IMG/VR virus record: IMGVR_UViG_3300049028_000001
DNA length: 52,963 bases
Reading direction: 5' to 3' (one strand)
From: a virus
The notes beneath the pieces were generated by a model. It had not been told where the DNA came from. It saw nothing but the letters and a program-made list of their open reading frames with translations, and searched no databases. Positions 1-52,963 of this stretch are shown here, in pieces (the first letter of the stretch is position 1; each line of letters begins with the position of its first letter). Made by a program: the position numbers and the translations under genes.

Positions 1-127
1 CATGAAGCAAATTCAGGATGTATCTGAGTTTCTTGAGCTACTTGCTTAACCTGCTGTAAAGCAGTTTTAGCTTCTTGTTCTACAGACTCAATCTCTTCTT
101 CGAGTTGGTCTGCTTTTTCAAAGTCCC
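1..127. repeat. 127-nt exact direct repeat with 52837..52963 (overlap of a circular assembly)
   Basis: Bases 1-127 (catgaagcaaattcagg...ttcaaagtccc) match the last 127 bases of the window by eye. The repeat lies inside an ORF that stays in frame across the junction. Confidence 0.9.
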
Positions 128-461
128 CTTCACGATTAGCCTGCTTGTATTCACGCTTTAAATCAGCAAGGGCCTTTTTATATGAAGCTTCAGATACTTG
201 TGTGTAGTGATCTTTGAAAGCGGCCAAAGCTCGCCGAACTTCCTTGATCTCCTTATTTTGATGCTCAATCTTTTTAAACAGTTCACCGCGTCGAATAAAC
301 TCTCCCGCGTCTACCCATTTATTAGCATCACCTTCAAACTCATCCTTAGGAACCCAGCCTTGAGCTAATGCTTCTTCTTCTACTGGAGTATAAGTTTTCT
401 GCTCAGTTGATTGTTGTTCAGTAGGTTCTGTCTGTTGTTGTTTTTGTAGCTCTTCGCTCAT
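1..461 (-). CDS. putative scaffolding/assembly protein, N-terminal part (gene wraps; continues at 52836..52476, about 273 aa in total)
   Basis: ATG at 461..459 overlaps the GroES-like stop (TAATG). It translates as MSEELQKQQQTEPTEQQ...GWVPKDEFEGDANKWVDAGEFIRRGELF, acidic and coiled-coil-like. Frame arithmetic joins it to ORF 52476..52799. It lies between portal and capsid genes. Confidence 0.5.
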   Translation of the reverse strand, partial: MSEELQKQQQTEPTEQQSTEQKTYTPVEEEALAQGWVPKDEFEGDANKWVDAGEFIRRGELFKKIEHQNKEIKEVRRALAAFKDHYTQVSEASYKKALADLKREYKQANREGDFEKADQLEEEIESVEQEAKTALQQVKQVAQETQIHPEFAS

Positions 462-784
462 TATTTCTCCCAAACCATGACGACGTCTTCATCGTTTAAC
501 ACAAGCCACTCCTCATCACTATCGGGATCTTTTACAAATTTACCCCCATGTCGTGTATAAGAAATGGTATCACCTACTTTACACCAAGGATCTCCACCAA
601 AGTCTCGGAATGCTGTTGGGCCAATTTGTACTACAGTTCCTACATCAATAATTGTAGATTCTTGTCGTTGTGTTTTGTCTAGAATCAACAGTCCTGCTGC
701 TTTAGCAGAGGCAACTGCTTTATCTGCTTCTTCTAGTTTAATAGGCTTTACTAGGACTCTATGTCCGGGTGTTACTGGTTTCAT
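461..784 (-). CDS. GroES/Cpn10-like co-chaperonin
   Basis: 107 aa. KPVTPGHRVLVKP...GLLILDKTQRQESTIIDVGTVVQIG...VGDTISY...LVLNDEDVVMV follows the Cpn10 pattern (roof, mobile-loop region, GD..v, dil.v). Confidence 0.65.
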   Translation of the reverse strand: MKPVTPGHRVLVKPIKLEEADKAVASAKAAGLLILDKTQRQESTIIDVGTVVQIGPTAFRDFGGDPWCKVGDTISYTRHGGKFVKDPDSDEEWLVLNDEDVVMVWEK

Positions 785-897
785 TCTTCAACCTCCTCTA
801 GGTCGATTTCTTTATTCACAATATCATCAAGTGCTTGAATGTATCCCTGTAGATATTTAGTTCTTTCCCAGGAATCTACAGTAGCTAATGATTGCAT
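781..897 (-). CDS. small hypothetical protein (38 aa, below ORF-track cutoff)
   Basis: MQSLATVDSWERTKYLQGYIQALDDIVNKEIDLEEVEE. Its TGA overlaps the ATG of the GroES-like gene (ATGA). It fills the portal to GroES gap. Confidence 0.25.
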   Translation of the reverse strand: MQSLATVDSWERTKYLQGYIQALDDIVNKEIDLEEVEE

Positions 898-941
898 TAC
901 TGTATAAGCACGCTGCCTTGCAGCATTAAGAAACTCTTTAG

Positions 942-3062
942 TTACCGGGTTTTCTTGCCAGTCTGTGACGTCTTGTTTTGAGATAATAATTTGCTTTGCT
1001 CCTTAGCTTGCATCATCTTTTGTTGGTGGGCTTGCTCATTATGAACAATACCCTGTTGCGCTTTCACAGTCTCCGCTTTAGCTTTGTTAGCTTCAGCAGC
1101 CATGAAAATCTTCTGTTTGTGAATCTCTACTGCACTTTGAAGCTGTGCCATCTGTGCTTGATGTTGCATCTGCATATCGTGCATCTGAGCTTCCATAGCC
1201 ATCTTTTGTTCTGCTTGACGACCTTCTAACTCCATCTTGAACTGATCATACTGTACCTTCATCTGATTCTTTTGCTGTTCGATTTGCATCTTCATCTGCA
1301 TTTCGAGTTGCTTAGGATCAGGCTGTGGTTGTACTTGACCTGTTTGTTGAATCTCTTGACTGAATAACTTTTCCCAATTAGGTTGTTCTTGGGCCTGTAA
1401 AATTCTTGAAATAACTTCTACAGGATCTAACATCCCCGTAGGCAGTAATTCCATCAGTCCTTGTGCTTTGAGGAGCTTTTCTGTTTGAGATACTGCTGTA
1501 GGATCTGCTCCGGGACAAATATCATAGGTTGGGTCATGGAAATCGTCTGGGCCCACTGGAGCATCCAGAATGTCCACATATGTCTGAGGATTGAGATAGA
1601 TTCCATTTAGTTTATATACCTTCTTGAACTCTTTCTCCAAGGCACGGTAAATACGCTTATACACAGCAGTAAATACCTTCATACCCTGCTCGATCGTAGC
1701 CATTGTGGTGGTAGCTGGAGTGTTCTGTCCTGGCATCTTACCTACGAAGATTTCAGCTACAGAGGCTAGTTCCTTACCTGAAGTAATTAATGAGCCCAGA
1801 AGCTCAAAAAGAACCTTACTCGGTTCATTTGCTGGTAAGGGTACAATCTGTTTCTTTAGATCCTCTCCAGTAGAATTAACAGGTTTCCACTCACCTGGAA
1901 TGAACTTCTCTTGTCCGGGTTTTAAGCGAAGACCTTTTCCAATAAAACCAGAAGATAGGTTGTTTAAAGTACCGTTGTCAACTAATTGATTAATTAATGT
2001 ATTAACAGCTTCATTAATAGGGCCTAGAAGAACACCAAAACCAATGTCATAAAAAGAACCATCGGGATTAGGTACAAAGGAAAACTTAGTGTAGTACTGA
2101 ATAGGCTCAATACGAACGATTTTTCCTTTATCATCTAGTTCCACATCTTCTAATTCATACCTGGGAACAATTCTAAGAACTTGTCCTTTAGAACGTTCAA
2201 AGGTTACAATATAGGGTTCTCGATAGCCATCATCATCTAAGTCTAGAAAGGTATGTTGTTCTACTAATTCATATGGTGTAGTTTCATCAATGACTACACT
2301 ACCTTTACTAAGAACAGGTTCTCCGAGATCAACGTCTAAGAAAATCTTAGCTCGCTTACGTTCTTCCATAACTCTCTCAGACATACGAATAATTTCAGAG
2401 ACTCGTTCCGCTGTTTCCAAGCATTCTGCATTGTTATTTACTACTAGATCTTTAGGTAGAACAAGATCACTCTGTACAATTTCTTTTGACTTATCCCAAT
2501 AAGTTTTCTTAAAGACAGTTCCAATGATAGGTAGCATAATTAGCAATCTATCCATATCTTCATCCCAGTGTTCCATCTGATTCATGAACTGGTATGAAAG
2601 GAAGGTTGCTACTCGATCTGCTTTATCTTTCTTTACTCCCTGAGGATCTTTACCAATAACCTTTCCTTTAACAATCTTTCCATCAGAAGGTAGTAAGGAA
2701 GGATATGCTCGTGCATTAAATTGCATCGAGGCAGTAGAAAGAAGGGGGTATTTAACGTTAGATGCTTTAGGCCAGGGATGATTTTTTTCTTCTCTTACCT
2801 GCATCGCTAACTTAGTCCAGTCCTCTAGATCTCGCTCCCATTGATCACGAGATTGAAGGTCTAGTTCAAAACCCTGTTTACACTCAGATCCGATGTCTGT
2901 TAGTTGATCTTCGTCTAAATCCGCAGCGATGTTTACAGAGCCTAGAAGCTTCTTACTGGCTTTGGAGTACTGGGCTTCTTGAGCTTCATCATCTTCAGTA
3001 CCCACAAATGGTACTTCTTCCATCCCCTCCTGCATCTGATTCGAATTCTCGTAGTTCATCAA
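942..3062 (-). CDS. portal protein with long Q/M/K-rich C-terminal extension
   Basis: 706 aa, immediately downstream of and overlapping the large terminase. Size and position are typical of a portal. The true start may be an internal Met, given the 68-nt overlap with TerL. Confidence 0.75.
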   Translation of the reverse strand: MMNYENSNQMQEGMEEVPFVGTEDDEAQEAQYSKASKKLLGSVNIAADLDEDQLTDIGSECKQGFELDLQSRDQWERDLEDWTKLAMQVREEKNHPWPKASNVKYPLLSTASMQFNARAYPSLLPSDGKIVKGKVIGKDPQGVKKDKADRVATFLSYQFMNQMEHWDEDMDRLLIMLPIIGTVFKKTYWDKSKEIVQSDLVLPKDLVVNNNAECLETAERVSEIIRMSERVMEERKRAKIFLDVDLGEPVLSKGSVVIDETTPYELVEQHTFLDLDDDGYREPYIVTFERSKGQVLRIVPRYELEDVELDDKGKIVRIEPIQYYTKFSFVPNPDGSFYDIGFGVLLGPINEAVNTLINQLVDNGTLNNLSSGFIGKGLRLKPGQEKFIPGEWKPVNSTGEDLKKQIVPLPANEPSKVLFELLGSLITSGKELASVAEIFVGKMPGQNTPATTTMATIEQGMKVFTAVYKRIYRALEKEFKKVYKLNGIYLNPQTYVDILDAPVGPDDFHDPTYDICPGADPTAVSQTEKLLKAQGLMELLPTGMLDPVEVISRILQAQEQPNWEKLFSQEIQQTGQVQPQPDPKQLEMQMKMQIEQQKNQMKVQYDQFKMELEGRQAEQKMAMEAQMHDMQMQHQAQMAQLQSAVEIHKQKIFMAAEANKAKAETVKAQQGIVHNEQAHQQKMMQAKEQSKLLSQNKTSQTGKKTR

Positions 3063-4521
3063 AGTATTCCTCTTCTTCTAGCTCATCTCGTGTAGGAGCT
3101 TCAATTACTTTGTCCAATAACATACCAAGATAAGCAAAAGCATCTACTTGGTCATCGTGAGTATCTCTTGGAAAGCGGCATAATTCGTCCTCAAATGTCT
3201 GATACCAATCAGCAGCCTTATCAAATTTAACCCCTTTACACCGAACTCGGGCTTGAATACTACGAGCACGGGCTATTTTATCTTTTCCTCCATGTTTTAG
3301 TTGGAGTAGATTGAGATAGGTGTTCTGTTTAACCATCTCTTCCCTAAGGAAAGGTCCGATTGACTTAGAAACCTGCATATCTTCAATACCAACTACCTCA
3401 GGATCGAAGGTTCTTTGGAGAGCTAACAGGGTATCTACGATTTCTCGTCCATCCATACGCTCTCGAATAACGTGTTTTACGTGGATTCTGCGACTTTCAT
3501 CTACACCAGCTATTAAAAATACTGAATAGTCAGCTCTTTCATGTTCGGCAATAGCCAAATCTACGGTAATGTAGTATTTTAGAGGTAATTTTCTATCGTC
3601 ATCTGTTATGTGGTCAAAATCACCCCGTTTAAAGTATGCTACCGACTCATCTAGAGGGATATTTAGGTATTCCTGACTGTAAATATCAGGCATACCCATG
3701 TCAGTATACTCTTTTCTCTTCTGTCTTAAGGTTTCTTCTGAGTGTTTTTCCGGCCATAATACAAAATCAAAGTCGTCGGTATGGGCACGATACTTGATAC
3801 TACGCCAACCCGATCGTTTTGTTTCTGACCAAAGCTTCAATGGTTCTTGATGTGACCATCGATCGTAAGGCTTGGGCATCAATCGTTCGAGTAAGGAGTC
3901 CATATGAAGGATTGTTCCTACTACACGAATGATTCCTTTAGATGAAAGACAGGGTAGCAGAGCAGAGTAGAACCACTTACGCATCTTTTCCCGTCGTTCC
4001 TTATTCAAGACCAATTCATCGTTCTCCATATCATCACAGAGAATAATGTCAGGCCTGGAACCAGACCAGATCAAACCACGTAGTTTCTGTTCTGCGCCTT
4101 TGGCGATTACTCGAAATTTATGTCCGTCCTCAAATTCAACAATGATATCTGTCTCAGTATCTTTTATGAATCGGACGATACCCTTTTCGTCCCGCTTGAG
4201 TCCAAACAGCTCAATCAACGCTTGATTCTCTTGGAGTTGCTCTTTGAAATATCCAAGGAACATAGCAGCTTGAGACTCCGTATCAGATACCAGAAGCATG
4301 AACTTCCGTTCTCTGAATAGTAGGGTAGCTAACCCGTAGGAAACGGTCATACCCGTTGTTTTAGCATGTCCTCGTGGAGCGGCTAACGCGACCATCTTAT
4401 CTTTACCTGAGAAGAGTTCCCACCCTTCTCTATGGAAATCTGGTGTTTTTACAGCATCATCGAACTTACTGGAAAGAACGGACCCAACAAAACCCTCAAT
4501 AACTTCTTTATTAAGAATCAT
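2995..4521 (-). CDS. terL: terminase large subunit
   Basis: Walker A LAAPRGHAKTT, Walker B PDIILCDDMENDE, and a C-terminal RNaseH-like nuclease region (ITVDLA...DYSVFLIAG...HDDQVDA). Confidence 0.9.
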   Translation of the reverse strand: MILNKEVIEGFVGSVLSSKFDDAVKTPDFHREGWELFSGKDKMVALAAPRGHAKTTGMTVSYGLATLLFRERKFMLLVSDTESQAAMFLGYFKEQLQENQALIELFGLKRDEKGIVRFIKDTETDIIVEFEDGHKFRVIAKGAEQKLRGLIWSGSRPDIILCDDMENDELVLNKERREKMRKWFYSALLPCLSSKGIIRVVGTILHMDSLLERLMPKPYDRWSHQEPLKLWSETKRSGWRSIKYRAHTDDFDFVLWPEKHSEETLRQKRKEYTDMGMPDIYSQEYLNIPLDESVAYFKRGDFDHITDDDRKLPLKYYITVDLAIAEHERADYSVFLIAGVDESRRIHVKHVIRERMDGREIVDTLLALQRTFDPEVVGIEDMQVSKSIGPFLREEMVKQNTYLNLLQLKHGGKDKIARARSIQARVRCKGVKFDKAADWYQTFEDELCRFPRDTHDDQVDAFAYLGMLLDKVIEAPTRDELEEEEYFDELREFESDAGGDGRSTICGY

Positions 4522-4892
4522 TTTCCTCGTTGAAGGCTGAGAACCATCCGCTCACCGATGATAAAAGAACTGTTTGCAACTGCTACTTCTAAACCCAAGG
4601 CAGCTATTTCTGGAGTAGTAGCTACGATTGAAGTAAACAAACCACCAACAATAAACAAGCCTACTGCAATGTATCGAAAGGAACCTCTGAGATCAACAAC
4701 CCATTGTGAAGGAGTACCATGAGGATCATCGAGTTGGGCAAGTGCCTGTAAACGCGCTACGTTGGCGTTAGAGAGCTTTATTTCATCTTCTACTGATAAC
4801 CCCCCTACCTTACGTGAAATCGCCCCAAAAAGCGTTTTAACGGCTTCTACGGCTGCCGGTGCTAAAGCTGATATCAAAGCTGTTGTTATCAT
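4518..4892 (-). CDS. membrane protein (holin-like candidate)
   Basis: 124 aa with an amphipathic N-terminus and hydrophobic segments (YIAVGLFIVGGLFTSIVATT, AALGLEVAVA). Start and stop overlap the neighbouring genes. Confidence 0.4.
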   Translation of the reverse strand: MITTALISALAPAAVEAVKTLFGAISRKVGGLSVEDEIKLSNANVARLQALAQLDDPHGTPSQWVVDLRGSFRYIAVGLFIVGGLFTSIVATTPEIAALGLEVAVANSSFIIGERMVLSLQRGK

Positions 4893-5218
4893 TTCTTTTT
4901 CCGTTCTCTTGAACTGGTTTGAGATTTAAGACTTCCATTGGCATTACGGGAGAAAGATCTATTTGTGCTAGCAGAGACGACTCGAAGGTTGGACTTGGAA
5001 TTCGACCCACCCTTAGATAAGGGTTTAATGTGGTCAAGATCCTTTCCATCTCCCTTATGTGTTGCTCCAGAAGCGTTACTCTGGTTTCTAGCGACTGTTC
5101 GTTCGGATCGATTTTTTCGTTGTTCTGGCTTGGAGTGGTACAGATCGTATTCACGTCTATAATCCCTCTGGCCGTTCTTCTTCGTGTATGGCATCTGTGT
5201 TCTCTTCGCTGTTGACAA
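4889..5218 (-). CDS. HNH endonuclease (terminase-associated)
   Basis: DLDHIKPLSKGGSNSKSNLRVVSASTNRSFSRN matches the HNH pattern (D.DH..P...GG...NL...N). It lies between the small- and large-terminase genes. The start is uncertain because it overlaps the TerS-like gene. Confidence 0.75.
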   Translation of the reverse strand: MSTAKRTQMPYTKKNGQRDYRREYDLYHSKPEQRKNRSERTVARNQSNASGATHKGDGKDLDHIKPLSKGGSNSKSNLRVVSASTNRSFSRNANGSLKSQTSSRERKKK

Positions 5219-5768
5219 CTTCTACGTATTCGATATCTTCGACGGGTTCTTCGGGTTTAATACCCTTAGCTAAGTCACCAAAAGCTTTCGCTAACTTCGT
5301 CAGCTTATCTTCGATTTGATCTGCTGCTACCGTAAAATTCTCATTCATGTTGAGTTTTTCTCGGAGAAGAACACTGTCCATTGCTACTTTGTTAGCATCT
5401 CTCATCGATACTGGTTTACGCTTTAGTTTTCCTGTTTTCTGATCGTAGATGAAGTCTCCTTTTTCCATCCGATCAGCTACAACATCCCAGCTCTTGTCTA
5501 CGATTTTCTTGATCTTGTTGGAGAGAACCAAGTTCTCTTCCCGTTTTATTTCCTGAACTAGGTCTTTCCACCACTCTGATCTCTTCCAAGCAATCAGAGT
5601 ATGTTCACTCATTTTGAGTGCGGCAGCGGTTAGAGGCAGCGAACCTAACATTAGGTAGGTAGTTACTGCTTCGATCTTTTGTCGATCGCTGTAGTGTTTA
5701 TTTACATCGGAAATACTCCGAGATTTGATTTTGTACGTTTTTGCACGTGGACCATCGGCTAAAGCCAC
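5157..5768 (-). CDS. putative terminase small subunit (HTH-containing)
   Basis: First gene of the late operon. I prefer the GTG at 5768, with GAGGGA 6 nt upstream, over the track start at 5846, because a promoter-like element occupies 5818..5846. There is a helix-turn-helix-like segment (LTAAALKMSEHTLIAWKR). Confidence 0.45.
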   Translation of the reverse strand: MALADGPRAKTYKIKSRSISDVNKHYSDRQKIEAVTTYLMLGSLPLTAAALKMSEHTLIAWKRSEWWKDLVQEIKREENLVLSNKIKKIVDKSWDVVADRMEKGDFIYDQKTGKLKRKPVSMRDANKVAMDSVLLREKLNMNENFTVAADQIEDKLTKLAKAFGDLAKGIKPEEPVEDIEYVEVVNSEENTDAIHEEERPEGL

Positions 5769-5817
5769 TATTCGTCCCTCTCTTTCCTCGTTAAGAAAAT
5801 ACCACTCTATACTTAAT

Positions 5818-5846
5818 ATTATACCATAACTTGACAATGAATACAA
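5818..5846 (-). promoter_or_regulatory. candidate late-operon promoter (extended -10, weak -35)
   Basis: Minus strand reads TTGTAT-17 nt-TATAAT, with TGG immediately 5' of the -10 (TGGTATAAT). It lies about 50 nt upstream of the GTG at 5768. Confidence 0.45.
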
Positions 5847-5905
5847 TAGATTTACGATATTTATTTATTTTTATACGAAATTTACGCCGAGCTTCGGCGA
5901 GGCTA

Positions 5906-5934
5906 TTGACAAATACTGAAAAATATGGTATAAT
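5906..5934 (+). promoter_or_regulatory. near-consensus sigma70-type early promoter
   Basis: TTGACA (5906..5911), 17-nt spacer, TATAAT (5929..5934), with an extended -10 TGG. It is followed by an AT-rich leader and an AGGAG ribosome-binding site before the ATG at 6026. Confidence 0.7.
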
Positions 5935-6025
5935 ATTTATATACACTATTAATTTATTTTAATAATGTATTTTACTTATTTATTTTATTAATCTATTTTA
6001 TTCATATACAATAATAGGAGTTCAA

Positions 6026-6346
6026 ATGGAAAAGTATAAAGCTCAATGGACAGAGTTTGAAGTTCAGTCACTGGCTTACGGTATTCTCAGAAAACATCTG
6101 TATCCAGGATATTTGGTACGTGGAGAATACAAGTTTCCTAGTTGTCGTACAGATATTGCTGTTTTTAAAGCTCACAAAGACAAAGAACCAGAACTGAAGT
6201 TTGTGATTGAAATCAAGAAAAGTTCAACAGGAGAAGCAACAAAACAAGGAGAAAGATATGAGGATCTCTTAGGAGTTCCCTGTATTTATGTCCGTGGAGC
6301 TGATGAAGCTTACAAGGTTCTAAGTAAGGTATCTGAGTACTTGTAA
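6026..6346 (+). CDS. early protein with PD-(D/E)XK nuclease-like motif set
   Basis: 106 aa. E in helix 1 (TEFEVQS), D in RTDIAVF and E-x-K in FVIEIKKS give the spacing typical of restriction-endonuclease-fold proteins. Good AGGAG ribosome-binding site. Confidence 0.5.
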   Translation: MEKYKAQWTEFEVQSLAYGILRKHLYPGYLVRGEYKFPSCRTDIAVFKAHKDKEPELKFVIEIKKSSTGEATKQGERYEDLLGVPCIYVRGADEAYKVLSKVSEYL

Positions 6347-6434
6347 GCCGAACTCCGGTAGGAGAACAACGTGGTTCGGCCTCAAGAAGGGCCTTTAGAG
6401 CCCTTTAGAGCCATTTAAATAGCAAAGTGATAGC

Positions 6435-6457
6435 AGCCCCTACATGGGGCTTTTTTA
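6435..6457 (+). terminator. rho-independent terminator
   Basis: AGCCCC-tacat-GGGGCT stem followed by TTTTTT, about 90 nt after the stop at 6346. Confidence 0.75.
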
Positions 6458-7081
6458 TTGTCTTAAAACGTCTCTAATCGAATACACCCTTGTTTTAAAA
6501 TTTTATAAAATCGTAGCATGGTGGTTTACCCGAATTTCCCTCCAAACTAATTTCCCCCCACCCCCTCCTTCAAAAAGAAACGAGAATCGTTCACATCAAC
6601 TGGTAAAGTAAGCACTCACTTACGCGCTAGCCCGCATGAACCCTGGAGTTTACATAATAGCTCTTGTCGCGCATGGGTATTCTTTCGTAAGAATTACCTG
6701 TCATGAAAGAATCGTGCATGAAACAAGGAATACGTGCAAGAATCTTGTAAAGTAGTGCCAAATTGGAGCTAAGTTGTTGATTTTATTAGACCACCTAAAG
6801 TTAGTAAGCACTTACCCTCACTTCGACCACTGCATTTTTCATGCCAAAGATGCACCGATGTGACCTTTTTTGTCAGGATGTGACAGGGTGCGTACTGTGT
6901 ACTCCAATTGCTGCAACCGCACATGAGCTGAAAGCGGGTAAAACTGACAAAACCCGTCACTTTTAGGGGCTATTAGGGCTGGTACGCGAACTGCTACATA
7001 TGTGGAGGAGAACAGCCCCGCCCAGCCTTCAGCGAGGAAAAGAAAAGTTAGACAAGGGTTGTAAAAAGCGAGTGGAACGGG

Positions 7082-7110
7082 TTGACAAGGCCAAACGGAT
7101 CACGTATAGT
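7082..7110 (+). promoter_or_regulatory. sigma70-type promoter of the G+C-rich early operon
   Basis: TTGACA (7082..7087), 17-nt spacer, TATAGT (7105..7110). The first ORF ATG is at 7148. Confidence 0.55.
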
Positions 7111-7147
7111 AGAGATACGGTAAACAACCGCTTAAAGCAACTTTGCA

Positions 7148-7327
7148 ATGAACAGCCTAGTACATGATACCGTTCACAGAATGCTCAACGAGATCGGCGA
7201 ACTGCGCCGATTCGTCGCGATTGATAACATGCCAGATAAGCTACAACAGGTACGCCAACTTCTACGGGAGTTGGACGCAGAATTAGAAGAGCAAAAACGT
7301 AAGCAACAATCCAACGGAGGGCAGTGA
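7148..7327 (+). CDS. hypothetical early protein (59 aa, below track cutoff)
   Basis: MNSLVHDTVHRMLNEIGELRRFVAIDNMPDKLQQVRQLLRELDAELEEQKRKQQSNGGQ. Its stop overlaps the GTG/ATG of the next ORF. Confidence 0.45.
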   Translation: MNSLVHDTVHRMLNEIGELRRFVAIDNMPDKLQQVRQLLRELDAELEEQKRKQQSNGGQ

Positions 7328-7572
7328 TGAAACTATCAGAGTTGAAAACCCTTGTTGCTCTTATGGAACAGGGAACTGATGACATCAATCCAGACCCTGA
7401 AGTATCATTCTGGTTGCCCCGAAGCGTTGAGAGGGCAGTTAAAGATGCGGGACCACGAGCCGTATTCATTGATGTGGTTCCACATATGTGCCATACTCTC
7501 AATGGTGTATCTCGTCACAAAACCTTTGATGAAGGCGGGGACTATTCCTGGCCGTTGGAGTTGGTGAAATGA
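7324..7572 (+). CDS. hypothetical early protein
   Basis: 82 aa track ORF, chained by overlapping stop/start codons to the ORFs on both sides. Antisense and alternative-frame track ORFs here look like shadows. Confidence 0.45.
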   Translation: MMKLSELKTLVALMEQGTDDINPDPEVSFWLPRSVERAVKDAGPRAVFIDVVPHMCHTLNGVSRHKTFDEGGDYSWPLELVK

Positions 7573-7688
7573 ATCGTCCGTATCGTGAGAACTTCCCCGA
7601 TGACGTATCCTTCTGGGTAGCTTATCGTAAATGGCAATCCGAACAGGCATTGAAGGTGATGCTTATCAGGAGTAGAAAGATATGGTAG
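7569..7688 (+). CDS. small hypothetical protein (39 aa)
   Basis: ATGA overlap with the upstream stop. MNRPYRENFPDDVSFWVAYRKWQSEQALKVMLIRSRKIW. Confidence 0.3.
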   Translation: MNRPYRENFPDDVSFWVAYRKWQSEQALKVMLIRSRKIW

Positions 7689-7840
7689 TGTGGAAAGTCA
7701 AGCGAACCTCTGTTAGGTGGGTATGGCTTGCCCAAGCTTGCCGACCGAACGGAGTGCGTAAAGCACTAGTTACCGATGATTTTGGTAATCTTGTGACAAC
7801 CTCACATCTTTACGGAGTGAACCGGGAGCTTGCGCTATGA
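7682..7840 (+). CDS. small hypothetical protein (52 aa)
   Basis: ATG overlaps the end of the previous ORF, and its stop is in an ATGA overlap with the next ORF. Confidence 0.3.
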   Translation: MVVWKVKRTSVRWVWLAQACRPNGVRKALVTDDFGNLVTTSHLYGVNRELAL

Positions 7841-8013
7841 GAAACCATTACGAGTTGGATGAAACCCGCCGTGCTCGGCATCTAGAAAGCCTGAAAGCTC
7901 GTTATCCTGAAGTAGATAGGGAAACCCTCAATCGCTATCTGGATTACAAAGAAGAAGGGTATACTACCCATGAAGCCCGCTTGATGGCGGGTATGTCTGA
8001 CCCGAACGAATAA
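7837..8013 (+). CDS. small hypothetical protein (58 aa)
   Basis: MRNHYELDETRRARHLESLKARYPEVDRETLNRYLDYKEEGYTTHEARLMAGMSDPNE. ATGA coupling to the upstream ORF. Confidence 0.4.
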   Translation: MRNHYELDETRRARHLESLKARYPEVDRETLNRYLDYKEEGYTTHEARLMAGMSDPNE

Positions 8014-8028
8014 TGGAACGTAGCGAAC

Positions 8029-8346
8029 ATGAACCGCGAAGACGCTAAACGACTGTTGCCAATAATCCAAGCCTATGCAGAAGGTAAGGAGATTCAGGTA
8101 AAGACCCCTATAGGATGGCGTCCCAGTTCGGAGATGGTACACTTCGAATTAAGACCAGACCACTACCGAATCAAACCGGAATCGGTAAAGATTCGATATC
8201 GTAGGTATCTGTACAAAGGTTCCAATTCACCAAAAATGGGTATTTGTACAGATGGGGATTATTCCTATTCCGTACCTATGGAAAAACCCCGGTTCATCAA
8301 ATGGATTGACCCTGACTGGATCGAATACGAGTACACCCCGGAGTAA
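8029..8346 (+). CDS. hypothetical protein, paralog of 11187..11480
   Basis: Shares IIQAYAEGKEIQVKT..GW, YRIKPESVKIRYRRYLYKG and FIKWIDPDWIEYEY with the corresponding segments of ORF 11187..11480. Confidence 0.6.
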   Translation: MNREDAKRLLPIIQAYAEGKEIQVKTPIGWRPSSEMVHFELRPDHYRIKPESVKIRYRRYLYKGSNSPKMGICTDGDYSYSVPMEKPRFIKWIDPDWIEYEYTPE

Positions 8347-8349
8347 ATA

Positions 8350-8535
8350 ATGCTAACCTTTGTATTGATTCTTTTTGCACATGTAGGGCCATTGGGTGAT
8401 GGTAATTCCAATGCCCTTACTAGTGTCCCCGGCTTTGTCTCTAAGGCAGCTTGTGAGAATGCTGGCGTAGCAGCGCAGATGATGGCCCTGAACACCGTCA
8501 AGCGTATAGAATTCGTTTGTGTGCCGACCAACTAA
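8350..8535 (+). CDS. small secreted/membrane protein candidate
   Basis: 61 aa with a hydrophobic N-terminus (MLTFVLILFAHVG). The ATG lies 4 nt after the previous stop. Confidence 0.4.
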   Translation: MLTFVLILFAHVGPLGDGNSNALTSVPGFVSKAACENAGVAAQMMALNTVKRIEFVCVPTN

Positions 8536-8553
8536 CTAACGGAGTTAATGAAA

Positions 8554-9302
8554 TGGAACATGTAATTGCAACCCTCCCCTCTAAAGTCTCGCCTGAGGCT
8601 ATCATTACAGGGGCCCCTACAGCACTGAAGACGGGTCATGTAAATCATGCTGTAACCCTATTCGAGACCTTCTGTAATGAAGACCAAGAACAAACTAAGG
8701 TAAGCACGGTACGTGCAATGATTCACCTTACCTGCCCTGAATTCCAGGAGCAGTGCTCTAAGGCTGTAGAGATGGCAGATGCAGCCGATCGAGCTTCAGG
8801 TTGGCAACCCAAGGAAGGAGCTAAGGGTATCGCCAAGTATGGCCCTAAGCGTACTGTCCTCAACTCACGACTGAGTGAAGCTCGGCTGATCTTCGGTGCA
8901 ACCAAGATGGAACCCGGAGTCACCAAGGAACTAGGGTATTGGAAGGCCCTCGCTGCTAGTCGAACCTACCTTGATGAAAAGGGCCTGAAGTGGAACGGTG
9001 AACGTAAGCTCTCCAAGGATGAAAAGGAGAATAAAGCGGTAGCTAAACTCAACCTCAAAGCCATGGAGGAAGTGATGACACAGTACCCCATGGAACCCGG
9101 GGAGTCCATCAAGGACTACAACGAGAGAATGGCTACACTGGTTGATAAGGCCATTGAGGACAAGCGTATCGAACAGCGCAACGAGATGGTGGATAAGATT
9201 GTGGCTAGTCTTATCGAGAAGCACGACCCCGATACGCTGCTTCAGGTAGCAGACAAACTCTTTGGTAAGTTTGAGTTGGAAAACGAGGGCGAGCAGGTGT
9301 AG
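8554..9302 (+). CDS. hypothetical early protein (acidic, about 248 aa)
   Basis: In-frame ATG at 8554 with GGAG 9 nt upstream, preferred over the track start at 8517. No motif recognised. Confidence 0.55.
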
Positions 9303-9511
9303 TGTCCTTGCCCCTACCTACGAAAGTGGGAGGGGGTAATTCACTACGTCGGTTTGTTGACGTAGGTTACCAAGGGAGAATAGGTAATATGGACGCTGTT
9401 TTGACCCAATTTACCCGTTACTGCGCGCATTGCGCTCGGTATCACATCCAACCAAATAGTTTTACGCGATTTGTTTGTGATGTGTTCCCTTATACTACAT
9501 TTCAGGAGTGA
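9302..9511 (+). CDS. hypothetical protein (start uncertain)
   Basis: Track ORF with a GTG start overlapping the previous stop. An internal ATG at about 9389 has a GGGAGA ribosome-binding site and would give a 40-aa Cys-containing peptide (YCAHCARY). Confidence 0.3.
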   Translation: MSLPLPTKVGGGNSLRRFVDVGYQGRIGNMDAVLTQFTRYCAHCARYHIQPNSFTRFVCDVFPYTTFQE

Positions 9512-9517
9512 GAGAAT

Positions 9518-9721
9518 ATGAGACTTAGTAGCATGATCCATAGCTTCGATCCGGTATCACAAGAACCTCTAGTCAAGCTAGAGGATGCACAGAAGGCTAT
9601 GAGTATTCAGCGTGAAGAGCACTACAAAACCCTAGAAGAAATTGATGCGTTACATAACTATGCCTATGTGATCCTCGCTTTGGTGGCAGTGGCTGCCGGC
9701 GTGGCGATGTTCTTCTTTTAA
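9518..9721 (+). CDS. small protein with C-terminal transmembrane helix
   Basis: AGGAG ribosome-binding site. The C-terminus YVILALVAVAAGVAMFFF is hydrophobic. Confidence 0.5.
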   Translation: MRLSSMIHSFDPVSQEPLVKLEDAQKAMSIQREEHYKTLEEIDALHNYAYVILALVAVAAGVAMFFF

Positions 9722-9733
9722 AGGAGGTATGTC

Positions 9734-9811
9734 ATGGGTCTTCATGCTGGCTGGTTATTCTGGGCGATAATCGCCTATAGCCTGCTCTGTGGAGCGACGG
9801 TGTTCCTGTAA
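9734..9811 (+). CDS. 25-aa hydrophobic micropeptide candidate
   Basis: A strong AAGGAGG ribosome-binding site 6 nt before the ATG. MGLHAGWLFWAIIAYSLLCGATVFL is a single transmembrane-like segment. Confidence 0.35.
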   Translation: MGLHAGWLFWAIIAYSLLCGATVFL

Positions 9812-9908
9812 CACCTGGTTACAATTTAAATACCACGGATAGCCTGATTGTGGCTATACTAGATTCACGTAGCGAATTGGCTACGGGTATTTAGAAAGGT
9901 CTATCATC

Positions 9909-10235
9909 ATGGCTATCCCCGAAGCTCTCTTGAAGGTTGCCGCTAACGATCTTGGCACCGCTAACGTAATCGCACAGATGCTTAATCCCGGTGAAAAGGT
10001 TGCATACGGCTCGCGGTGGGCGCGGTTCCAGAAGATTGCACCCCGTGCGTATCGAATCGAGCGCGGTGATGGGGAACAAGTCAAGTCCGACGAAGTTACA
10101 TCTCCCGCAGTTGCGAAGATGATGGTGATTCAACATGTGGCTACCCAGCCTATTGAAGCTTCCCCCGACAGTAAGATGAGTGCTACAGATCAACTTAAAG
10201 CCACTGAGGCAATGCAGAAAGGTGAACCAGGATGA
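9909..10235 (+). CDS. hypothetical early protein
   Basis: 108-aa track ORF, co-directional with the operon and in an ATGA overlap with the next ORF. The antisense track ORFs are R/S/L-rich shadows. Confidence 0.5.
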   Translation: MAIPEALLKVAANDLGTANVIAQMLNPGEKVAYGSRWARFQKIAPRAYRIERGDGEQVKSDEVTSPAVAKMMVIQHVATQPIEASPDSKMSATDQLKATEAMQKGEPG

Positions 10236-10465
10236 TGGCATATATCATCCAACTAACCCTAAAACTCCCCTCAGGTAAGAACTTGAGGGGATACATTCAA
10301 CTGATTAATGGTTCCACGGAACTATTTGAGCAGCGAGACTTTGCTACCCGATTTAAGACACGTCAGGAAGCAGAGAAAATAGCTAGAGATACCATAAAGG
10401 AAATGGGATCTATGTCTAACTTGGAGTTTGAATTAATTGCAGTACGTGCTAGACGCATCCTGTAA
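10232..10465 (+). CDS. hypothetical early protein
   Basis: 77 aa. Last gene before the terminator at 10473. Confidence 0.5.
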   Translation: MMAYIIQLTLKLPSGKNLRGYIQLINGSTELFEQRDFATRFKTRQEAEKIARDTIKEMGSMSNLEFELIAVRARRIL

Positions 10466-10472
10466 TAAAGCA

Positions 10473-10496
10473 ACCCGCCTAACCAGCGGGTTTTTT
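10473..10496 (+). terminator. rho-independent terminator ending the G+C-rich early operon
   Basis: ACCCGC-ctaacca-GCGGGT stem followed by TTTTTT. Confidence 0.8.
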
Positions 10497-10592
10497 ATTG
10501 CCTTGAATGTAACAAAAAGTAACGCAACGTGCGATTAGTGAACAGCGAGCGAGGGATACCGAGCGGTTTAACAACGGTGTTAAACGGCAGCA

Positions 10593-10790
10593 ATGAGGAA
10601 TATCGAATCGAGTGGCCCCTGTTATTTGGAGAAAGTTTTGAGATATCAGATTGTGAGCGAAGAAGATACAGGAAGTCTAATCAGATGGATAAACGATTTT
10701 ATGAAAGCTGGTTGGAAACCCTTGGGCTCTCCTTTCGTAGTTGGGCGCAAGATTTGCCAAGCAATGATTAAGGAAGGTCTATCAACATGA
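10593..10790 (+). CDS. DUF1737-like small protein
   Basis: YQIVSEEDTGSLIRWINDFMKAGWKPLGSPFVV resembles the DUF1737 pattern (Y.iv...l...vn..i..GW.P.G). Chosen over the overlapping frame 10529..10771. Confidence 0.4.
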   Translation: MRNIESSGPCYLEKVLRYQIVSEEDTGSLIRWINDFMKAGWKPLGSPFVVGRKICQAMIKEGLST

Positions 10791-11170
10791 ACGAGCAACT
10801 ACAAACTAAGCTAGTAGAGATTCTGGGTAATATCCAGAGTGCTACCAAGAGTGCAGGTGATTTTGCTTTAAGTCAATTACCAGATCTAGCACAAAGCTAT
10901 ATTCTGTATGGACGAGTAGTCGAAACTTTCACTGTTCTTACTAGTCTTTTGGTCTTTATTCTAAGTTGCTGGTTACTTTTCTTATGTATCAGTAAATTCT
11001 ACTTTGCAGAAGGTGGGGATATTGATCTCCAAGGAATGGGTATAGTACTAACACTTATAAGTGGTAGTATCTCCTTTATTGTTGGTCTTTGTAATCTTTC
11101 TTCTTTGTTTCTTGTCTGGCTTGCCCCCAAGGTTTGGTTGATTAAAGAACTTGCAACTCTGATTAAATAA
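10787..11170 (+). CDS. multi-pass membrane protein
   Basis: 127 aa with at least three hydrophobic helices (TVLTSLLVFILSCWLLFLCI, GIVLTLISGSISFIVGL, LFLVWLAP). Confidence 0.55.
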   Translation: MNEQLQTKLVEILGNIQSATKSAGDFALSQLPDLAQSYILYGRVVETFTVLTSLLVFILSCWLLFLCISKFYFAEGGDIDLQGMGIVLTLISGSISFIVGLCNLSSLFLVWLAPKVWLIKELATLIK

Positions 11171-11186
11171 TACGGAGAGAAACGAC

Positions 11187-11480
11187 GTGAAACCACATAA
11201 GCACTGTGAAGTAATCAAGGCATGGGCAGATGGCCATGAGATTCAAATCAAAACCCTTACGGCGGGTTGGGTGACCACCCTCGGGCCTGTTTGGAATGAA
11301 AACTTTGAATATCGGGTTAAACCTAAGACAATTAAGTATCGAGTAGCTTTGTATAAAGGTCAAGTCAGTGATAACTATTGGGCAGCTGCTCTTCAAGATG
11401 AACTACAGAAAGACACCCTACTTCATAGTATTTTCGTTCGCTGGTTAACTGATTGGATTGAGGTAGAAGTAGATGGTTAA
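11187..11480 (+). CDS. hypothetical protein, paralog of 8029..8346
   Basis: VIKAWADGHEIQIKT..GW, YRVKPKTIKYRVALYKG and FVRWLTDWIEVEV align with ORF 8029..8346. Confidence 0.6.
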   Translation: MKPHKHCEVIKAWADGHEIQIKTLTAGWVTTLGPVWNENFEYRVKPKTIKYRVALYKGQVSDNYWAAALQDELQKDTLLHSIFVRWLTDWIEVEVDG

Positions 11481-11679
11481 GTGTTTAGAAGGATATGTAG
11501 TTAAGTTCTACTATCAAAGTAAGCCTGTTAAAGCCTTATTCCTTGAGAAGCATGCAGCCGAACAGCATGCAATTAAATGGCACGGAACAATTAGTGAATT
11601 GTATTCTGACGTAGAAGACACATGTCAAGAAAGCCGAGTCTTACCGCGTTCGTCTACGATCGGCGAAATCGACTGTTAA
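11473..11679 (+). CDS. hypothetical protein
   Basis: 68-aa track ORF in operon orientation. It overlaps the neighbours at both ends. Confidence 0.35.
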   Translation: MVKCLEGYVVKFYYQSKPVKALFLEKHAAEQHAIKWHGTISELYSDVEDTCQESRVLPRSSTIGEIDC

Positions 11680-11930
11680 GTATCGGTCGTAATAGTTATG
11701 TAAAGACTCATCCCTTGATGGCCAAAGCTGCTAATCAGGTAGGAGAACCCACAAGGATCTATCTACATGCGGAAGTAGCAGCCCTAGTAAAGATTAGGGA
11801 TTGGTCTAAAGCGTATCGAATAGTAATCACCCGGTTTAATAAAGATGGAAACCCCGTTCTTGCGGCACCATGTGCCTGTTGCAGACACGTTATCTCCCAA
11901 ACAGGAATCAAACGAATCGAACACACCTAA
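11622..11930 (+). CDS. minimal cytidine/deoxycytidylate-deaminase-fold zinc protein
   Basis: HAEVAAL (H-A-E zinc/catalytic motif) and PCACCRHVI (PCxxC) at the canonical spacing, in only 102 aa. Confidence 0.6.
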   Translation: MSRKPSLTAFVYDRRNRLLSIGRNSYVKTHPLMAKAANQVGEPTRIYLHAEVAALVKIRDWSKAYRIVITRFNKDGNPVLAAPCACCRHVISQTGIKRIEHT

Positions 11931-11983
11931 GAAGTTTATTGGTTCGGGTGAAGATGTTTGTTTAGAAGAGATGAGGGAACCGA

Positions 11984-12379
11984 ATGGCGACTCAACAGAT
12001 TGATGGTATTTATTTATCTGGATATTTTGATCCAGATTCTCGTGGAGTAAATGTTTGTGGGTTAACGGAATTAGCAGGATTTACTTATAATACTGTAGAA
12101 GCCCCTTTTGATAAGTTCCTAGAGAAAGTAGCCATAAAAACAGGATGGTATAAACCACAGGGAAACTTTCTCTTTGCTGTCACCCATCAGCAAATCACTT
12201 ATGCTAAGTCGGAGTCCTTTCTTCATTACTTAATCTACCACCCTAATACTCGGGTTATTCATACGTACAACAATAATGCTCATGCTCCTAATTCTCTGAT
12301 ATTAATTTGTATTCATCATATGTTCCCTGAGCAGGTGAATCGCCTGGATTTAACAAATAATGTTAAAGATTATCTATGA
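11984..12379 (+). CDS. hypothetical protein
   Basis: 131-aa track ORF. ATGA overlap with the next ORF. Confidence 0.5.
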   Translation: MATQQIDGIYLSGYFDPDSRGVNVCGLTELAGFTYNTVEAPFDKFLEKVAIKTGWYKPQGNFLFAVTHQQITYAKSESFLHYLIYHPNTRVIHTYNNNAHAPNSLILICIHHMFPEQVNRLDLTNNVKDYL

Positions 12380-12657
12380 TAAAGTTTGCTTTAGTGTCTT
12401 ATGGATATAATGAGTATGCTGAGACTTTCGATAGGTTAACTTATGGAGAAAGTAAAAACGACGTAAATGAGTTTTTAGCTAAATGGGACTATAAAGTAAA
12501 TTTAAATGGTGGTGAAATAACACACGCCAGATGCGTTGTCTTTGAATTTGATCCCAGTACAGGGGAAATGACTCCCGTTACTAATGAGAAGTTTTCACGA
12601 GTTAAGCCACTACCTAGAATGATCAACCGAAATGATAAACATCCTACTTCCCAGTAA
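12376..12657 (+). CDS. hypothetical protein
   Basis: 93-aa track ORF, translationally coupled upstream. Confidence 0.45.
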   Translation: MIKFALVSYGYNEYAETFDRLTYGESKNDVNEFLAKWDYKVNLNGGEITHARCVVFEFDPSTGEMTPVTNEKFSRVKPLPRMINRNDKHPTSQ

Positions 12658-12982
12658 GCGACCCATATTAGAACTACCCAATTACACAAAACAGCCATCT
12701 AAAAAGACTCTCTTTGAAGAAGCACAGCGCCGGGATTTAATCGTCCGTAATATTGCTGCTAAGCTTACATATGGACCCGGGGATTGGGTAACACCGAATA
12801 AACCAGAGAGTGTCAATGAATATGGGGATCGCGTTAAGATTCTACGCATCTGTGATACCTATGGTAAGTTCGGTAAAGATGAAGTTTGGCCAGAGAGTGA
12901 CAATCCGATGATTGTCCATGCGTGGTCAGAAAAGCTTGATACTACATTCATGTGTACTGCTAATTTTCTAGTTAAGAAATGA
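12632..12982 (+). CDS. hypothetical protein
   Basis: 116-aa track ORF. Its stop overlaps the start of the amidotransferase gene (ATGA). Confidence 0.45.
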   Translation: MINILLPSKRPILELPNYTKQPSKKTLFEEAQRRDLIVRNIAAKLTYGPGDWVTPNKPESVNEYGDRVKILRICDTYGKFGKDEVWPESDNPMIVHAWSEKLDTTFMCTANFLVKK

Positions 12983-13629
12983 CAACTCTAGGATACTCTC
13001 CTTATAACGCTCCCTCTTTCAATAATCCTATCTATCCTTTTGATACCCTGTTTGATAATCATATTGATTTAAAGCACCAAGAAACCCTAGATAATGTAGA
13101 TGCTGTAGTGTTGTGGGGTGGTACTGATATTTGCAGTCAACTCTACAATGAACCCAAGCATCGGTTTAGTTACGGACCTAACTACCCTTCAACGAGGGAC
13201 ATCTTCGAGTGGAATATCCTACGAGAAGCTATTCGATTAAAGAAACCAATCATTGGGGTATGCCGAGGAGCACAATTAATTTGTGCTTTTGCTGGAGGTA
13301 AACTAGTTCAAGACTGTACTGGGCATGGTGGGGGTAGTCATAGTATTACAACTTCTGATGATAAGCATTTCTCTGTGACTAGTTCTCATCACCAAATGAT
13401 GTTTCCCTTCAAGGTTAAGTATGAGATGCTGGCTTGGAGTACCACAAATCTTAGTAGAGAATATAATGGTATCTCTCCAGAGGAGGAGATGCAGATTGAA
13501 AAGGAACCTGAAGTAGTTTACTTCCCAGAGATTAATGCCATGGCAATTCAATGTCATCCAGAATGGCATAAAGCAGATGATCCATTTAATAAGTGGATTC
13601 TTGAGAAGATTACGGAGATTCAATTCTAA
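12979..13629 (+). CDS. class I glutamine amidotransferase / peptidase C26 (gamma-glutamyl hydrolase-like)
   Basis: Nucleophile elbow GVCRGAQL and a His-Glu pair in IQCHPEW. Size is about 216 aa. Confidence 0.65.
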   Translation: MTTLGYSPYNAPSFNNPIYPFDTLFDNHIDLKHQETLDNVDAVVLWGGTDICSQLYNEPKHRFSYGPNYPSTRDIFEWNILREAIRLKKPIIGVCRGAQLICAFAGGKLVQDCTGHGGGSHSITTSDDKHFSVTSSHHQMMFPFKVKYEMLAWSTTNLSREYNGISPEEEMQIEKEPEVVYFPEINAMAIQCHPEWHKADDPFNKWILEKITEIQF

Positions 13630-13667
13630 GGCGGATTCCGCCTAATAACAGTATTTGAGGATAAAAG

Positions 13668-14423
13668 ATGAGACTAGGTAGTGATCCAGAAGTGTTTCTA
13701 CAAGATCAGAGTGGGAAACACATCTCAGTTATCGGAATGATTGGTGCAGATAAGTGGAATCCTAAGCAGGTACCTGATATGCCTGAGGGGTTTACACTAC
13801 AGGAGGATAACGTATCGTTGGAGTTTGGTATTCCTCCTGCTCGTGACGCGGAGGAGTTTGCTAACAATATCGAATTGGTATTGAAGGCGGGTCTATCAAA
13901 CGTTAACGGCCTTCAGTTTAGTAAGCTTAGCTGTACGATCTTTCCTGAGGATCAGTTAGCTCATCCTATGGCATCGGTATTCGGCTGTGAACCAGACTTC
14001 AATGCATGGACAGGTTTAGAGAATCCACGCCCAACACCACCACATAAGGGTATGCGTAGTGCTGGGGGGCATGTACACATTGAGACTAAGGAGGATCCTC
14101 GTGTGGTTGTGCAAAATTGTGATGTGCACCTCGGGCTTGCTAGCGTTTTACTTGATGATGGTATTGAACGGAAGAAGGTTGGTTATGGAGCGGCTGGAGC
14201 GTTTCGCCCTAAACCTTATGGCGTTGAGTATCGGACTCTTTCTAATTTCTGGATTTTTAGTCCTAAGTTTTCCAAATGGATTTGGCGAGCTACTGAACGT
14301 GCGTTAGGTAATCTTCGGACATTTAACAACACCGAATCCGAATATATCCAGAAAGCTATCAATACGGGTAATCGTCGGATTGCCTCTGAACTAATTGAAT
14401 ATTTCCAGGTACTGATGCCATGA
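13668..14423 (+). CDS. phage COOH-NH2 ligase (glutamine-synthetase-fold, phiEco32-type) candidate
   Basis: GSDPEVFL at the N-terminus, LEFGIPP, GCEPDFNAW, AGGHVHIE and GVEYRTLSNFW resemble the phage type-2 COOH-NH2 ligase family recalled from comparative-genomics literature. Confidence 0.5.
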   Translation: MRLGSDPEVFLQDQSGKHISVIGMIGADKWNPKQVPDMPEGFTLQEDNVSLEFGIPPARDAEEFANNIELVLKAGLSNVNGLQFSKLSCTIFPEDQLAHPMASVFGCEPDFNAWTGLENPRPTPPHKGMRSAGGHVHIETKEDPRVVVQNCDVHLGLASVLLDDGIERKKVGYGAAGAFRPKPYGVEYRTLSNFWIFSPKFSKWIWRATERALGNLRTFNNTESEYIQKAINTGNRRIASELIEYFQVLMP

Positions 14424-14878
14424 AGATTCCTAAGCCGATTCTTGGATCTGCTCTTAAAGCCTACTTTATGGAGCATGTGAAGCCTATTCCCCAAGATACT
14501 CCCGGCTTCTATAGAGTAACCAGACCTCTTCACGTATTTAAGAGTACCCATCAATATAGGGATGGTGCTTTCTGTATTACTAATTTGATGATTCCTAAAG
14601 GGGCTTTTATTTATGCTCCTGATATCTGTTTCGCGGCTGGGCATCAGCCTAATGAGTATCATCATCGTAAGATGCGTGCCTCGTCGGCCTCTGTTCATTC
14701 TAACTTTACGAAAAGGACAAAGGAGAGAGTGCAGGAGGCTTCCTCTTGTTATTCTCCCATCTTTAAATATAAAGAAGGAACTAAGGTAAAGCCACAGATG
14801 CCTTTCTCTCATGAACCACATACTTGTGATTATGGAATCCATTTCTTTCTAAACCTTTACGATGCTTATAATTATTAA
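14420..14878 (+). CDS. hypothetical protein inside the ligase cassette
   Basis: 152 aa. ATGA coupling upstream, and the next ATG lies 3 nt after its stop. The 208-aa antisense track ORF is R/S/L-rich and judged a shadow. Confidence 0.45.
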   Translation: MKIPKPILGSALKAYFMEHVKPIPQDTPGFYRVTRPLHVFKSTHQYRDGAFCITNLMIPKGAFIYAPDICFAAGHQPNEYHHRKMRASSASVHSNFTKRTKERVQEASSCYSPIFKYKEGTKVKPQMPFSHEPHTCDYGIHFFLNLYDAYNY

Positions 14879-14880
14879 TC

Positions 14881-15480
14881 ATGTTTGTAGACTCTAATAA
14901 CTGGGACGACTGTAAGAAGTACTTTGAAGGTACTTGGGTTAAATTCAAAGAGGAGGGTGATAATACCATTTGGTATATCAATGAAGTAACCCCAAAACAT
15001 CTCTTTGCTAAAAGTGTAGATGAAAAGGAAATTATCGGGGTTGATCTAGAGATAGGATATACTCTCGATTATGTAATCCCAAAGAAGACAACTTATCAAT
15101 TACATGAGAGTGCTGTTAATCTTTCCAGGATTCCTGCAAGGCAATGGAAGAAGGGAATGAATAAACAGAATACCTTATTTCAAGTACTGACTGGAGACGG
15201 TATTTGGTTACCAGCACCATTCCAACCTGATGTAATTAATGGGTTTGTAAATAAACCGGGATATTACACTCCCCATGATGCACTCCGAGAATTCAAGGCT
15301 AGTGAACATCTCCGAAGCGCAGCCCTGAATCCGAGAATGTCCATTGCTAGGAATGGTACAATCTTTGTTGATACTGTGCTTGTCGCTAGGTTTGACGGGG
15401 AACGTTTGATCACGAAGAGTCTGTTTGTTCCTGAAATTTCGGCAATGTTCCCAGAATGGAAGATTAAGACAGTAAAATGA
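14881..15480 (+). CDS. hypothetical protein inside the ligase cassette
   Basis: 199-aa track ORF. Its stop overlaps the next start (ATGA). Confidence 0.5.
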   Translation: MFVDSNNWDDCKKYFEGTWVKFKEEGDNTIWYINEVTPKHLFAKSVDEKEIIGVDLEIGYTLDYVIPKKTTYQLHESAVNLSRIPARQWKKGMNKQNTLFQVLTGDGIWLPAPFQPDVINGFVNKPGYYTPHDALREFKASEHLRSAALNPRMSIARNGTIFVDTVLVARFDGERLITKSLFVPEISAMFPEWKIKTVK

Positions 15481-16283
15481 GCATGGAAGCTAAACCCGTA
15501 ATTGATATCAAAACTCACTTTGGATTACCAGTAAATTTTAAACTAAATAAATTTACTCCCAAACAGTTTGTGTGTGGGTGTGAGTTTGAGATTGAAAGTA
15601 TTCTGAATTGGGAGAATCTGGGAGGATTTGTATCAGTAGAAGAGGATCATTCTTTACGAAATAATGGTAAAGAATTCAAGACTCCTCCTGTAGGTTTTGA
15701 GTTGGCACTTGAAACTTTTAGGATTCTTCACGACAATATTAAGTTAGGACCGAATCCCTTTAGTGAGCGCACTTCTATTCATGTGCATGTAAATGTCCGT
15801 GACCTTTCCTTAAAGGACGTTCGCAATCTAATTCTAACGTATGCTCTACTAGAACCCCTGTTCTTTGAGTTTGCAGGAGAAACTCGTAAAGGCTCAATCT
15901 TCTGTGTACCTCTGAGTTATACATATCTACCTAGTCTATACAAGCATCCAATTACGATGCTTCTTGACAAGTGGAAGAATAATAAGTACACAGCATTTAA
16001 TCTGTTGCCTATTACTTCTTTTGGTACTGTGGAGTTTCGTCACCTTTATGGTACTGGTGATGAGCAAGTTTTTACAACGTGGTTAACTGCAATCAAAGAA
16101 CTATATGACTACGTTGTGAATCATCCCGAATTAGAAGTAACAGAACTTCTAAAGGAGCCTATTGCAAAAGTAGCCTTGGAAATTATTCCTTCACTAGCAA
16201 AGTTATATTCTGTTAATCGGATTACAGAACTAACACAGGATTCTGTAGTTGATATCAAACTGTCCAAAGGCGGGCTTAAATAA
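15477..16283 (+). CDS. Amidoligase_2-type putative amidoligase
   Basis: CGCEFEIES, EEDHSLRNNGKEFKTPP, TSIHVHVNV and GTVEFRHLYGT fit the putative amidoligase enzyme family pattern. Confidence 0.5.
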   Translation: MSMEAKPVIDIKTHFGLPVNFKLNKFTPKQFVCGCEFEIESILNWENLGGFVSVEEDHSLRNNGKEFKTPPVGFELALETFRILHDNIKLGPNPFSERTSIHVHVNVRDLSLKDVRNLILTYALLEPLFFEFAGETRKGSIFCVPLSYTYLPSLYKHPITMLLDKWKNNKYTAFNLLPITSFGTVEFRHLYGTGDEQVFTTWLTAIKELYDYVVNHPELEVTELLKEPIAKVALEIIPSLAKLYSVNRITELTQDSVVDIKLSKGGLK

Positions 16284-17435
16284 ATGTGTGGTCTTGTTGG
16301 AATGATTTTAAATACCACCAATGGACCAGTGTTTTCTGATGTTACAGCATTTGAAGAACTACTGTACATTGATGCATTGCGTGGTGAAGATTCAACTGGT
16401 GTAGCTGCTCTCTATAATAATGGAGATATGCAGGTCATTAAAGATTCCTGTGATGCTAATTACTTTCGATCCACCAAGGAATTTACAGACTTTAAACGGG
16501 ATTTTATTAGTAAAGGCCGTGTAGTATTAGGTCATAATCGAAAGAAGACTGTAGGAAAGATTGACCCTACAACCGCACATCCTTTTCTTATTAACGATCG
16601 CTTTGCTTTTACACATAACGGGACACTACACAACCACAAGAAACTAGCAAATACAGAAGTAGACAGTGAAGCTCTTGGTATTCATCTGACTGAATGTGAA
16701 GGAAGCCTAGTTAAGCTAGAGAAAGCTTTAGCAGAAGTAGAAGGTGCCTTTGCTTGTGCTTGGATCGATCAACAGACAGAAAAGGTATTCCTGTTACGGA
16801 ATACGGAACGGCCCTTGTATCTAGCTAAGACTCAGATTGGCTATATCTATGCTTCTGAGCCGGCTATGATTACCTTGGTGGCATTGCGTAATCGAATAAA
16901 AATCGATTCCATTGATCCTGTGGATACGGATACTTTATATACCTTCTCTCTCCCTAAAATCTATGGAGTAGATCTAACAAAAGATAAGCTGGTATACACA
17001 CCAAAAAAAGCCAAGCCCACTACGTACCATGGCAGCACCAAAGTAGTGGGCATGCATTCTACAGTGAAGGCTGCGAATAACTTTCTCAACTCTGATGTTT
17101 ACGGTACTAGCAAGAATGCCTTTAAAAGATTTCGTAATAAGAATCTTGGGAAGGTTGTTCCCTTCTATGTAGAAGACTTCGTAGAGAAGAACTACCCACA
17201 AAACGATGGAGACTGGCTACTCTTTGGTAAATGTGATTCTCTAGAAGTAAATCATATGGTTTGTGGTGTAGTTAAAAACGCAACCATGTATGCTATTGAA
17301 GAAGATTACATGAACCATTTAGCATATGGTCAGATCTTGAATGTTGAATATGATGAGATTTCTAAGTTGGTTAAGATTTCAGTTGGATCAATAACACTAG
17401 CAAAACCCCATGAAGCTGCGCTTACTAAGCACTAA
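16284..17435 (+). CDS. class II (Ntn) glutamine amidotransferase with a C-terminal domain of unknown function
   Basis: N-terminal MCGLVG with the nucleophile Cys at position 2. RGEDSTGVA, GHNRKKT and FTHNGTL are typical of the GATase-2 fold. About 170 extra C-terminal residues are unassigned. Confidence 0.65.
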   Translation: MCGLVGMILNTTNGPVFSDVTAFEELLYIDALRGEDSTGVAALYNNGDMQVIKDSCDANYFRSTKEFTDFKRDFISKGRVVLGHNRKKTVGKIDPTTAHPFLINDRFAFTHNGTLHNHKKLANTEVDSEALGIHLTECEGSLVKLEKALAEVEGAFACAWIDQQTEKVFLLRNTERPLYLAKTQIGYIYASEPAMITLVALRNRIKIDSIDPVDTDTLYTFSLPKIYGVDLTKDKLVYTPKKAKPTTYHGSTKVVGMHSTVKAANNFLNSDVYGTSKNAFKRFRNKNLGKVVPFYVEDFVEKNYPQNDGDWLLFGKCDSLEVNHMVCGVVKNATMYAIEEDYMNHLAYGQILNVEYDEISKLVKISVGSITLAKPHEAALTKH

Positions 17436-18096
17436 ACTAAAGTCACAGTCTTTAAAGAGACTGGCACAGGGTCTATCAACAGCGCTGGGCTATAAGGTCT
17501 GGCGTAGTTCTAAGCCAAAGCCTAATCGAAAGCATCTATTGTATGGTGACCAAATCTGTAAGATTGAACAGTATAAATGGTTTAAGCAGGAAGCAATTCC
17601 TAGCCTTGAGTTCACATTATCACAGGGAGAAGCACAAGAATGGGCTAAAGTGGCACCTGTGGTATGTAGAAAACTTACCAGGGCATCAGAAGGCAAGGGA
17701 ATTGTTATCGCAGAGTCGCCAGAACAAGTGGTGGTGGCTCCTGTGTATACGAAATATCGCAAAAAGAAGAAGGAATACAGGGTTCATGTGTTCAAGGGCA
17801 CGATCGTGCATGTACTAGAAAAGCGGAAACGTAAAGGTGTGGACGTTACTGAAACGAAAGTACGTAACACGGCTAATGGCTACGTCTTCTGCTCTGAGAA
17901 TGTTGTGGAGCCTGAAGGATTACGGGAACTAGCTCTAGCCGCTTCTAAGGTAACTAAGTCAGATTTTAAAGGGGTAGATATCGGCTACAATGAAAAGAAG
18001 AATGAGCTGTTTGTTATCGAAGTTAACTCTGCTCCTGGTATTGAAGGTTCTAACGTAGATCGATATGTCCAGGTCATCAAAGCAAACCTCTTCTGA
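17410..18096 (+). CDS. ATP-grasp family ligase candidate
   Basis: 228 aa. A K-rich central region (YTKYRKKKKEYRVHVF) and a C-terminal FVIEVNSAPG(I) resemble ATP-grasp core strands. It is adjacent to the amidoligases. Confidence 0.5.
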   Translation: MKLRLLSTKLKSQSLKRLAQGLSTALGYKVWRSSKPKPNRKHLLYGDQICKIEQYKWFKQEAIPSLEFTLSQGEAQEWAKVAPVVCRKLTRASEGKGIVIAESPEQVVVAPVYTKYRKKKKEYRVHVFKGTIVHVLEKRKRKGVDVTETKVRNTANGYVFCSENVVEPEGLRELALAASKVTKSDFKGVDIGYNEKKNELFVIEVNSAPGIEGSNVDRYVQVIKANLF

Positions 18097-18268
18097 TCCT
18101 AAAGAATCTCTTCGATTTCATTTATATGACATTGAAACTTTTATTGACGAAGTTATTGGCACACTTCAGGATGCCTATGAAGATGAAGAGGCGATGTCAT
18201 TATTAAGAGTAGCGATTAAGAAAGTACAAAAGTCCCGTTTACTATTAAACTACCTAGAAAATAAATGA
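18065..18268 (+). CDS. hypothetical protein
   Basis: 67-aa track ORF. ATGA overlap with the next small ORF. Confidence 0.35.
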   Translation: MSRSSKQTSSDPKESLRFHLYDIETFIDEVIGTLQDAYEDEEAMSLLRVAIKKVQKSRLLLNYLENK

Positions 18269-18429
18269 AGATTAAATTTACAGGTGAAATTGAAATTCCT
18301 GATGGAGCAGATGACAGGGGTACTGTAGATTTTTGGGTTATCCAGACAATCGAACAAATCATACAGGACGGTCCCGAATCAGATGATATTTATGACAAGC
18401 TCAAGTTAACCTGGGACATTACAGAATGA
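18265..18429 (+). CDS. small hypothetical protein (54 aa, below track cutoff)
   Basis: MKIKFTGEIEIPDGADDRGTVDFWVIQTIEQIIQDGPESDDIYDKLKLTWDITE. ATGA overlaps at both ends. Confidence 0.4.
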   Translation: MKIKFTGEIEIPDGADDRGTVDFWVIQTIEQIIQDGPESDDIYDKLKLTWDITE

Positions 18430-19106
18430 ACATTACAATTACAAATAAAGGTAACTACGCAGAAGAGGGACAACCTAATCCTATGCGTTGGATGCTATTG
18501 AGTAAAAATGAAGACGGGTCATTCCAGAATGAAACTTCATGGCTACGGTGCAAAGACTTCTTCAATGACTTCGTGTGTGCTCGTCATACTGGGAAGTTCT
18601 TCCGTATCTATGGCTTCGATACCTCCAAGATGAACTTGGGTAATCCAGAAGAACCGGTGTATATTCTTCTAGATGTGCTTACTGAGCAGTTTGTATATAA
18701 TATGGGGACACTGAATACATGGCTAAAGGATGAACAGGGAATGCCCACGATTCCCTCTAGTCCTCAAGGCGAAGGTAAATATCTACTTACTGTAGATCCT
18801 GTGTATTTCAAGAATACCTATAATGTCTCCTTGATTACTCTGCTAATTCGGTTGATGAATATCTCACATGAGTTTCAAAGCTTTGATGAGGTATTGACTT
18901 ATAAGAAGTTCTTTGAAAAGGAAAAGCCTAAGTGGGATGAGGTAGTTAAGAAGGGACTCTTCTTCTCTAAGTTTCCTGAGAAGTTAAAGAAGTTTGTTTG
19001 GTATTGTGGTGATAAGTTCAACTCTGAAACTAAAGACCTACCAGAATATCAGCTAGCAAATCTAGTACATAATAATGGTGTACTGAATTGGGGACAATAT
19101 CTATAA
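18426..19106 (+). CDS. hypothetical protein
   Basis: 226-aa track ORF. No motif recognised. Confidence 0.55.
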   Translation: MNITITNKGNYAEEGQPNPMRWMLLSKNEDGSFQNETSWLRCKDFFNDFVCARHTGKFFRIYGFDTSKMNLGNPEEPVYILLDVLTEQFVYNMGTLNTWLKDEQGMPTIPSSPQGEGKYLLTVDPVYFKNTYNVSLITLLIRLMNISHEFQSFDEVLTYKKFFEKEKPKWDEVVKKGLFFSKFPEKLKKFVWYCGDKFNSETKDLPEYQLANLVHNNGVLNWGQYL

Positions 19107-19423
19107 TGAGTAAACCAGCACATAAGAATACTGAAAGACCACCGGGACAAATTGTGAATTCTGTTGATCCTGATCTAAAGTTCGCTAAAGCACAATATGA
19201 ACATGATCTAGACCTACGACCCCGTAGGTTAGGAGATATCATCGATCGAGTTAAACGACAAGAAGAGGGGGTGATTAAGACCTTTGACTATGAAGCTTGG
19301 AGAAAAACACTATGGGAATTGATTGATTACTACCGTACACACGCGGAACATGATGGTCAGTCCTATAGAGATTCAATTAAGCATCATCTAACACTACTAC
19401 CAAATAATAAAAATGCACTGTGA
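19106..19423 (+). CDS. hypothetical protein
   Basis: ATG at 19106 overlaps the previous TAA (TAATG) and is in frame with the track ORF from 19088. Confidence 0.5.
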   Translation: MSKPAHKNTERPPGQIVNSVDPDLKFAKAQYEHDLDLRPRRLGDIIDRVKRQEEGVIKTFDYEAWRKTLWELIDYYRTHAEHDGQSYRDSIKHHLTLLPNNKNAL

Positions 19424-19676
19424 TTGCTGTGATCGAATGCTGAGTGACTACGAATGTTCTATTAAACATCGTACTGAGGGGCATCACCTGAACACCTGTC
19501 TTAAATGCCTACAAGGCTTAGGTATTCCTTTTGTAGGGAATCAAGCCCTATCTCGTAAGCCTGTCTTAGAAGACGATGATGAGGTGATGCTGGATAATGA
19601 GAATAACTGTATGGATGATCTGATCTATACCAATATCGATAAGTTCTCTGAAGATAACGAGGAGTATGACGATTGA
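19413..19676 (+). CDS. zinc-ribbon protein with strongly acidic C-terminal tail
   Basis: CDCCDRM...TCLKC cysteine pairs, then EDDDEVMLDNENN...SEDNEEYDD. It lies directly upstream of the primase. Confidence 0.5.
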   Translation: MHCDCCDRMLSDYECSIKHRTEGHHLNTCLKCLQGLGIPFVGNQALSRKPVLEDDDEVMLDNENNCMDDLIYTNIDKFSEDNEEYDD

Positions 19677-20400
19677 TTACTTCAGGTTTCATACAAACTG
19701 TCCTAATTGCGGTTCAAGTGACGCTAGGGCTGTTTATGCTAGCGGTAGTAGCTTTTGCTTTAGTTGCCATAGGTTCAGCTCTGGGAACGTTTCTCCATAC
19801 GCTGTTCAAGAAACTGTTAGGGAAACTAAGGAAGTAGTTCTACCAGATGATGTTGGGTTTAATTATTCTCCTGAATGCTTAGAGTGGGTAAGTAAATATG
19901 GACTATCAACAAACGAACTTATCGAACGACGAGTCCTCTGGTCAGACTACAGACAACAACTCATCTTTACCTGGTATGATCAATCGGATAACCTTCTCCT
20001 GTGGCAAGCTCGTAACTTTAAACCCGGTGCTAAGAAATACTTTACCCGAGGAGTACCAGATGAATGTCTTCCCATTTACTACCATCGAAGTCCTACCGAA
20101 GGACAATCACTGGTAATTGTAGAAGACTGCATCAGTGCTATTAAAATAGCCCATATAAGCGATTCTATGCCTGTGCTGGGGTCAGATATCAACCGAGCTA
20201 AGTTATCGCGTCTACGGGCCTATTACGGGCCTTCCTGCCGGGTTGTGGTTTGGCTGGATGGAAACATGTACCACAAAGCCCAGCGAATTGCCCAGCGGAT
20301 GAACATGCTGGGGATGGATGCTAGGGCTGTTTACTCTGACTTAGACCCTAAGTGCTATAGTGATGAAGAAATTCGTAAAAAGGTGTTGACAAGTGACTAG
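19666..20400 (+). CDS. DNA primase (T7 gp4 N-terminal type: zinc ribbon plus TOPRIM)
   Basis: CPNCGSS...CFSCH zinc ribbon. TOPRIM Glu in LVIVEDCISAIK and an acidic motif in VVVWLDGNM. Confidence 0.75.
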   Translation: MTIDYFRFHTNCPNCGSSDARAVYASGSSFCFSCHRFSSGNVSPYAVQETVRETKEVVLPDDVGFNYSPECLEWVSKYGLSTNELIERRVLWSDYRQQLIFTWYDQSDNLLLWQARNFKPGAKKYFTRGVPDECLPIYYHRSPTEGQSLVIVEDCISAIKIAHISDSMPVLGSDINRAKLSRLRAYYGPSCRVVVWLDGNMYHKAQRIAQRMNMLGMDARAVYSDLDPKCYSDEEIRKKVLTSD

Positions 20401-20415
20401 AAAGTGTGGTATACT
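20386..20415 (+). promoter_or_regulatory. sigma70-type promoter overlapping the primase stop
   Basis: TTGACA (20386..20391), 18-nt spacer, TATACT (20410..20415), with an extended -10 TGG. Confidence 0.6.
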
Positions 20416-20421
20416 AGATGT

Positions 20422-20660
20422 ATAGGCTGGAATTTTATCGGTGAGGTACGTTGTTATCCAGCCACGCCTTCAAAAGAAGGCTCTCGCACAAACAAGATAC
20501 AGGTGCAAACGTGGGCAAGCCTAGAGCGTGTAGGGACACCACTATATGTGGTCGGACGAATAGTCTAGGGCTGATTGGAACTTCAGGGTGATACCTAAGT
20601 CTTCAAGCTGGTTTATACTCGTAATTGGGTAGGGACTAGGCTTGAAGAAATTTCTTAGGG
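20422..20660 (+). ncRNA. candidate structured non-coding RNA / long structured 5' leader
   Basis: No ORF on either strand. Hairpins are GGCTGGA/TCCAGCC (20425-31/20457-63), GCCTTC-aaaa-GAAGGC (20466-81), CCTAGA/TCTAGG (20520-25/20564-69), and a long helix CCTAAG-t-CTTCAAGC / GCTTGAAG-aaattt-CTTAGG (20594-20608/20640-20659). Confidence 0.4.
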
Positions 20661-20672
20661 TGATATATAATT

Positions 20673-21026
20673 ATGGAATATATTAAAGATCAATTATACG
20701 TAGCTTTTAATAAGCAAGCAGATTATACTTACTACTATAAGTATTTAGGAAATGATCAGTGGACAGGTGGCTGGATTGATCCCATAAAGGTAGCTAAGGA
20801 TACTGTACCTACTTGGAATACATCAGATCTACATGTATTGGGTACTGCTACCAAACACGATCCGAAGTTAACCGAAGAACTACAAAAATTATTCAGAGCT
20901 GAACTTCCTATGAATGGTATGGTAAAGAAACTGGTAAACCTTGAGTTCACGTGGGAGTTTAACGAAGTTAAGCCAAAGAAGCTTCCTCCTAACATTCGTA
21001 TTATCAATAAACGAAATGACATTTGA
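20673..21026 (+). CDS. hypothetical protein ending in K-rich ...NIRIIN motif
   Basis: 117-aa track ORF. C-terminus KPKKLPPNIRIINKRNDI. Confidence 0.5.
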   Translation: MEYIKDQLYVAFNKQADYTYYYKYLGNDQWTGGWIDPIKVAKDTVPTWNTSDLHVLGTATKHDPKLTEELQKLFRAELPMNGMVKKLVNLEFTWEFNEVKPKKLPPNIRIINKRNDI

Positions 21027-21201
21027 AGAATTCATGGTCCTAGAACACGGACTACTAAAAAATCCTACTTTAGGTAAATCCTGGACAGCGTACCTTGAAC
21101 GAAAAGAAAATGAATATGCTTTAAGGTATTGGAAAGAGAGGTATAAAGAAGCCCTAAATAAGAAACCTATTCGTATAATTAATGCAAAGAAACCATCATG
21201 A
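21016..21201 (+). CDS. hypothetical protein (MTFEEFM...KKPIRIINAKKPS)
   Basis: ATG at 21016 in the frame of track ORF 20941..21201. Its N- and C-termini parallel the next ORF. Confidence 0.45.
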   Translation: MTFEEFMVLEHGLLKNPTLGKSWTAYLERKENEYALRYWKERYKEALNKKPIRIINAKKPS

Positions 21202-21464
21202 CATTCAATGAATATATGAATGAGACTTTAGGGGGTCCTATTGGATTTCCCTTTGGCACATGGGATAACTGGCTTGCCCACCATAAGGAACACTCTGATC
21301 TAGGAAACAGCTTTTATTATGCACAGGTATGTGTTAAACATGTACAAGAATATTTAAAGAAATGTCAAGAAAAGGGTATACAACCTATTCCTATTAATAA
21401 AGAAAAGAAGAGTATCAGAATAATTAATGCACCACGAACTATCGATAATCAAAGCATTTCTTAA
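21198..21464 (+). CDS. hypothetical protein (MTFNEYM...KKSIRIINAPR...)
   Basis: 88-aa track ORF with ATGA coupling. It shares the MTF.E.M start and the K-rich IRIINA end with ORF 21016..21201. Confidence 0.5.
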   Translation: MTFNEYMNETLGGPIGFPFGTWDNWLAHHKEHSDLGNSFYYAQVCVKHVQEYLKKCQEKGIQPIPINKEKKSIRIINAPRTIDNQSIS

Positions 21465-22659
21465 ATATGAAGTCTGGCTTAGTTATCAAGAGTGCCTAAC
21501 AGCTACTGATTTTCCAGAGGATCTACAGCTACTCTATCGTACTCTGGATAGCTTCCATAAAACTAACGACTCCAAGCAGGATCTACACCTTCTAGACCTA
21601 AGTAATCTGTTCTTCAGTAACCGACCGAAAGACAGGGAGTTCTACGAAGGTGTATTCAAGACTCTCGATTCGTACGAACCTAATTACGAGACAGTAAAAC
21701 AATTAATCCTATCGATTAAAAGAGCAAAGACTCTTAGAGAAATTAGTATTGCCAGCTACGAAGTAGCAGAAGGCAAAAAAGAGTTTGATAAGCTAGCTCC
21801 CCTGCTAGCCTCACTCAGCGAAGAACAAGACCAAGGTAGTGAGCAAACCGACGAGTTCGTCACAGACGATCTAGAAACACTCGTCAATAAAGTTTATCTG
21901 ACTCCCGGCCTACGTTGGCGTTTAAATACGCTAAATCGAATGCTAGGCTCATTGCGTAAAGGTAACTTCGGTTTCCTATTCGCTCGTCCTGAGACAGGTA
22001 AAACCACCTTCCTTGCATCTGAAGTTAGTTTCATGGCTGAACAGGTCAAAGGGCCTATTCTCTGGTTTAACAATGAAGAAGTACATGAGAATGTAAAGCT
22101 ACGGATTATCCAAGCTAGTTTAGGTATTAGTACTGAAGAGATTCTCAGTAATGTAGCTCGGTATCAGAAGGAGTTCCTAGAGCGTACTAAAGGTCATATA
22201 AAAATGCCTTCAATGGCATCATTCAATAAAAGTGATATCGAACGTCTATGTAAGAAATACCAACCTAGTCTTATTGTGCTTGATCAAATAGATAAGATCC
22301 AAGGGTTTGCTGCTGACAGAGAAGACCTGATGTTAGGTGCGGTCTATCAATGGGCACGAGAGTTAGCAAAGTTATATTGTCCTGTAATCGCTGTATGCCA
22401 AGCGGATGCTACTGGAGAGAACACTAAATGGTTAACGATGAATAACGTAGCCAATGCAAAGACTGCTAAGCAAGCAGAAGCAGATTGGATTCTTGGTATC
22501 GGTAAGATCCATGATACCGGATGGGAGAAGATCCGATTTCTACATCTATCTAAGAATAAGCTAACAGGAGATAAGGATACTGAAGCAGAGCTTCGCCATG
22601 GTAAACTAGAATGTCTTATCGAACCACAAATTGCTAGGTATGCAGATATAAAGAGATGA
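21427..22659 (+). CDS. DnaB/T7 gp4-like replicative helicase
   Basis: Walker A GFLFARPETGKTTFLAS and Walker B LIVLDQIDK, followed by VIAVCQAD and a RecA-like core. Confidence 0.8.
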   Translation: MHHELSIIKAFLKYEVWLSYQECLTATDFPEDLQLLYRTLDSFHKTNDSKQDLHLLDLSNLFFSNRPKDREFYEGVFKTLDSYEPNYETVKQLILSIKRAKTLREISIASYEVAEGKKEFDKLAPLLASLSEEQDQGSEQTDEFVTDDLETLVNKVYLTPGLRWRLNTLNRMLGSLRKGNFGFLFARPETGKTTFLASEVSFMAEQVKGPILWFNNEEVHENVKLRIIQASLGISTEEILSNVARYQKEFLERTKGHIKMPSMASFNKSDIERLCKKYQPSLIVLDQIDKIQGFAADREDLMLGAVYQWARELAKLYCPVIAVCQADATGENTKWLTMNNVANAKTAKQAEADWILGIGKIHDTGWEKIRFLHLSKNKLTGDKDTEAELRHGKLECLIEPQIARYADIKR

Positions 22660-22835
22660 AGCATCCAAAGAATAGAACTACAATATATGTGATTATCCGC
22701 TTAGCCTATAACAATCCTGTTATCCTTGATTCCTTTAGAACTTATGAAAGAGCAGAAGAAGTTCTAGGCATCTATCAAAAAGATAAACCTGAATACGAAT
22801 ACGAAATAATGGCGAGTACATACTACAATGAGTAA
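22656..22835 (+). CDS. small hypothetical protein (59 aa)
   Basis: ATGA overlap with the helicase stop. MKHPKNRTTIYVIIRLAYNNPVILDSFRTYERAEEVLGIYQKDKPEYEYEIMASTYYNE. Confidence 0.4.
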   Translation: MKHPKNRTTIYVIIRLAYNNPVILDSFRTYERAEEVLGIYQKDKPEYEYEIMASTYYNE

Positions 22836-22977
22836 AATGACTGAGATTTCTGAAGAAAGATATGAATACCTTCTAGAGAGAGATGCTTGGCTTGATGCCT
22901 TGGAGCAAGCAGGGGTAGATAATTGGGAAGGTTACGACGAAGCACTTGAGATTTACAATGCTTTTAATGCAGAATAA
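22828..22977 (+). CDS. small hypothetical protein (49 aa)
   Basis: MSKMTEISEERYEYLLERDAWLDALEQAGVDNWEGYDEALEIYNAFNAE. It overlaps both neighbours. Confidence 0.35.
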   Translation: MSKMTEISEERYEYLLERDAWLDALEQAGVDNWEGYDEALEIYNAFNAE

Positions 22978-23242
22978 ATATGAATGTCACATCACTACTT
23001 TTACTAGTAGTGCAGAAGTAGCTACAGAAGTGGCTAAAGAACTCCACTGGAAAACGTCAGAGATTGCACGAGATCCTGTACTAGGTAATGATACATATTT
23101 CTATTTAACTAGTCATAGTGATTCATATGATCGTATGTGGGAACGTATGGTAGAAGCAGTAAATTTACTAGAACTTAAGGGCTGTAAAGTAGTTCGAGAA
23201 AAAATTGAGCATATCGTCTATGACCGACGTTATAACCTCTGA
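22967..23242 (+). CDS. hypothetical protein
   Basis: In-frame ATG at 22967 within the track ORF from 22946. MQNKYECHITTF... Confidence 0.45.
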   Translation: MQNKYECHITTFTSSAEVATEVAKELHWKTSEIARDPVLGNDTYFYLTSHSDSYDRMWERMVEAVNLLELKGCKVVREKIEHIVYDRRYNL

Positions 23243-24359
23243 CTGGGAAGTAACAACACACAATATAGGCTCTCCATTTGATCCACGTAACAAAGCAGTT
23301 TGCTTAGGTATTAAAGAGGACAACAATGATACTTACTGTCTTAACTTTCTTGAGTATCAGAATTTAACTGCATTGAATACCAAGCTACAAGATAAACTAC
23401 TGGTATTCTTCAATGCTAAGTTCGACGTGCATTGGTATCGAAGGCTAGGTCTATCAAGTGTGCTGGAAAGTAAGATATGGTGTTGTCAGGTAGCTGAGTT
23501 TGTATTAGAGGGACAAACTAAACCATATCCAAGCCTTGAGAATACTGCTGTTAAGTACGGCTTAGGACATAAGATCGATGTAATCAAAGAAGAGTATTGG
23601 AGTAAGGGAATCAATACTGATGAGATTCCTACCCAAGTTCTTCATGAGTACTGTATCCAAGACGTAAATCTTACCTACCAGATTTATCTCAAACAACTAG
23701 AGCAATTTCAAAAGAGTCCTAAGCTCTTTGTACTATTCAAATTGATGTGTCAGGATCTGCTGGTCTTGGAGGAAATGGAATGGAATGGCTTGATATGTGA
23801 TGAGGAGTTGTGTAATCAGCGAGCGGAGGAATTAGATAAAGAAATACAACAAATCAGAGAACAACTATCTAACGTATATCCTGACATTCCCATTAACTTT
23901 GGTAGTAACGATCAGCTTAGTGCTTTCCTATACGGTGGTAAAATCCCTAGAAAAGTTAGCAAGCATGTAGGATTTTATAAGAACGGTAAACCTAAATATA
24001 AACTCGAAGATGAGCCTTGGGTACTACCACGATTAGTAGAGCCCATCAAGGGTTCAGAGATGCAAAAAGAAGGTGTGTATGCGACAGATGAAGCTACTTT
24101 ACGAAAGCTTAAAGGTCCGGCTGCAACTAAGTTTGTTGGTCCTTTACTTAGGTTGGCTGAACTTGAGAAACTATGTTCGACGTACTATCGAGGACTTCCT
24201 AAAATTATTGAAGAAATGAATTGGTCTAAAGGAGAGATCCACGGTAACTTCAATCAAGTAGTTGCAGCTACAGGGCGTCTGAGTAGCACAAAACCTAATC
24301 AACAGAACTTCAGTAGTGATTGTTTAGACGTCTTCATTTCGAGGTATAAGGATGGATGA
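23205..24359 (+). CDS. family A DNA polymerase, N-terminal part (3'-5' exonuclease plus thumb; ends just before motif A)
   Basis: Exo motifs SDWEV, FFNAKFDVHW and HEYCIQDVNLTY. Pre-motif-A TGRLSSTKPNQQNF. The ORF stops at ...FISRYKDG-TGA. The likely start is the ATG at 23220. Confidence 0.8.
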   Translation: MSISSMTDVITSDWEVTTHNIGSPFDPRNKAVCLGIKEDNNDTYCLNFLEYQNLTALNTKLQDKLLVFFNAKFDVHWYRRLGLSSVLESKIWCCQVAEFVLEGQTKPYPSLENTAVKYGLGHKIDVIKEEYWSKGINTDEIPTQVLHEYCIQDVNLTYQIYLKQLEQFQKSPKLFVLFKLMCQDLLVLEEMEWNGLICDEELCNQRAEELDKEIQQIREQLSNVYPDIPINFGSNDQLSAFLYGGKIPRKVSKHVGFYKNGKPKYKLEDEPWVLPRLVEPIKGSEMQKEGVYATDEATLRKLKGPAATKFVGPLLRLAELEKLCSTYYRGLPKIIEEMNWSKGEIHGNFNQVVAATGRLSSTKPNQQNFSSDCLDVFISRYKDG

Positions 24360-24507
24360 AATTGACGACTATATCTTTGCTTTAATGGAATTGGCTGCTT
24401 TACTTCAAACAGTAGGTCCCAGCAAGCTATTAAACGATTTCAAGCAACAATATCCTAAAGAGTATCAACAGCTTGTTTTAGGAGTCTTGGAGGAATTACC
24501 CAAGTGA
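24352..24507 (+). CDS. mini-ORF a inside the polymerase gap (51 aa)
   Basis: MDEIDDYIFALMELAALLQTVGPSKLLNDFKQQYPKEYQQLVLGVLEELPK. Its ATG overlaps the end of the Pol-N ORF and its stop overlaps the GTG of mini-ORF b. Confidence 0.3.
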   Translation: MDEIDDYIFALMELAALLQTVGPSKLLNDFKQQYPKEYQQLVLGVLEELPK

Positions 24508-24656
24508 CATTTGAAGAGTGGTATAAAACTTTAGGAACGGCGGGTAAGAATCAAAATCCCTTTGGAGATTGGTTTGTTGCTATGCAAGAGGCTTATAAAA
24601 AAGGATTTGAAGAGGGTAAGAGAGAAAGTGAGGGCGCCGATGTTAGTGCAAGCTGA
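24504..24656 (+). CDS. mini-ORF b inside the polymerase gap (50 aa)
   Basis: VTFEEWYKTLGTAGKNQNPFGDWFVAMQEAYKKGFEEGKRESEGADVSAS. GTGA coupling to ORF a. Confidence 0.3.
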   Translation: MTFEEWYKTLGTAGKNQNPFGDWFVAMQEAYKKGFEEGKRESEGADVSAS

Positions 24657-25379
24657 CGCGGCGCAACTTTAGAGTGGCGTACTGCGGTAGAACTGAGTAA
24701 TGATGAGGTAGGTCTAGCTGAGATATTAGAGAAACAGGATACGCACAGCCTCAACCAAGTTGCGTTCCAGTTACCATCTAGACTCATTGCTAAGATCTAT
24801 TTGTTTCGTACTATCTTCCGTGGTTCCGGTTGGAGCTTTGCTAATGATCCAAAATTTACTCACGTATCTAGTGATCCTAAATACTGGGATAAGGTAAACG
24901 AGAAATTCTATGCCAAGTACCATGGCTTAGATAAACAACATAAAGTGTGGGCTGACTTAGTAGTCCAAGGAAAGCCTATTGTAGGCCCTTTAGGGCGATT
25001 TTGGCCCATTGATATGGGTACGGACTACCGAGGTAATTTAAAGATCCCATGGACCGTTCTAAGCAATTACCCAGTACAGGGGACTGGGGCCGACGTGATG
25101 ACTATTGCACGTATATCCTTCTTCAATCGTATGAAGAAGTTGGGATTGTTTCAAAAGGGCGTGTTGCTAGTCTCATCAGTGCACGACAGTATTGTAGTGG
25201 ATGCCCCCGAAGAGCTCATTCAGGACATTACGAACCTTTTCCATCAGGTGTTCGATGCGTTGCAGATGAATATCTACAAGGTGTTCGGATATGAATGGCG
25301 AGTACCACTCGCTTGTGAGGTAAAGTATGGACCTAATATGAAATCAATGACAAAGATTGAGAGGACAGATGACATATAA
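24640..25379 (+). CDS. family A DNA polymerase, C-terminal part (motifs A, B, C); reading frame broken after codon 10
   Basis: GAGGG ribosome-binding site 5 nt before the ATG at 24640, giving MLVQADAAQL then TAG (24670..24672). The frame starting at 24672 continues EWRTAVELS...DTHSLNQVAF..RLIAKIYLFRTIFRG (motif B)...VSSVHDSIVVD (motif C). The track calls only 24801..25379. Confidence 0.7.
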
Positions 25380-25569
25380 CTGGCTAGAACATTTAGAAAC
25401 GCTACAGCGTATGGCAGATGAAGGTGAGTCGATATCTTCTATTGCCAAGTCTTTTGGGTTATCCCGTGAACGGGTACGACAGGTGTTTAAGAAGTATGGT
25501 CTTAAACCTAGTTCAAATCCCAAGAGACAAACGACTAATCGACCTACCCACTATAATAAAAAGACTTGA
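25369..25569 (+). CDS. small HTH protein resembling sigma-70 region 4
   Basis: GESISSIAKSFGLSRERVRQVFKKYG is a region-4/LuxR-like helix-turn-helix. The ATG at 25369 has a GAGAGGA ribosome-binding site. Confidence 0.45.
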   Translation: MTYNWLEHLETLQRMADEGESISSIAKSFGLSRERVRQVFKKYGLKPSSNPKRQTTNRPTHYNKKT

Positions 25570-25796
25570 CTTTTGATATGGATTCGGGTAAAATATTAAG
25601 TATAGACTACAGATTATGTTATCAATTTGTCTATTTTAATCGTAACTATTTTAACGATGATATACCAAAACTGCTAACAAAATATGTTGAAGCAGTGGAT
25701 GCGTCAAATCATCATGTACAAACAATCAGAGAACTAAAGAAATCAATCGTGATTCTCGAAGCTGAGAATCGTTTACTCAAGGAGAGCGTTAGTTGA
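25566..25796 (+). CDS. hypothetical protein
   Basis: 76 aa. TTGA start/stop overlap upstream and downstream. C-terminal coiled-coil-like segment. Confidence 0.4.
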   Translation: MTFDMDSGKILSIDYRLCYQFVYFNRNYFNDDIPKLLTKYVEAVDASNHHVQTIRELKKSIVILEAENRLLKESVS

Positions 25797-26338
25797 ACTT
25801 TTCAATTCAGGTAGTACAAGTAGACAAGCAATTCAAGCCAACCGATAAGGGAGGCTATACCCAACTAGAGGTAGCCTTTAAGAACCTCAGTACGGGTAAG
25901 CTAGAGAGTAAGAAGTTAATGAGCTTCACCAAGCCTGAGGGTGTGTATAAAGCCCTAGTGGATGCAAAGCAAGGTGATACCTTCAATATCACCAGTAACA
26001 AGAATGAGAAGTCAGGATACTGGGACTGGGTAGCAGCTACTCAAGGAGCACCAGATCTTCCACAGCAACAACCAACTAAAACTACTGGTATGGGAAATGC
26101 CTCACCTAAAAGCACCTACGAGACCCCCGAAGAACGTGCAAAGAAGCAAGTGTACATTGTCCGTCAGTCTAGTATTAGTAATGCTATCGAGCTTCTTAGT
26201 GTGGGTGCTAAGGCACCCCCTAAGCTAGAAGATGTACTGAAGGTAGCTCAGGATTTTACTGACTTTGTATTCCAACAACAGAAGGAAGATGTATTCAATC
26301 TTCCTAATGATCTTCCACAGGATGTAGAGGTAGAATGA
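25793..26338 (+). CDS. putative ssDNA-binding protein
   Basis: 181 aa positioned between the polymerase and exonuclease genes. It has an OB-like N-terminal half, a P/Q-rich linker and an acidic C-terminal tail (DLPQDVEVE). Assigned by position and architecture only. Confidence 0.4.
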   Translation: MNFSIQVVQVDKQFKPTDKGGYTQLEVAFKNLSTGKLESKKLMSFTKPEGVYKALVDAKQGDTFNITSNKNEKSGYWDWVAATQGAPDLPQQQPTKTTGMGNASPKSTYETPEERAKKQVYIVRQSSISNAIELLSVGAKAPPKLEDVLKVAQDFTDFVFQQQKEDVFNLPNDLPQDVEVE

Positions 26339-26496
26339 TGTATAAGATTATGCGAACTGGTCGTCGGTTTAATACCAAGAGTTATCCAACCTACGAAGAA
26401 GCTCGTAAGGCAGTACGGCGTACTGTAACAAAGCTACTTGGTGGATATGCAGATTCTTTTGGCAGTTTGGGATTCTCTATTCAGAAGATTAAGTGA
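26335..26496 (+). CDS. small basic hypothetical protein (53 aa)
   Basis: MMYKIMRTGRRFNTKSYPTYEEARKAVRRT... ATGA and GTGA overlaps with the neighbours. Confidence 0.4.
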   Translation: MMYKIMRTGRRFNTKSYPTYEEARKAVRRTVTKLLGGYADSFGSLGFSIQKIK

Positions 26497-27242
26497 GAGA
26501 GCTTGCGTTAGTAGATGGGGATATAGTCTGTTACAGATGTGCAGCAACTGCTGAAAACGATCCCGTTGAAGTAGCTGAAGTACGGGTAGATGAATTAATG
26601 AGACGAATCCTTCATGAAACGGATGCTTTGACTTATAAGGCATTCTTAACAGGTAAGGATAACTTTCGTAAGACCCTCTATCCAGAGTACAAAGCGAATC
26701 GTAAAGATAAGCCCAGACCCATCTGGCTACAGGCATGTAGAGATCATCTGATTAAATACTGGAATGCTGTTGTAGTAGATGGTCGAGAAGCAGATGATGA
26801 ACTGGGTATTGAACAAACAGCACACGAATTAGATTCGATTATCTGCTCGATAGATAAGGATCTTTTACAGATTCCTGGATATCATTATAATTTCGTAAAG
26901 AGTGAGCAGCTATTCGTATCGCCTTACGATGGATTACGAAATTTCTACGCTCAGGTAATCACTGGAGACGCCTCTGATTATATCCCAGCATTCGATGGTA
27001 AGTTTCGAACGAGTATACCGAAGTTTGTACAGAAGCTTCTCGATCCCCTATGGGAAATGACTGAAGAGTTGGATATGTACAATCATGCTTTACAGGTGTG
27101 GCTAGACCATTCCTTTAGAGATGGATATGATATTGTCTTGGATGTGCAAACCTATGCAAAGTGTTTATGGATTATGAGAAAGGAAGGTGAGTATTGGCGC
27201 GTACCAGAAGAAAAAGAGACGGACCATATAAATCAAGACTAG
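26493..27242 (+). CDS. T7 gp6-like 5'-3' exonuclease (FEN/PIN fold)
   Basis: VDGDIVCYR, EYKANRK, GREADDELG, CSIDKDLLQIP and ITGDASDYIP parallel T7 gp6 segments MDGDWLVFQ, NYKANRK, EGDDVMG, SCDKDFKTIP and IKGDITDGYSG. Confidence 0.75.
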   Translation: MRELALVDGDIVCYRCAATAENDPVEVAEVRVDELMRRILHETDALTYKAFLTGKDNFRKTLYPEYKANRKDKPRPIWLQACRDHLIKYWNAVVVDGREADDELGIEQTAHELDSIICSIDKDLLQIPGYHYNFVKSEQLFVSPYDGLRNFYAQVITGDASDYIPAFDGKFRTSIPKFVQKLLDPLWEMTEELDMYNHALQVWLDHSFRDGYDIVLDVQTYAKCLWIMRKEGEYWRVPEEKETDHINQD

Positions 27243-27607
27243 AGGATAAGATAGCTGCTGTATTAAAGCACGCTAAACAAGAAGTCAAGTATGAAAAAGA
27301 CAAACTCAAGTATACCGTCGAGCACACCTATAACCCTGACTTTACCTTGGGTAGCAATACCTACATTGAAGGTAAGGGATTGTTTAAAGCCGCTGACAGG
27401 GCTAAACACTTATACATTAAATCACAGCATCCAGAAGTCAAAATCTTTTTCGTCTTTGGTAATCCATACAATCGGCTTAGTAAGGTGTCAAAAACTACTT
27501 ATGCCGAATGGGCAGATAAGCACGGATACCAATGGTGCTCGATTGAAGATTTCAGCAAGTCTAAAGTAAAACAGTGGCTTGATTCCATAAAGGAGAATGG
27601 TAATTAA
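27194..27607 (+). CDS. T7 endonuclease I-like Holliday-junction resolvase
   Basis: YKSRLEDKIAAVL, HTYNPDF and IEGKGLFKAADRAKHLYIKSQHPEVKIFFVF match T7 gp3 segments FRSGLEDKVSKQL, HTYTPDF and VETKGLWESDDRKKHLLIREQHPELDIRIVF. Confidence 0.8.
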   Translation: MARTRRKRDGPYKSRLEDKIAAVLKHAKQEVKYEKDKLKYTVEHTYNPDFTLGSNTYIEGKGLFKAADRAKHLYIKSQHPEVKIFFVFGNPYNRLSKVSKTTYAEWADKHGYQWCSIEDFSKSKVKQWLDSIKENGN

Positions 27608-27797
27608 AGTATACCAAACAATTAAAACAGAAAATGGTACAGTTGAATTTAAAGGTGAGTTATCTCCTGAAGAGGCTGACTACGTAATTACAATGGGCCT
27701 TAATTATCTTCTTCAGCATGGAGCATTACCATTCAAGGCAGTGTCTGATCAAGATGAATTAATGAACTATGTTCCTGGTAACTTTAACGAACAATGA
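27597..27797 (+). CDS. hypothetical protein
   Basis: 66-aa track ORF with coupled overlaps at both ends. Confidence 0.4.
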   Translation: MVIKVYQTIKTENGTVEFKGELSPEEADYVITMGLNYLLQHGALPFKAVSDQDELMNYVPGNFNEQ

Positions 27798-28555
27798 GAC
27801 ATTTGGTACTACCCGATACTCAGATACGACCAGGAGATAATGTAGATTTTCTAGAAGCTATTGGTAACTACATTGTTAAGAAGCAGCCAGAGGTAATTGT
27901 TTGTCTAGGCGACTTCGCAGATATGTCTAGCCTCAGTTCATATGATGTAGGAAAGCGAAGCTTCGAGGGTAAACGATATGTAAAGGATATTGAAGCCGCT
28001 CGTGATGCTATGGGTACCCTCTTAGTTCCTATATGGGAATTTAATAACAGGGCAAGAGAAAATAAGCATCGACAATATAAACCACGAATGGTGATGTGTA
28101 TCGGTAATCACGAACAGCGTATTCACAAAGCTGTAGACAATGACCCCAAGCTAGAGGGTGTGCTCAGTATCAAGGACTTAAGGTATGAAAGTTATGGCTG
28201 GGAAGTATATCCATTTCTTGAAGTCGTGGTTATTGACGGTGTTGCTTACAGTCATTATTTTACCAGTGGTTCTCTTGGTAAGCCTTGTTCTAGTGCTGCT
28301 GTTATGCTTAACAAAAAGCATATGTCTTGTATTGCAGGTCATCAGCAAGGACTACAGATTGCAATGGGCCATCGTGCAGATGGTACCCCTATCACCTCAG
28401 TTATTGCTGGATCTTGTTACGAGCATGATGAAGATTATCTGGGACCACAAGGAAATAAACACTGGCGAGGTGTGCTCGTACTACACGAAGTAAAAGATGG
28501 GGCATTTGATATTATGCCAGTTAGCTTAGCTTATATTAAGAATAAATATACATAA
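27794..28555 (+). CDS. calcineurin-like metallophosphoesterase
   Basis: LVLPDTQ, CLGDFADM (GDxxD), CIGNHEQR (GNHE) and later His residues (AGHQQG, GSCYEHD). Confidence 0.65.
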   Translation: MRHLVLPDTQIRPGDNVDFLEAIGNYIVKKQPEVIVCLGDFADMSSLSSYDVGKRSFEGKRYVKDIEAARDAMGTLLVPIWEFNNRARENKHRQYKPRMVMCIGNHEQRIHKAVDNDPKLEGVLSIKDLRYESYGWEVYPFLEVVVIDGVAYSHYFTSGSLGKPCSSAAVMLNKKHMSCIAGHQQGLQIAMGHRADGTPITSVIAGSCYEHDEDYLGPQGNKHWRGVLVLHEVKDGAFDIMPVSLAYIKNKYT

Positions 28556-28560
28556 AATGA

Positions 28561-29043
28561 ATGACTGGCTACGAACTTACTTACGTGAAAGAGTTAAATA
28601 CAAGATGTCTAAAATTTATAAAGCATTTGAAAACTATGATAGAGTGGGACGGTCTGATTTTACCACCAATTAATCTATATAATGTACCAAAGATGAACGC
28701 AAACGATAAACAAATTGGTGGAGATCACTACAAGAAATATAAGGGACTAGAGCCGTGGGATGTAGTACTAGCTTGGAATCTCGGATACCTAGAGGGCACT
28801 GCTCTTAAGTATATCGCTCGGTGGCGAGATAAGAACGGTATTGAAGACCTGAAGAAGGCTATCCACTTCCTAGAGAAGCTGATTGAAGTAGAAGGTATGA
28901 AACCCCAACCGGGGCAGGTTATGTACAACCAACAAAAGGTAGGTGATGGTACAGTAATATTTCAAGATAAGTCCATATACAAAGATACGATTGAAAAAGA
29001 ATGGTCCCAGCCGTGGGGCTCTGTTCTAGGATCTAAGAAATGA
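28561..29043 (+). CDS. DUF3310-like protein
   Basis: QIGGDHYKK...EPWDVV...GTALKYIARWRDKNGIEDLKKAIHFLEKLI fits the DUF3310 pattern remembered from phage genomes. Confidence 0.5.
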   Translation: MTGYELTYVKELNTRCLKFIKHLKTMIEWDGLILPPINLYNVPKMNANDKQIGGDHYKKYKGLEPWDVVLAWNLGYLEGTALKYIARWRDKNGIEDLKKAIHFLEKLIEVEGMKPQPGQVMYNQQKVGDGTVIFQDKSIYKDTIEKEWSQPWGSVLGSKK

Positions 29044-29351
29044 ACTTTAATCAGTATCAACGGAAGGCGATGAGCTTTCGATTACTAAGTGCCGGATACA
29101 TCTATGCTCTATTAAATCTCAGTGGGGAGGTAGGAGAACTCCATTCCTTGCTAGCTAAGAGCTTACGAGACGGACTTAAAGAAAATCACAAAGAACTAGT
29201 TAAGAAAGAGTTGGGTGATATTCTTTGGTGCCTGGCTGCTGTAGCTGATGATTGTGGATTCAAGCTAGAAGAAGTAGCTACAGGCAACATCGAGAAGCTT
29301 CAAGCACGTAAACAGAATAACACTATTCAGGGGTCAGGGGATGAGAGGTAA
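29040..29351 (+). CDS. mazG: MazG-like nucleoside triphosphate pyrophosphohydrolase
   Basis: GEVGELHSLLAK...VKKELGDILWCLAAVA gives the two EXXE/ELGD helices typical of MazG. Confidence 0.7.
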   Translation: MNFNQYQRKAMSFRLLSAGYIYALLNLSGEVGELHSLLAKSLRDGLKENHKELVKKELGDILWCLAAVADDCGFKLEEVATGNIEKLQARKQNNTIQGSGDER

Positions 29352-29354
29352 CGG

Positions 29355-29516
29355 GTGACGTATCATAATTTAGAAGAACTAAAAGAGTTGATCGCCTCTG
29401 AATTAGATGTAGATCAGATCTTGGATATCTTAGGGTGGGGAACATGGGAGCTAGTAGAAGCTCTTACGGATGAGATCAGGGAAAATCGAGATGACTTTGA
29501 GGATGCTATTAGATGA
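29355..29516 (+). CDS. small acidic hypothetical protein (53 aa)
   Basis: GTG start 4 nt after the MazG stop. Its stop is in an ATGA overlap with the next gene. Confidence 0.35.
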   Translation: MTYHNLEELKELIASELDVDQILDILGWGTWELVEALTDEIRENRDDFEDAIR

Positions 29517-29869
29517 AAGTAATTATTGCTGGTAGTCGTCACATGCCCATAGAAGACTACCCTTTAATTCATAGAGCAGTTTTAGCTTCCGGCTTTAATC
29601 TTACAGAGGTGGTTTCAGGCCATGCCAAAGGGGCAGATCAATTAGGTGAGTTTTATGCCAAACAAAAACAACTTCCTTGTAGAATATTTCCAGCTGATTG
29701 GCATACATATGGTAAAGCGGCAGGTCCCATTAGAAATAAACAAATGATGGAATACTCCGATGCAGCTATTGTCTTTATTTGGGATAATTCTCGTGGTTCT
29801 GCTAATATGATTAAACAAATGCAAGAGAATAATAAACCCGTTTTTATTGTTAAAAATGGGAAATTATAA
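29513..29869 (+). CDS. SLOG-fold / DUF2493 (YspA-like) protein
   Basis: VIIAGSR...VVSGHAKGADQLGEFYA...PADWHTYGKAAGPIRNKQM...AIVFIWD..SRGSANMI follows the DUF2493 pattern. Confidence 0.5.
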   Translation: MKVIIAGSRHMPIEDYPLIHRAVLASGFNLTEVVSGHAKGADQLGEFYAKQKQLPCRIFPADWHTYGKAAGPIRNKQMMEYSDAAIVFIWDNSRGSANMIKQMQENNKPVFIVKNGKL

Positions 29870-30085
29870 ATGAAAGAGAAGACATACAAAGAACGGGATA
29901 ACGAAAAGGCTCGCGGAAAGAAGAGATACCAAGAAAGAGTAATTGAAGAACACGAAGCAGAAAAAGAAATTAAGGAGTTTGATCGACATGAAGATATCCC
30001 CAATGAAAGTAGAACTGATCGACAGTATGGGGTCGGATTTATCTATCGTGAACGCCGCTCGCGTAAGTTTCCACAAGGAGAGTGA
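29870..30085 (+). CDS. highly charged hypothetical protein (overlaps thyX-like start)
   Basis: ATG immediately after the previous TAA. K/E/R-rich 71 aa. Its 3' 98 nt overlap the ThyX-like gene in another frame, so its extent and reality are uncertain. Confidence 0.25.
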   Translation: MKEKTYKERDNEKARGKKRYQERVIEEHEAEKEIKEFDRHEDIPNESRTDRQYGVGFIYRERRSRKFPQGE

Positions 30086-30677
30086 TTGGGAGTATCTATA
30101 TGACAATCACGATGGTCATGGTTTTGGAACCCTGTCTGTAAAAGATCAGAAGCTAATCAACTACCTAGCTACTCATAATCACTGGACTCCTTTTGCTCAC
30201 GCCTTTATGTCGTTCCGAATAAAGGCTCCTATCTTTGTTGCTCGTCAGTTGGTTAAGCATCAGGTAGGCTTGGTATGGAATGAGGTATCTCGAAGATATG
30301 TTGACGACGAGCCTGAATTCTGGTTTCCTATGGAATGGCGGGGAAAACCAGTAAATGCTAAACAGGGTAGTTCAGGTGATGCCCCTCCATATGCATACTC
30401 ACTAGGTATGGAAAAAGTTCTAATTCCTGTATTAGAACAATATAATTGGATGATTGAAACAGGAGTAGCACCCGAACAAGCTCGTATGGTACTACCACTT
30501 AACTGTTTAACGGAATGGATCTGGAGTGGTAGTTTAGTTGCCTTTGCTCGGGTATGTAAACTACGCCTCGATCCGCACGCACAACTTGAATGCCAAGAAG
30601 TAGCAAAGAAGATCTATGACTTGGTTCCAGATGATTTCGAGCACTCATGGAGTGCACTAATGGGAGAAACAAAATAA
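29988..30677 (+). CDS. thyX: ThyX-like flavin-dependent thymidylate synthase homolog (atypical signature)
   Basis: TAAGGAG ribosome-binding site 10 nt before the ATG at 29988. [45 protein letters not shown] and [11 protein letters not shown] align with T. maritima ThyX. The canonical RHR is KHQ here. Confidence 0.7.
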   Translation: [229 protein letters not shown]

Positions 30678-31362
30678 CTGATTTTAATACAGATTTACAA
30701 ACTTACGTATACAAGTCTCGATATGCTAAATGGCTAGAATCGGAAGGTCGTCGAGAGAGTTGGAAGGAGACGGTAACGCGATACTGTGACTTCTTCCAGA
30801 AACGATTCCCTGAGACTTTTCCATATAATGATATTTGGAATGCTATCTACAATCTAGATGTTGTCCCTTCAATGCGGGCTCTGATGACAGCAGGCCCTGC
30901 CTTAGAGCGAGATAATATTGCTGGATATAATTGTAGTTACATTCCGATTATTGATATCCGCTGTTTCGATGAAATCATGTATATCCTGATGTGCGGTACA
31001 GGAGTAGGTTATAGTGTAGAAAGGCAATATGTCAGCAGGCTACCGGACGTGGCAGAGACTTTACATGAAACAGGATCTACAATTCACGTTGCAGATTCTA
31101 AAACAGGGTGGGCCGCAGCATTTCGACAACTCATCTCTCTACTATATGCGGGGCAGATTCCTAAATGGGACACCAGCAAGATCCGACCCGCTGGAGCTAG
31201 ACTTAAAACGTTTGGAGGAAGAGCTTCAGGACCTGGACCCCTGGAAGAGTTATTTACCTTCACGGTTTCCTTATTTAAAAAAGCTGCTGGACGGAAACTT
31301 AATTCAGTCGAAGTTTCTGATCTTGTCTGTAAGACGGCAGAGGTTGTGGTTGTGGGAGGAGT
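30647..31362 (+). CDS. nrdJ: class II ribonucleotide reductase, exon 1
   Basis: VPSMRALMTAGP...GYNCSY...CGTGVGYSV...TFGGRASGPGPL...AEVVVVGGV. The ORF then runs into intron sequence and stops at 31381. Confidence 0.7.
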
Positions 31363-32243
31363 AGAGCCTAAGAAATACTAAGGCTCTCGATTTGAACTGA
31401 AAGGAGAAATCATGGAAAGCTTTAGCGAGTACACAGTTCGTAAACAAAAATTTCGTTATTTAGATTTCAATAAGATTGACAATAAAGACTTAGCCTATGT
31501 ATGTGGTTATCTAGCAGGTGATGGGGCTTTCCTAGCAAATGCTGGTTATCCAAAGTTGTCTTTAAGCTCTGTTGATAAGCATATCATTGAAGCTTTTAAA
31601 GCTTATCTTTGTCCAGATACCTCTATTCAATATGTAGGTAAACATAGTACAGAGAGAGTTAAAGCAGTTAATGATATTTGGAGTATTAATCTTTCTATGA
31701 AAGTGTCTCAGGCATTTAAGCCTTTTGGTATTTTCTGTTATAAGAAAGACCGACGAGTAATAGGCATTCCTAACCATCTCTTTATTCATTACTTCCATGG
31801 GGTAATGGATGCAGACGGCTTTATTGGAATAACTGTTAGACGAGACTGTCGTTTACCTAGAGTGCGGATTTTTATCACTCATGAGAGTGAAAAGTTTCTA
31901 GTAGATTTACAAAATAAACTAGATGAACTTTTTGAGATTCCCTCTACTATTAGACAACATGGTACAGGCTGTTATCGTCTTCAATTACAACATACAGAAA
32001 AGAATAAACTGTTTTTAGATATGTTATATAGTGATACTCCTTTTGTATATTCTAGACAACGAGAAAATGTTTACAGAAATCGTCTAGCTCCAGACGTTGG
32101 GTTAATTGCTGGAAAGCGAAAGCCAATCAGCAGCCAAGCAGTAAGTATACTTGCTGAAGGTTCAGAGACTACCTGAGAAGTATAATCTTCTTAATAACAG
32201 GAAAGAACGCCCAAAACAGAAATGTTAAGATATAGTCCAACAG
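31363..32243 (+). mobile_element. group I intron 1 in RNR gene (carries LAGLIDADG ORF)
   Basis: The 5' exon ends in T (..ggagt) and the intron ends in G (..caacag). The conserved J8/7-P7 element aagatatagtcc lies at 32227..32238. Splicing restores GGV-RRSALICLSNLTDERM in frame. Confidence 0.6.
31412..32176 (+). CDS. LAGLIDADG homing endonuclease (double-motif)
   Basis: LAYVCGYLAGDGAF and YFHGVMDADGFIG are two LAGLIDADG motifs about 100 aa apart. GGAG ribosome-binding site before the ATG. Confidence 0.8.
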   Translation: MESFSEYTVRKQKFRYLDFNKIDNKDLAYVCGYLAGDGAFLANAGYPKLSLSSVDKHIIEAFKAYLCPDTSIQYVGKHSTERVKAVNDIWSINLSMKVSQAFKPFGIFCYKKDRRVIGIPNHLFIHYFHGVMDADGFIGITVRRDCRLPRVRIFITHESEKFLVDLQNKLDELFEIPSTIRQHGTGCYRLQLQHTEKNKLFLDMLYSDTPFVYSRQRENVYRNRLAPDVGLIAGKRKPISSQAVSILAEGSETT

Positions 32244-32556
32244 TAGACGGAGTGCTCTTATCTGTCTTAGTAATCTTACGGACGAGAGGATGCGTAACTA
32301 CAAAAATGGGCAGTGGTGGGTAGATGAGAAACAACGAGCTTTAGCTAACATCTCTGCTGCGTATACTGAGAAGCCAGATATCGGTATTTTCATGAAAGAG
32401 TGGCAAGCACTATATGAATCAAAATCAGGAGAGCGTGGAATCTTTAATCGAGTTTCTGCACGTAAACAGGCAGAAGCTTGTGGACGTAGAGACACAAATC
32501 ATGATTTCGGCACGAACCCTTGCGGGGAAATCATACTCCGACCTTTCGGCTATTGT
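32244..32556 (+). CDS. nrdJ: class II ribonucleotide reductase, exon 2
   Basis: (V)RRSALICLSNLTDERMRNYKNGQWW...SGERGIFNR...TNPCGEIILRPFGYC, which includes the active-site NPCGEI loop. Confidence 0.7.
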
Positions 32557-33239
32557 TAATTAATAGCAACTTCATACAGTAATGTATGTCGAAACCGTGT
32601 GAATTCAGGGGAAGACCAGACCGGTTAATCCTGACCCAAGTTAAATCGGGGGCAACGACTAGAGCGAAAGCTCGTACACTCAAGTGAGTGGAAGCGCACG
32701 GCCCCGTCCACATAGAAGACGGGTGAAGATATAGTCTGAGCTATATAGGAATATATAGGAGGGAATTTGAGAAATAGACAAGGTTATTTTGTTAGTGATA
32801 ATGGTATGCGTGAGTGTACTGGTTGTGGAATTATTTTTCCTCAGACTAGTAAAATGACCTTGTGCAAATCATGTAATAGTTCAAGAGTAAAAAGTATGAC
32901 TCCAGAGTGGAAAATGCACCAGCGCGCTAAACAGCGTGCTAAATTCTGTGGTATGGAGTTCGATATAGAAGTTGAAGATATTATAATCCCAGATACCTGC
33001 CCTATTTTGGGCATTTCTTTAAATATGAATTCAGGTAGGTCTGGTGCTTATAAAAACTCTCCTTCTTTAGATCGGATTAATAATTCTCTTGGATATATTA
33101 AAGGTAATATTTGGGTGATCTCTCAACAAGCAAATGCCATGAAAGGCGCAGCAAGTGTGGAAGATCTACAGAAATTTGCTGATTGGATTAATTCTCAATA
33201 TCCCCGGCAGGAAGTAACGACTCCTGTTGAACATAACTG
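32557..33239 (+). mobile_element. group I intron 2 in RNR gene (carries HNH ORF)
   Basis: The 5' exon ends in T (tgt) and the intron ends in G (..aactg). gaagatatagtct lies at 32725..32737 after a G+C-rich structured core (32570..32720). Splicing gives FGYC-NLSEVIV in frame. Confidence 0.6.
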
Positions 33240-33240
33240 A
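32767..33240 (+). CDS. HNH homing endonuclease (intron-encoded)
   Basis: N-terminal CxxC..CxxC, then SPSLDRINNSLGYIKGNIWVISQQANAMKG (HNH-3 type). AGGAGGG ribosome-binding site. The stop codon spans the 3' splice site. Confidence 0.75.
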   Translation: MRNRQGYFVSDNGMRECTGCGIIFPQTSKMTLCKSCNSSRVKSMTPEWKMHQRAKQRAKFCGMEFDIEVEDIIIPDTCPILGISLNMNSGRSGAYKNSPSLDRINNSLGYIKGNIWVISQQANAMKGAASVEDLQKFADWINSQYPRQEVTTPVEHN

Positions 33241-34142
33241 ATCTTAGCGAAGTTATTGTCAGAGCAAGCGACTCTTTTGATGACCTTAAGCGAAAGGTGC
33301 AACTCGCTACTATTATCGGTACCTTCCAATCAACGCTCACAGATTTCCGGTACATTCGCAAACAATGGAAAGTAAATGCTGAAGAGGAACGACTACTAGG
33401 GGTATCTCTTACAGGAATTATGGACCATGTACTATTAAGTGGTTCATCTTGTGATGCAAGATATAACAATGTTCTTGAAGAAACACTACAGCAATTAAAG
33501 AATGAAACAATCCAGACAAACAAGGAATGGGCAGCTAGGCTGGGTATTCCTGTTAGTGCTAGTATTACTACCATTAAGCCCTCTGGTACTGTTAGCCAGC
33601 TTGTGGATTCTGCTAGTGGTATTCATCCTCGGCATAATCAATACTATGTACGTACAGTGCGAGCGGATGTTAAAGACCCTCTTGCGACGTTCCTAAAAGA
33701 CCAAGGAGTTCCTTGTGAACCAGATGTGGTTAACAATTCTAATTATGTGTTCAGCTTTCCAATTAGGGCGCCTAGTGGCTGCATTACCCGGAATGATCGA
33801 ACAGCGATCGAAGCTCTTGACCATTACCTTATTTTTAAGCGTTACTGGTGTGAGCATAATCCTAGCATTACTGTTTATGTTAAAGAGCATGAGTGGTTAG
33901 AAGTAGGTGCTTGGGTCTATCAACACTTAGATGAGATTGGTGGAGTAAGCTTCCTACCACACAGTGAGCATGTATATAAACAAGCTCCGTATCAGGATAT
34001 CACCCAGGAGCAGTATGAAGCTTTAGCTGCTAGCTTCCCAAAGATTAACTGGTCTGCTTTTGATAACTACGAGAAAGAAGATAACACAACAGCAAGTCAC
34101 GAGCTAGCATGTGTTGGCGCGAGTTGTGAGTTGCCCTTCTAA
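33240..34142 (+). CDS. nrdJ: class II ribonucleotide reductase, exon 3
   Basis: NLSEVIVRASDS...LGVSLTGIMD...TTIKPSGTVSQL...GIHP. The C-terminal Cys pair is ACVGASCELPF. Exon lengths 716+313+903 = 1932 nt = 644 codons. Confidence 0.7.
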   Translation, partial: NLSEVIVRASDSFDDLKRKVQLATIIGTFQSTLTDFRYIRKQWKVNAEEERLLGVSLTGIMDHVLLSGSSCDARYNNVLEETLQQLKNETIQTNKEWAARLGIPVSASITTIKPSGTVSQLVDSASGIHPRHNQYYVRTVRADVKDPLATFLKDQGVPCEPDVVNNSNYVFSFPIRAPSGCITRNDRTAIEALDHYLIFKRYWCEHNPSITVYVKEHEWLEVGAWVYQHLDEIGGVSFLPHSEHVYKQAPYQDITQEQYEALAASFPKINWSAFDNYEKEDNTTASHELACVGASCELPF

Positions 34143-34152
34143 AAGGAAAAGA

Positions 34153-34305
34153 ATGTTAAGTTTTGATCTGTCTTTTATCTATGGAATGTCTGTTGGTTTT
34201 GAACTAGCAGATTCGGAAATCAAAGAATTTATGCCTGAATTAGTTTGGGGATTTGTAGTAGATCTACTGATCTTCCGAATTAGTGTGTATAAAATTACCG
34301 TCTAA
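34153..34305 (+). CDS. small hydrophobic protein (50 aa)
   Basis: ATG at 34153 with an AAGGA ribosome-binding site. MLSFDLSFIYGMSVGF...LVWGFVVDLLIFRI has two hydrophobic stretches. Last plus-strand gene. Confidence 0.35.
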   Translation: MLSFDLSFIYGMSVGFELADSEIKEFMPELVWGFVVDLLIFRISVYKITV

Positions 34306-34310
34306 TAAAC

Positions 34311-34334
34311 AAAAAGCCCGCATTACGCGGGCTT
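34311..34334. terminator. bidirectional rho-independent terminator at the convergence point
   Basis: aaaaAGCCCGC-atta-GCGGGCTt. The T-run is strong on the minus strand (after the endolysin) and weaker on the plus strand. Confidence 0.7.
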
Positions 34335-34358
34335 CTCTACTTTATAACGTCGTAGGAG

Positions 34359-34883
34359 TCATTTTATGACGTCAAATGCTCTTTGATATAGTTTATACCT
34401 ATCTGCATAATGAGTAAGTCCTCCGTTTATTCGTTTAGTAATTTCTTTGAAAAGGCCCATATCAGCTAATGAGTTTAGATTTTTCTTATTCCAATACCAC
34501 CCAGAACTACGCGCCGCATTCACCGGTTCTTCTAATAACTCTGGCTTTTCCACGAGAGGTAACCCCAGTCCAAGCGACGCAAGTACGTAATTTGACTTAC
34601 CAGTTATTTGGATCAGTCCTCTTCCCTTGTAGCGAACCCCATCTCCAGGTGATGTGTTACCCAAGTCTTTTCTTCCCTCGTAAGCTTCACCTGACGCTAA
34701 TTCTTTCACATATCGCAGCTGCCCTGATTCATGGCCAATCTGGGCAAGGTACATGCGAATCCGTTGGGGAGTGTTTATCTCGAATTCGTCAAGAGTCTGG
34801 TTTAGCGGATCTAAATATCGATCGATTAAGCTAGCCTTGGCTTCAGTATAGATCAGTTGTAGTTGTTGTTTAGTCAGTTGCAT
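34359..34883 (-). CDS. glycoside hydrolase family 19 (chitinase-like) endolysin
   Basis: YLAQIGHESGQLRYVKE..SGEAYEGRKDLGN...YKGRGLIQITGKSNY is the GH19 catalytic signature. No signal peptide. Confidence 0.8.
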   Translation of the reverse strand: MQLTKQQLQLIYTEAKASLIDRYLDPLNQTLDEFEINTPQRIRMYLAQIGHESGQLRYVKELASGEAYEGRKDLGNTSPGDGVRYKGRGLIQITGKSNYVLASLGLGLPLVEKPELLEEPVNAARSSGWYWNKKNLNSLADMGLFKEITKRINGGLTHYADRYKLYQRAFDVIK

Positions 34884-37800
34884 TTTTCATTCGCTTCATA
34901 GCTTGTACAGTGCCTAGGGTATTAGCTCGTACACGATCCAGGATCTCTTTAGGAACACGCTGTTTGATAGCTTCCTGTTCGATTAAAGAGTTCAAGGTAT
35001 CAGGATTACCACCATACATCAGGTATCGTTTAGCATAACCTTTAGCTTCATCTACATCTTTTCTTACAATAGCATCGTAGAAACGTGTAGCATTAGTGTC
35101 GCGTCTTTTGTTAATCTCTTTTTCATCTTGGATTTGTCGATATCGTTGATCTCGATACTTGCTTTCTTCTAGTTCACGCAAACCAAACTTGCGATAAGTT
35201 TCTTGTTGTGGAGTACGAACAAAGTCAGCATCATGATCTTGAAGGTGATTAGGATTAACGTAAACTGTTCCCTTGGGTGTAGTACCTCCTTTAAAGGGAT
35301 CCATACCCGTCTCTACCATTCCTTGAATAGGACCAGGAGGAGCTACTTGATGAGCCATCTGAGCAAAGGTAGTCTTATTAGGATTAGTAGCAAAACCTGC
35401 GACTGAAGATCCTTGTTTATACAGATCAGTAACGAAAGGAAAGAGTCCATCAAAACTAAAATCCGCTAGATTACCCGAGTCGAAACGATTGGACATATTA
35501 GCTCCAGTAATCTTAGACATACCCCCATAGCTAAGCCAGTCTGGCATTGTTTCAATCATCTTTTCTTTGATATTGAAGTCCTTAACAGGTTCATGTACAG
35601 AATCTGGTAGCCAGCCTTTAACGGTTTGCCAAGCATCATCAATCTCTTGAAGAAATGGCATAGATAAAGTACCACCAATAGCTGCTTGAATACCCATAAA
35701 CGCTGCTAGAGGCTTCCAGTTTCCCTTCGCTGCTTGTTGACTAAAGTAGTGTAGTTGATTGTAGTAGTTAAACTTGAATGTCTGTAATGTAGAAAGAGCA
35801 TTACCAACAAGACCCATCTTCTCAAACATCATTGGACGTTCACCACGTCTATAATCAACCATAGCACTATTAGTAAGTTCTTCAGCTTTCTCAAATAACT
35901 TGGTATTGTCTTTAAATACACCACTCTGTTCCAAATGATGAACAAATCCCATAAAAGCATTAAGCCTAGCCCAATGTTCTACACCACCCACTGTAGTGCT
36001 CGCTACTTGTCCTACCTTTTCTAGTACACGATTCTTACCCAAGCCTTGAGCTTCGTCATAAATACTACGACTAACAATACCATTTGCTTCAGCATAATTC
36101 AGAGCTTCTTTTCCAATAGGAGTCATTGGTAGATCTTTATTAAAAAGGTGGTTTAGGAAACCAGCACTGGCATCCATAGTGCCCTTAGCAAGACTAGTTG
36201 CTGGATTATGTTTAAATCCATGAGCAGTTAAATCTGCATGCCAAGCACCAGTCCATAGAGGTTGAATAGCATTAGCAAGAGCAAAGCCAGTATTAAATCC
36301 TAGCTTAGTAGCAAGGAAGAAGGACTTTACACCACCTAAGGCTTCATAGAAACTCTTACGATCTGCCGGAGCCCAGCGACTAGTCATCTCAGTTAATTGT
36401 CGTTCCAATCCTGCAATGTATTCATTCTCTCCAAAGCCTAGTTGATTCTTAGCATACTGACGAGCGTACTCAAGATTGTTAGGCTGCTTTTCCATCAGCT
36501 CAGGATTACTAAGAATCTGTTTACTTTCCTTGGTAGCTTTCTGTAGTTCACTCCAAGATAAAGCACTCTTAGTATAAGCAAATTGTTCTTTGAACATTTC
36601 AAGAGAATCCTTGATAGGATCTTTCCATGGCCGGTCACCTACGAATCCTCGTATATTACCTTTCTCTTCAAAATGCTTAGCTTGGTTCAGGGACATATGA
36701 GCATCAGAGGCCATCATATCTTCTGCAATCGACTGAAGTGTAGCTACTCTAGGATCATTCTTATCTAGAACAGATAACAAGGTTTCATAGGCATCCTCAA
36801 GACCTTCCTTACCGCCTTTACTTTGATACCGTACTTGAGATAACTTATCATTAACGTCTACGCCATTCTCTTTGAGATACTGTAGTGCCTTCTCTGCACG
36901 AACCTTAGATTTCTCAGCAATATACCATACAAGCTTATTACCTTCGTATACAGGCACTCGCCACGGGCCTGACCATCTAGAACTAAGATAAGCCTCTCGT
37001 TTAGTTAAGGGCTTACGGCCCATTGCTGCTAGAGCAGCGTTCTGAGCTTCGTATGCCTTATCTTGCATTTCACGAAAGGTCTGATAGGCATCTAGTTGTT
37101 TCTCAGTGAAGCCAGCTTGCTGTAACTGATCAGGAGTATAGCGTTTTCCATCAAACATCTCTCGTTTGAGAACTTCACCTAGTTCAAAAATATCCTTACG
37201 AGCTAACTTAGCAAACTGACGTTCTACAGGTTGTACAAACTGTCGTTGAACTAGTTCGGCTCGCTTGGTAGCATTCTGGAATAAACGGCCTACTCCTCTA
37301 ATAACCGCTGAACCTGTTTTAGTTGCTGTTAGGGTAGCACCAGACTGAACACCTCGTCCTACAGCACCTAATCCTGAATCGGATTGCTTAAGTGCTTCAG
37401 AAATGATATCATCTGCTTTGGGATCTGGTGGAATATAATCCTTGAGTTCCTTACCTAATCCTGGTACTTTAGATACTACTTCTCCAGCTACCTTTGGTAC
37501 CTGAGCTGAAGTGTTTCTAAAGGCCTTTGGAGTAATCGCTTCAATGGCTTTCTTTACTGAGTCTCCAATCTCTTTAACATTGATTACTCCTCGTTGACTC
37601 TTTGGAGTATATTTAGCTCCAGGTAGCTGTTCTCCAGCAAGAGGTACCAGATTTAGATCACCAGCATTAAATCGTTTTCCTTCTGCTTCTTTATTAATGA
37701 TTCCTTTTCGTTGAAGGGAATCAACCATCTTATTGCCTAAGTCTGTTTGTACACGACCGGGGGCAATATCGTAGCCTGCTTCACGAGCAGCTAGGTACAT

Positions 37801-39087
37801 ACGAGCAGCGGCGCCTTTGCCGCGTAAAGCTTCAGATACCTGAGCATTCTCGGCTACTAAAGTTCCATCCTTACGAATAGCAAAGTCAACAAACCCAGAG
37901 AGCTTACCATCAGGAGTCTTTAGACGAACCATTACAGAATGATTGTCTCCAAACTTCATGGGCTCTACATCTACAGAGAACTTCTGGAAGCGTTGTTTAA
38001 TCTTCTCTAAGCCTTCTCCAATAGCCTGAATATCCAAACTACCCCGTTGACCTTTAGGTGCCTTAAAAGCTCGGGTTTTTGGTCCTTGGCCATCCCCTTT
38101 AGGACTATACGCAGTGTCTCGTAATTCCTGTTCGATTTGACTTAAGTAGTCGTTATGGGCTTCTTGCTTAGCTTGGAGTTGTTCATCCAATAATTGTTGT
38201 TGTCGTTGACGATATGCAGATTCAATCTCACCAGAGACATCTCTTTCCAGAGATGGTTGTTTATTAGCTTCACGTGCTTGAGCTTCTTCTAGTTGCCTAG
38301 CACGTTGTTGTTCTGCATTAGCTCGGAATTCTTCATCAAATAAATCTACTTGAGGGCCCCTACCAGCATCCTGGTGTTCTAGTGAGTGTAGCTCATCTAC
38401 CGGCATACCATTCTCATCGAGTGGCATATCCCGTGGTCTTAGATCTAATTCACCTTGGATGTTGTTCTTATCCGCAAAAGACTGTTCACGTAGATCTCGT
38501 TGAGCACCTTGTTCTAGCTGTTGTTCCATCCAAGTTTTATCAGGAGCTGGTTTAATAGCATCTAACTTATCTAGAGCTTCTACTTTAGGAGAAACAGAGG
38601 GCTTCTTCACTACATCTTTTGTAGCCTTAGCCATGCGGGTAAGGCCATCAACTGGTAAGAAGTTTAAGAAGGTATCTGCACCAACAGTGCTGAGTAGTTC
38701 ATTAGTATTCTCATCCATCTTATTACCAATGAATGGCATAGCATTAACAATAGGTTTAGCTGCACGAATAAGTGGTTGACGAACATCTTCTTCCAGAAAA
38801 TTGCCTAGATTTTCTACATACCTTTCACCTGTTTTAGACTGTGGTTTTATGTTAAAGGTATCAGACATCCGCTCATTATGGCGCTTGACTGCTTCATCTA
38901 AACCAAGGAAAGGGGCTTGTGCAGCCATAGTTAGGCCACTAAGGGGCATACCAACAGCTTGTCCTGCAAAGTTAATAGCAGCATCAGCAATACCCTGTCC
39001 AACATCTTCTTCGTTGGGGGCAGCAGAAAGCCCCTTTTCAGGGGCCTCTTCTTCAAAATCAAATTCAGGTGTGAAATCAATTGGCAT
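34870..39087 (-). CDS. giant internal virion (ejection) protein with embedded GNAT-like segment
   Basis: 1405 aa, at the end of the virion module after two other internal-protein-like genes (T7 gp14-16 analogy). aa 370-465 contain VSEALRGKGAAARMYLAAREAGYD, resembling GNAT motif A. Confidence 0.55.
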   Translation of the reverse strand: MPIDFTPEFDFEEEAPEKGLSAAPNEEDVGQGIADAAINFAGQAVGMPLSGLTMAAQAPFLGLDEAVKRHNERMSDTFNIKPQSKTGERYVENLGNFLEEDVRQPLIRAAKPIVNAMPFIGNKMDENTNELLSTVGADTFLNFLPVDGLTRMAKATKDVVKKPSVSPKVEALDKLDAIKPAPDKTWMEQQLEQGAQRDLREQSFADKNNIQGELDLRPRDMPLDENGMPVDELHSLEHQDAGRGPQVDLFDEEFRANAEQQRARQLEEAQAREANKQPSLERDVSGEIESAYRQRQQQLLDEQLQAKQEAHNDYLSQIEQELRDTAYSPKGDGQGPKTRAFKAPKGQRGSLDIQAIGEGLEKIKQRFQKFSVDVEPMKFGDNHSVMVRLKTPDGKLSGFVDFAIRKDGTLVAENAQVSEALRGKGAAARMYLAAREAGYDIAPGRVQTDLGNKMVDSLQRKGIINKEAEGKRFNAGDLNLVPLAGEQLPGAKYTPKSQRGVINVKEIGDSVKKAIEAITPKAFRNTSAQVPKVAGEVVSKVPGLGKELKDYIPPDPKADDIISEALKQSDSGLGAVGRGVQSGATLTATKTGSAVIRGVGRLFQNATKRAELVQRQFVQPVERQFAKLARKDIFELGEVLKREMFDGKRYTPDQLQQAGFTEKQLDAYQTFREMQDKAYEAQNAALAAMGRKPLTKREAYLSSRWSGPWRVPVYEGNKLVWYIAEKSKVRAEKALQYLKENGVDVNDKLSQVRYQSKGGKEGLEDAYETLLSVLDKNDPRVATLQSIAEDMMASDAHMSLNQAKHFEEKGNIRGFVGDRPWKDPIKDSLEMFKEQFAYTKSALSWSELQKATKESKQILSNPELMEKQPNNLEYARQYAKNQLGFGENEYIAGLERQLTEMTSRWAPADRKSFYEALGGVKSFFLATKLGFNTGFALANAIQPLWTGAWHADLTAHGFKHNPATSLAKGTMDASAGFLNHLFNKDLPMTPIGKEALNYAEANGIVSRSIYDEAQGLGKNRVLEKVGQVASTTVGGVEHWARLNAFMGFVHHLEQSGVFKDNTKLFEKAEELTNSAMVDYRRGERPMMFEKMGLVGNALSTLQTFKFNYYNQLHYFSQQAAKGNWKPLAAFMGIQAAIGGTLSMPFLQEIDDAWQTVKGWLPDSVHEPVKDFNIKEKMIETMPDWLSYGGMSKITGANMSNRFDSGNLADFSFDGLFPFVTDLYKQGSSVAGFATNPNKTTFAQMAHQVAPPGPIQGMVETGMDPFKGGTTPKGTVYVNPNHLQDHDADFVRTPQQETYRKFGLRELEESKYRDQRYRQIQDEKEINKRRDTNATRFYDAIVRKDVDEAKGYAKRYLMYGGNPDTLNSLIEQEAIKQRVPKEILDRVRANTLGTVQAMKRMKNATD

Positions 39088-39088
39088 T

Positions 39089-40153
39089 TTATTTCATTTC
39101 CTTGTAACCATTCTTCAGAGCTTCTGCTAATTGAGCTTTAGGAATAAATCCTACTTTACCATCTGCTCTCTGAACACGTACCTTACCTTCAGGTGGAGGC
39201 GTTTTATTGAACCCTTGGGGTTCTGGTTGAGGATTAGTAGCCATACCTGTAGCAGCACCGATATCTACTTTACCTCCTTGTTGTACCATTCCCTGAAGGA
39301 GTTTAGCTCTTTCGTAAGCCATCTTCATCTTATCTGATTTAGCACGGTACATTTCCGCACGATCAGTATTACCGGACTGTTCTGCTTCAGAGGCTTTAGC
39401 GTCGTAATATACAGAGGCCTTCTCATAGCCCATCTTAGATACTAGTTCCTCTTCTGTTTTAGCTCCTGCACCGGAGCGTGCTTTTGCAGCATCTACTCTA
39501 CTACCTGCATTAAGTTTTGCAATCTCAAGCTGGGTTTCATTTCGCATCTTTTCTCTAGCTAATTCTCGCTCTTCTCTCATCTGAGCTTCACGAGCAGTCT
39601 TACCCATATTATATACGTTATCTGCCATATCCTTGAAGTATGCAGGCAGTTGATCAGCATTAGTTACAAGTAAATTATCTAGCTCAGGATTATCGGGGAA
39701 GTAACTACCAAGCATACGCTTAGCAATAGCTGCTCTCATTGGTGGAGGAGCAGTAGCCATACGAGCACTTACTTGACCAAACAATTGGCCCATGTTATCT
39801 AGTTCTTGTAGATGGGCTGCTGTGAGCTTGTTTTTATTATTAGCATTCTCAGCACTAATTTTACCCGGCTGTGTTTGTTCAGTAAAATCATTACCTAATC
39901 TAGAACCACGAGTCTGTTCAATAGTTTGATCTGTACCAGCATCTCGACTACGATTCTGTGAAAGAAGTGTCTGTAGATCTAAAGGCCGTTTTTGTTGTAA
40001 GAAGTTCTGTTCATTACGAAAAGCATCTTGTAATGAGGCATTATTTTGATCTGCAATACGCTGTTGAGTACCTACTTGCATAGCAGCAATAGCAGGCATC
40101 TGCTGAAATAGAGTACCTAGATCTGGGTATGGGTTAGGTAAAGCTTGATCCAT
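39089..40153 (-). CDS. internal virion protein candidate (Q/A/K-rich, coiled-coil)
   Basis: 354-aa track ORF between the Gly-rich protein and the giant protein. No enzymatic motif recognised. Confidence 0.45.
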   Translation of the reverse strand: MDQALPNPYPDLGTLFQQMPAIAAMQVGTQQRIADQNNASLQDAFRNEQNFLQQKRPLDLQTLLSQNRSRDAGTDQTIEQTRGSRLGNDFTEQTQPGKISAENANNKNKLTAAHLQELDNMGQLFGQVSARMATAPPPMRAAIAKRMLGSYFPDNPELDNLLVTNADQLPAYFKDMADNVYNMGKTAREAQMREERELAREKMRNETQLEIAKLNAGSRVDAAKARSGAGAKTEEELVSKMGYEKASVYYDAKASEAEQSGNTDRAEMYRAKSDKMKMAYERAKLLQGMVQQGGKVDIGAATGMATNPQPEPQGFNKTPPPEGKVRVQRADGKVGFIPKAQLAEALKNGYKEMK

Positions 40154-40155
40154 AT

Positions 40156-41415
40156 TTATTCTCCAATATAACCGTCACCACCCGTAAACCAGTTATCTCC
40201 TAAGAACGAGTCTGGAAGTTGTGGTCCTGAGTCAGCAGGCATATCCCAGTTATTAGAATATCCACCATTAAATAAAGAACCTAGACCCCCTCCAGCAGAC
40301 ATTCCTTGAATACCATCTCCTAGTTTACCAATCCAATCGCCCATTTTATTACCTAGTCCAGTTTTAGTCATTAGGGCTAATAGGGTATTAAGCCCTTGGT
40401 TCTGAGCAACCCCACGCTGTTGCATCAAGTTAGCATAACCTGGAGAACTAAGAGTCTGCGCGTGACGATCAGCTAACATACCCATTAACTGTGCTTCACG
40501 AGGACCATACTGACTTCGCCTACCAGCAGCAGCATCTCGTCTTTCTAGTTGCTGACGTAGTTGTTGGGCATATACTCCATTAGGAGAAAAGATGTCATTT
40601 AGATTATTCAGAGCTTGGTTGTATTGACCTTTAGCTCGATTCCCCATATAAATACCGGCTAAGCCTCCAGCCACATCACCTACCATACCACCCCCATTAA
40701 ATCCATCAGTTCCTTGTCCAGGTACACCAGACATTCCTTGGTTAGCTGTTACCCCACCTAAGGCTTGTCCAGCATATCCTCCTAAAGCAGAACCTGCCAT
40801 AGCTCCGACAGGCCCAGCAGCAGCACCTAACATTCCACCAAACATACTACCAAAACCCTTACCTACTCCTGCTTGATCCCCTTTAACACTCTTGTCAGCG
40901 AGATTAGCTATATTTGCAACAGGACCAAAAAGACCTGATTTATCTGCTAATGAGAGTGCTGCTTTAGCTACAGGATTATTCATAAAGGACATAAGCCCCT
41001 TACCAAACTTACCCCATCCATCTTCATTAAATGCAGGAGTACCAAAAGTGTTCACTGACGGAGCATCAGCAAAAGAAAATCCAGGAGAAGAGGTAACACC
41101 CTGACTCAGACCATAATCAGCAAGACTATACCCAAAGGGGCTAGAATCATCCATTAAACTAGTTAAACCTAGATTTCCTAAAGTAGCATCAAAGGCTTCT
41201 GGAGATATACTAAAACCTTCTGTTGGAGCACTCTCGGAAAAGCCTGCTTGTCCAAACCCATTTGCATCTCCGAAACCTAAACCAGGACCAGAAATACCAC
41301 CACCAAAGGCATCTGTAGACATACTACCAAATCCCTCTGTACCAAAACTGTCTGCCGCAGAATCACTTACACCAAAACCAGAACCACCAAAGCCACCATC
41401 ATCACCTTCACCCAT
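40156..41415 (-). CDS. Gly/FG-repeat-rich internal virion protein candidate
   Basis: 419 aa. N-terminal third has GFG/FG repeats (GGFGGSGFG, EGFGS, FGGG, LGFGD, NGFGQAGF). Central part has G/A/M repeats. Confidence 0.45.
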   Translation of the reverse strand: MGEGDDGGFGGSGFGVSDSAADSFGTEGFGSMSTDAFGGGISGPGLGFGDANGFGQAGFSESAPTEGFSISPEAFDATLGNLGLTSLMDDSSPFGYSLADYGLSQGVTSSPGFSFADAPSVNTFGTPAFNEDGWGKFGKGLMSFMNNPVAKAALSLADKSGLFGPVANIANLADKSVKGDQAGVGKGFGSMFGGMLGAAAGPVGAMAGSALGGYAGQALGGVTANQGMSGVPGQGTDGFNGGGMVGDVAGGLAGIYMGNRAKGQYNQALNNLNDIFSPNGVYAQQLRQQLERRDAAAGRRSQYGPREAQLMGMLADRHAQTLSSPGYANLMQQRGVAQNQGLNTLLALMTKTGLGNKMGDWIGKLGDGIQGMSAGGGLGSLFNGGYSNNWDMPADSGPQLPDSFLGDNWFTGGDGYIGE

Positions 41416-41424
41416 GTTATTTCC

Positions 41425-42069
41425 TTATATAATTTGATATGTAAAAGTAAAGAACATAGCTCTATTACTTGTATCAGTAGTTATAAATTCTAGCGTAGCT
41501 CGATCATTAGCAGCATCTGCATAGACACCAGCACATTGACCAGCAACTGCAATAGCACTAGCAGTACCGGCTAAATCTTCTGTAGCTCCAAAGTTGGATA
41601 CTACTGGAATAGAGATACCCAGTTGAACTTGTCCTGCTGCTGTTGGGTCAATATCTACTTTTCCACTAACAGTTACTGTAGCCCCTACTCTAAGATATTG
41701 AGCTTGATATGCTGTAGAGGCTGCTACGTTAGTTGTGTTTGTTAGTGTAGGAGTATAGGTACCAGCAGCTAGAGTGGGTAGATCACTAATAGTACTCATT
41801 AATTGAGTACCTGTGTGATTAGCTCTAGCTCTATCAGTTGCATGGTAGTGTAGGGCACTATCCCCAGCATCTGTTAAATCGGTATGTTGAGCATTAGTGA
41901 AATGATAATACTCGGTAGCTACACCACCTTGAATATTCTGTAGATCATTGTGATTAAGTATACCTTGGGATAGATTATTAACTACCTTACGAATCTTCTC
42001 AATCCAGTCATTCCAGAAAGAATGTCCCGGAGCTACACCTACAGGTTGTGGTGGAATTAACTCTACCAT
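41425..42069 (-). CDS. tail fibre-like protein
   Basis: HNDLQNIQGG...YHFTNAQHTDLTD...LHYHATDRARANHTG is a motif set common in short tail fibres. It is adjacent to a tailspike. Confidence 0.5.
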   Translation of the reverse strand: MVELIPPQPVGVAPGHSFWNDWIEKIRKVVNNLSQGILNHNDLQNIQGGVATEYYHFTNAQHTDLTDAGDSALHYHATDRARANHTGTQLMSTISDLPTLAAGTYTPTLTNTTNVAASTAYQAQYLRVGATVTVSGKVDIDPTAAGQVQLGISIPVVSNFGATEDLAGTASAIAVAGQCAGVYADAANDRATLEFITTDTSNRAMFFTFTYQII

Positions 42070-42074
42070 AAAGA

Positions 42075-43739
42075 TTAGCTCATTCTATATTTTATAGTAC
42101 AGGCTTTCATTCCTTTAGTGCCTGCATTTGTAAAGGTAAACCCAGATCCATAATATAAGGTAAAGGTACCAGAAGTAATATCAATTAAGGATATGCTATC
42201 TACTCCATTATCAACAGTTCTTCCAACAACAATTTGAGAAGAAGAAGGTTGAAGTTTTGTAGGTAATCCTGTAAGTGTAGCCGCAGTAGTATTACTAGTA
42301 CCTGTTATGTCAGGAAATTTTAATGTAACTTCATTATTATCAATGGTCCATTCTACAGATCCTGTAGGACTTGTAGTACAACCCGTTAATGTAGCAGTAA
42401 AGTTACCAGAATAAACACTACCAATTTTAAGTGCATTCTTTAAAGATCCACTATGAAAAGCATCAGGAAGGGTTGAAGCAGTTCTATTTGTTACATAAAG
42501 AATAGAATTTTTTAATGTATTTCCACCACTATCTACATCTAAAATATCAGCAGTTGAAGCAGTACCTCCAATATCTAAATGAATAGAACAATCATCAGAC
42601 GCACCTGTTAAGCCACTAGAACCAGCGGCCGCGCCACCTATTCTTGCCTTATAATCACATGCTCCTTTATTACCTTGTATAAAGACTTTAACATTATGGG
42701 CATATGTACACAGAAAGGCTTCGACTGTAGTATCGGCAGCAAACCAAGTAATACCATTAGGGTTTAAACGTCGAGCAGCGGCAGTCTTTGTAGTAATAAC
42801 TTGTATATCAAAATATCCACTATGAACTCGATTTAAGGCTAAATCTTTTTGACAGTTAATCGAATGTGCTCGAACATGAACACCAGAAGTCATAGATGTG
42901 CTGAGGGCTCCCGTACTAGCCGCTGATACCATCTTAACTGCATAGAGACAATCTTCAGCCATTATATCTACATTAATAGCTGTCTTTTTAGTTAAGCTTG
43001 TAGCTAAGTCAGGCTCATATCCAAAACCTTCTGAACATCCTTTAGCAATAATTTTAGCAGTAATTAAACCCAATTCATTTGACCCTGTACCGGGTTGAAT
43101 TGTTACAGCTTTCCCTCCATCCACAAAAGTTGTTTTATCTAATGAGGGTAAATTTTTACAGAATACCTCAAGAGTAATATTATCTCCACCATTTGTTATA
43201 CTAACCCCATTTGTACCCGAGGCAGAGCCACTAACACTACCCGTGAGTGTTGGGAAGCCTCTAACATGAAGGTTTTTTACAGCATTTAATTGAAGAACGT
43301 CTGCACCATCTACCGAGGTTGTTTTAAATATAGTAGATGGACCAGAACACCACAATGTTAGATTATTACACTCTAAAAGAGAAGTATTTACAGAATTTTT
43401 AAAAGGAAAGTTTGCAATACCGGTATCATACGTTCCAGGAGGAAAGTATAGATCATGACCATTAGTAAGAGCAGAATTCCATGCATTAGTTAAATAGGTC
43501 AACATATCTGTAGTAGATACAGAACCATCTCCTAAAGCCCCAAAATCTTCAACACTAATAATGCGTCTATTAAAAGCATGTTGAGTAGTAGTTATAGTAT
43601 TAGAAAAAGGTTGTTTTACACTTAATAAAGCATCTCCCTTAGTAAGATCAGAATTAGATAAACCATATACAATATCATTGATATCATTTAACCAAGTAGA
43701 AGTGACAACAGTTCCAGATGAAAAGTTTGTGTCTGCCAT
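42075..43739 (-). CDS. tailspike with pectate-lyase-like beta-helix (depolymerase candidate 2)
   Basis: VEDFGALGDGSVSTTDMLT..AWNSALTNGHDLYFPPGTYD is the Pectate_lyase_3-type N-cap. The N-terminal TVVTSTWLNDINDIVYG is shared with 45914..47527. Confidence 0.65.
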   Translation of the reverse strand: MADTNFSSGTVVTSTWLNDINDIVYGLSNSDLTKGDALLSVKQPFSNTITTTQHAFNRRIISVEDFGALGDGSVSTTDMLTYLTNAWNSALTNGHDLYFPPGTYDTGIANFPFKNSVNTSLLECNNLTLWCSGPSTIFKTTSVDGADVLQLNAVKNLHVRGFPTLTGSVSGSASGTNGVSITNGGDNITLEVFCKNLPSLDKTTFVDGGKAVTIQPGTGSNELGLITAKIIAKGCSEGFGYEPDLATSLTKKTAINVDIMAEDCLYAVKMVSAASTGALSTSMTSGVHVRAHSINCQKDLALNRVHSGYFDIQVITTKTAAARRLNPNGITWFAADTTVEAFLCTYAHNVKVFIQGNKGACDYKARIGGAAAGSSGLTGASDDCSIHLDIGGTASTADILDVDSGGNTLKNSILYVTNRTASTLPDAFHSGSLKNALKIGSVYSGNFTATLTGCTTSPTGSVEWTIDNNEVTLKFPDITGTSNTTAATLTGLPTKLQPSSSQIVVGRTVDNGVDSISLIDITSGTFTLYYGSGFTFTNAGTKGMKACTIKYRMS

Positions 43740-43740
43740 A

Positions 43741-45201
43741 TCATGAGTTCCCTAAGTTGATATCAAGTTCCAGATATCTAATACGAAATGGAACTGTTGG
43801 TGTACAAGTTAACTTGTGTGCGCGTCTACGGAAAGAGCCACATTGATAGATACAAGGTAGTTCTTGGTTTAGATTTACTGTCTGTGCTGTACTAAACGTC
43901 TGATAATCATCGTCTGTCCAACTAATTGACATGGTTGTATTATCAGAGGGCCGATCTCCATAAACTGTGAGTCTATTAATTACTTTTTGGTTGTAAGAGT
44001 CAAAATCTTCAATACCAGTAACGATTGTCCAGGTATATGACGAACCTGAGTCTGTAGTAGCTGTGGAGATAAATTTATGAAGTATTTGTTGTCCAGAAAT
44101 ATAAACTACTGGTAAATAAGTACTTGTGGTTTTACTATTAGTAGAAAACTTCACATTAAGATCCATTCCGCCAGCAATAGCCCACCTAGTCCATAACTCT
44201 GTCTCTAGGTCAATAGCATAGGTATAAATACCTGCTGTTAGTAGATAGAAGTTATGTCCTAAAAAAGAAACTACACATCCAGAATACTGTGTATATGTAG
44301 TAGTGGTTGCTTCAAGTTGTCGCTGTAGGCTTTCATTGGTTATTTGTTTAATCTTAAAATCTTCAAGTACAAAGATGCCGGGAGTACTCTCATTTGAGTT
44401 ACCAATGAAATAGATCTTATTACCTAAAGTAGCAAAGCCTCCTAGAAAACCATTATACTTAACCGGTGTATCGTTACGAGATAAAGGACTACCAGTAGCC
44501 TCAGCTGAATCCCAGAAGTATTCAATACTAGAACTACCAAAAGCAACTAAGTAGTTGTTTAATTTAGCAATATAGTTTAATGGATCTGGGACCATTTCAG
44601 CAGAGATATAATTACCAGCTGTCCATGCTAAAGGATCATTTAGATCACTATTGTAGATATCAAATGTTCCAGCTTTAACTACAAATAAGTATCCATCTAG
44701 GAAGACTAAGGCTACCTTCATTGGAGTAGGTAAATCAGCATCAGCCGATGCAACTACAGTATAACTTGAATCGATTGTTTTTAAAGAAGTTCCATCAGTA
44801 AAAACCAATTTAACAGAACCATCATCATATAAAAACTCAGTAACAGCTACATCTCCTGAACTGGTACCTAAAGCAGAGGTAACAGTAGTTAAAATAGTAC
44901 CAGAAGTATCTACTATTTGAATATCATCATCAATCCAAATAAAATACTTCTCTTGTGATTCCCAATAATATACCTGACGAATCGTTGTAGATTGAAGAGA
45001 AGCACTAAAGGCTTGAAGCCCTGGTCTACAGAAGATATCGTACACATTTTCATGTGTAGTCTTATTCTTCGTTACTTCAAAAAAAACATTCAGATAATCT
45101 GGATCTTTACTAAAACCAGAGGTACGACTAGCGTACTCCTTCATTAGAAAGAGGGGCTTAGTTTGATAAGTATTCTGAGCAGGTGTTTTCGTAAACGCCA
45201 C
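43741..45201 (-). CDS. tail nozzle / tail tubular protein B-like candidate
   Basis: 486 aa directly downstream of the adaptor-like gene. Beta-rich, repetitive blade-like sequence. Assigned by position only. Confidence 0.3.
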   Translation of the reverse strand: MAFTKTPAQNTYQTKPLFLMKEYASRTSGFSKDPDYLNVFFEVTKNKTTHENVYDIFCRPGLQAFSASLQSTTIRQVYYWESQEKYFIWIDDDIQIVDTSGTILTTVTSALGTSSGDVAVTEFLYDDGSVKLVFTDGTSLKTIDSSYTVVASADADLPTPMKVALVFLDGYLFVVKAGTFDIYNSDLNDPLAWTAGNYISAEMVPDPLNYIAKLNNYLVAFGSSSIEYFWDSAEATGSPLSRNDTPVKYNGFLGGFATLGNKIYFIGNSNESTPGIFVLEDFKIKQITNESLQRQLEATTTTYTQYSGCVVSFLGHNFYLLTAGIYTYAIDLETELWTRWAIAGGMDLNVKFSTNSKTTSTYLPVVYISGQQILHKFISTATTDSGSSYTWTIVTGIEDFDSYNQKVINRLTVYGDRPSDNTTMSISWTDDDYQTFSTAQTVNLNQELPCIYQCGSFRRRAHKLTCTPTVPFRIRYLELDINLGNS

Positions 45202-45203
45202 AA

Positions 45204-45917
45204 TTATCTCATTCCATAGAAATCAGGTTGGAATAGCAATGAAGCATCTTCACCTTCCATAGCATCGTCTAAAGCTTTCTCTGCTTCTTTCCTGAGTTCA
45301 CGTCGATCATCAAGAGGTACACCAAATTCAGGTGCTAAGTCTACTGCTAAATTATATATTAGAGCTTTCTGCCATTCTTGTGGAAAGTCGGGAGTTTCTC
45401 CAGCAGCACTAAAACCTTCAAAAGGTCGTTGATAGGTTACTTGAAGAGTATAGGTACTAGCTGCTGTACTGTCAGGTAAAGGCCAGAGAGAAAGTACCCC
45501 AACATTAATCTTAGGTTGATAAGAGAACTGAGAAGGCACTCCAGTAGACTCTGTATTTAATAATCTAAAATCTTTATAAGCAATTGGTAGAAGTTCAATC
45601 ATAGAACCTCCAGTAATTGTCTCAAGAGCCACCTGATAAATCTTTAAAGGAAAGGGAGTATTAAGAGTCTGGCCTTCTCCAAAGGTATAATCTCGTTGTG
45701 ATGCAACTAATGTTACACTATAGTTATTTCTTGCCCATACAGGCATTCCGTGAATCTTTTGAAAGAGAGCAATCAGAGCATTAAGAGCCTGTTGACCGTT
45801 ACTAAGATCAGTAGCATCAGCAGACTGACCTTTAGCTAGTCGGCCACACTTTCGCATGGCCGCTTCAATGATCTGATTACGTGTTAGTTCATAGGTAGTA
45901 TCAGCAGAAGTTGTCAT
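45204..45917 (-). CDS. adaptor / tail tubular protein A (T7 gp11-like) candidate
   Basis: The N-terminal ELTRNQIIEAAMRKCG...NGQQALNALIALFQKIHGMPVW parallels T7 gp11 ELSAVNDILASIG...RILNKINRQIQSRGW. Similar length class. Confidence 0.4.
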   Translation of the reverse strand: MTTSADTTYELTRNQIIEAAMRKCGRLAKGQSADATDLSNGQQALNALIALFQKIHGMPVWARNNYSVTLVASQRDYTFGEGQTLNTPFPLKIYQVALETITGGSMIELLPIAYKDFRLLNTESTGVPSQFSYQPKINVGVLSLWPLPDSTAASTYTLQVTYQRPFEGFSAAGETPDFPQEWQKALIYNLAVDLAPEFGVPLDDRRELRKEAEKALDDAMEGEDASLLFQPDFYGMR

Positions 45918-47527
45918 AAGGCAGGAATAAGAGCAGAGTTAACTGAGAGAGCTAAAGTAGCAGTATCACCTACTGTCCCAGAGGCAGTCGAAATACCTAT
46001 ACGACAGTTTACATTAGTAGCATCTGTACTAATTATAATAAGTCTACTAACTACCCAAGTTACGTTATTATTAGAACGTAATACAGAAATTTGACATCTT
46101 TGTCGTTGAGGTGTAAAAGGCAACCCATGTGGAATTGCAATAGACTTATCTCCAGTAGTAGTAATATCTATTGTTGAGCTTTCTACTTGAGCCATTGTAT
46201 CAAAACCGGCTGCATCTCTAACTAGATTGGTTGTTCCAGCATTACCTACTGCTTTAGTTACATGATTAGAGATCTCACCACCAATCCATCTAGTATTAGT
46301 ACTACCAGCAGTCATTGAAAGGTTAGTGCCATTTGATCTAGCAATACAACCCATTAAAGAACAATTATCTGTCTCAATTCTAAAACCATAAGTAGTATTG
46401 GATAAAGCAACACATGAAGAAAAAGATACTCGATCCGCATTTGTAGTATAAGAAGAGTCCTTAGTTCTAAAGCCTGTAGCACATTCTATAGTAGATATAT
46501 TAGTAATTTTTACTCGTTCTTGTTCTACTAAGACTCCTTCGGCCGTAGCCGATCGAATAGTACCATTAGAGACTGCAACATCTCGTGCTGAGATTTTTAC
46601 ACCGGCACAAGATGAGTAGTTACTTCCATTTACTTTTACATAGAAATTAGTAAGACTTCCATAATGTCCACCATCACCTCGACTATCTCCTACTTCACCC
46701 TGTTTAAAACGTATACCTGCATTAGGTGTTCCTGCATCATTGAATTCTTCTATGTGAATATTAGATAATTCCCATCCAGGACCCATGATATCAATACCAG
46801 CAAAGGGATCTGTTAGGTCAGTAGATCTACCAAAACGACGGACAGTAACATTAATCATCTTATTACCACCATCAGTATCTCCGTTGTTCTTTACATCGAT
46901 ACCATCCGCCATTACATCTTCAATTACAACATTTTCAATACGGAAATCTTTATGACCACCATTCTGAATACCAATACCATAATCAGAGGAACGATGGATA
47001 TAAAGATCTCGTAGAACAAGTCGCTTAATACCATGTAACCAGATAAGCATATTACCATCATCATGTTCCGTACCAGTAGTAGGCGGATCATAACTACCAT
47101 CGAACTCTAAACCCTCAATTTTAATATTAGTTAGTTCTAGTCCCCCATTAACAATAGGAATAGTACCAACACGTAAGGTAACAAAACGGGTAGGCACTGA
47201 AGGGTCAGCAAAAATCCGACTTTTTCCAATCTCTCCTCGTAGTGTAATATTACTCGCTTGGATGTGTAACGCCATATCATCTGGAGAAGAGCCGTTAGCT
47301 CCGGTTGGGTTTAGTTTACGAACTTTATAATTACCTGGAGGAAAGTAAATAACACCACCCCCTGCCGCTGATGCTGCATCGATCGCGGCCTGAATAGCTA
47401 CTGTATCATCCGTAAACCCATCCCCAACTGCTCCATAACCCTTTACACCGTATACATGATCGTCTACATCATTACACCAATCGGCAGAGATAACAGTTTG
47501 TCTTGAAATAAATGTGGATGAACTCAT
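45914..47527 (-). CDS. tailspike with pectate-lyase-like beta-helix (depolymerase candidate 1)
   Basis: VKGYGAVGDGFTDDTVAIQAAIDAASAAGGGVIYFPPGNYKV is a classic Pectate_lyase_3 start. N-terminal anchor motif TVISADWCNDVDDHVYG. Confidence 0.7.
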   Translation of the reverse strand: MSSSTFISRQTVISADWCNDVDDHVYGVKGYGAVGDGFTDDTVAIQAAIDAASAAGGGVIYFPPGNYKVRKLNPTGANGSSPDDMALHIQASNITLRGEIGKSRIFADPSVPTRFVTLRVGTIPIVNGGLELTNIKIEGLEFDGSYDPPTTGTEHDDGNMLIWLHGIKRLVLRDLYIHRSSDYGIGIQNGGHKDFRIENVVIEDVMADGIDVKNNGDTDGGNKMINVTVRRFGRSTDLTDPFAGIDIMGPGWELSNIHIEEFNDAGTPNAGIRFKQGEVGDSRGDGGHYGSLTNFYVKVNGSNYSSCAGVKISARDVAVSNGTIRSATAEGVLVEQERVKITNISTIECATGFRTKDSSYTTNADRVSFSSCVALSNTTYGFRIETDNCSLMGCIARSNGTNLSMTAGSTNTRWIGGEISNHVTKAVGNAGTTNLVRDAAGFDTMAQVESSTIDITTTGDKSIAIPHGLPFTPQRQRCQISVLRSNNNVTWVVSRLIIISTDATNVNCRIGISTASGTVGDTATLALSVNSALIPAL

Positions 47528-47895
47528 ACGGCAACTCCGACTATACTTCGGTTAACAATGGCAATATCCACTATGGCAGAAATTGCAAGATTCTCTAAAG
47601 CAGCATAAGGTGGAGCATAGTCTGCTCTCATACAATCTGCTGTACCAATATCTGCATAACTAGAGGAAGTCCATACATCACAAAAAAGACTAAAATTATC
47701 AGGTGGTTCTGGACGTGTCCAGGGAGGTACTACTCTCTCTGATCTCGTTCGTAAGAAATCTTGTGGATGTCTAGTCTCAAAGTCCTTTTCACAGACCATG
47801 AGACTATCCCATCGTTTGCGGAGTTCTGTAGATTTATATCTGAAACCACATACGTCACATATAGCACTCCATACTCCTGGCTTCCATCCACTCAT
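47524..47895 (-). CDS. Cys-containing virion-module protein
   Basis: CDVCGFRYKSTELRKRWDSLMVCEKDFETRHPQDF, a zinc-ribbon-like motif seen in podophage tail modules. Coupled overlaps at both ends. Confidence 0.45.
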   Translation of the reverse strand: MSGWKPGVWSAICDVCGFRYKSTELRKRWDSLMVCEKDFETRHPQDFLRTRSERVVPPWTRPEPPDNFSLFCDVWTSSSYADIGTADCMRADYAPPYAALENLAISAIVDIAIVNRSIVGVAV

Positions 47896-48128
47896 TTCTT
47901 AGCTAAAGCCTCTCGAACATCCGCTTTCATCTCATCTAGCCAAATACGTAATTCAGCTTTGAACTCCTTGAAGTCTTCTTTTCGTAACGTACTTTCTCTA
48001 AGTTGACGAACATCATCTTCATTTGTCTTGATTCGTTCCTTGGTGTTTTCGTGATTTAATTTCATGAAGTACATCGCAATCCCCATTAATCCATTTAAAA
48101 CAAAGGAAACAATTATTGCAGCTTCCAT
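47892..48128 (-). CDS. N-terminal transmembrane plus coiled-coil protein (i-spanin- or holin-like architecture)
   Basis: AAIIVSFVLNGLMGIAMYFM transmembrane helix followed by a charged helical tail. TGATG coupling to the upstream gene. Confidence 0.4.
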   Translation of the reverse strand: MEAAIIVSFVLNGLMGIAMYFMKLNHENTKERIKTNEDDVRQLRESTLRKEDFKEFKAELRIWLDEMKADVREALAKK

Positions 48129-49201
48129 CAGTTCGTAACCTTTCTACCATCACCTAATAAGTGGCTATGGCAATCGACAGACTTTTGAAGACAGTTCTTT
48201 ACCCATGTCTCCATAATATCTAGCTTCCACCCAAACATCCAATCTCCATGGGTACTAGTACCAGGAAAATTAAGGTCATGGTCACTGGACAGATGCCATC
48301 CTTTAGTACCAGTACTAGGAACATCATAGATAATATTAAATGATATTTCTGGTAGTGCTACAGGATGACTAACTGGACATCCTCCCCTTGCAAATTTCAT
48401 ATGACTCTTGTGATCTACAGAGTCTAAATTAATACCATCCCAACACTGTGGAAAGAAAATTTCTTGATAGAGTTTTGATCCTTGAGGGCACGGTTGAATT
48501 GTTGGGCCTACTAATGATTCTGATCCTAGACCGATACATTTCCATCTACCACTGGGCCAGACCTTTGTAGGATCTGTGTTGTGCATATTACCAGAAATAA
48601 TAACCAATCCTTTTGGGAAGGGCTGCACATCAGCAGGCTTTACTCCGTTGTATCCGGTTTTATAGTACAGACTGGCACTTAGAGGCTTGATAGGGTTTCC
48701 TGAAGAATCCATCATAGAAGGTACCCAATATCCTGACATATTTACAGTACCACCTACTGCATTACTACGACCACCATCTCTAATATTATCAGGTGTAGTA
48801 TAAGCATTTACATCTGGATTACAGAAGAAAGTATGTAGATGTGATTTACCTGATTGTTTAGGATATACAATTGGATCATCGGGTGCCATATGAGTGAACT
48901 GACACGCTGTTCTAAAAGCCCCTATATTAGAGGGAGCAGGTAGTTCCGAGGTAGGTTGAATCTTTTCAGTTGTATAGAAACTACCTGTATAAACGGGAAC
49001 ATTAAATACTTTGACTACGACAGGACTAGGAGTACAGAGAATTTCTCCATTTACTACTGTGTTAGCAGAATCAATACACTCTTGAAGAGTATTAAATACT
49101 CCATAAGAGGAAGTCCACTTAGTTGGCTCCTCTACAGGAAAGGTAGCTGCTTGAGCAAATGAGAATAAAGACAATAAGAAACCAACTAAGTGTTTTTTCA
49201 T
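48128..49201 (-). CDS. secreted DUF1996-like protein
   Basis: Signal peptide MKKHLVGFLLSLFSFAQA-A. DDPIVYPKQSGKSHLHTFFCN and FFPQCWDGINLDSVDHKSHMKF..GGCPVSHPVALP match the DUF1996 motifs I remember (DPIV.PG..S.H.H.F.G; FP.CWDG..LDS.DHKSH). Confidence 0.5.
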   Translation of the reverse strand: MKKHLVGFLLSLFSFAQAATFPVEEPTKWTSSYGVFNTLQECIDSANTVVNGEILCTPSPVVVKVFNVPVYTGSFYTTEKIQPTSELPAPSNIGAFRTACQFTHMAPDDPIVYPKQSGKSHLHTFFCNPDVNAYTTPDNIRDGGRSNAVGGTVNMSGYWVPSMMDSSGNPIKPLSASLYYKTGYNGVKPADVQPFPKGLVIISGNMHNTDPTKVWPSGRWKCIGLGSESLVGPTIQPCPQGSKLYQEIFFPQCWDGINLDSVDHKSHMKFARGGCPVSHPVALPEISFNIIYDVPSTGTKGWHLSSDHDLNFPGTSTHGDWMFGWKLDIMETWVKNCLQKSVDCHSHLLGDGRKVTN

Positions 49202-49209
49202 ATTACTTT

Positions 49210-49461
49210 TTAGTAAAGTGCTAAGATGTCTGTAGCAGCAGTTCCTGTAGATAATACTTGATCTACTTGAATTCGTAATACACCAACAGGTACAGCTTTA
49301 AAAGTGACAGTTTCTCCATTAGCTGTATGAACAGCTACATCCCCTGTAACACCTATATATAATGCTCTAGTAATGGGAATAACTGTTGCATCACTTTTAG
49401 TTACAGCAACTGCACTATGGAAAGGCGCTAGAGAATCTACTCCTCTAAATTTACCAGCCAT
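49210..49461 (-). CDS. small virion-module protein
   Basis: 83-aa beta-rich track ORF, 2 nt after the upstream gene's stop. Confidence 0.45.
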   Translation of the reverse strand: MAGKFRGVDSLAPFHSAVAVTKSDATVIPITRALYIGVTGDVAVHTANGETVTFKAVPVGVLRIQVDQVLSTGTAATDILALY

Positions 49462-49463
49462 GA

Positions 49464-50432
49464 TTAAGAGTCAATAGCAGGTAGGAGATAACCTTGAGCA
49501 TTAGCTACAGCAGTAGCACGGTTCTCAAAGAGACCATATGTATGTGTAGCAGTAATCAAGATTTCCGTAGTAGCATCAAGATGCTTAATGTTGTTATAAG
49601 CAATAATACCAGTACCAGCAGTTCCATCCGTGGTAATTAGAATACCAGCAGTAGAAGCGGCATTGCCTGTTACTTGAATCTGATTGCGAAGAACTCGAAC
49701 TCCTGTTAAGTCTTTACCAGTAGCAATTGTAAACAGAGCAGCAGTGTTAGCTGTAGCATTACCTGTTACCATAACATTATCTACAATTTCCCAGTTCTTT
49801 TGTGAACCATCTACTAGAGCAAAAGCAAGAGTAGCTGCATCAGGCTCATGCCAGAAGCAGTTGGAAACACGAAGACCATCAGCAGCATTGTCTGTAGTAT
49901 TCGTATCAATCACATGAAGGAAATTCATGTTAACAGCAGTCTCTACAATATCTACATCTTCTAGAGTGAAGTATTTAGCAGTAGTTAGAGTAAAGGCAGA
50001 AACAATATCTGCGAAGTTAGCAGAGATAACAACATTCTTAAGTGAAACGTTCGCTGCACTAACACCAATAGTGGCCGTTGTAGCAGTATCTAGAGTAAAG
50101 GTAGGACGCTTAGTACCTAAACCAAGACCAACAATAGCTACTCCTGCAACGTTAAGTGCTAGAGCCGTTGCTGAAGAAATGGTTTCAGCATGTCCAGGTT
50201 TAATGAAGATGATGTCACCACGATCAGCAACACACTGACTAATAGCATAAGCTAGGGTACTGAATGGAGCATTAAAGGTACCATCATTACCATTAGAACC
50301 ACTTCGCTGATTGTCTAGTTGTACAGTACTATTGGATACCCAAAAGACCTTACCTGGATGAGTAACAGTGATAGGGATTCCACGAATTAGAACACCCTCT
50401 TTAAAACCATGTGCATAATTTGTCATTGCCAT
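49464..50432 (-). CDS. right-handed beta-helix (pectin-lyase fold) virion protein next to the capsid gene
   Basis: GTFNAPFSTLAYAISQCVADRGDIIFIKPGHAE (DUF1565-like N-cap) followed by repeated N/V/T-rich rungs. Confidence 0.5.
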   Translation of the reverse strand: MAMTNYAHGFKEGVLIRGIPITVTHPGKVFWVSNSTVQLDNQRSGSNGNDGTFNAPFSTLAYAISQCVADRGDIIFIKPGHAETISSATALALNVAGVAIVGLGLGTKRPTFTLDTATTATIGVSAANVSLKNVVISANFADIVSAFTLTTAKYFTLEDVDIVETAVNMNFLHVIDTNTTDNAADGLRVSNCFWHEPDAATLAFALVDGSQKNWEIVDNVMVTGNATANTAALFTIATGKDLTGVRVLRNQIQVTGNAASTAGILITTDGTAGTGIIAYNNIKHLDATTEILITATHTYGLFENRATAVANAQGYLLPAIDS

Positions 50433-50450
50433 AATTGTCTCCTGTATAAA

Positions 50451-50481
50451 GGAAAAGTGGGGTAGCTATGACAACTACCCC
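50451..50481 (-). terminator. hairpin / partial terminator downstream of the capsid gene
   Basis: Minus strand reads GGGGTAG-ttgtcatag-CTACCCC followed by aCTTTTCC. It lies in the 63-nt gap after the stop at 50496. Confidence 0.45.
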
Positions 50482-50495
50482 AACAGAATTAACTA

Positions 50496-51425
50496 TTAAA
50501 CTCCAGGTGAACCGTAGATACCACGCCAGTCACCCCAACCAAAACTACAACGGAAGGTGGCCTTGAACTTAGCGTTTTCAGTATCGAAGTCATCATCGGT
50601 ACTGAATTCATCATCACGACGACTAAAGTAAAGCATACCATCACGTGCATCAGTACGAAGGAACCAAGCATCGGTATCCGTGAGATAATGATTAACTACA
50701 ATCTCAGGAACCATGCCCATAGTCTTAAGAGCATTCACGTTACGCTCAGCACTGTTAACCTGCCAATCACCCTTAAGAATACGAGTTGCCTCGAACATTA
50801 GGTTAACTGGAATAATCAGTGTTTGAGGACGTACCGCGATCTTTAGACCACGATCATCGGTGAAGGCAGCAATATCAATAATTGCCTGTTCTAGAGCAGC
50901 TTCACTAAGGTCAACTGCTACAGACGGACCATTGGTTTGGGTACCACCGGCCACGTTAGAATGGCTAGATGAACCACCGCCACCGGCTGATGCCACTAAA
51001 GTAGCACCATCACCCCCAGTGTATGAGGTATTGAAAGCACGGTTGTAGACGTTAGCACCTAGAATCTCTTTAGTCTGACGTACAGCAAACGCGAGGCTTT
51101 GAGCCTTTTGCTTACCAACGACATTATAAAGATCATCTTCAAAAGCTTCACGAGTAACTACGAAACCAGACGCATAGGTAACGTGCTGGAAACGAGTCGT
51201 GAAACCCTGACGGCTAGTATCGTATGTAATACCAGCACCCTCTGCCTTAGTAGATAGGAGACCTAGACCAGAAAGACCCACGATCTCTTCAAAGTTACGC
51301 TTAGAAGTGTTGCTCTCAAAGAGTTTAGTCCATTCAACAGGAAACTCAGTGTAGGTATCACCATACCAACGATTAACACCAGGCCATAGAGCTTTTGCAA
51401 AGCTGGTAGTAGAAATAACGCTCAT
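50496..51425 (-). CDS. putative major capsid protein
   Basis: 309 aa with a strong AAGGGAGAA ribosome-binding site, followed by a hairpin. It sits in the head module after the portal and scaffold-like genes. Composition is typical of HK97-fold coat proteins. No search was run. Confidence 0.6.
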   Translation of the reverse strand: MSVISTTSFAKALWPGVNRWYGDTYTEFPVEWTKLFESNTSKRNFEEIVGLSGLGLLSTKAEGAGITYDTSRQGFTTRFQHVTYASGFVVTREAFEDDLYNVVGKQKAQSLAFAVRQTKEILGANVYNRAFNTSYTGGDGATLVASAGGGGSSSHSNVAGGTQTNGPSVAVDLSEAALEQAIIDIAAFTDDRGLKIAVRPQTLIIPVNLMFEATRILKGDWQVNSAERNVNALKTMGMVPEIVVNHYLTDTDAWFLRTDARDGMLYFSRRDDEFSTDDDFDTENAKFKATFRCSFGWGDWRGIYGSPGV

Positions 51426-51441
51426 ATATTTTCTCCCTTAA

Positions 51442-52050
51442 TTAGATGCCAGTCGTGCCAACAGATTGATACTGATGGACGTTAAACCTAACCAGCACTT
51501 TAGCAGATGCGCCAATTTCATTACCAACACGTTGTACGAAACCTAGAAGCTGGAAGTTTAGAGTTGATGTAGTATTCTTAGTACCTACGTCAATGGTGGC
51601 TGGTGATACAAGAGTAGATGATGTACGAGCAGCATTAGCATGACTCATATTTTGACCCACATCAGTAGCAGCAAGAGTGCCATTAGAAGTTTCTACTTCC
51701 ATAACAACATCAGGAGAATCTGCTACAAGAATATATCCAGCACCAGAAGCTGCAATTTGAGCTGCGGCAGGTAGATCTAGTGCAGTAGAACCAGAGTTCA
51801 TCTTACCAACAGGATCAAACTTAGAGTGCATTACTGCAACAACAATACCAATAGGTACATCACCAGCAGAAGCTAGATCAGCGGTAGCAATACCGTTAGC
51901 ATCAGCAGAGCCACCTAGTTTAACAACATCCCCTACTAGAATTTCATCAGCGGCAGATGCTACGTAATAGAGTCGTGTAGCGCCATTGTAAGGGGAACCA
52001 TTTAGATGTTTTACGACTTTAAAGCCGCAAACGCGAGAAGTGTTAGCCAT
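51442..52050 (-). CDS. head-module protein (decoration / assembly candidate)
   Basis: 202-aa A/G/V-rich beta-type sequence immediately upstream of the capsid gene. AAAGGA ribosome-binding site. Confidence 0.4.
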   Translation of the reverse strand: MANTSRVCGFKVVKHLNGSPYNGATRLYYVASAADEILVGDVVKLGGSADANGIATADLASAGDVPIGIVVAVMHSKFDPVGKMNSGSTALDLPAAAQIAASGAGYILVADSPDVVMEVETSNGTLAATDVGQNMSHANAARTSSTLVSPATIDVGTKNTTSTLNFQLLGFVQRVGNEIGASAKVLVRFNVHQYQSVGTTGI

Positions 52051-52101
52051 GAGCTATCCTTTCAATTTTTTATTTGATGCTCATGTGCCGGGAAATTTTC
52101 G

Positions 52102-52473
52102 TTATTTACCTCGGGCAGCATCAGCATTCATACTAGATTCTAATGCGTCGATTTGTTGCTGTTTAATAGTTTGATCTTCTTTATACCATTCCTTAGGAAT
52201 ACGCATAACAACAGCTTTCATACCTTGTCCTACAGATACCTCAGTAGCAGATCCTAGAGTAGACGGCTTATCTACACGGTTATCTCCTACCTTAGCATCA
52301 GGAACAATTTCGTAGCCTTGTTCTTGAAGTAACTCAACACGATCTTCGACGACATTAACGATACGATAATGGTAATTAGGATCCACATCTTTAACAGTTA
52401 GCTTACTACGAACTGCTAGGGGTGTCCTACGTGGCCTGACTACAGGCGCTTTTGATGTTAGCTCTTTTGCCAT
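52102..52473 (-). CDS. head-module hypothetical protein
   Basis: 123-aa track ORF, 2 nt after the scaffold-like gene. Confidence 0.45.
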   Translation of the reverse strand: MAKELTSKAPVVRPRRTPLAVRSKLTVKDVDPNYHYRIVNVVEDRVELLQEQGYEIVPDAKVGDNRVDKPSTLGSATEVSVGQGMKAVVMRIPKEWYKEDQTIKQQQIDALESSMNADAARGK

Positions 52474-52475
52474 GT

Positions 52476-52963
52476 TTATTTCCTTGCTTTGATTGCCTTA
52501 AGATCAGCAATATACTGCTCTTTGGTAATTAACGGCTTTCCGTTCTTATCTCTTTCCGAAAGAAGAGTTTTCATCACAGTCTCTTCTTGTGGAGTAAGTG
52601 CATAATCCTCTTTAGACGCACGTGAAGTAGTACGGGTACTGCCAGGGCTCTCTACTGCCCCAGGACGATCTCGATTAGGATTATGAAACTTATTCGGGAA
52701 TTCTTTACGTACCTCAGCTTCTACCTTCTTTAGTACTTCAGAGGGTGCTAGACCTAGTTTAGCAAACTCTAATCCCTTAAAGTCAGCAAAGGTCTTCATG
52801 TGAGGTTGGGTAGCATACCAATCATTCTTTTCTACCCATGAAGCAAATTCAGGATGTATCTGAGTTTCTTGAGCTACTTGCTTAACCTGCTGTAAAGCAG
52901 TTTTAGCTTCTTGTTCTACAGACTCAATCTCTTCTTCGAGTTGGTCTGCTTTTTCAAAGTCCC
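52476..52963 (-). CDS. putative scaffolding/assembly protein, C-terminal part (same gene as 1..461)
   Basis: The frame of track ORF 52476..52799 stays open upstream to the window end. ...HPEFASWVEKNDWYATQPHMKTFADFKG joins the 1..461 segment through the 127-nt overlap. Confidence 0.5.
   Translation of the reverse strand, partial: DFEKADQLEEEIESVEQEAKTALQQVKQVAQETQIHPEFASWVEKNDWYATQPHMKTFADFKGLEFAKLGLAPSEVLKKVEAEVRKEFPNKFHNPNRDRPGAVESPGSTRTTSRASKEDYALTPQEETVMKTLLSERDKNGKPLITKEQYIADLKAIKARK
52837..52963. repeat. second copy of the 127-nt terminal overlap
   Basis: Identical to 1..127 by eye. Confidence 0.9.

Follow-up and report, generated by a model that had tools for sequence, protein, structure and literature searches.

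A conserved phage cassette of amidoligases, glutamine amidotransferases and an ATP-grasp ligase, probably for glutamine-dependent amide-bond formation

Seven plus-strand genes in the window (the whole stretch of 52,963 nucleotides of viral DNA that was analysed) bring together ligases and glutamine amidotransferases, and the question is what such a set of enzymes makes in the infected cell. An earlier note on this DNA held that comparable phage cassettes had been noticed in comparative genomics and that no product, substrate or phenotype had been established for them. The first statement is in line with the naming of a Pfam family after phiEco32 and with papers citing Iyer et al. 2009, according to which the cassette was first described in that year; the function was still called unknown in 2023-2025 papers citing that study. 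The second agrees with the literature searched to mid-2026, in which no product, substrate or defined function of the cassette and no established phenotype was reported. The phenotype-related reports are indirect, consisting of missense mutations in evolved phage and an untested claim of growth promotion. In the former case, a P. aeruginosa phage was selected for improved killing of cells in biofilms, and two evolved lines each acquired missense mutations affecting the amidoligase and GATase genes; we count these parallel mutations as support for the cassette being under selection.

All seven ORFs that the note had listed were recovered by an ORF check of the window (Table 1), and the motifs GVCRGAQL, QCHPEW, CGCEFEIES...EFRH and MCGLVG were all found in the translations. 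The junctions comprise gaps of 38, 2 and 0 nt (g1/g2, g3/g4 and g5/g6) and overlaps of 4, 4 and 26 nt (g2/g3, g4/g5 and g6/g7). Such tight co-directional packing is not peculiar to these genes, as nearly the entire plus-strand block between roughly 10.5 and 34 kb shares it, and the ORF upstream of g1 (12632-12982) overlaps it by 4 nt. The cassette lies in this block, which is of early-to-middle type, directly upstream of primase and helicase, in the replication module and away from the lysis and structural genes. The deaminase-fold gene described as its neighbour is present at 11622-11930 (dCMP_cyt_deam_1, 3.1e-5, 24.2 bits, slightly below the Pfam cut-off of 25), but it is located three genes upstream and does not adjoin the cassette.

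Table 1. Positions of the cassette genes, the parts of g6 and a downstream gene in the window
Feature	Position	Strand	Length	Assignment
g1	12979..13629	+	216 aa	class I (triad) glutamine amidotransferase / peptidase C26-type gamma-glutamyl hydrolase
g2	13668..14423	+	251 aa	phiEco32-type COOH-NH2 ligase type 2, by Pfam family
g3	14420..14878	+	152 aa	DUF5758 protein
g4	14881..15480	+	199 aa	conserved core protein, mostly beta-strand
g5	15477..16283	+	268 aa	Amidoligase_2-type carboxylate-amine ligase
g6, whole	16284..17435	+	383 aa	class II Ntn GATase plus C-terminal region
g6, N-terminal domain (residues 1-236)	16284..16991	+		class II Ntn glutamine amidotransferase / gamma-glutamyl amidohydrolase
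g6, linker (237-276), C-terminal domain (277-375) and flexible tail to His383	16992..17435	+
g7	17410..18096	+	228 aa	RimK-family ATP-grasp carboxylate-amine ligase, reduced N-terminal domain
Possible accessory gene	18426..19106	+	226 aa	without assigned function

The gene neighbourhood was compared over 96-98 related loci, with adjacency and order counted over 96. The same families keep a conserved order in most of the 96 loci and their co-occurrence is therefore not due to chance. The commonest order was that of the window (C26, CNlig, g4, Amidoligase_2, Ntn-GATase, ATP-grasp), usually with primase/helicase next, and it is also the order in Alcaligenes phage QDWS535, Pseudomonas phage UFV-P2 and the E. 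coli Kuravirus E20-1 of the phiEco32 type. Adjacent pairs numbered 54 for CNlig and g4, 54 for g4 and Amidoligase_2, 46 for C26 and CNlig, and 43 for Amidoligase_2 and Ntn, and the g1 family occurred in 71 of 96 loci. The cassette is phage-restricted; the 53 matches in 'genome' collections were mostly MAG contigs, many of about 45-55 kb and phage-like. The window locus is thus placed as a divergent copy of the known and widespread phiEco32 / LUZ24 / PA11 / Zobellviridae-type amidoligase cassette. A gamma-glutamyl cyclotransferase (GGCT) was found in 15 related loci and is absent from the window, so any step of gamma-glutamyl removal is not universal. The family of the 226-aa downstream protein occurred in 19 related loci, in several immediately after the ATP-grasp gene; it gave no Pfam, PHROG, NCBIfam or PADLOC match and is possibly an accessory of the cassette.

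The conserved unit consists of six genes rather than the seven first claimed, since g3 was found in no related locus (no tblastn match in 45 of them), and because of this absence g3 is judged from the comparison to be a lineage-specific insertion outside the conserved cassette. Of the two proteins that had been described as lacking a recognisable motif, g4 indeed has no Pfam or NCBIfam match, but g3 matches DUF5758 (2.8e-6, 27.7 bits, cut-off 26.9) and phrog_9562 (1.8e-29). Apart from a paralog family with six places in Acidovorax phage ACP17, no deposited phage gave a match to it. In the window's phage g3 is fixed, and the arrangement is repeated in three of four other contigs among the matches listed.

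Family calls were based on Pfam matches scored against gathering cut-offs, with PHROGs and NCBIfam as further profile sets. The five enzyme families proposed in the note all scored above the gathering cut-offs, with agreement from PHROGs, while no equivalog-level NCBIfam match was obtained for any cassette protein. For g1, the matches were Peptidase_C26 (4e-18), GATase (4.6e-11) and phrog_7218 (9.7e-31), and C95, H193 and E195 were at least 90% conserved among 38 homologs. For g2, they were COOH-NH2_lig (PF14395, 2e-10) and phrog_3815 (COOH.NH2 ligase, 1e-69), with E8, E52, E108, H135, H137, R180, E187 and R189 invariant or almost so (at least 90% across loci). For g5, they were Amidoligase_2 (PF12224, 2.7e-9) and phrog_7469 (4.9e-26), with E36-x-E38-x-E40, H102-x-H104, E186 and R188 invariant (at least 90% across loci). 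For g7, they were RimK ATP-grasp (3.9e-8) and phrog_2599 (9.6e-40); K138, R152, D190, E204 and N206 are conserved, the last two in an EVN motif, and D190, E204 and N206 reach at least 90% across loci. The predicted catalytic residues are intact in all five enzymes. A glutamine-synthetase-like fold would be expected for g2 and g5 from Pfam family assignment only; neither has a sequence relative in the PDB, profile search included, and hhalign found no match between their two profiles (probability 0.9%).

These assignments bear on the PuuA/PuuD logic of the earlier note, by which a glutamine-synthetase-like ligase would gamma-glutamylate a polyamine or another amine and the C26 enzyme would later remove the glutamyl group, the product being free or subsequently attached to a macromolecule. 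A ligase of a glutamine-synthetase-like family is indeed paired with a C26 enzyme in the adjoining genes counted above, the NCBIfam matches of g1 include gamma-glutamyl-CDP-amidate hydrolase (the top named match, 2.9e-14, 53.6 bits, cut-off 250) and PuuD, and GGCT likewise removes gamma-glutamyl groups. However, g1 scored only 19.7 of the 266 bits set as cut-off for the PuuD equivalog, and both ligases match COOH-NH2_lig and Amidoligase_2 instead of the glutamine-synthetase catalytic-domain family, to which PuuA belongs. In addition, no amine oxidase, aldehyde dehydrogenase or Puu dehydrogenase was detected among the ORFs scanned. Nor do C26 and GGCT replace one another across loci, since several loci have both. 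The Puu parallel was thus not upheld and such a pathway is improbable; a gamma-glutamyl or polyamine conjugate is possible, with support no better than for other acceptors.

In g6, GATase_6 (2.2e-15) covers only residues ~1-200, where GATase_7 and GATase_4 also match. The AF2 model has a mean pLDDT of 89.1 over the whole protein and a high-confidence N-terminal domain, and its Foldseek matches to GlmS, PurF and EgtC (~1e-13 to 1e-11) confirm the predicted Ntn fold of that domain. Cys2 directly follows the initiator Met, and R86, N112-G113 and D127-S128 are conserved, with C2, R86, N112, G113 and D127 at 90% or above across loci. The C-terminal region had been reported as unassigned, and a Pfam run on this region alone gave no match. 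Its linker falls to a pLDDT below 50 at 247-272, and DSSP of the model gave a helix plus five strands for the C-terminal domain, with a helix between strands 3 and 4. The histidine that ends the flexible tail is present in most of 59 close homologs and in 23 of 78 proteins across the wider loci, where other subgroups have C-terminal CxxC...CxxC motifs.

This tail and the RimK-family assignment of g7 bring up protein tagging, in which a protein of the host or phage would receive amino acids or a short amide-linked tag from the ATP-grasp enzyme and the two Pfam-assigned ligases, much as RimK modifies ribosomal protein S6, LysX modifies LysW and PafA carries out pupylation. The targets of RimK and LysX are protein C-termini, and g7 has weak NCBIfam matches to MptN, CofF, RimK and LysX. 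The acceptor might be the g6 tail itself, which is disordered, variable and His-ended in most close homologs, and the g6 stop and g7 start overlap. It has also been proposed that ATP-grasp enzymes of a related clade in phages, R2K, modify host proteins (Burroughs et al. 2015). Against this, all four NCBIfam matches are below their cut-offs, far below in the case of RimK and LysX, the terminal histidine is a subgroup trait, no conserved acceptor protein was found, and the Lys91 position of g4 accepts arginine, which argues against a modified lysine. We regard protein tagging as unlikely.

The remaining gene, g4, is a core component of the cassette and not filler. Its HMM matched in 41 of the 45 first-collected related loci, in 54 of 56 loci its neighbours on the two sides are CNlig and Amidoligase_2, and its 752 cluster representatives at E <= 0.001 are almost all stand-alone proteins of 190-210 aa. 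The only profile match was a marginal one to phrog_4877 (4.7e-4). The AF2 model (pLDDT 92.8, pTM 0.84) matched no PDB fold at E <= 0.001; it showed weak resemblances to SH3/KOW/Tudor/EF-P-like folds (TM 0.2-0.3), and in BFVD it matched uncharacterised phage proteins only. The signature over 243 members is D10 ... P67 ... R83-x-P85-x-[RK]87-x-[WFY]89-x-[KR]91-G92 ... N97, the loop reading R-x-P-x-R-x-W-x-K-G...N in the window.

The basic, beta-rich character of g4 is among the traits, only suggestive, that fit modification of nucleic acid, in which the ligases would amidate a carboxyl-bearing base, or join amines to it, in the DNA of the phage or the tRNA of its host, as the DNA amide ligase CmoY acts on 5-carboxymethylcytosine. 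Equally suggestive are the Ntn C-terminal modules; these are either small and rich in strands or resemble a Zn ribbon, and both types are frequent in nucleic-acid binders. There is a known case of an ATP-dependent amide ligase from a phage that acts on DNA, some of its homologs having a glutaminase domain; amidoligase/amidotransferase genes were reported beside thymidine-hypermodification genes in metagenomic contigs; and the cassette is immediately upstream of primase/helicase in several phage families. On the other hand, CmoY is an AMP-forming asparagine-synthetase homolog of another superfamily, and the window's thymidylate synthase is ThyX (Thy1, 1.5e-43), not a hydroxymethylase. The ORFs scanned included no gene of a known DNA-hypermodification route and no DNA kinase, transferase or C5-methyltransferase, nor a CmoA/CmoX-like methyltransferase, 5-hydroxymethyluracil DNA kinase, transglycosylase or aGPT-Pplase, the transferase of the thymidine-hypermodification pathway. 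The attachment to DNA bases raised earlier thus finds no handle-making enzyme among these ORFs. Cassette-bearing cultured phages are routinely sequenced and digested, and we know of no report of hypermodified DNA in them. Overall, this explanation has a low probability.

A further reading concerns the envelope: the ligases and amidotransferases would act on peptidoglycan or polysaccharide precursors in the cytoplasm, amidating or extending their free carboxylates, and would so alter the envelope of the infected cell, for example to exclude superinfecting phages. In Gram-positive bacteria, peptidoglycan is amidated by a GATase with an ATP-dependent ligase (MurT/GatD; AsnB/LtsA), and improved killing of biofilm cells was what the evolved phage lines with the missense mutations had been selected for; that three free stem-peptide carboxylates stand against three ligases is numerology, not evidence. 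The proposal is credited to Iyer et al. 2009 in what later papers say of that study. It is weakened by the lack of any Mur-ligase or envelope-related domain in the cassette (Pfam, NCBIfam), by amidoligase and GATase pairs reported in archaeal and OM43-bacteria viruses, whose hosts have other envelopes, and by the location in the replication module and not beside lysis or structural genes. We consider an envelope role doubtful.

A boost to host nitrogen, glutamine or glutathione metabolism by auxiliary genes was proposed in one study for a phage with amidoligase, GATase, 'glutathione synthase' and GGCT genes, a claim that is not gene-level. The proteins are phage-specific families and not copies of host enzymes, as the missing equivalog-level matches and the phage-like 'genome' contigs indicate, and a generic boost does not agree with the phage-specific g4 or with the synteny conserved between cassette and replication genes. 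By fold, the cassette presumably resembles the gamma-glutamyl cycle (glutamate-cysteine-ligase-like ligase, ATP-grasp synthetase, Ntn hydrolase, GGCT). Such a boost is very improbable.

The explanation that we favour, with moderate confidence, is a cytoplasmic pathway forming glutamine-dependent amide bonds, with the unrelated DUF5758 gene inserted. Its chemistry, drawn solely from family membership, would involve three ATP-dependent carboxylate-amine ligases (g2, g5 and g7) in the cytoplasm of the infected cell, each activating a carboxylate and joining it to an amine or ammonia, with the ammonia supplied from glutamine by the cysteine-nucleophile glutaminases g1 and g6. The latter two could instead be hydrolases that remove a transient gamma-glutamyl group, and the data fit both roles. 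Through its conserved Arg/Lys-rich loop, g4 would most likely hold an anionic acceptor or bridge both Pfam-assigned ligases, though it could also represent a novel type of enzyme and not a scaffold, and the small C-terminal module of g6 on its flexible linker would most likely dock the enzyme to a partner or acceptor; we infer these roles, as we do the order of steps. The computed charge of g4 (family median pI 8.7) and g7 (pI 9.8) suggests an acidic acceptor. Roughly, a free small molecule is the most probable acceptor at somewhat short of an even chance, a protein or cell-wall precursor is appreciably less so, nucleic acid (DNA or tRNA) is unlikely, and any other acceptor is more unlikely still. 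In the infected cell, the pathway would yield an adduct of amidated, gamma-glutamyl- or peptide-like character.

The seven co-directional genes on the plus strand, numbered g1 to g7 in gene order, lie exactly at the coordinates at which the earlier note had placed them, all of the motifs it quoted were found in the locus, and the matches are listed in the table together with the positions of neighboring genes. The five enzyme families it had proposed, namely a class I amidotransferase or C26 peptidase (g1), a COOH-NH2 ligase (g2), an Amidoligase_2 ligase (g5), an Ntn class II amidotransferase (g6) and an ATP-grasp ligase (g7), were each supported in the profile check of the ORFs by a match above the curated Pfam cut-off, with the g5, g6 and g7 families encoded alongside g2 in the same direction. 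The PHROG profiles agreed with Pfam, and g2 matched phrog_3815 'COOH.NH2 ligase' at 1e-69. The two remaining proteins had been described as lacking any recognizable motif, which held for g4, a conserved protein of about 200 residues with no match in Pfam or NCBIfam, but not for g3, which matches DUF5758 just above the cut-off. The g6 stop and the g7 start overlap by 26 nt. Tight packing, which had been noted for the seven genes, does not set them apart, since it extends to the whole plus-strand early/middle block.

Positions and family matches of the cassette genes and of neighboring or related features; positions refer to the window except for the L-numbered entries, which are related loci
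Feature	Position	Strand	Match or remark
Co-chaperonin, Cpn10/GroES-like	461-784	-	Pfam Cpn10 1.4e-7
Portal	942-3062	-	
Cytidine/dCMP-deaminase-fold protein	11622-11930	+	Pfam 3.1e-5, just below cut-off; PHROG dCMP deaminase 1.8e-9
g1	12979-13629	+	Peptidase_C26 4e-18, GATase 4.6e-11 (Pfam)
g2	13668-14423	+	COOH-NH2_lig PF14395, 2e-10; 40.8 bits, cut-off 25
g3	14420-14878	+	DUF5758 (Pfam), just over cut-off
g4	14881-15480	+	Pfam/NCBIfam none; PHROG match marginal
g5	15477-16283	+	Amidoligase_2 PF12224, 2.7e-9
g6	16284-17435	+	GATase_6/7/4, 2.2e-15, residues about 1-200 only
g7	17410-18096	+	RimK ATP-grasp PF08443, 3.9e-8; 33.6 bits, cut-off 21
Zinc-ribbon protein	19413-19676	+	CxxC...CxxC
Primase	19666-20400	+	
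DNA polymerase, first ORF	23205-24359	+	
DNA polymerase, second ORF	24801-25379	+	
DUF3310	28561-29043	+	
MazG	29040-29351	+	
SLOG/YspA-like	29513-29869	+	
ThyX	29943-30677	+	Thy1, 1.5e-43
Ribonucleotide reductase, first ORF	30647-31381	+	
Endonuclease-like ORF	31412-32176		
Endonuclease-like ORF	32767-33240		
Ribonucleotide reductase, second ORF	33297-34142	+	
GcvH/lipoyl-like, L001	9130-9414		by eye
GcvH/lipoyl-like, L019	12928-13338		by eye
GcvH/lipoyl-like, L026	9868-10308		by eye
GcvH/lipoyl-like, L027	12801-13244		by eye
GcvH/lipoyl-like, L053			by eye
GcvH/lipoyl-like, L054			by eye

Residue conservation was measured across the related loci, and the following residues were found to be conserved at 90% or more: the triad Cys95/His193/Glu195 in g1; E8, E52, E108, H135, H137, R180, E187 and R189 in g2; E36-x-E38-x-E40, H102-x-H104, E186 and R188 in g5; Cys2, R86, N112-G113 and D127 in g6; and D190 with the E204-x-N206 motif in g7. 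Because the catalytic residues are conserved, all five enzymes look active, and the locus is thus predicted from its sequence to encode three intact ATP-dependent carboxylate-amine ligases (g2, g5 and g7) and two intact cysteine-nucleophile glutamine or gamma-glutamyl amidohydrolases (g1 and g6). Judged by Pfam family membership both g2 and g5 appear to be glutamine-synthetase-like, and no homology between their profiles was detectable; searches with a single sequence or a profile returned no PDB sequence relatives for g2, g4 or g5. The best named NCBIfam match of g1 was gamma-glutamyl-CDP-amidate hydrolase, at 53.6 bits against a cut-off of 250. The strongly basic g7 (pI 9.8) shares with RimK, LysX, CofF and MptN the RimK ATP-grasp domain, with the conserved ATP/Mg-binding residues D190, E204 and N206 kept, and differs from them in an N-terminal domain of only about 50 residues; at the subfamily or equivalog level it scored 22.4 bits against a cut-off of 143 for rimK_fam, 20.3 against 331 for the S6-glutamate ligase and 16.1 against 276 for LysX.

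Comparison of the window with 50,697 phage records gave no nucleotide-level match, and a protein search found relatives of the Ntn amidotransferase in 322 phage records, all of them below 60% identity, including Pseudomonas phages PA11, TC6, O4, Bjorn and UFV-P2, Salinivibrio phage CW02, Vibrio Zobellviridae, E. coli Kuravirus and Alcaligenes phage QDWS535. We then labeled with family HMMs the ORFs of 96 related loci, 43 of which were collected from IMG/VR with the g2 protein as query and 53 from species genomes with the g2 profile. The g2 family was labeled in 92 of the 96 loci, the Ntn amidotransferase in 76, Amidoligase_2 in 75, C26 in 71, ATP-grasp in 63 and g4 in 56. The commonest full order, C26, g2 family, g4, Amidoligase_2, Ntn and ATP-grasp, is the window's own and was found in 22 loci, many others ending at contig edges, and primase and DnaB usually come next after the cassette. 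The same order is annotated in QDWS535 and UFV-P2, and HMM labeling of Kuravirus E20-1 gave g2 family, g4 (1.2e-8), Amidoligase_2, Ntn, ATP-grasp, a gamma-glutamyl cyclotransferase (GGCT) and primase/helicase. The gene-neighborhood check proposed earlier therefore came out in favor of a cassette, the families co-occurring in a conserved order across related phage loci, and the genes are inherited as a block beside replication genes. The AIG2-type GGCT was labeled in 15 of the 96 loci (8 of the first 45) and, by the same HMM, is absent among the window's ORFs. It might be supposed that C26 and GGCT are alternative gamma-glutamyl removers, but several loci carry both, so the two are not mutually exclusive.

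The conserved unit is smaller than the seven genes of the earlier note. No counterpart of g3 was found in 45 related loci, and g4 takes the central place: 54 of the 56 loci with a labeled g4 have it directly between the g2 family and Amidoligase_2. These results together define a six-gene unit with a fixed triad of g2, g4 and g5 families at its center. By this comparison of gene content g3 is an insertion into the cassette; its only match among deposited phages was to a paralog family in Acidovorax phage ACP17 (156 kb), whose occurrence in six places suggests that DUF5758 is a mobile or expanding accessory family. The species-genome matches of g2 were mostly to MAG contigs, many of about 45 to 55 kb, which is the scale of whole phage genomes, so that the g2 family is effectively restricted to phages. 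A pattern search for g4 in 185,579 species genomes found no relative, and a cellular, non-phage home for either family was accordingly rejected.

The g4 protein, listed earlier as one of two unknowns, is thus part of the core between the two Pfam-assigned ligases. With an iterated HMM, g4 was recovered from 41 of the first 45 related loci, and searching 1.84 billion representatives with its profile led to 752 families, whose members are nearly all stand-alone proteins of 190 to 210 residues, with no fusion to a known domain among the best 150 of the 752 representatives. Its members are mildly basic, with a median pI of 8.7, and alignment of 243 members gave the signature D10, P67, R83-x-P85-x-[RK]87-x-[WFY]89-x-[KR]91-G92 and N97. 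The predicted structure is mainly beta-strand (pLDDT 92.8, pTM 0.84) and had no match among PDB folds reaching E = 0.001; in a viral structure library it matched uncharacterized phage proteins only, including one from Salinivibrio CW02, which also has an Ntn gene. Weak fold matches (TM 0.2-0.3) were to SH3-like, KOW and Tudor barrels and to EF-P/eIF5A, from which g4 could be read as a lysine-modified carrier; this reading was rejected, as the matches are weak and a lysine-modified carrier is unlikely where position 91 tolerates Arg. In general, sequence and model comparisons point to g4 as a core, obligatory, non-catalytic-looking partner that is structurally unmatched.

The Ntn amidotransferase g6 has a confident AlphaFold2 model (mean pLDDT 89.1), whose Ntn domain (residues 1-236) matched GlmS, PurF and EgtC in Foldseek at about 1e-13 to 1e-11. 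The class II hallmarks, i.e., an N-terminal Cys nucleophile, the Ntn fold and the conserved Arg, Asn-Gly and Asp, are all found in g6, with R86, N112-G113 and D127 assigned to the glutamine-site residues of GlmS and PurF by sequence order rather than by superposition. The C-terminal 147 residues were modeled as a disordered linker (247-272) followed by a domain of about 100 residues (277-375), in which a helix and five strands, with one helix between strands 3 and 4, are predicted. A Pfam search with this domain gave no match, no fused synthase or acceptor domain of known type (SIS, PRTase or asparagine synthetase) was found in g6, and hhalign gave no homology between the domain and g4 (probability 0.2%). 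The protein ends in a flexible tail that is variable and disordered. Among 59 close homologs most have His as the last residue, whereas in the wider loci this holds for only 23 of 78 Ntn proteins and other subgroups have CxxC...CxxC at the C-terminal end instead; a terminal His as a universal trait of the enzyme was therefore rejected, being confined to a subgroup. From this domain layout and the C-terminal differences among subgroups, g6 appears in its model to carry a small, exchangeable, tethered module in place of a known synthase domain.

The window, about 53 kb long, is the complete contig of a podovirus-like phage that different samples have repeatedly yielded on assembly, with portal and tail genes on the minus strand, where the co-chaperonin gene adjoins the portal gene, and a long plus-strand early/middle block comprising primase, DnaB, a split DNA polymerase, exonuclease, ThyX, MazG and a split ribonucleotide reductase. 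The split polymerase and reductase genes, the latter with endonuclease-like ORFs between its two parts, are candidates for intron or homing-endonuclease insertions, and a series of other small nucleotide-related genes (DUF3310, MazG and SLOG/YspA-like) lies upstream of ThyX. A minimal deaminase-fold protein of 102 residues with an HAE...PCxxC motif is encoded before the cassette, and about eight related loci have such a gene at a similar distance of a few genes ahead of it. The gene for a small zinc-ribbon protein, whose long C-terminal tail is acidic, lies between those for the ATP-grasp enzyme and primase; such a protein recurs at this place in 23 related loci and may be a replisome accessory or may be tied to the cassette. 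In six related loci a GcvH/lipoyl-like protein, judged by eye, follows the ATP-grasp gene; it shows no conservation of the lysine that would normally be lipoylated, and the protein is absent from the window.

The closest known system is the phiEco32-type amidoligase cassette, attributed by later papers to Iyer, Abhiman, Burroughs & Aravind (2009), with members in Kuravirus E20-1, LUZ24-like UFV-P2, PA11/TC6, QDWS535 and Vibrio Zobellviridae; the Pfam family of g2 bears the name of phage phiEco32. The window shares with it the COOH-NH2 ligase, g4 family, Amidoligase_2, Ntn and ATP-grasp genes in one order and the location upstream of primase/helicase. It differs in having C26 without GGCT, which is present in many though not all members, in the inserted DUF5758 gene, and in a short Ntn protein (383 residues compared to 470-667) whose C-terminal domain is small and rich in strands and whose tail ends in His. 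The window locus is thus a divergent copy of a known, functionally uncharacterized phage cassette.

The earlier note had also proposed a Puu-like logic leading to a gamma-glutamyl or polyamine conjugate. In the E. coli PuuA/PuuD pair as in the cassette, a C26 cysteine hydrolase accompanies a ligase from a glutamine-synthetase-like family, and this pairing suggests that a gamma-glutamyl group is first added and later taken off. However, g1 scored 19.7 bits against the PuuD equivalog NF008471, whose cut-off is 266, the ligase families differ (PF14395 and PF12224 were the sole Pfam matches of g2 and g5), and neither a PuuA-type glutamine synthetase catalytic domain nor a PuuB/PuuC oxidase/dehydrogenase was found among the window ORFs scanned. 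The cassette also encodes two further ligases, another amidotransferase and g4. Orthology to Puu was thus rejected, and the comparison did not back the proposed logic.

Another comparison is provided by N-acetylglutaminylglutamine amide (NAGGN), a small amidated peptide synthesized by the Ngg ATP-grasp ligase and the AsnO Ntn amidotransferase, a combination of ATP-grasp peptide ligase and carboxylate-amidating class II amidotransferase that the cassette shares. The match of g6 to the NAGGN amidotransferase model was weak (2e-5; 23 bits against a cut-off of 570), and the cassette has neither the GNAT (acetyltransferase) domain nor an asparagine-synthetase-type synthase domain and adds two ligases of glutamine-synthetase-like Pfam families. 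In the working scheme that we propose, the ligases would make amide bonds one after another, the glutaminases would either feed the amidation with ammonia or trim away gamma-glutamyl groups, g4 might hold an anionic acceptor or bridge the two Pfam-assigned ligases, and the tethered module of g6 might dock the enzyme to the acceptor or a partner. Our leading, though tentative, guess for the acceptor is a free small molecule, as in the synthesis of glutathione and of NAGGN; a protein or envelope precursor comes second and seems rather unlikely, and a nucleic acid, third, is improbable.

Attachment to DNA, also raised in the earlier note, gained no support from the Pfam and PHROG scans, which covered 52 window ORFs, a set with few of the structural-region ORFs and none of the very small ones. 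Among these 52 ORFs no handle-making enzyme was found: there was no dUMP/dCMP hydroxymethylase, 5-hydroxymethyluracil DNA kinase, aGPT-Pplase, Cx-SAM synthase, C5 carboxymethyltransferase, C5-methyltransferase or transglycosylase, and the thymidylate synthase is ThyX only. The known hypermodification routes, both of thymidine and by CmoA/CmoX/CmoY, were rejected on this basis, and PADLOC defense-system models gave no matches. Phage amide ligases can nevertheless act on DNA, as shown by CmoY, an ATP-dependent DNA amide ligase which joins glycine to 5-carboxymethylcytosine (Nat Commun 2025, PMC12783734). This enzyme is an AMP-forming asparagine-synthetase homolog, of a superfamily different from the cassette ligases, and requires CmoA/CmoX for its carboxyl handle (PMC12783734), neither of which was found among the window ORFs scanned. 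It is conceivable, though we consider it unlikely, that the cassette is a macromolecule-directed amide-tagging machine rather than a small-molecule pathway. The beta-rich, phage-only g4, with its conserved Arg/Lys loop, and the tethered C-terminal module of g6 would then bring the three ligases to a protein or nucleic acid, the latter being either phage DNA or, in host tRNA, a modified base that bears a carboxyl group, and the ligases would install an amidated gamma-glutamyl or peptidyl adduct shielding the phage from host defenses. If true, many podophage lineages would encode a modification of a class not known before; a free small molecule remains the acceptor we favor.

According to later papers, Iyer et al. 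(2009) recognized the phage amidoligase and amidotransferase genes and suggested cell-wall modification or secondary-metabolite synthesis. Viruses that infect OM43 bacteria and marine archaea are reported to have related genes. In each of two evolved lines of a P. aeruginosa phage, both the amidoligase and the amidotransferase gene had gained missense changes, and one study claimed, without gene-level tests, that such genes aid host nitrogen metabolism. Papers of 2023 and 2025 still describe the function of the cassette as unexplored, and our literature searches up to mid-2026 found no published product or substrate; the earlier statement that it has no known product was right. For experiments, the metagenomic copy offers little beyond what is already possible with the E. 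coli and Pseudomonas phages in culture that have this cassette; what is new from the comparison is the definition of a six-gene core, the naming of the g4 family and a list of conserved residues as mutagenesis targets. Carried by E. coli Kuravirus, by therapeutic-candidate Pseudomonas phages (LUZ24-like and PA11-like) and by marine Zobellviridae, the cassette is among the most widespread multi-enzyme modules of unassigned function in tailed phages and, although first noted in 2009, still has no assigned product. Solving its chemistry would give function to about 750 g4 families along with the whole enzyme set, and could reveal a new infection-related metabolite or modification.

Follow-up and report, generated by a model that had tools for sequence, protein, structure and literature searches.

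The polymerase locus of this phage raises the question of how a family A DNA polymerase can be produced from a gene that is split directly before motif A and whose second part is broken again, by 2 nt, within motif A itself. The locus lies in the window (the whole stretch of 52,963 nt analysed here), which represents a complete genome with a 127-bp terminal overlap and was found at ~52.9 kb in several samples. The features of the polymerase locus described below are on the + strand. Our main reading, to which we assign a probability of roughly 0.65, is that the polymerase would be composed of two subunits, that the second subunit would be produced by +2 recoding, and that the coding gap to be passed would belong to a spreading cassette conferring protection from endonucleases.

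The first gene, PolN (23220..24359), encodes a 3'-5' exonuclease and the N-terminal part of a family A polymerase, running through ...TGRLSSTKPNQQNF... to FISRYKDG. Its C-terminus (...TGRLSSTKPNQQNFSSDCLDVFISRYKDG) is followed by the TGA at 24357..24359, in the ORF as in the sequence-only reading that first drew attention to this locus. The start given there, 23205, is less convincing: TTG 23205 merely opens the ORF, and PolN more likely begins at ATG 23220, which was selected by the gene callers and yields a product of 379 aa. PF01612 and PF00476 were detected on this product, and PF00476 was also detected on PolC. The main part of PolC (24672..25379) comprises 235 codons and a stop codon (EWRTAVELSNDE...VHDSIV...TDDI) and carries the rest of motif A (starting with EWRTAVELS) and motifs B and C. 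The exonuclease domain and the polymerase motifs place the enzyme in DNA polymerase family A, with E = 5e-20 for the alignment against Taq and Klenow. After repair of the frame break described below, the protein aligns with Taq and Klenow without a gap, DAAQLEWR corresponding to DYSQIELR and VHDSIV to VHDELV. This alignment locates the split 5 residues N-terminal of the catalytic Asp of motif A, in keeping with the earlier placement of the break directly before this motif; the enzyme is a family A polymerase split in the palm domain.

The 80 related loci examined in IMG/VR all share this PolN/PolC split, with intergenic distances of 0 to ~1140 nt, and so do cultured relatives, namely Alcaligenes phage QDWS535 and phages MEP401 and MEP402. 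In two of the loci (L015 and L001), the distance between the genes is 0 nt or the stop codon of PolN overlaps the start of PolC, yet they are split at the same site, and separate PolN and PolC ORFs, divided before motif A, are found whatever fills the gap. The split has already been described for the MEP401-type OM43 phages (Yang et al. 2023, PMC10580990), which have a polymerase of the same family, the same split site as the window, and a similar gene order (PolN containing the exonuclease and N-terminal polymerase, a small ORF, and PolC); in that paper, an intron was suggested, and no frame interruption was reported. The window is only ~40% identical to MEP401 and MEP402 and differs from them in having an interrupted motif A, the motif being uninterrupted in both phages; PolC of MEP402 begins with MILNADAKALEW. 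When the region was compared by blastn with 50,697 phage records, no match was obtained, and relatives were identified at the protein level only. Because all 80 contigs are split over such a range of gap lengths, PolN and PolC are best explained as separate, co-transcribed genes of a two-subunit polymerase rather than as parts of an intron- or intein-containing gene. The earlier proposal that the enzyme is assembled from two polypeptides is thus strengthened by these loci, the cultured relatives, and PMC10580990.

Two coupled mini-ORFs of 51 and 50 aa had been noticed between PolN and PolC, and both are present with overlaps at both junctions. The ATG of orfA (24352..24507, 51 aa) overlaps the PolN stop codon, the GTG start of orfB (24504..24656, 50 aa) overlaps the orfA stop codon, and the 3' end of orfB overlaps the ribosome-binding site and start codon of PolC. 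The former belongs to a family of conserved ~60-aa proteins encoded between PolN and PolC, which is shared by 27 loci, comprises 58 protein clusters, and contains no Pfam domain. Its product is a predicted three-helix bundle (pLDDT 93); a Foldseek search with this model matched only uncharacterised phage homologues, the PDB matches having E > 4. This conserved companion protein may have a role in assembling the palm-split polymerase. Neither orfA nor orfB matched any entry in Pfam or PHROGs. The latter is fast-evolving, and its sole detected homologue, with 37% identity, is that of L274, the closest relative of the window (PolN, 93% identity). In relatives, the PolN-PolC gap is a hot spot at which HNH homing-endonuclease cassettes have settled; the endonucleases there represent at least four HNH families, and an endonuclease occupies the gap of L274, L004, L006, L019, L042, and L202. 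The window's own gap contains no detectable endonuclease, as had been noted, and no promoter or terminator stands out in it. The suggestion that the gap might be an unrecognised intervening element therefore holds in part, as the gap attracts HNH cassettes in relatives.

The polymerase does resume at ATG 24640 (MLVQAD...) behind a GAGGG Shine-Dalgarno (SD) sequence (24630..24634; duplex energy, -8.3 kcal/mol), as the sequence-only reading stated, but it does not continue in that frame. The ATG frame stops at TAG 24670..24672 after a mini-exon of 10 codons (MLVQADAAQL, 24640..24669), which includes the codon for the catalytic Asp (GAC, 24655..24657), and the main part of PolC is shifted by +2/-1 from the frame of ATG 24640. 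The coding gap, TA (24670..24671), sits between Leu10 and Glu11 of motif A and, together with G24672, forms an in-frame UAG right after the proposed take-off codon CUU (Leu10, 24667..24669). The resumed frame is open only from 24657 and contains no ATG, GTG, or TTG before 24801. Because of the 2-nt gap inside motif A, PolC cannot be produced by standard decoding, and in every assembly the gene callers reported only a 192-aa C-terminal fragment, without the catalytic Asp, from the TTG equivalent to 24801. Polymerase phylogenies and functional calls based on this truncated annotation are therefore wrong at this site in an abundant aquatic phage group. The mini-exon shows the signs of a translated sequence: in pairwise comparisons of the 20 interrupted loci, its codons differ by 639 synonymous and 341 nonsynonymous changes in the ATG frame, the corresponding ratios in the other two frames being 128:804 and 3:854. 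This purifying selection in the ATG frame indicates that the mini-exon is translated, and Asp6 is invariant in the mini-exons of all interrupted loci.

Coding gaps of 1-10 nt were found at the same motif-A site in about 20% of the relatives. In total, 14 insert sequences, classified into 12 groups, were identified at the same four codons in more than 25 contigs; they are 1, 2, 4, 6, 7, 8, or 10 nt in length and include T, TAGCTT, ATACGAC, and TAGCTACGAT. Under matched pattern constraints, 9 interrupted and 33 uninterrupted contigs were counted. The variable-gap DNA pattern picked up much noise: unrelated chance matches make up 114 of the 120 metagenome matches listed and 8 of the 17 viral matches. 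The take-off codon before the gaps is CUU or GAR, and the last triplet of the gaps can re-pair with the take-off tRNA. A stop codon is located right after the take-off codon in 9 of the 12 insert groups (p = 2e-10), and 17 of 27 positions agree between the take-off codon and the triplet 5' of the resume codon (p = 3e-5). In L157, the sequence CUU UAG CUU GAG provides a perfect match between take-off and landing codons in a classic stop-hop layout. The take-off Leu codon is CTT in all six after-Leu insert types, compared with 8 of 64 uninterrupted sequences. A strong SD was present in all 21 interrupted loci (mean, -12.1 kcal/mol), whereas most of the 46 uninterrupted loci have none (mean, -3.1 kcal/mol; p = 5e-11).

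A candidate hairpin (24657..24686, -12.2 kcal/mol) was also considered, in which the CUU and UAG are located at the apex. Its z score against shuffled sequences is -0.36 in the window, i.e. no better than shuffled, and -2.2 and -2.8 in L025 and L208, respectively. The structural signal separating interrupted from uninterrupted loci is weak (p = 0.035; p = 0.007 on non-independent sequences), and the GAYGCN...GTGGCGT stem forms in uninterrupted genes too; the signal for a take-off hairpin specific to interrupted loci is weak at most. No SD was found within 15 nt upstream of the shift site.

We propose that a ribosome would initiate at ATG 24640, decode the 10 codons, and pause with peptidyl-tRNA-Leu on CUU and the UAG stop codon in the A site. 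The tRNA may then re-pair on UUA, 2 nt further 3' (a +2 shift or minimal hop), and decoding would restart at GAG 24672 to give ...DAAQLEWR..., with MLVQADAAQLEWR as the expected junction peptide. A +2 shift is a rare event. Full re-pairing from CUU to UUA is achieved only by a Leu tRNA with the UAG anticodon, the GAG anticodon pairing at two of the three positions. Because the take-off site is located one ribosome footprint (27-30 nt) 3' of the strong SD and ATG, a collision with the ribosome that initiates next may drive the hop. Some insert types, e.g. GAA[ATACGAC]TGG, can instead be read by a +1 shift, with the addition of 2-3 residues.

Several other explanations of the locus were weighed against this +2 recoding. 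A 2-nt indel beside a short T run could be a sequencing or assembly artefact, but the chance of this is close to nil. Six independent assemblies, four of them from Logan SRA runs and two from JGI metagenomes, share the identical sequence ...CAACTTTAGAGTGGCG...; they come from different runs and were produced by two pipelines, and 0 mismatches were counted between them over up to 1000 nt. The frame break is therefore not an error; moreover, the same TA insert is found in L025 and L090, two loci with a PolC that is only 61-64% identical to that of the window. Also very improbable is a continuous polymerase obtained by taking the gap region out of the RNA or the protein, whether through a group I or II intron, through an intein, or through editing. 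Group I introns are frequent in phage DNA polymerase genes and were suggested by the MEP401 authors (PMC10580990), and two are located elsewhere in this genome, at 32043..32250 and 32547..32758. Because these two were found by Rfam, the method works on this genome; however, the Rfam covariance models detected no group I intron core, and nothing else, in 24100..24900 even at E = 10. The split at the same site in relatives with abutting genes, the conservation of orfA as a protein family, and the length of the inserts, which at 1-10 nt cannot be self-splicing introns, also argue against removal, and an intein is incompatible with the TGA that ends PolN and with the location of orfA, orfB, and PolC in different frames with their own starts. 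The sequence-only reading had seen neither a group I intron nor an intein signature in the gap, which agrees with these results; neither kind of element is supported here. A disabling mutation, which would leave PolC as a pseudogene or a truncated product without motif A in a phage replicated by another polymerase, accounts for the fact that standard decoding yields nothing but the 192-aa fragment. We nevertheless regard it as quite improbable, as the same phage recurs as a complete genome in several samples, only one copy was found in the window by tblastn with PolN and PolC, and Pfam searches of 20 larger ORFs of the window revealed no other polymerase domain. Furthermore, the 235 downstream codons are all intact and 91% identical to those of L274, the mini-exon is under purifying selection in the interrupted loci, and the gaps in ~20% of the relatives are always at this site and have non-random features, whereas a product from TTG 24801 would miss the catalytic Asp as well as a portion of motif B. 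Reinitiation after termination was rejected because there is no start codon in the resumed frame before 24801 and Asp6 would be missing. Reassignment of TAG was also rejected, as the frame changes at this point and genetic code 11 leaves the other ORFs intact. Neither a tRNA nor a suppressor tRNA is encoded in the window.

Recoding might also proceed by a route other than a +2 shift or hop, which we consider unlikely. A -1 shift, or the addition of one U by RNA polymerase in CUUU, would produce ...DAAQLLEWR with one extra Leu (junction peptide, MLVQADAAQLLEWR); two successive +1 slips would take the tRNA from CUU to UUU and then to UUA over an AGA codon; and, if the inserts were translated instead of bypassed, the relatives would gain 1-3 residues in the motif A loop. 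Most insert lengths are 1 modulo 3 (1, 4, 7, and 10), which fits a simple +1 shift reading the insert. In addition, the triplet before TGG in L004, L077, and L208 encodes Asp, a possible substitute for Glu, and a prfB-type +1 site, CUU UGA G, is present in L038, L043, L103, and L146. However, all uninterrupted relatives show one and the same spacing, D-x4-E-W-R, which agrees with that in Taq and Klenow, and three insert types with in-frame stop codons (L157, L019, and L028) are beyond rescue by any frameshift. With regard to the window itself, a -1 slip of the tRNA-Leu from CUU to ACU would leave no pairing possible, and three U in a row fall short of the runs known to cause transcriptional slippage.

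The gaps over which we propose that the ribosome re-pairs show the behaviour expected of mobile cassettes: sequence comparisons point to their import as a recombined patch, often beside HNH homing endonucleases. In near-isogenic pairs, the sequence around the gap has diverged, mostly by synonymous changes, over a patch with sharp boundaries. By analogy with such patches in L043 (compared with L027 and L030) and L077 (compared with L018), the cassette-derived patch of the window probably extends over 24624..24671 and would include the SD, the ATG, the recoded 10-codon mini-exon, and the 2-nt gap. Between orfB and L274, homology is lost at ~24623, and high identity to L274 returns at TGGCG. For distant interrupted relatives, nucleotide identity to the window in sliding windows gave no information, as all of them have the first 75 nt conserved. 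In L274, the gene for a 169-aa HNH endonuclease (2888..3397 of that locus) is inserted exactly after CAG TT, the 5' end of PolC is duplicated, and a 7-nt gap is present; in both L274 and L004, the flanks of the endonuclease carry duplicated target codons together with a new start codon.

The SD, recoded mini-exon, and gap would thus constitute a small cassette, one of a diverse family with gaps of 1-10 nt, which may spread by recombination, often along with HNH homing endonucleases. We infer that such gaps would keep endonucleases from cutting the conserved target DNA in motif A, acting as a form of resistance where the coding sequence of the target is invariant and synonymous change is insufficient for escape. 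Because motif A is uninterrupted in L020 and L048, both of which have HNH genes between PolN and PolC, this immunity cannot cover every endonuclease family. The broader proposal that diversified natural motif-A gaps of 1-10 nt, including the stop-hop CUU UAG CUU, are skipped by re-pairing, represent endonuclease-resistance alleles, and spread as minimal cassettes, possibly with a collision-driven hop, is tentative, and we place it a little short of even odds.

Natural short-distance bypassing has 'long been presumed' and is almost undocumented. The 14 inserts in 12 groups, with their matched controls and near-isogenic pairs, provide a comparative series for the roles of take-off, landing, and the stop codon. 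If the proposed recoding is true, this locus would represent a second, independent case of the T4 mobA/gene 60 logic, and such a second case would suggest that recoding is a general escape of essential, invariant motifs from homing endonucleases.

Among the known recoding systems, prfB (RF2) undergoes a +1 frameshift at CUU UGA C with an internal SD ~3 nt upstream, and it resembles the window in having a shift-prone P-site CUU followed by a stop codon. The site in the window is not of the prfB type, as it consists of CUU UAG, requires +2, has no internal SD 3 nt upstream, and shows no evident autoregulatory logic. L038, L043, L103, and L146 have exactly CUU UGA and require +1, like prfB, but without the internal SD. 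Synthetic stop-hops, reportedly described by Weiss et al. in 1987, involve re-pairing of the peptidyl-tRNA a few nucleotides downstream over a slow codon, and CUU UAG CUU GAG of L157 has the same layout. According to the review by Atkins (2016), no natural in-frame stop-hop is known. The gene for the terminase in the Streptomyces phage Hau3 is a candidate for short bypassing (PMC10732093), but, unlike the window, it involves the rare codon UUA and is apparently regulatory.

Other systems share the disruption of an essential gene. The DNA polymerase genes of SPO1, Bastille, and phiL7, which contain group I introns or inteins according to references in PMC10580990, are likewise broken near conserved motifs with the involvement of homing endonucleases, but no ribozyme or intein signature is present here and the pieces are independent ORFs. 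In phage Aeh1, nrdA is reported to be split by the MobE endonuclease and the two polypeptides still assemble; splitting of an essential enzyme by an endonuclease is paralleled in L274 and L004 with their duplicated target codons. Unlike in Aeh1, the split of the window shows no evident extension tails, either C- or N-terminal, and the gap holds a conserved small protein gene.

The T4 gene 39/mobA/gene 60 bypass cassette (Bonocora et al. 2011, cited via Manning & Atkins, bioRxiv 10.1101/2022.08.31.505936) offers a parallel in several respects. An essential replication gene is split by homing-endonuclease insertion, as in L274 and the other relatives with an endonuclease in the gap; a non-coding insert is located soon after the start of the second ORF; a stop or rare codon follows the take-off codon (CUU UAG in the window); and the landing triplet matches the take-off tRNA (in the window, the overlapping UUA, at 2 or 3 of 3 positions depending on the tRNA-Leu anticodon). 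In both systems, moreover, a diverged 'homR'-like patch accompanies the insert, the gap is often retained after loss of the endonuclease, and the insert is thought to block self-cleavage. With a 2-nt gap and 10 preceding residues, the relation is one of analogy, not membership, and, in contrast to T4 bypassing, the hop here is a proposed one. The gaps described here share no sequence homology with the T4 cassette; a family A DNA polymerase serves as host gene here and a topoisomerase in T4, and the gap is 1-10 nt (2 nt in the window) compared with 50 nt in gene 60. The gap is located 10-13 codons after the start compared with 46 in gene 60, which makes a long nascent-peptide signal impossible here. 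Unlike gene 60, the polymerase locus combines many gap sequences and several HNH families at one site, with a strong SD upstream of the ORF as their invariant companion.

PolN, the N-terminal gene of the split family A DNA polymerase, ends where the sequence-only reading placed its end (...TGRLSSTKPNQQNFSSDCLDVFISRYKDG, TGA at 24357..24359), but its start is probably ATG 23220 (379 aa) and not TTG 23205. The ORF map and the sequence also bear out the two small ORFs that follow, namely orfA (24352..24507, 51 aa), the ATG of which overlaps the PolN stop codon, and orfB (24504..24656, 50 aa), the GTG of which overlaps the orfA stop codon. GAGGG at 24630..24634 and the ATG at 24640 encoding MLVQAD... 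are present as described; however, the frame of this ATG, from which the polymerase had been thought to resume, closes after 10 codons (MLVQADAAQL) at TAG 24670..24672. The remaining polymerase (EWRTAVELSNDE... to 25379) lies in a different frame (+2/-1 relative to ATG 24640), which opens at 24657 and contains no ATG, GTG, or TTG until 24801 in the ORF map. When Leu10 (CTT 24667..24669) is joined to GAG 24672 by skipping 'TA', the sequence reads DAAQLEWR and aligns gap-free to DYSQIELR of Taq and Klenow. The alignment of the joined protein to these enzymes places the split 5 residues before the catalytic Asp, i.e. ahead of motif A, as had been proposed.

The frame break in PolC, the C-terminal gene, is real. 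An exact-protein lookup with orfA returned 12 contigs, and the six loci retrieved (four from Logan SRA assemblies and two from JGI metagenomes) all read ...GACGCGGCGCAACTTTAGAGTGGCGTAC... and match the window perfectly across up to 1000 nt. PolN and PolC are each single-copy in the window by tblastn, and Pfam scans of 20 of its larger ORFs found no other polymerase domain. Both termini (1..127 and 52837..52963) carry an identical 127 bp, an overlap left by assembly of a genome that is circular or terminally redundant. The window is therefore a complete genome of ~52.8 kb (41% GC); its unique length is ~52,836 bp, and the same phage is represented in Logan by contigs of 52,866 bp. At 12979..18096 (+), genes for glutamine amidotransferase, COOH-NH2 ligase or amidoligase, and ATP-grasp (RimK-like) proteins form a cluster that resembles the auxiliary module of phiEco32-like and MEP401-type phages.

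Two polymerase CDSs are likewise annotated in the closest cultured relatives found by tblastn against phage records, namely Alcaligenes phage vB_Af_QDWS535 (51% identity), MW202697, and Methylophilales phages MEP401/402; in the Alcaligenes phage, PolN and PolC abut (TAATG), and PolC starts with MLVSIDAGQIEWR. The same search showed an unsplit gene in the more distant relatives HTVC033P and CRP-738. A scan of IMG/VR yielded 535 confirmed relatives, and the 80 kept all contain two genes with the same PolN end and PolC start site, separated by 0 nt (L015) to ~1140 nt. Together with the cultured phages, this gene arrangement supports the earlier suggestion of an enzyme made of two polypeptides. 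The split itself is already known from MEP401-type phages, for which the authors guessed an intron (PMC10580990). An intron at the split in the window was rejected, as the site is shared by all 80 relatives and Rfam, which recovers group I introns at two other sites in the window, found no RNA family in 24100..24900 even at E = 10, in agreement with the lack of a group I signature noted earlier. We conclude that the split is a lineage trait, and not an intron or intein.

The group I introns detected by Rfam (32043..32250, 58 bits; 32547..32758, 84 bits) lie within an apparently fragmented gene for a class II (B12-dependent) ribonucleotide reductase (30647..34142, +), along with an N-terminal reductase ORF (30647..31381), a LAGLIDADG endonuclease ORF (31412..32176), and an ORF (32767..33240) that shares 42% identity with the HNH endonuclease (phrog_3322 type) in the polymerase gap of L019, one of the IMG/VR loci. 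The polymerase of Vibrio phage ICP2 (L273, ICP2_2013_A_Haiti) is split elsewhere, after PNLQNISN, ~20 residues upstream of the split in the window, with an in-frame TAA, then AAGGA, and an ATG 9 nt later (L273 2596..2720). Being cultured, ICP2 offers a possible model for experiments on the two-subunit enzyme.

Inspection of PolC starts and DNA pattern scans uncovered at least 14 short inserts, all placed among the same four motif A codons of PolC. After a CTT codon, these are CTT[T]GAG (L038, L043, L103, and L146), CTT[TA]GAG (the window, L025, and L090), CTT[TAGCTT]GAG (L157), CTT[TAGCCC]GAA (L019), CTT[TAGACCC]GAA (L041), and CTT[TAGGCTG]GAA (L207); the others are CAG[TAGCGG]CTA (L028), GAA[ATACGAC]TGG (L004, L095, L202, and L274), GAG[CATCGGG]TGG (L099), GAG[ TAGCTGAC ]TGG (L208), GAA[ TAGCTACGTA ]TGG (L042), GAA[ TAGCTACGAT ]TGG (L077), CGA[TTGT]GTG (L006), and AAA[A]GCT (MW202697). 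With the pattern constraints kept equal, IMG/VR yielded 9 interrupted and 33 uninterrupted PolC starts, i.e. ~21% are interrupted.

Signatures of function and recoding were computed on related sequences, with insert boundaries chosen by protein alignment. In interrupted loci, the ATG frame of the mini-exon (the 10 PolC codons ahead of the insert) shows 639 synonymous versus 341 nonsynonymous pairwise codon differences, compared with 128:804 and 3:854 in the other two frames, and the Ser8 codon switches between TCG and AGT, a pattern indicative of purifying selection. In 9 of 12 insert groups, the aligned codons run directly into a stop codon (expected by chance, 3/64; p = 2e-10). The triplet preceding the resume codon matches the take-off codon (the last codon before the insert) at 17 of 27 positions over nine independent types (p = 3e-5), with the same first position in eight of them; L157 has the textbook stop-hop arrangement CUU UAG CUU GAG, and the landing triplet of L207 is CUG. 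All six after-Leu insert types use CTT as the take-off Leu codon, compared with 8 of the 64 sequences that have no insert (p = 2e-5). A strong Shine-Dalgarno (SD) site precedes the PolC ATG in 21/21 interrupted loci (mean duplex energy, -12.1 kcal/mol; -8.3 kcal/mol in the window), whereas the mean is -3.1 in 46 uninterrupted loci, most of which depend on stop/start overlap instead (p = 5e-11). A hairpin around the take-off codon is weakly supported across loci and not significant in the window.

Interrupted and uninterrupted PolC genes do not group apart by sequence: L043, with the T insert, shares 94% identity with L027, and L077, with a 10-nt insert, shares 88% with L018, both L027 and L018 being uninterrupted. 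Nearly the same 10-nt insert is present in two separate subclades. In alignments of the L043/L027 and L077/L018 pairs, almost identical flanks enclose a sharply bounded patch containing a block with an SD, a mini-exon recoded by synonymous changes, the coding gap, and 10-30 nt further, which indicates that coding gaps travel as cassettes. In L274, the closest relative of the window (PolN 93% and PolC 91% identical), a PolC start of ancestral appearance, which is coupled to orfB (TAATG, without SD), is truncated at CAG TT| and followed by a 169-aa HNH endonuclease gene, a strong SD, a second recoded mini-exon copy, the 7-nt ATACGAC, and TGG; L004 and L006 share this layout. The TA of the window lies at the exact insertion point of the L274-type endonuclease cassette. 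Because homology to L274 stops at ~24623 in orfB and high identity returns from TGGCG, 24624..24671 may represent a minimal cassette without endonuclease.

A second split of PolC, after residue ~147-150, occurs in L274 (3847..4547) and L090 (1246..2029), where 700-780 nt with an HNH endonuclease are inserted. The L274 polymerase gene is thus in three parts, and a duplication of ~13 codons flanks its insertion; the window lacks this insertion. A further hot spot after residue 56 (L039 2768..3501, L040, and L207 8946..9657) holds ~720 nt with an HNH ORF of 172-177 aa, the flanking exons being in the same frame.

The PolN-PolC gap of relatives is a landing pad for at least four families of HNH homing endonucleases, including phrog_374-type (L004, L006, L202, and L274; remnants in L095 and L099), phrog_3322-type (L019; remnant in L028), Pfam HNH_3 (L020, L042, and L202), and HNH_3 plus AP2 (L048). 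orfA represents a conserved family (core pattern, LEYND.LV.FAS....YG...VL.DF...YP..F) present in the gap of 27 loci, and a second, probably related family occurs in 10 further loci. None of the 58 protein-database clusters of the orfA family has a Pfam domain; AlphaFold confidently predicts a three-helix bundle (pLDDT 93), and this model gave no informative structural match. A homologue of orfB was detectable only in L274 (37% identity). Calcineurin-like phosphoesterase genes recur near the polymerase, inside the gap in L018 (2772..3314) and downstream of the polymerase in the window (27794..28555) and the Alcaligenes phage.

From these sequence patterns, we infer how PolC may be translated. 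PolN, orfA, orfB, and PolC would share one transcript; the gap of the window shows no conspicuous promoter or terminator signal. Ribosomes would initiate at ATG 24640, read MLVQADAAQL, and pause once UAG occupies the A site, with tRNA-Leu still on CUU; the peptidyl-tRNA could then re-pair at UUA (24669..24671), and decoding would pick up again at GAG 24672. On UUA, a UAG anticodon would form U.G, U-A, and A-U pairs, and a GAG anticodon would pair at two of three positions. PolN and PolC would associate non-covalently, perhaps with orfA. In T4 mobA/gene 60, the insert prevents MobA from cleaving its own genome; by analogy, an insert within the endonuclease target may render the genome resistant, and recoding would make the insert tolerable in an invariant catalytic motif. 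L020 and L048 carry HNH genes in the gap yet have an intact motif A, and thus not every gap endonuclease can target this site.

We found no literature report of recoding in this polymerase family. Short hops have been demonstrated in synthetic constructs, and the terminase of Streptomyces phage Hau3 is a candidate natural case; according to a 2016 recoding review, natural in-frame stop-hops were not known. Gene fission, an endonuclease, and a coding gap occur together in a single known system, T4 gene 60 and its topoisomerase-gene homologues, to which the polymerase coding gaps are analogous but not homologous, being far shorter, remarkably diverse, and located in another essential gene.

Follow-up and report, generated by a model that had tools for sequence, protein, structure and literature searches.

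We found that the catalytic motif A of a phage DNA polymerase is split by a genuine, heritable insertion of two nucleotides. The insertion, TA at 24670..24671 on the plus strand of IMGVR_UViG_3300049028_000001 (the window hereafter, that is, the whole 52,963-nt stretch of viral DNA that was analysed), occurs close to the 5′ end of a gene that is the downstream partner in a pair; the pair encodes the only family A DNA polymerase of the phage. The comparative evidence favours the reading that a net +2 recoding event at CUU-UAG would restore the motif, and ribosomes would probably have to skip this gap, and its counterparts in related phages, to make an active polymerase. At the DNA level, we hold with high confidence that the gap is real, that it belongs to a family of such gaps and that the family is linked to endonuclease cassettes.

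The frame that opens with ATG at 24640..24642 continues TTA GTG CAA GCT GAC GCG GCG CAA CTT and closes at TAG 24670..24672, and our re-reading of the sequence confirms the MLVQADAAQL peptide and stop described in an earlier note on this DNA. These 10 codons (24640..24669), the mini-exon, are the first of the polymerase C-part and include the catalytic Asp of motif A (GAC, 24655..24657). The same note placed the remainder of the polymerase in the frame beginning at 24672, and there EWRTAVELS... indeed runs without a stop until 25379 (235 codons, or an intact ORF of 234 codons when counted from the W codon). This C-part body (24672..25379, plus strand) extends through motifs B and C to its stop, matches PF00476 positions 166-379 and is in the +2 frame relative to the mini-exon; its frame is closed upstream by TGA at 24654..24656 and has no ATG, GTG or TTG before 24801. 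Between the two pieces lies the 2-nt gap TA, which forms the 0-frame stop TAG with the G at 24672 and the proposed re-pairing triplet UUA with the T at 24669, immediately after the proposed take-off codon CUU (Leu, 24667..24669).

With 24670..24671 left out, the DAAQLEWR of the earlier note is reproduced, and only then is the motif A spacing D-x4-E-x-R satisfied in a chain contiguous with motifs B and C. Over motif A the joined protein aligns without gaps with solved family A polymerases, including Taq (LLVALDYSQIELR), 8jrb (FVIADFSQIELR) and Klenow, and the D and E of the motif are invariant across 22 diverse relatives. A −1 shift does add a residue, as had been claimed, giving DAAQLLEWR. Reassignment or read-through of either stop codon was rejected on the frames: past TAG the frame goes on SGVLR* and meets further stops, again as had been claimed, and past the TGA at 24654 the D-E spacing is wrong. 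The antisense track that the note cited for the presence of the TA also stands, since the minus-strand ORF at 24593..24787 includes ...AVRHSKVAPRQ....

The polymerase gene has a second break, 283 nt upstream, and the enzyme is thus encoded as two genes, with Pfam PF00476 spanning both parts. The N-part (23205..24359, plus strand), which probably starts at ATG 23220, comprises a 3′-5′ exonuclease (PF01612) and the N-terminal part of the polymerase domain (PF00476 positions 52-132) and ends ...CLDVFISRYKDG*, with its stop after ...SRYKDG. Because hundreds of N-part homologues of ~375 aa terminate at the identical point, the two-gene split is conserved in a large clade, and unsplit homologues read continuously ...SRY-xxG-xxVQADAxxLEW. 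Two polymerase ORFs are annotated in the Alcaligenes phage vB_Af_QDWS535, a cultured clade member, and in the cultured OM43 phages MEP401 and MEP402 (PMC10580990). The N-part and EWR share one frame, and the sole out-of-register stretch is the 30-nt MLVQADAAQL segment. We rejected a group I intron, whether at the TA or in the interval that separates the polymerase parts (no RF00028 match in 23000-26000 at E values up to 10, with a model that finds two introns elsewhere in the window and one in L001; the ORFs in the interval, moreover, are variable), and this, together with the conserved split, makes the mini-exon the true 5′ end of the second gene. An intein or split intein was rejected as well, the N-part ending at a stop and the intervening ORFs lying in other frames with no Hint/intein Pfam match.

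Between the two genes lie a small ORF of 51 aa (24352..24507, plus strand), kept in close relatives, and another of 50 aa (24504..24656, plus strand), which overlaps the leader and the mini-exon in a different frame and has a partial homologue in locus L001; Pfam and PHROG searches matched neither to any family, endonucleases included. The leader itself (GAAAGTGAGGGCGCCG, 24624..24639, plus strand) is directly 5′ of the C-part start codon. Two N-part homologues, P0032 (525 aa) and P0045 (518 aa), carry an extra C-terminal extension of ~140 aa after ...FI(S/T)R(Y/F), possibly a fusion with an inserted gene.

The TA is found in three identical independent assemblies, the JGI contig and two Logan assemblies from different runs: SRR35217776 is 100% identical to window 20220..27359 and SRR35215807 to window 20220..24790, with the TA included in both. 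The N-part protein is present on seven contigs and the shortened 192-aa ORF on 10. An exact 127-nt direct repeat at the window ends (1..127 and 52837..52963) indicates a circularly closed assembly, and the true genome length of ~52,836 nt agrees with Logan contigs of 52,866 nt. The pattern GAYGC-N4-CAR-CTT-TA-GAG-TGG-MG occurs in three IMG/VR and four JGI metagenome contigs, and CAR-CTT-TA-GAG-TGG is exact in eight lineages (the window counted) whose C-parts are mutually just 57-93% identical. A nucleotide search of GenBank phages gave no match, nor did an exact 30-mer of the window in IMG/VR. The earlier note had proposed comparison with related genomes as a check on the TA, and its absence from them as a refutation. 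The comparison gives both outcomes: the dinucleotide is shared by the eight lineages, some of them distant, and is absent in L003, L004 and L007. Relatives that lack the TA are therefore not decisive, as some close relatives are without it and others, including distant ones, have it.

The TA is one member of a catalogue of gaps at this site. The IMG/VR survey covered 80 loci, ~76 of them scorable for a motif A gap, and 16 of these are gapped; among the best 120 clusters of C-part homologues, the N-terminus is aberrant and without the Asp in ~17. Overall, a short motif A gap is present in ~20% of relatives. We distinguish 15 types of 1-10 nt, always between the Q, L, E and W codons of DAxQLEWR. 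With the gap written between hyphens, those after the Leu codon CTT include CTT-T-GAG, CTT-TA-GAG, CTT-TAACTT-GAA, CTT-TAGCTT-GAA and CTT-TAGCCC-GAR, those after Gln include CAG-TAGCGG-CTA, CAA-AGGTCAA-CTA and CAA-ATATGCAG-CTT, and those after Glu include GAA-ATACGAC-TGG and GAA-TAGCTACGAT-TGG. L016 reads CUU UAA CUU and L039 CUU UAG CUU, and the sister allele in L075 and L076 reads CUU UGA G and needs +1. Among close relatives, the gene is uninterrupted and starts MLIQADAAQLEWR in one frame in L003 (83% identical) and L004 (78%), and the closest relatives, L001 and L002 (N-part 93% identical), have the 7-nt gap GAA-ATACGAC-TGG, three bases downstream of the gap position in the window. In L028, L043 and L078 (CTT-TAG(A)CCC-GAR) the landing triplet CCC is identical to the take-off codon at one position only, as is GTA in L011 (GAG-TGTA-TGG).

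Gaps go together with homing endonucleases. Two HNH-type families lie 5′ of the mini-exon, HE1 (PHROG 374, E = 4e-65) and HE2 (PHROG 3322 and 1035, E = 3e-30), and one or the other is found, whole or as a remnant, directly upstream in 11 gapped lineages vs none of 60 intact loci. Two mini-exon copies are found in L001 and L006: one, diverged and belonging to the host, flanks the cassette, and the other, which hardly varies, is part of the cassette and precedes the gap. HE1 lies at 4758-5267 in L001 and HE2 at 1979-2491 in L012, where the HE2 ORF begins with a host mini-exon copy, MLIQCDAS. The window keeps only the leader, mini-exon and gap, and the endonuclease gene is absent. Its leader resembles that of TA- and T-type gap alleles and the HE2 cassette 3′ end, and is nearly identical to the L096 leader; when cassette 3′ ends are aligned, TA- and T-type alleles prove to have the HE2 end in common, and in L099, which is of TA type, the C-terminal remnant of an HE2 gene lies directly upstream. 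Loci with full HE2 read CTT-TAG-CCC-GAG, four bases different from the CTT-TA-GAG of the window.

The gap alleles are mobile patches, since genome pairs that are 95-98% identical differ solely by a replaced patch that ends 8-45 nt past the gap (L098 vs L062, L096 vs L025, L083 vs L029 and L016 vs L013). For L001 and L006 we considered, and rejected, that the complete HE1 cassette is spliced out so as to join host copy 1 to the W codon, as this would yield DASQFKEWR, with an extra residue, from a junction that is not clean. The sequence facts of the earlier note, and recoding as one of its options, survive this analysis; the two-gene split, the gap hotspot and the HNH cassettes are what it had missed.

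Other interruptions and mobile genes were seen in these phages. Between the polymerase genes of L013, L014, L016, L067 and L077 there is a member of a third HNH family (193 aa, HNH_3-like), which is located 400-1000 nt 5′ of the C-part in intact as well as gapped loci and, unlike HE1 and HE2, has no tie to the gap. L001, and likewise L002, has a second C-part interruption at ...NYPV|QGTGADV (5692..6440 in L001), which contains an HNH_3 ORF (6015..6374) and resembles a group I intron (RF00028 at E = 3e-5, which does not reach the gathering score); L093 and L095 probably share this interruption, and their downstream ORF ends at that position, 141 codons in. In the window the class II ribonucleotide reductase region (30647..32758) is fragmented, with an N-terminal fragment ORF (30647..31381) and a LAGLIDADG endonuclease ORF (31412..32176); two group I introns in the region exceed the gathering score of Rfam (32043..32250, 58 bits; 32547..32758, 84 bits), and the remaining part of the RNR gene was not located. 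Elsewhere, 12979..18096 holds an amidoligase-type cluster with Peptidase_C26/GATase, a phiEco32-like COOH-NH2 ligase, Amidoligase_2, a class II glutamine amidotransferase and a RimK-like ATP-grasp protein, an arrangement that some phages are known to carry.

Both sides of the gap behave as coding sequence, in different frames. The downstream ORF is full length (225-235 codons) in every gapped locus except L001 and L002, where it is broken by the separate group I intron, and L009, which is cut by the locus end. The C-part dN/dS is 0.065 against L003 and 0.065-0.13 wherever it is measurable, that is, not saturated, and across eight TA-type lineages the mini-exon has a pN/pS of 0.15 in its own frame vs 1.7 and 5.0 in the other two. 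The dN/dS values and the lack of added stops or frameshifts in gapped loci speak against a pseudogene, although the age of some alleles may be slight: with horizontal exchange of gap alleles, and with intact relatives that are nearly identical to them, the lack of decay and the coding-like variation may in part reflect recent transfer. In the TA-type locus L097 (Ga0181563_10077076) a stop occurs 45 codons past the W codon, ~135 nt after the TA site, which suggests another insertion, or a lesion, ahead of motif B.

The gap sequences also have features expected of recoding sites. A stop occupies the 0-frame A site after the take-off codon in 9 of 15 gap types (P about 4e-9), the landing triplet is identical to the take-off codon at two or more of three positions in 10 of 13 types (P about 2e-6), and CTT is the Leu codon in all nine lineages gapped after Leu vs 11 of 51 intact alleles (22%; P about 1e-5), P values that are optimistic because gap types were treated as independent though some are related. 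AUA or AGG is the A-site codon in three of the remaining six types, and perfect matches of take-off and landing include CUU UAA CUU, CUU UAG CUU and CAA AGGU CAA. The Shine-Dalgarno match is much stronger in gap alleles (6.3 nt) than in intact ones (3.8 nt; P = 4e-9, subject to the same optimism); that of the window is weak (4 nt), unlike most gap alleles. Just 5′ of CUU in the window (GCGGCGCAA) there is no Shine-Dalgarno-like stimulator, and no conserved or significant RNA structure was found at the site (window z-scores −1.8 and +0.8); the L049 site folds well (z = −3.1), whereas the window and other alleles do not. SnoRNA-like Rfam matches at 24670-24724 have E values of 2.5-9 and were dismissed as chance. 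A search of the window for tRNA genes that might encode a suppressor or unusual tRNA found none.

Building on these observations, we propose that the TA is the vestige of a homing-endonuclease cassette, analogous to T4 mobA/gene 60. We read the gaps as the 3′ ends of small mobile cassettes. A cassette runs from an HNH endonuclease gene through a strong ribosome-binding site and a substitute for the initial ~10 codons to the gap itself; the endonuclease gene has often decayed or been lost, as in the window. The gap would spoil the endonuclease target in the conserved DNA of motif A and so shield its carrier from cleavage, and gap alleles would then spread as repair templates. In translation, the ribosome is predicted to stall with peptidyl-tRNA-Leu on CUU (24667..24669) and UAG waiting in the A site; the tRNA would re-pair two bases forward on UUA (24669..24671) and decoding would resume at GAG 24672, giving a product, MLVQADAAQL-EWR..., of the same length as in ungapped relatives, with the predicted junction peptide MLVQADAAQLEWR. 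What speaks against the +2 step is that CUU to UUA is an imperfect move for tRNA-Leu(GAG), in which two of three positions pair and one is a G-U wobble. Spontaneous shifts of this kind in E. coli, studied by Weiss et al. in 1987, are reportedly ~1% efficient, and an essential polymerase seems to need more than that; the short recoding sites may be efficient because they are only ~10 codons past initiation. We favour this complete account, a cassette-derived gap decoded by a +2 shift from CUU to UUA over UAG, with moderate confidence. Its extension to the clade we regard as evenly balanced: the phages may possess a repertoire of natural, very short recoding sites in polymerase motif A (+1, +2, in-frame stop-hops and hops of 4-10 nt) that would serve as immunity patches against at least two HNH homing-endonuclease families.

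The main rival to +2 decoding is that the gapped C-part is dead and the TA a selfish or neutral scar, with complementation by co-infecting relatives or by another polymerase. We consider this unlikely. It gains from the horizontal exchange of gap alleles, which often have intact relatives 95-98% identical to them and so may be young, and from the fact that neither a stimulatory signal for the shift nor a cultured phage carrying a motif A gap was found. No second lesion, however, has arisen over ~230 codons in any of ~20 gapped lineages, the mini-exon peptide is kept among TA-type patches that have diverged by ~35%, and the gap sequences are strongly non-random in ways relevant to translation only. 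The genome is moreover complete and repeatedly recovered, and neither a second PolA or C-part copy nor any other DNA polymerase was found among its 28 larger ORFs or by tblastn.

A frame restoration that alters the protein is improbable, whether by a −1 shift or by re-initiation without the first 10 residues. The −1 shift likewise reaches the EWR frame and UUA is a Leu codon, but it would add a residue between the Asp and Glu, whose D-x4-E spacing is invariant in split and unsplit relatives, it finds no slippery heptamer, and it cannot explain gap types with an in-frame stop (CTT TAA CTT; GAA TAG ... with 10 nt); re-initiation, for which no start codon is available before 24801, would yield a C-part devoid of the catalytic Asp. 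Slightly less probable still is that the TA is removed or ignored before translation, by RNA editing, splicing, transcriptional slippage or a DNA subpopulation. The genuine group I introns of this genome do indicate that RNA-level repair of interrupted genes occurs in it. Against such removal at the TA, no Rfam family is found in window 23000-26000 at E<1 and none at the gathering score, gaps of 1-10 nt are too small for a ribozyme, and the run of just three T bases is too short for slippage; we know of no RNA editing system of such a kind in phages. A sequencing or assembly artefact, which the earlier note had listed as an option, draws on the general prior that 2-nt indels can be errors and on nothing else, and the identical JGI and Logan assemblies, with CTT-TA-GAG in seven other diverged contigs from several metagenomes, have effectively refuted it already.

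To our knowledge, T4 gene 60 with its homologues has been nearly the sole basis for utilised translational bypassing in phages, and we know of short stop-hops and +2 shifts only from engineered constructs. Full-text searches of incomplete coverage gave the gene 60 work and a note on split polymerases in OM43 phages but nothing on PolA motif A gaps or their endonuclease link, and this amounts to no more than an absence of evidence. Endonuclease cassettes that carry an untranslated gap have a precedent, from which the present ones depart in the gene that is hit, in their endonuclease families and in the kind of gap. If the clade-wide reading is true, these phages would provide a second, independent and far more diverse counterpart of T4 gene 60, and in them a +2 shift and stop-hops would be in natural use for the first time in a bacterial system. 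Decoding of the gaps would make them ~15 natural, compact and evolutionarily related test sequences, which could reveal what a ribosome needs to skip 1-10 bases without a long stimulatory element, and they would show that the arms race with homing endonucleases can force recoding even upon the catalytic motif that an essential enzyme conserves most. Gene callers truncate the gapped polymerases (here to a 192-aa 'hypothetical protein'), and surveys of PolA motifs therefore misread about one-fifth of the clade.

Several known systems share features with this site. In Aeromonas phage Aeh1, an endonuclease insertion (mobE) splits the essential gene nrdA and both parts, each translated on its own, are functional (Friedrich et al. 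2007, as cited in 10.1101/2022.08.31.505936); unlike the C-part of the window, the downstream part, as described there, has no frame-breaking gap. The byps of Magnusiomyces capitatus mitochondria are GC-rich mobile inserts of 27-55 nt in many genes (Lang et al. 2014, as summarised in PMC5009743). As portrayed in that summary, they too are numerous, short and located in essential genes; their take-off and landing codons match, the codon in the A site is slow or not used, and translation corrects them, as is proposed here. They are scattered over the mitochondrion, whereas the gaps described here are of 1-10 nt, at one site, endonuclease-linked and in phages.

Also related are the synthetic 'shifty stops' and 'stop-hops' of E. 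coli, engineered and of low efficiency, among which +2 events were observed (Weiss et al. 1987, as reviewed in PMC5009743). In these, as proposed here, the peptidyl-tRNA re-pairs on a matching codon past a slow A-site codon. L016 and L039 have textbook stop-hop arrangements that, unlike the engineered constructs, are natural and in an essential gene; natural in-frame stop-hops were not known to a 2016 review of recoding (PMC5009743). The likeness to prfB (RF2) drawn by the earlier note extends to a CUU followed by a stop and no further, as the window has UAG rather than UGA, would need +2 rather than +1, and has no counterpart of the internal Shine-Dalgarno stimulator that prfB has 3 nt upstream. 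The L075/L076 allele, CUU UGA G, needs +1 as does the CUU UGA C of prfB, but again without an internal Shine-Dalgarno. The prfB site is autoregulatory; that of the window has no autoregulatory logic and is a mobile-element scar.

The precedent for the cassette architecture is T4 mobA/gene 60, whose cassette combines an HNH homing endonuclease with a 50-nt bypass (Bonocora et al. 2011, as cited in 10.1101/2022.08.31.505936); the MobA element consists of the endonuclease, a homologous replacement segment and a bypass cassette that ends at the landing codon, and the endonuclease is often lost (10.1101/2022.08.31.505936; PMC5009743). In both systems an essential enzyme gene is in two halves. An HNH endonuclease gene lies between the halves in T4 and, whole or as a remnant, in 11 gapped relatives of the window, TA-type L099 included, but in neither the window itself nor any intact allele. 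In both systems, too, a replacement for deleted host codons ('HomR') precedes a non-coding gap close to the start of the downstream gene, the end of the cassette coincides with the landing codon or falls just past it, a stop follows the take-off codon, and the endonuclease is frequently decayed or lost while the gap is kept. The window shares the arrangement at the codon level, with UAG straight after the take-off CUU and a landing UUA that overlaps CUU and would pair with the Leu tRNA via G-U. The systems differ in the gene affected (a topoisomerase in T4, motif A of a family A DNA polymerase here), in the endonucleases (MobA vs HE1 and HE2, which are set apart by their PHROG matches) and in gap length (50 nt in gene 60, 20 in one clade, vs 1-10 nt). 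The take-off stem-loop of gene 60 has no counterpart here, and its nascent-peptide signal cannot apply to a nascent chain of ~10 residues. Where gene 60 makes a long hop, the window would need only an overlapping +2 re-pairing.
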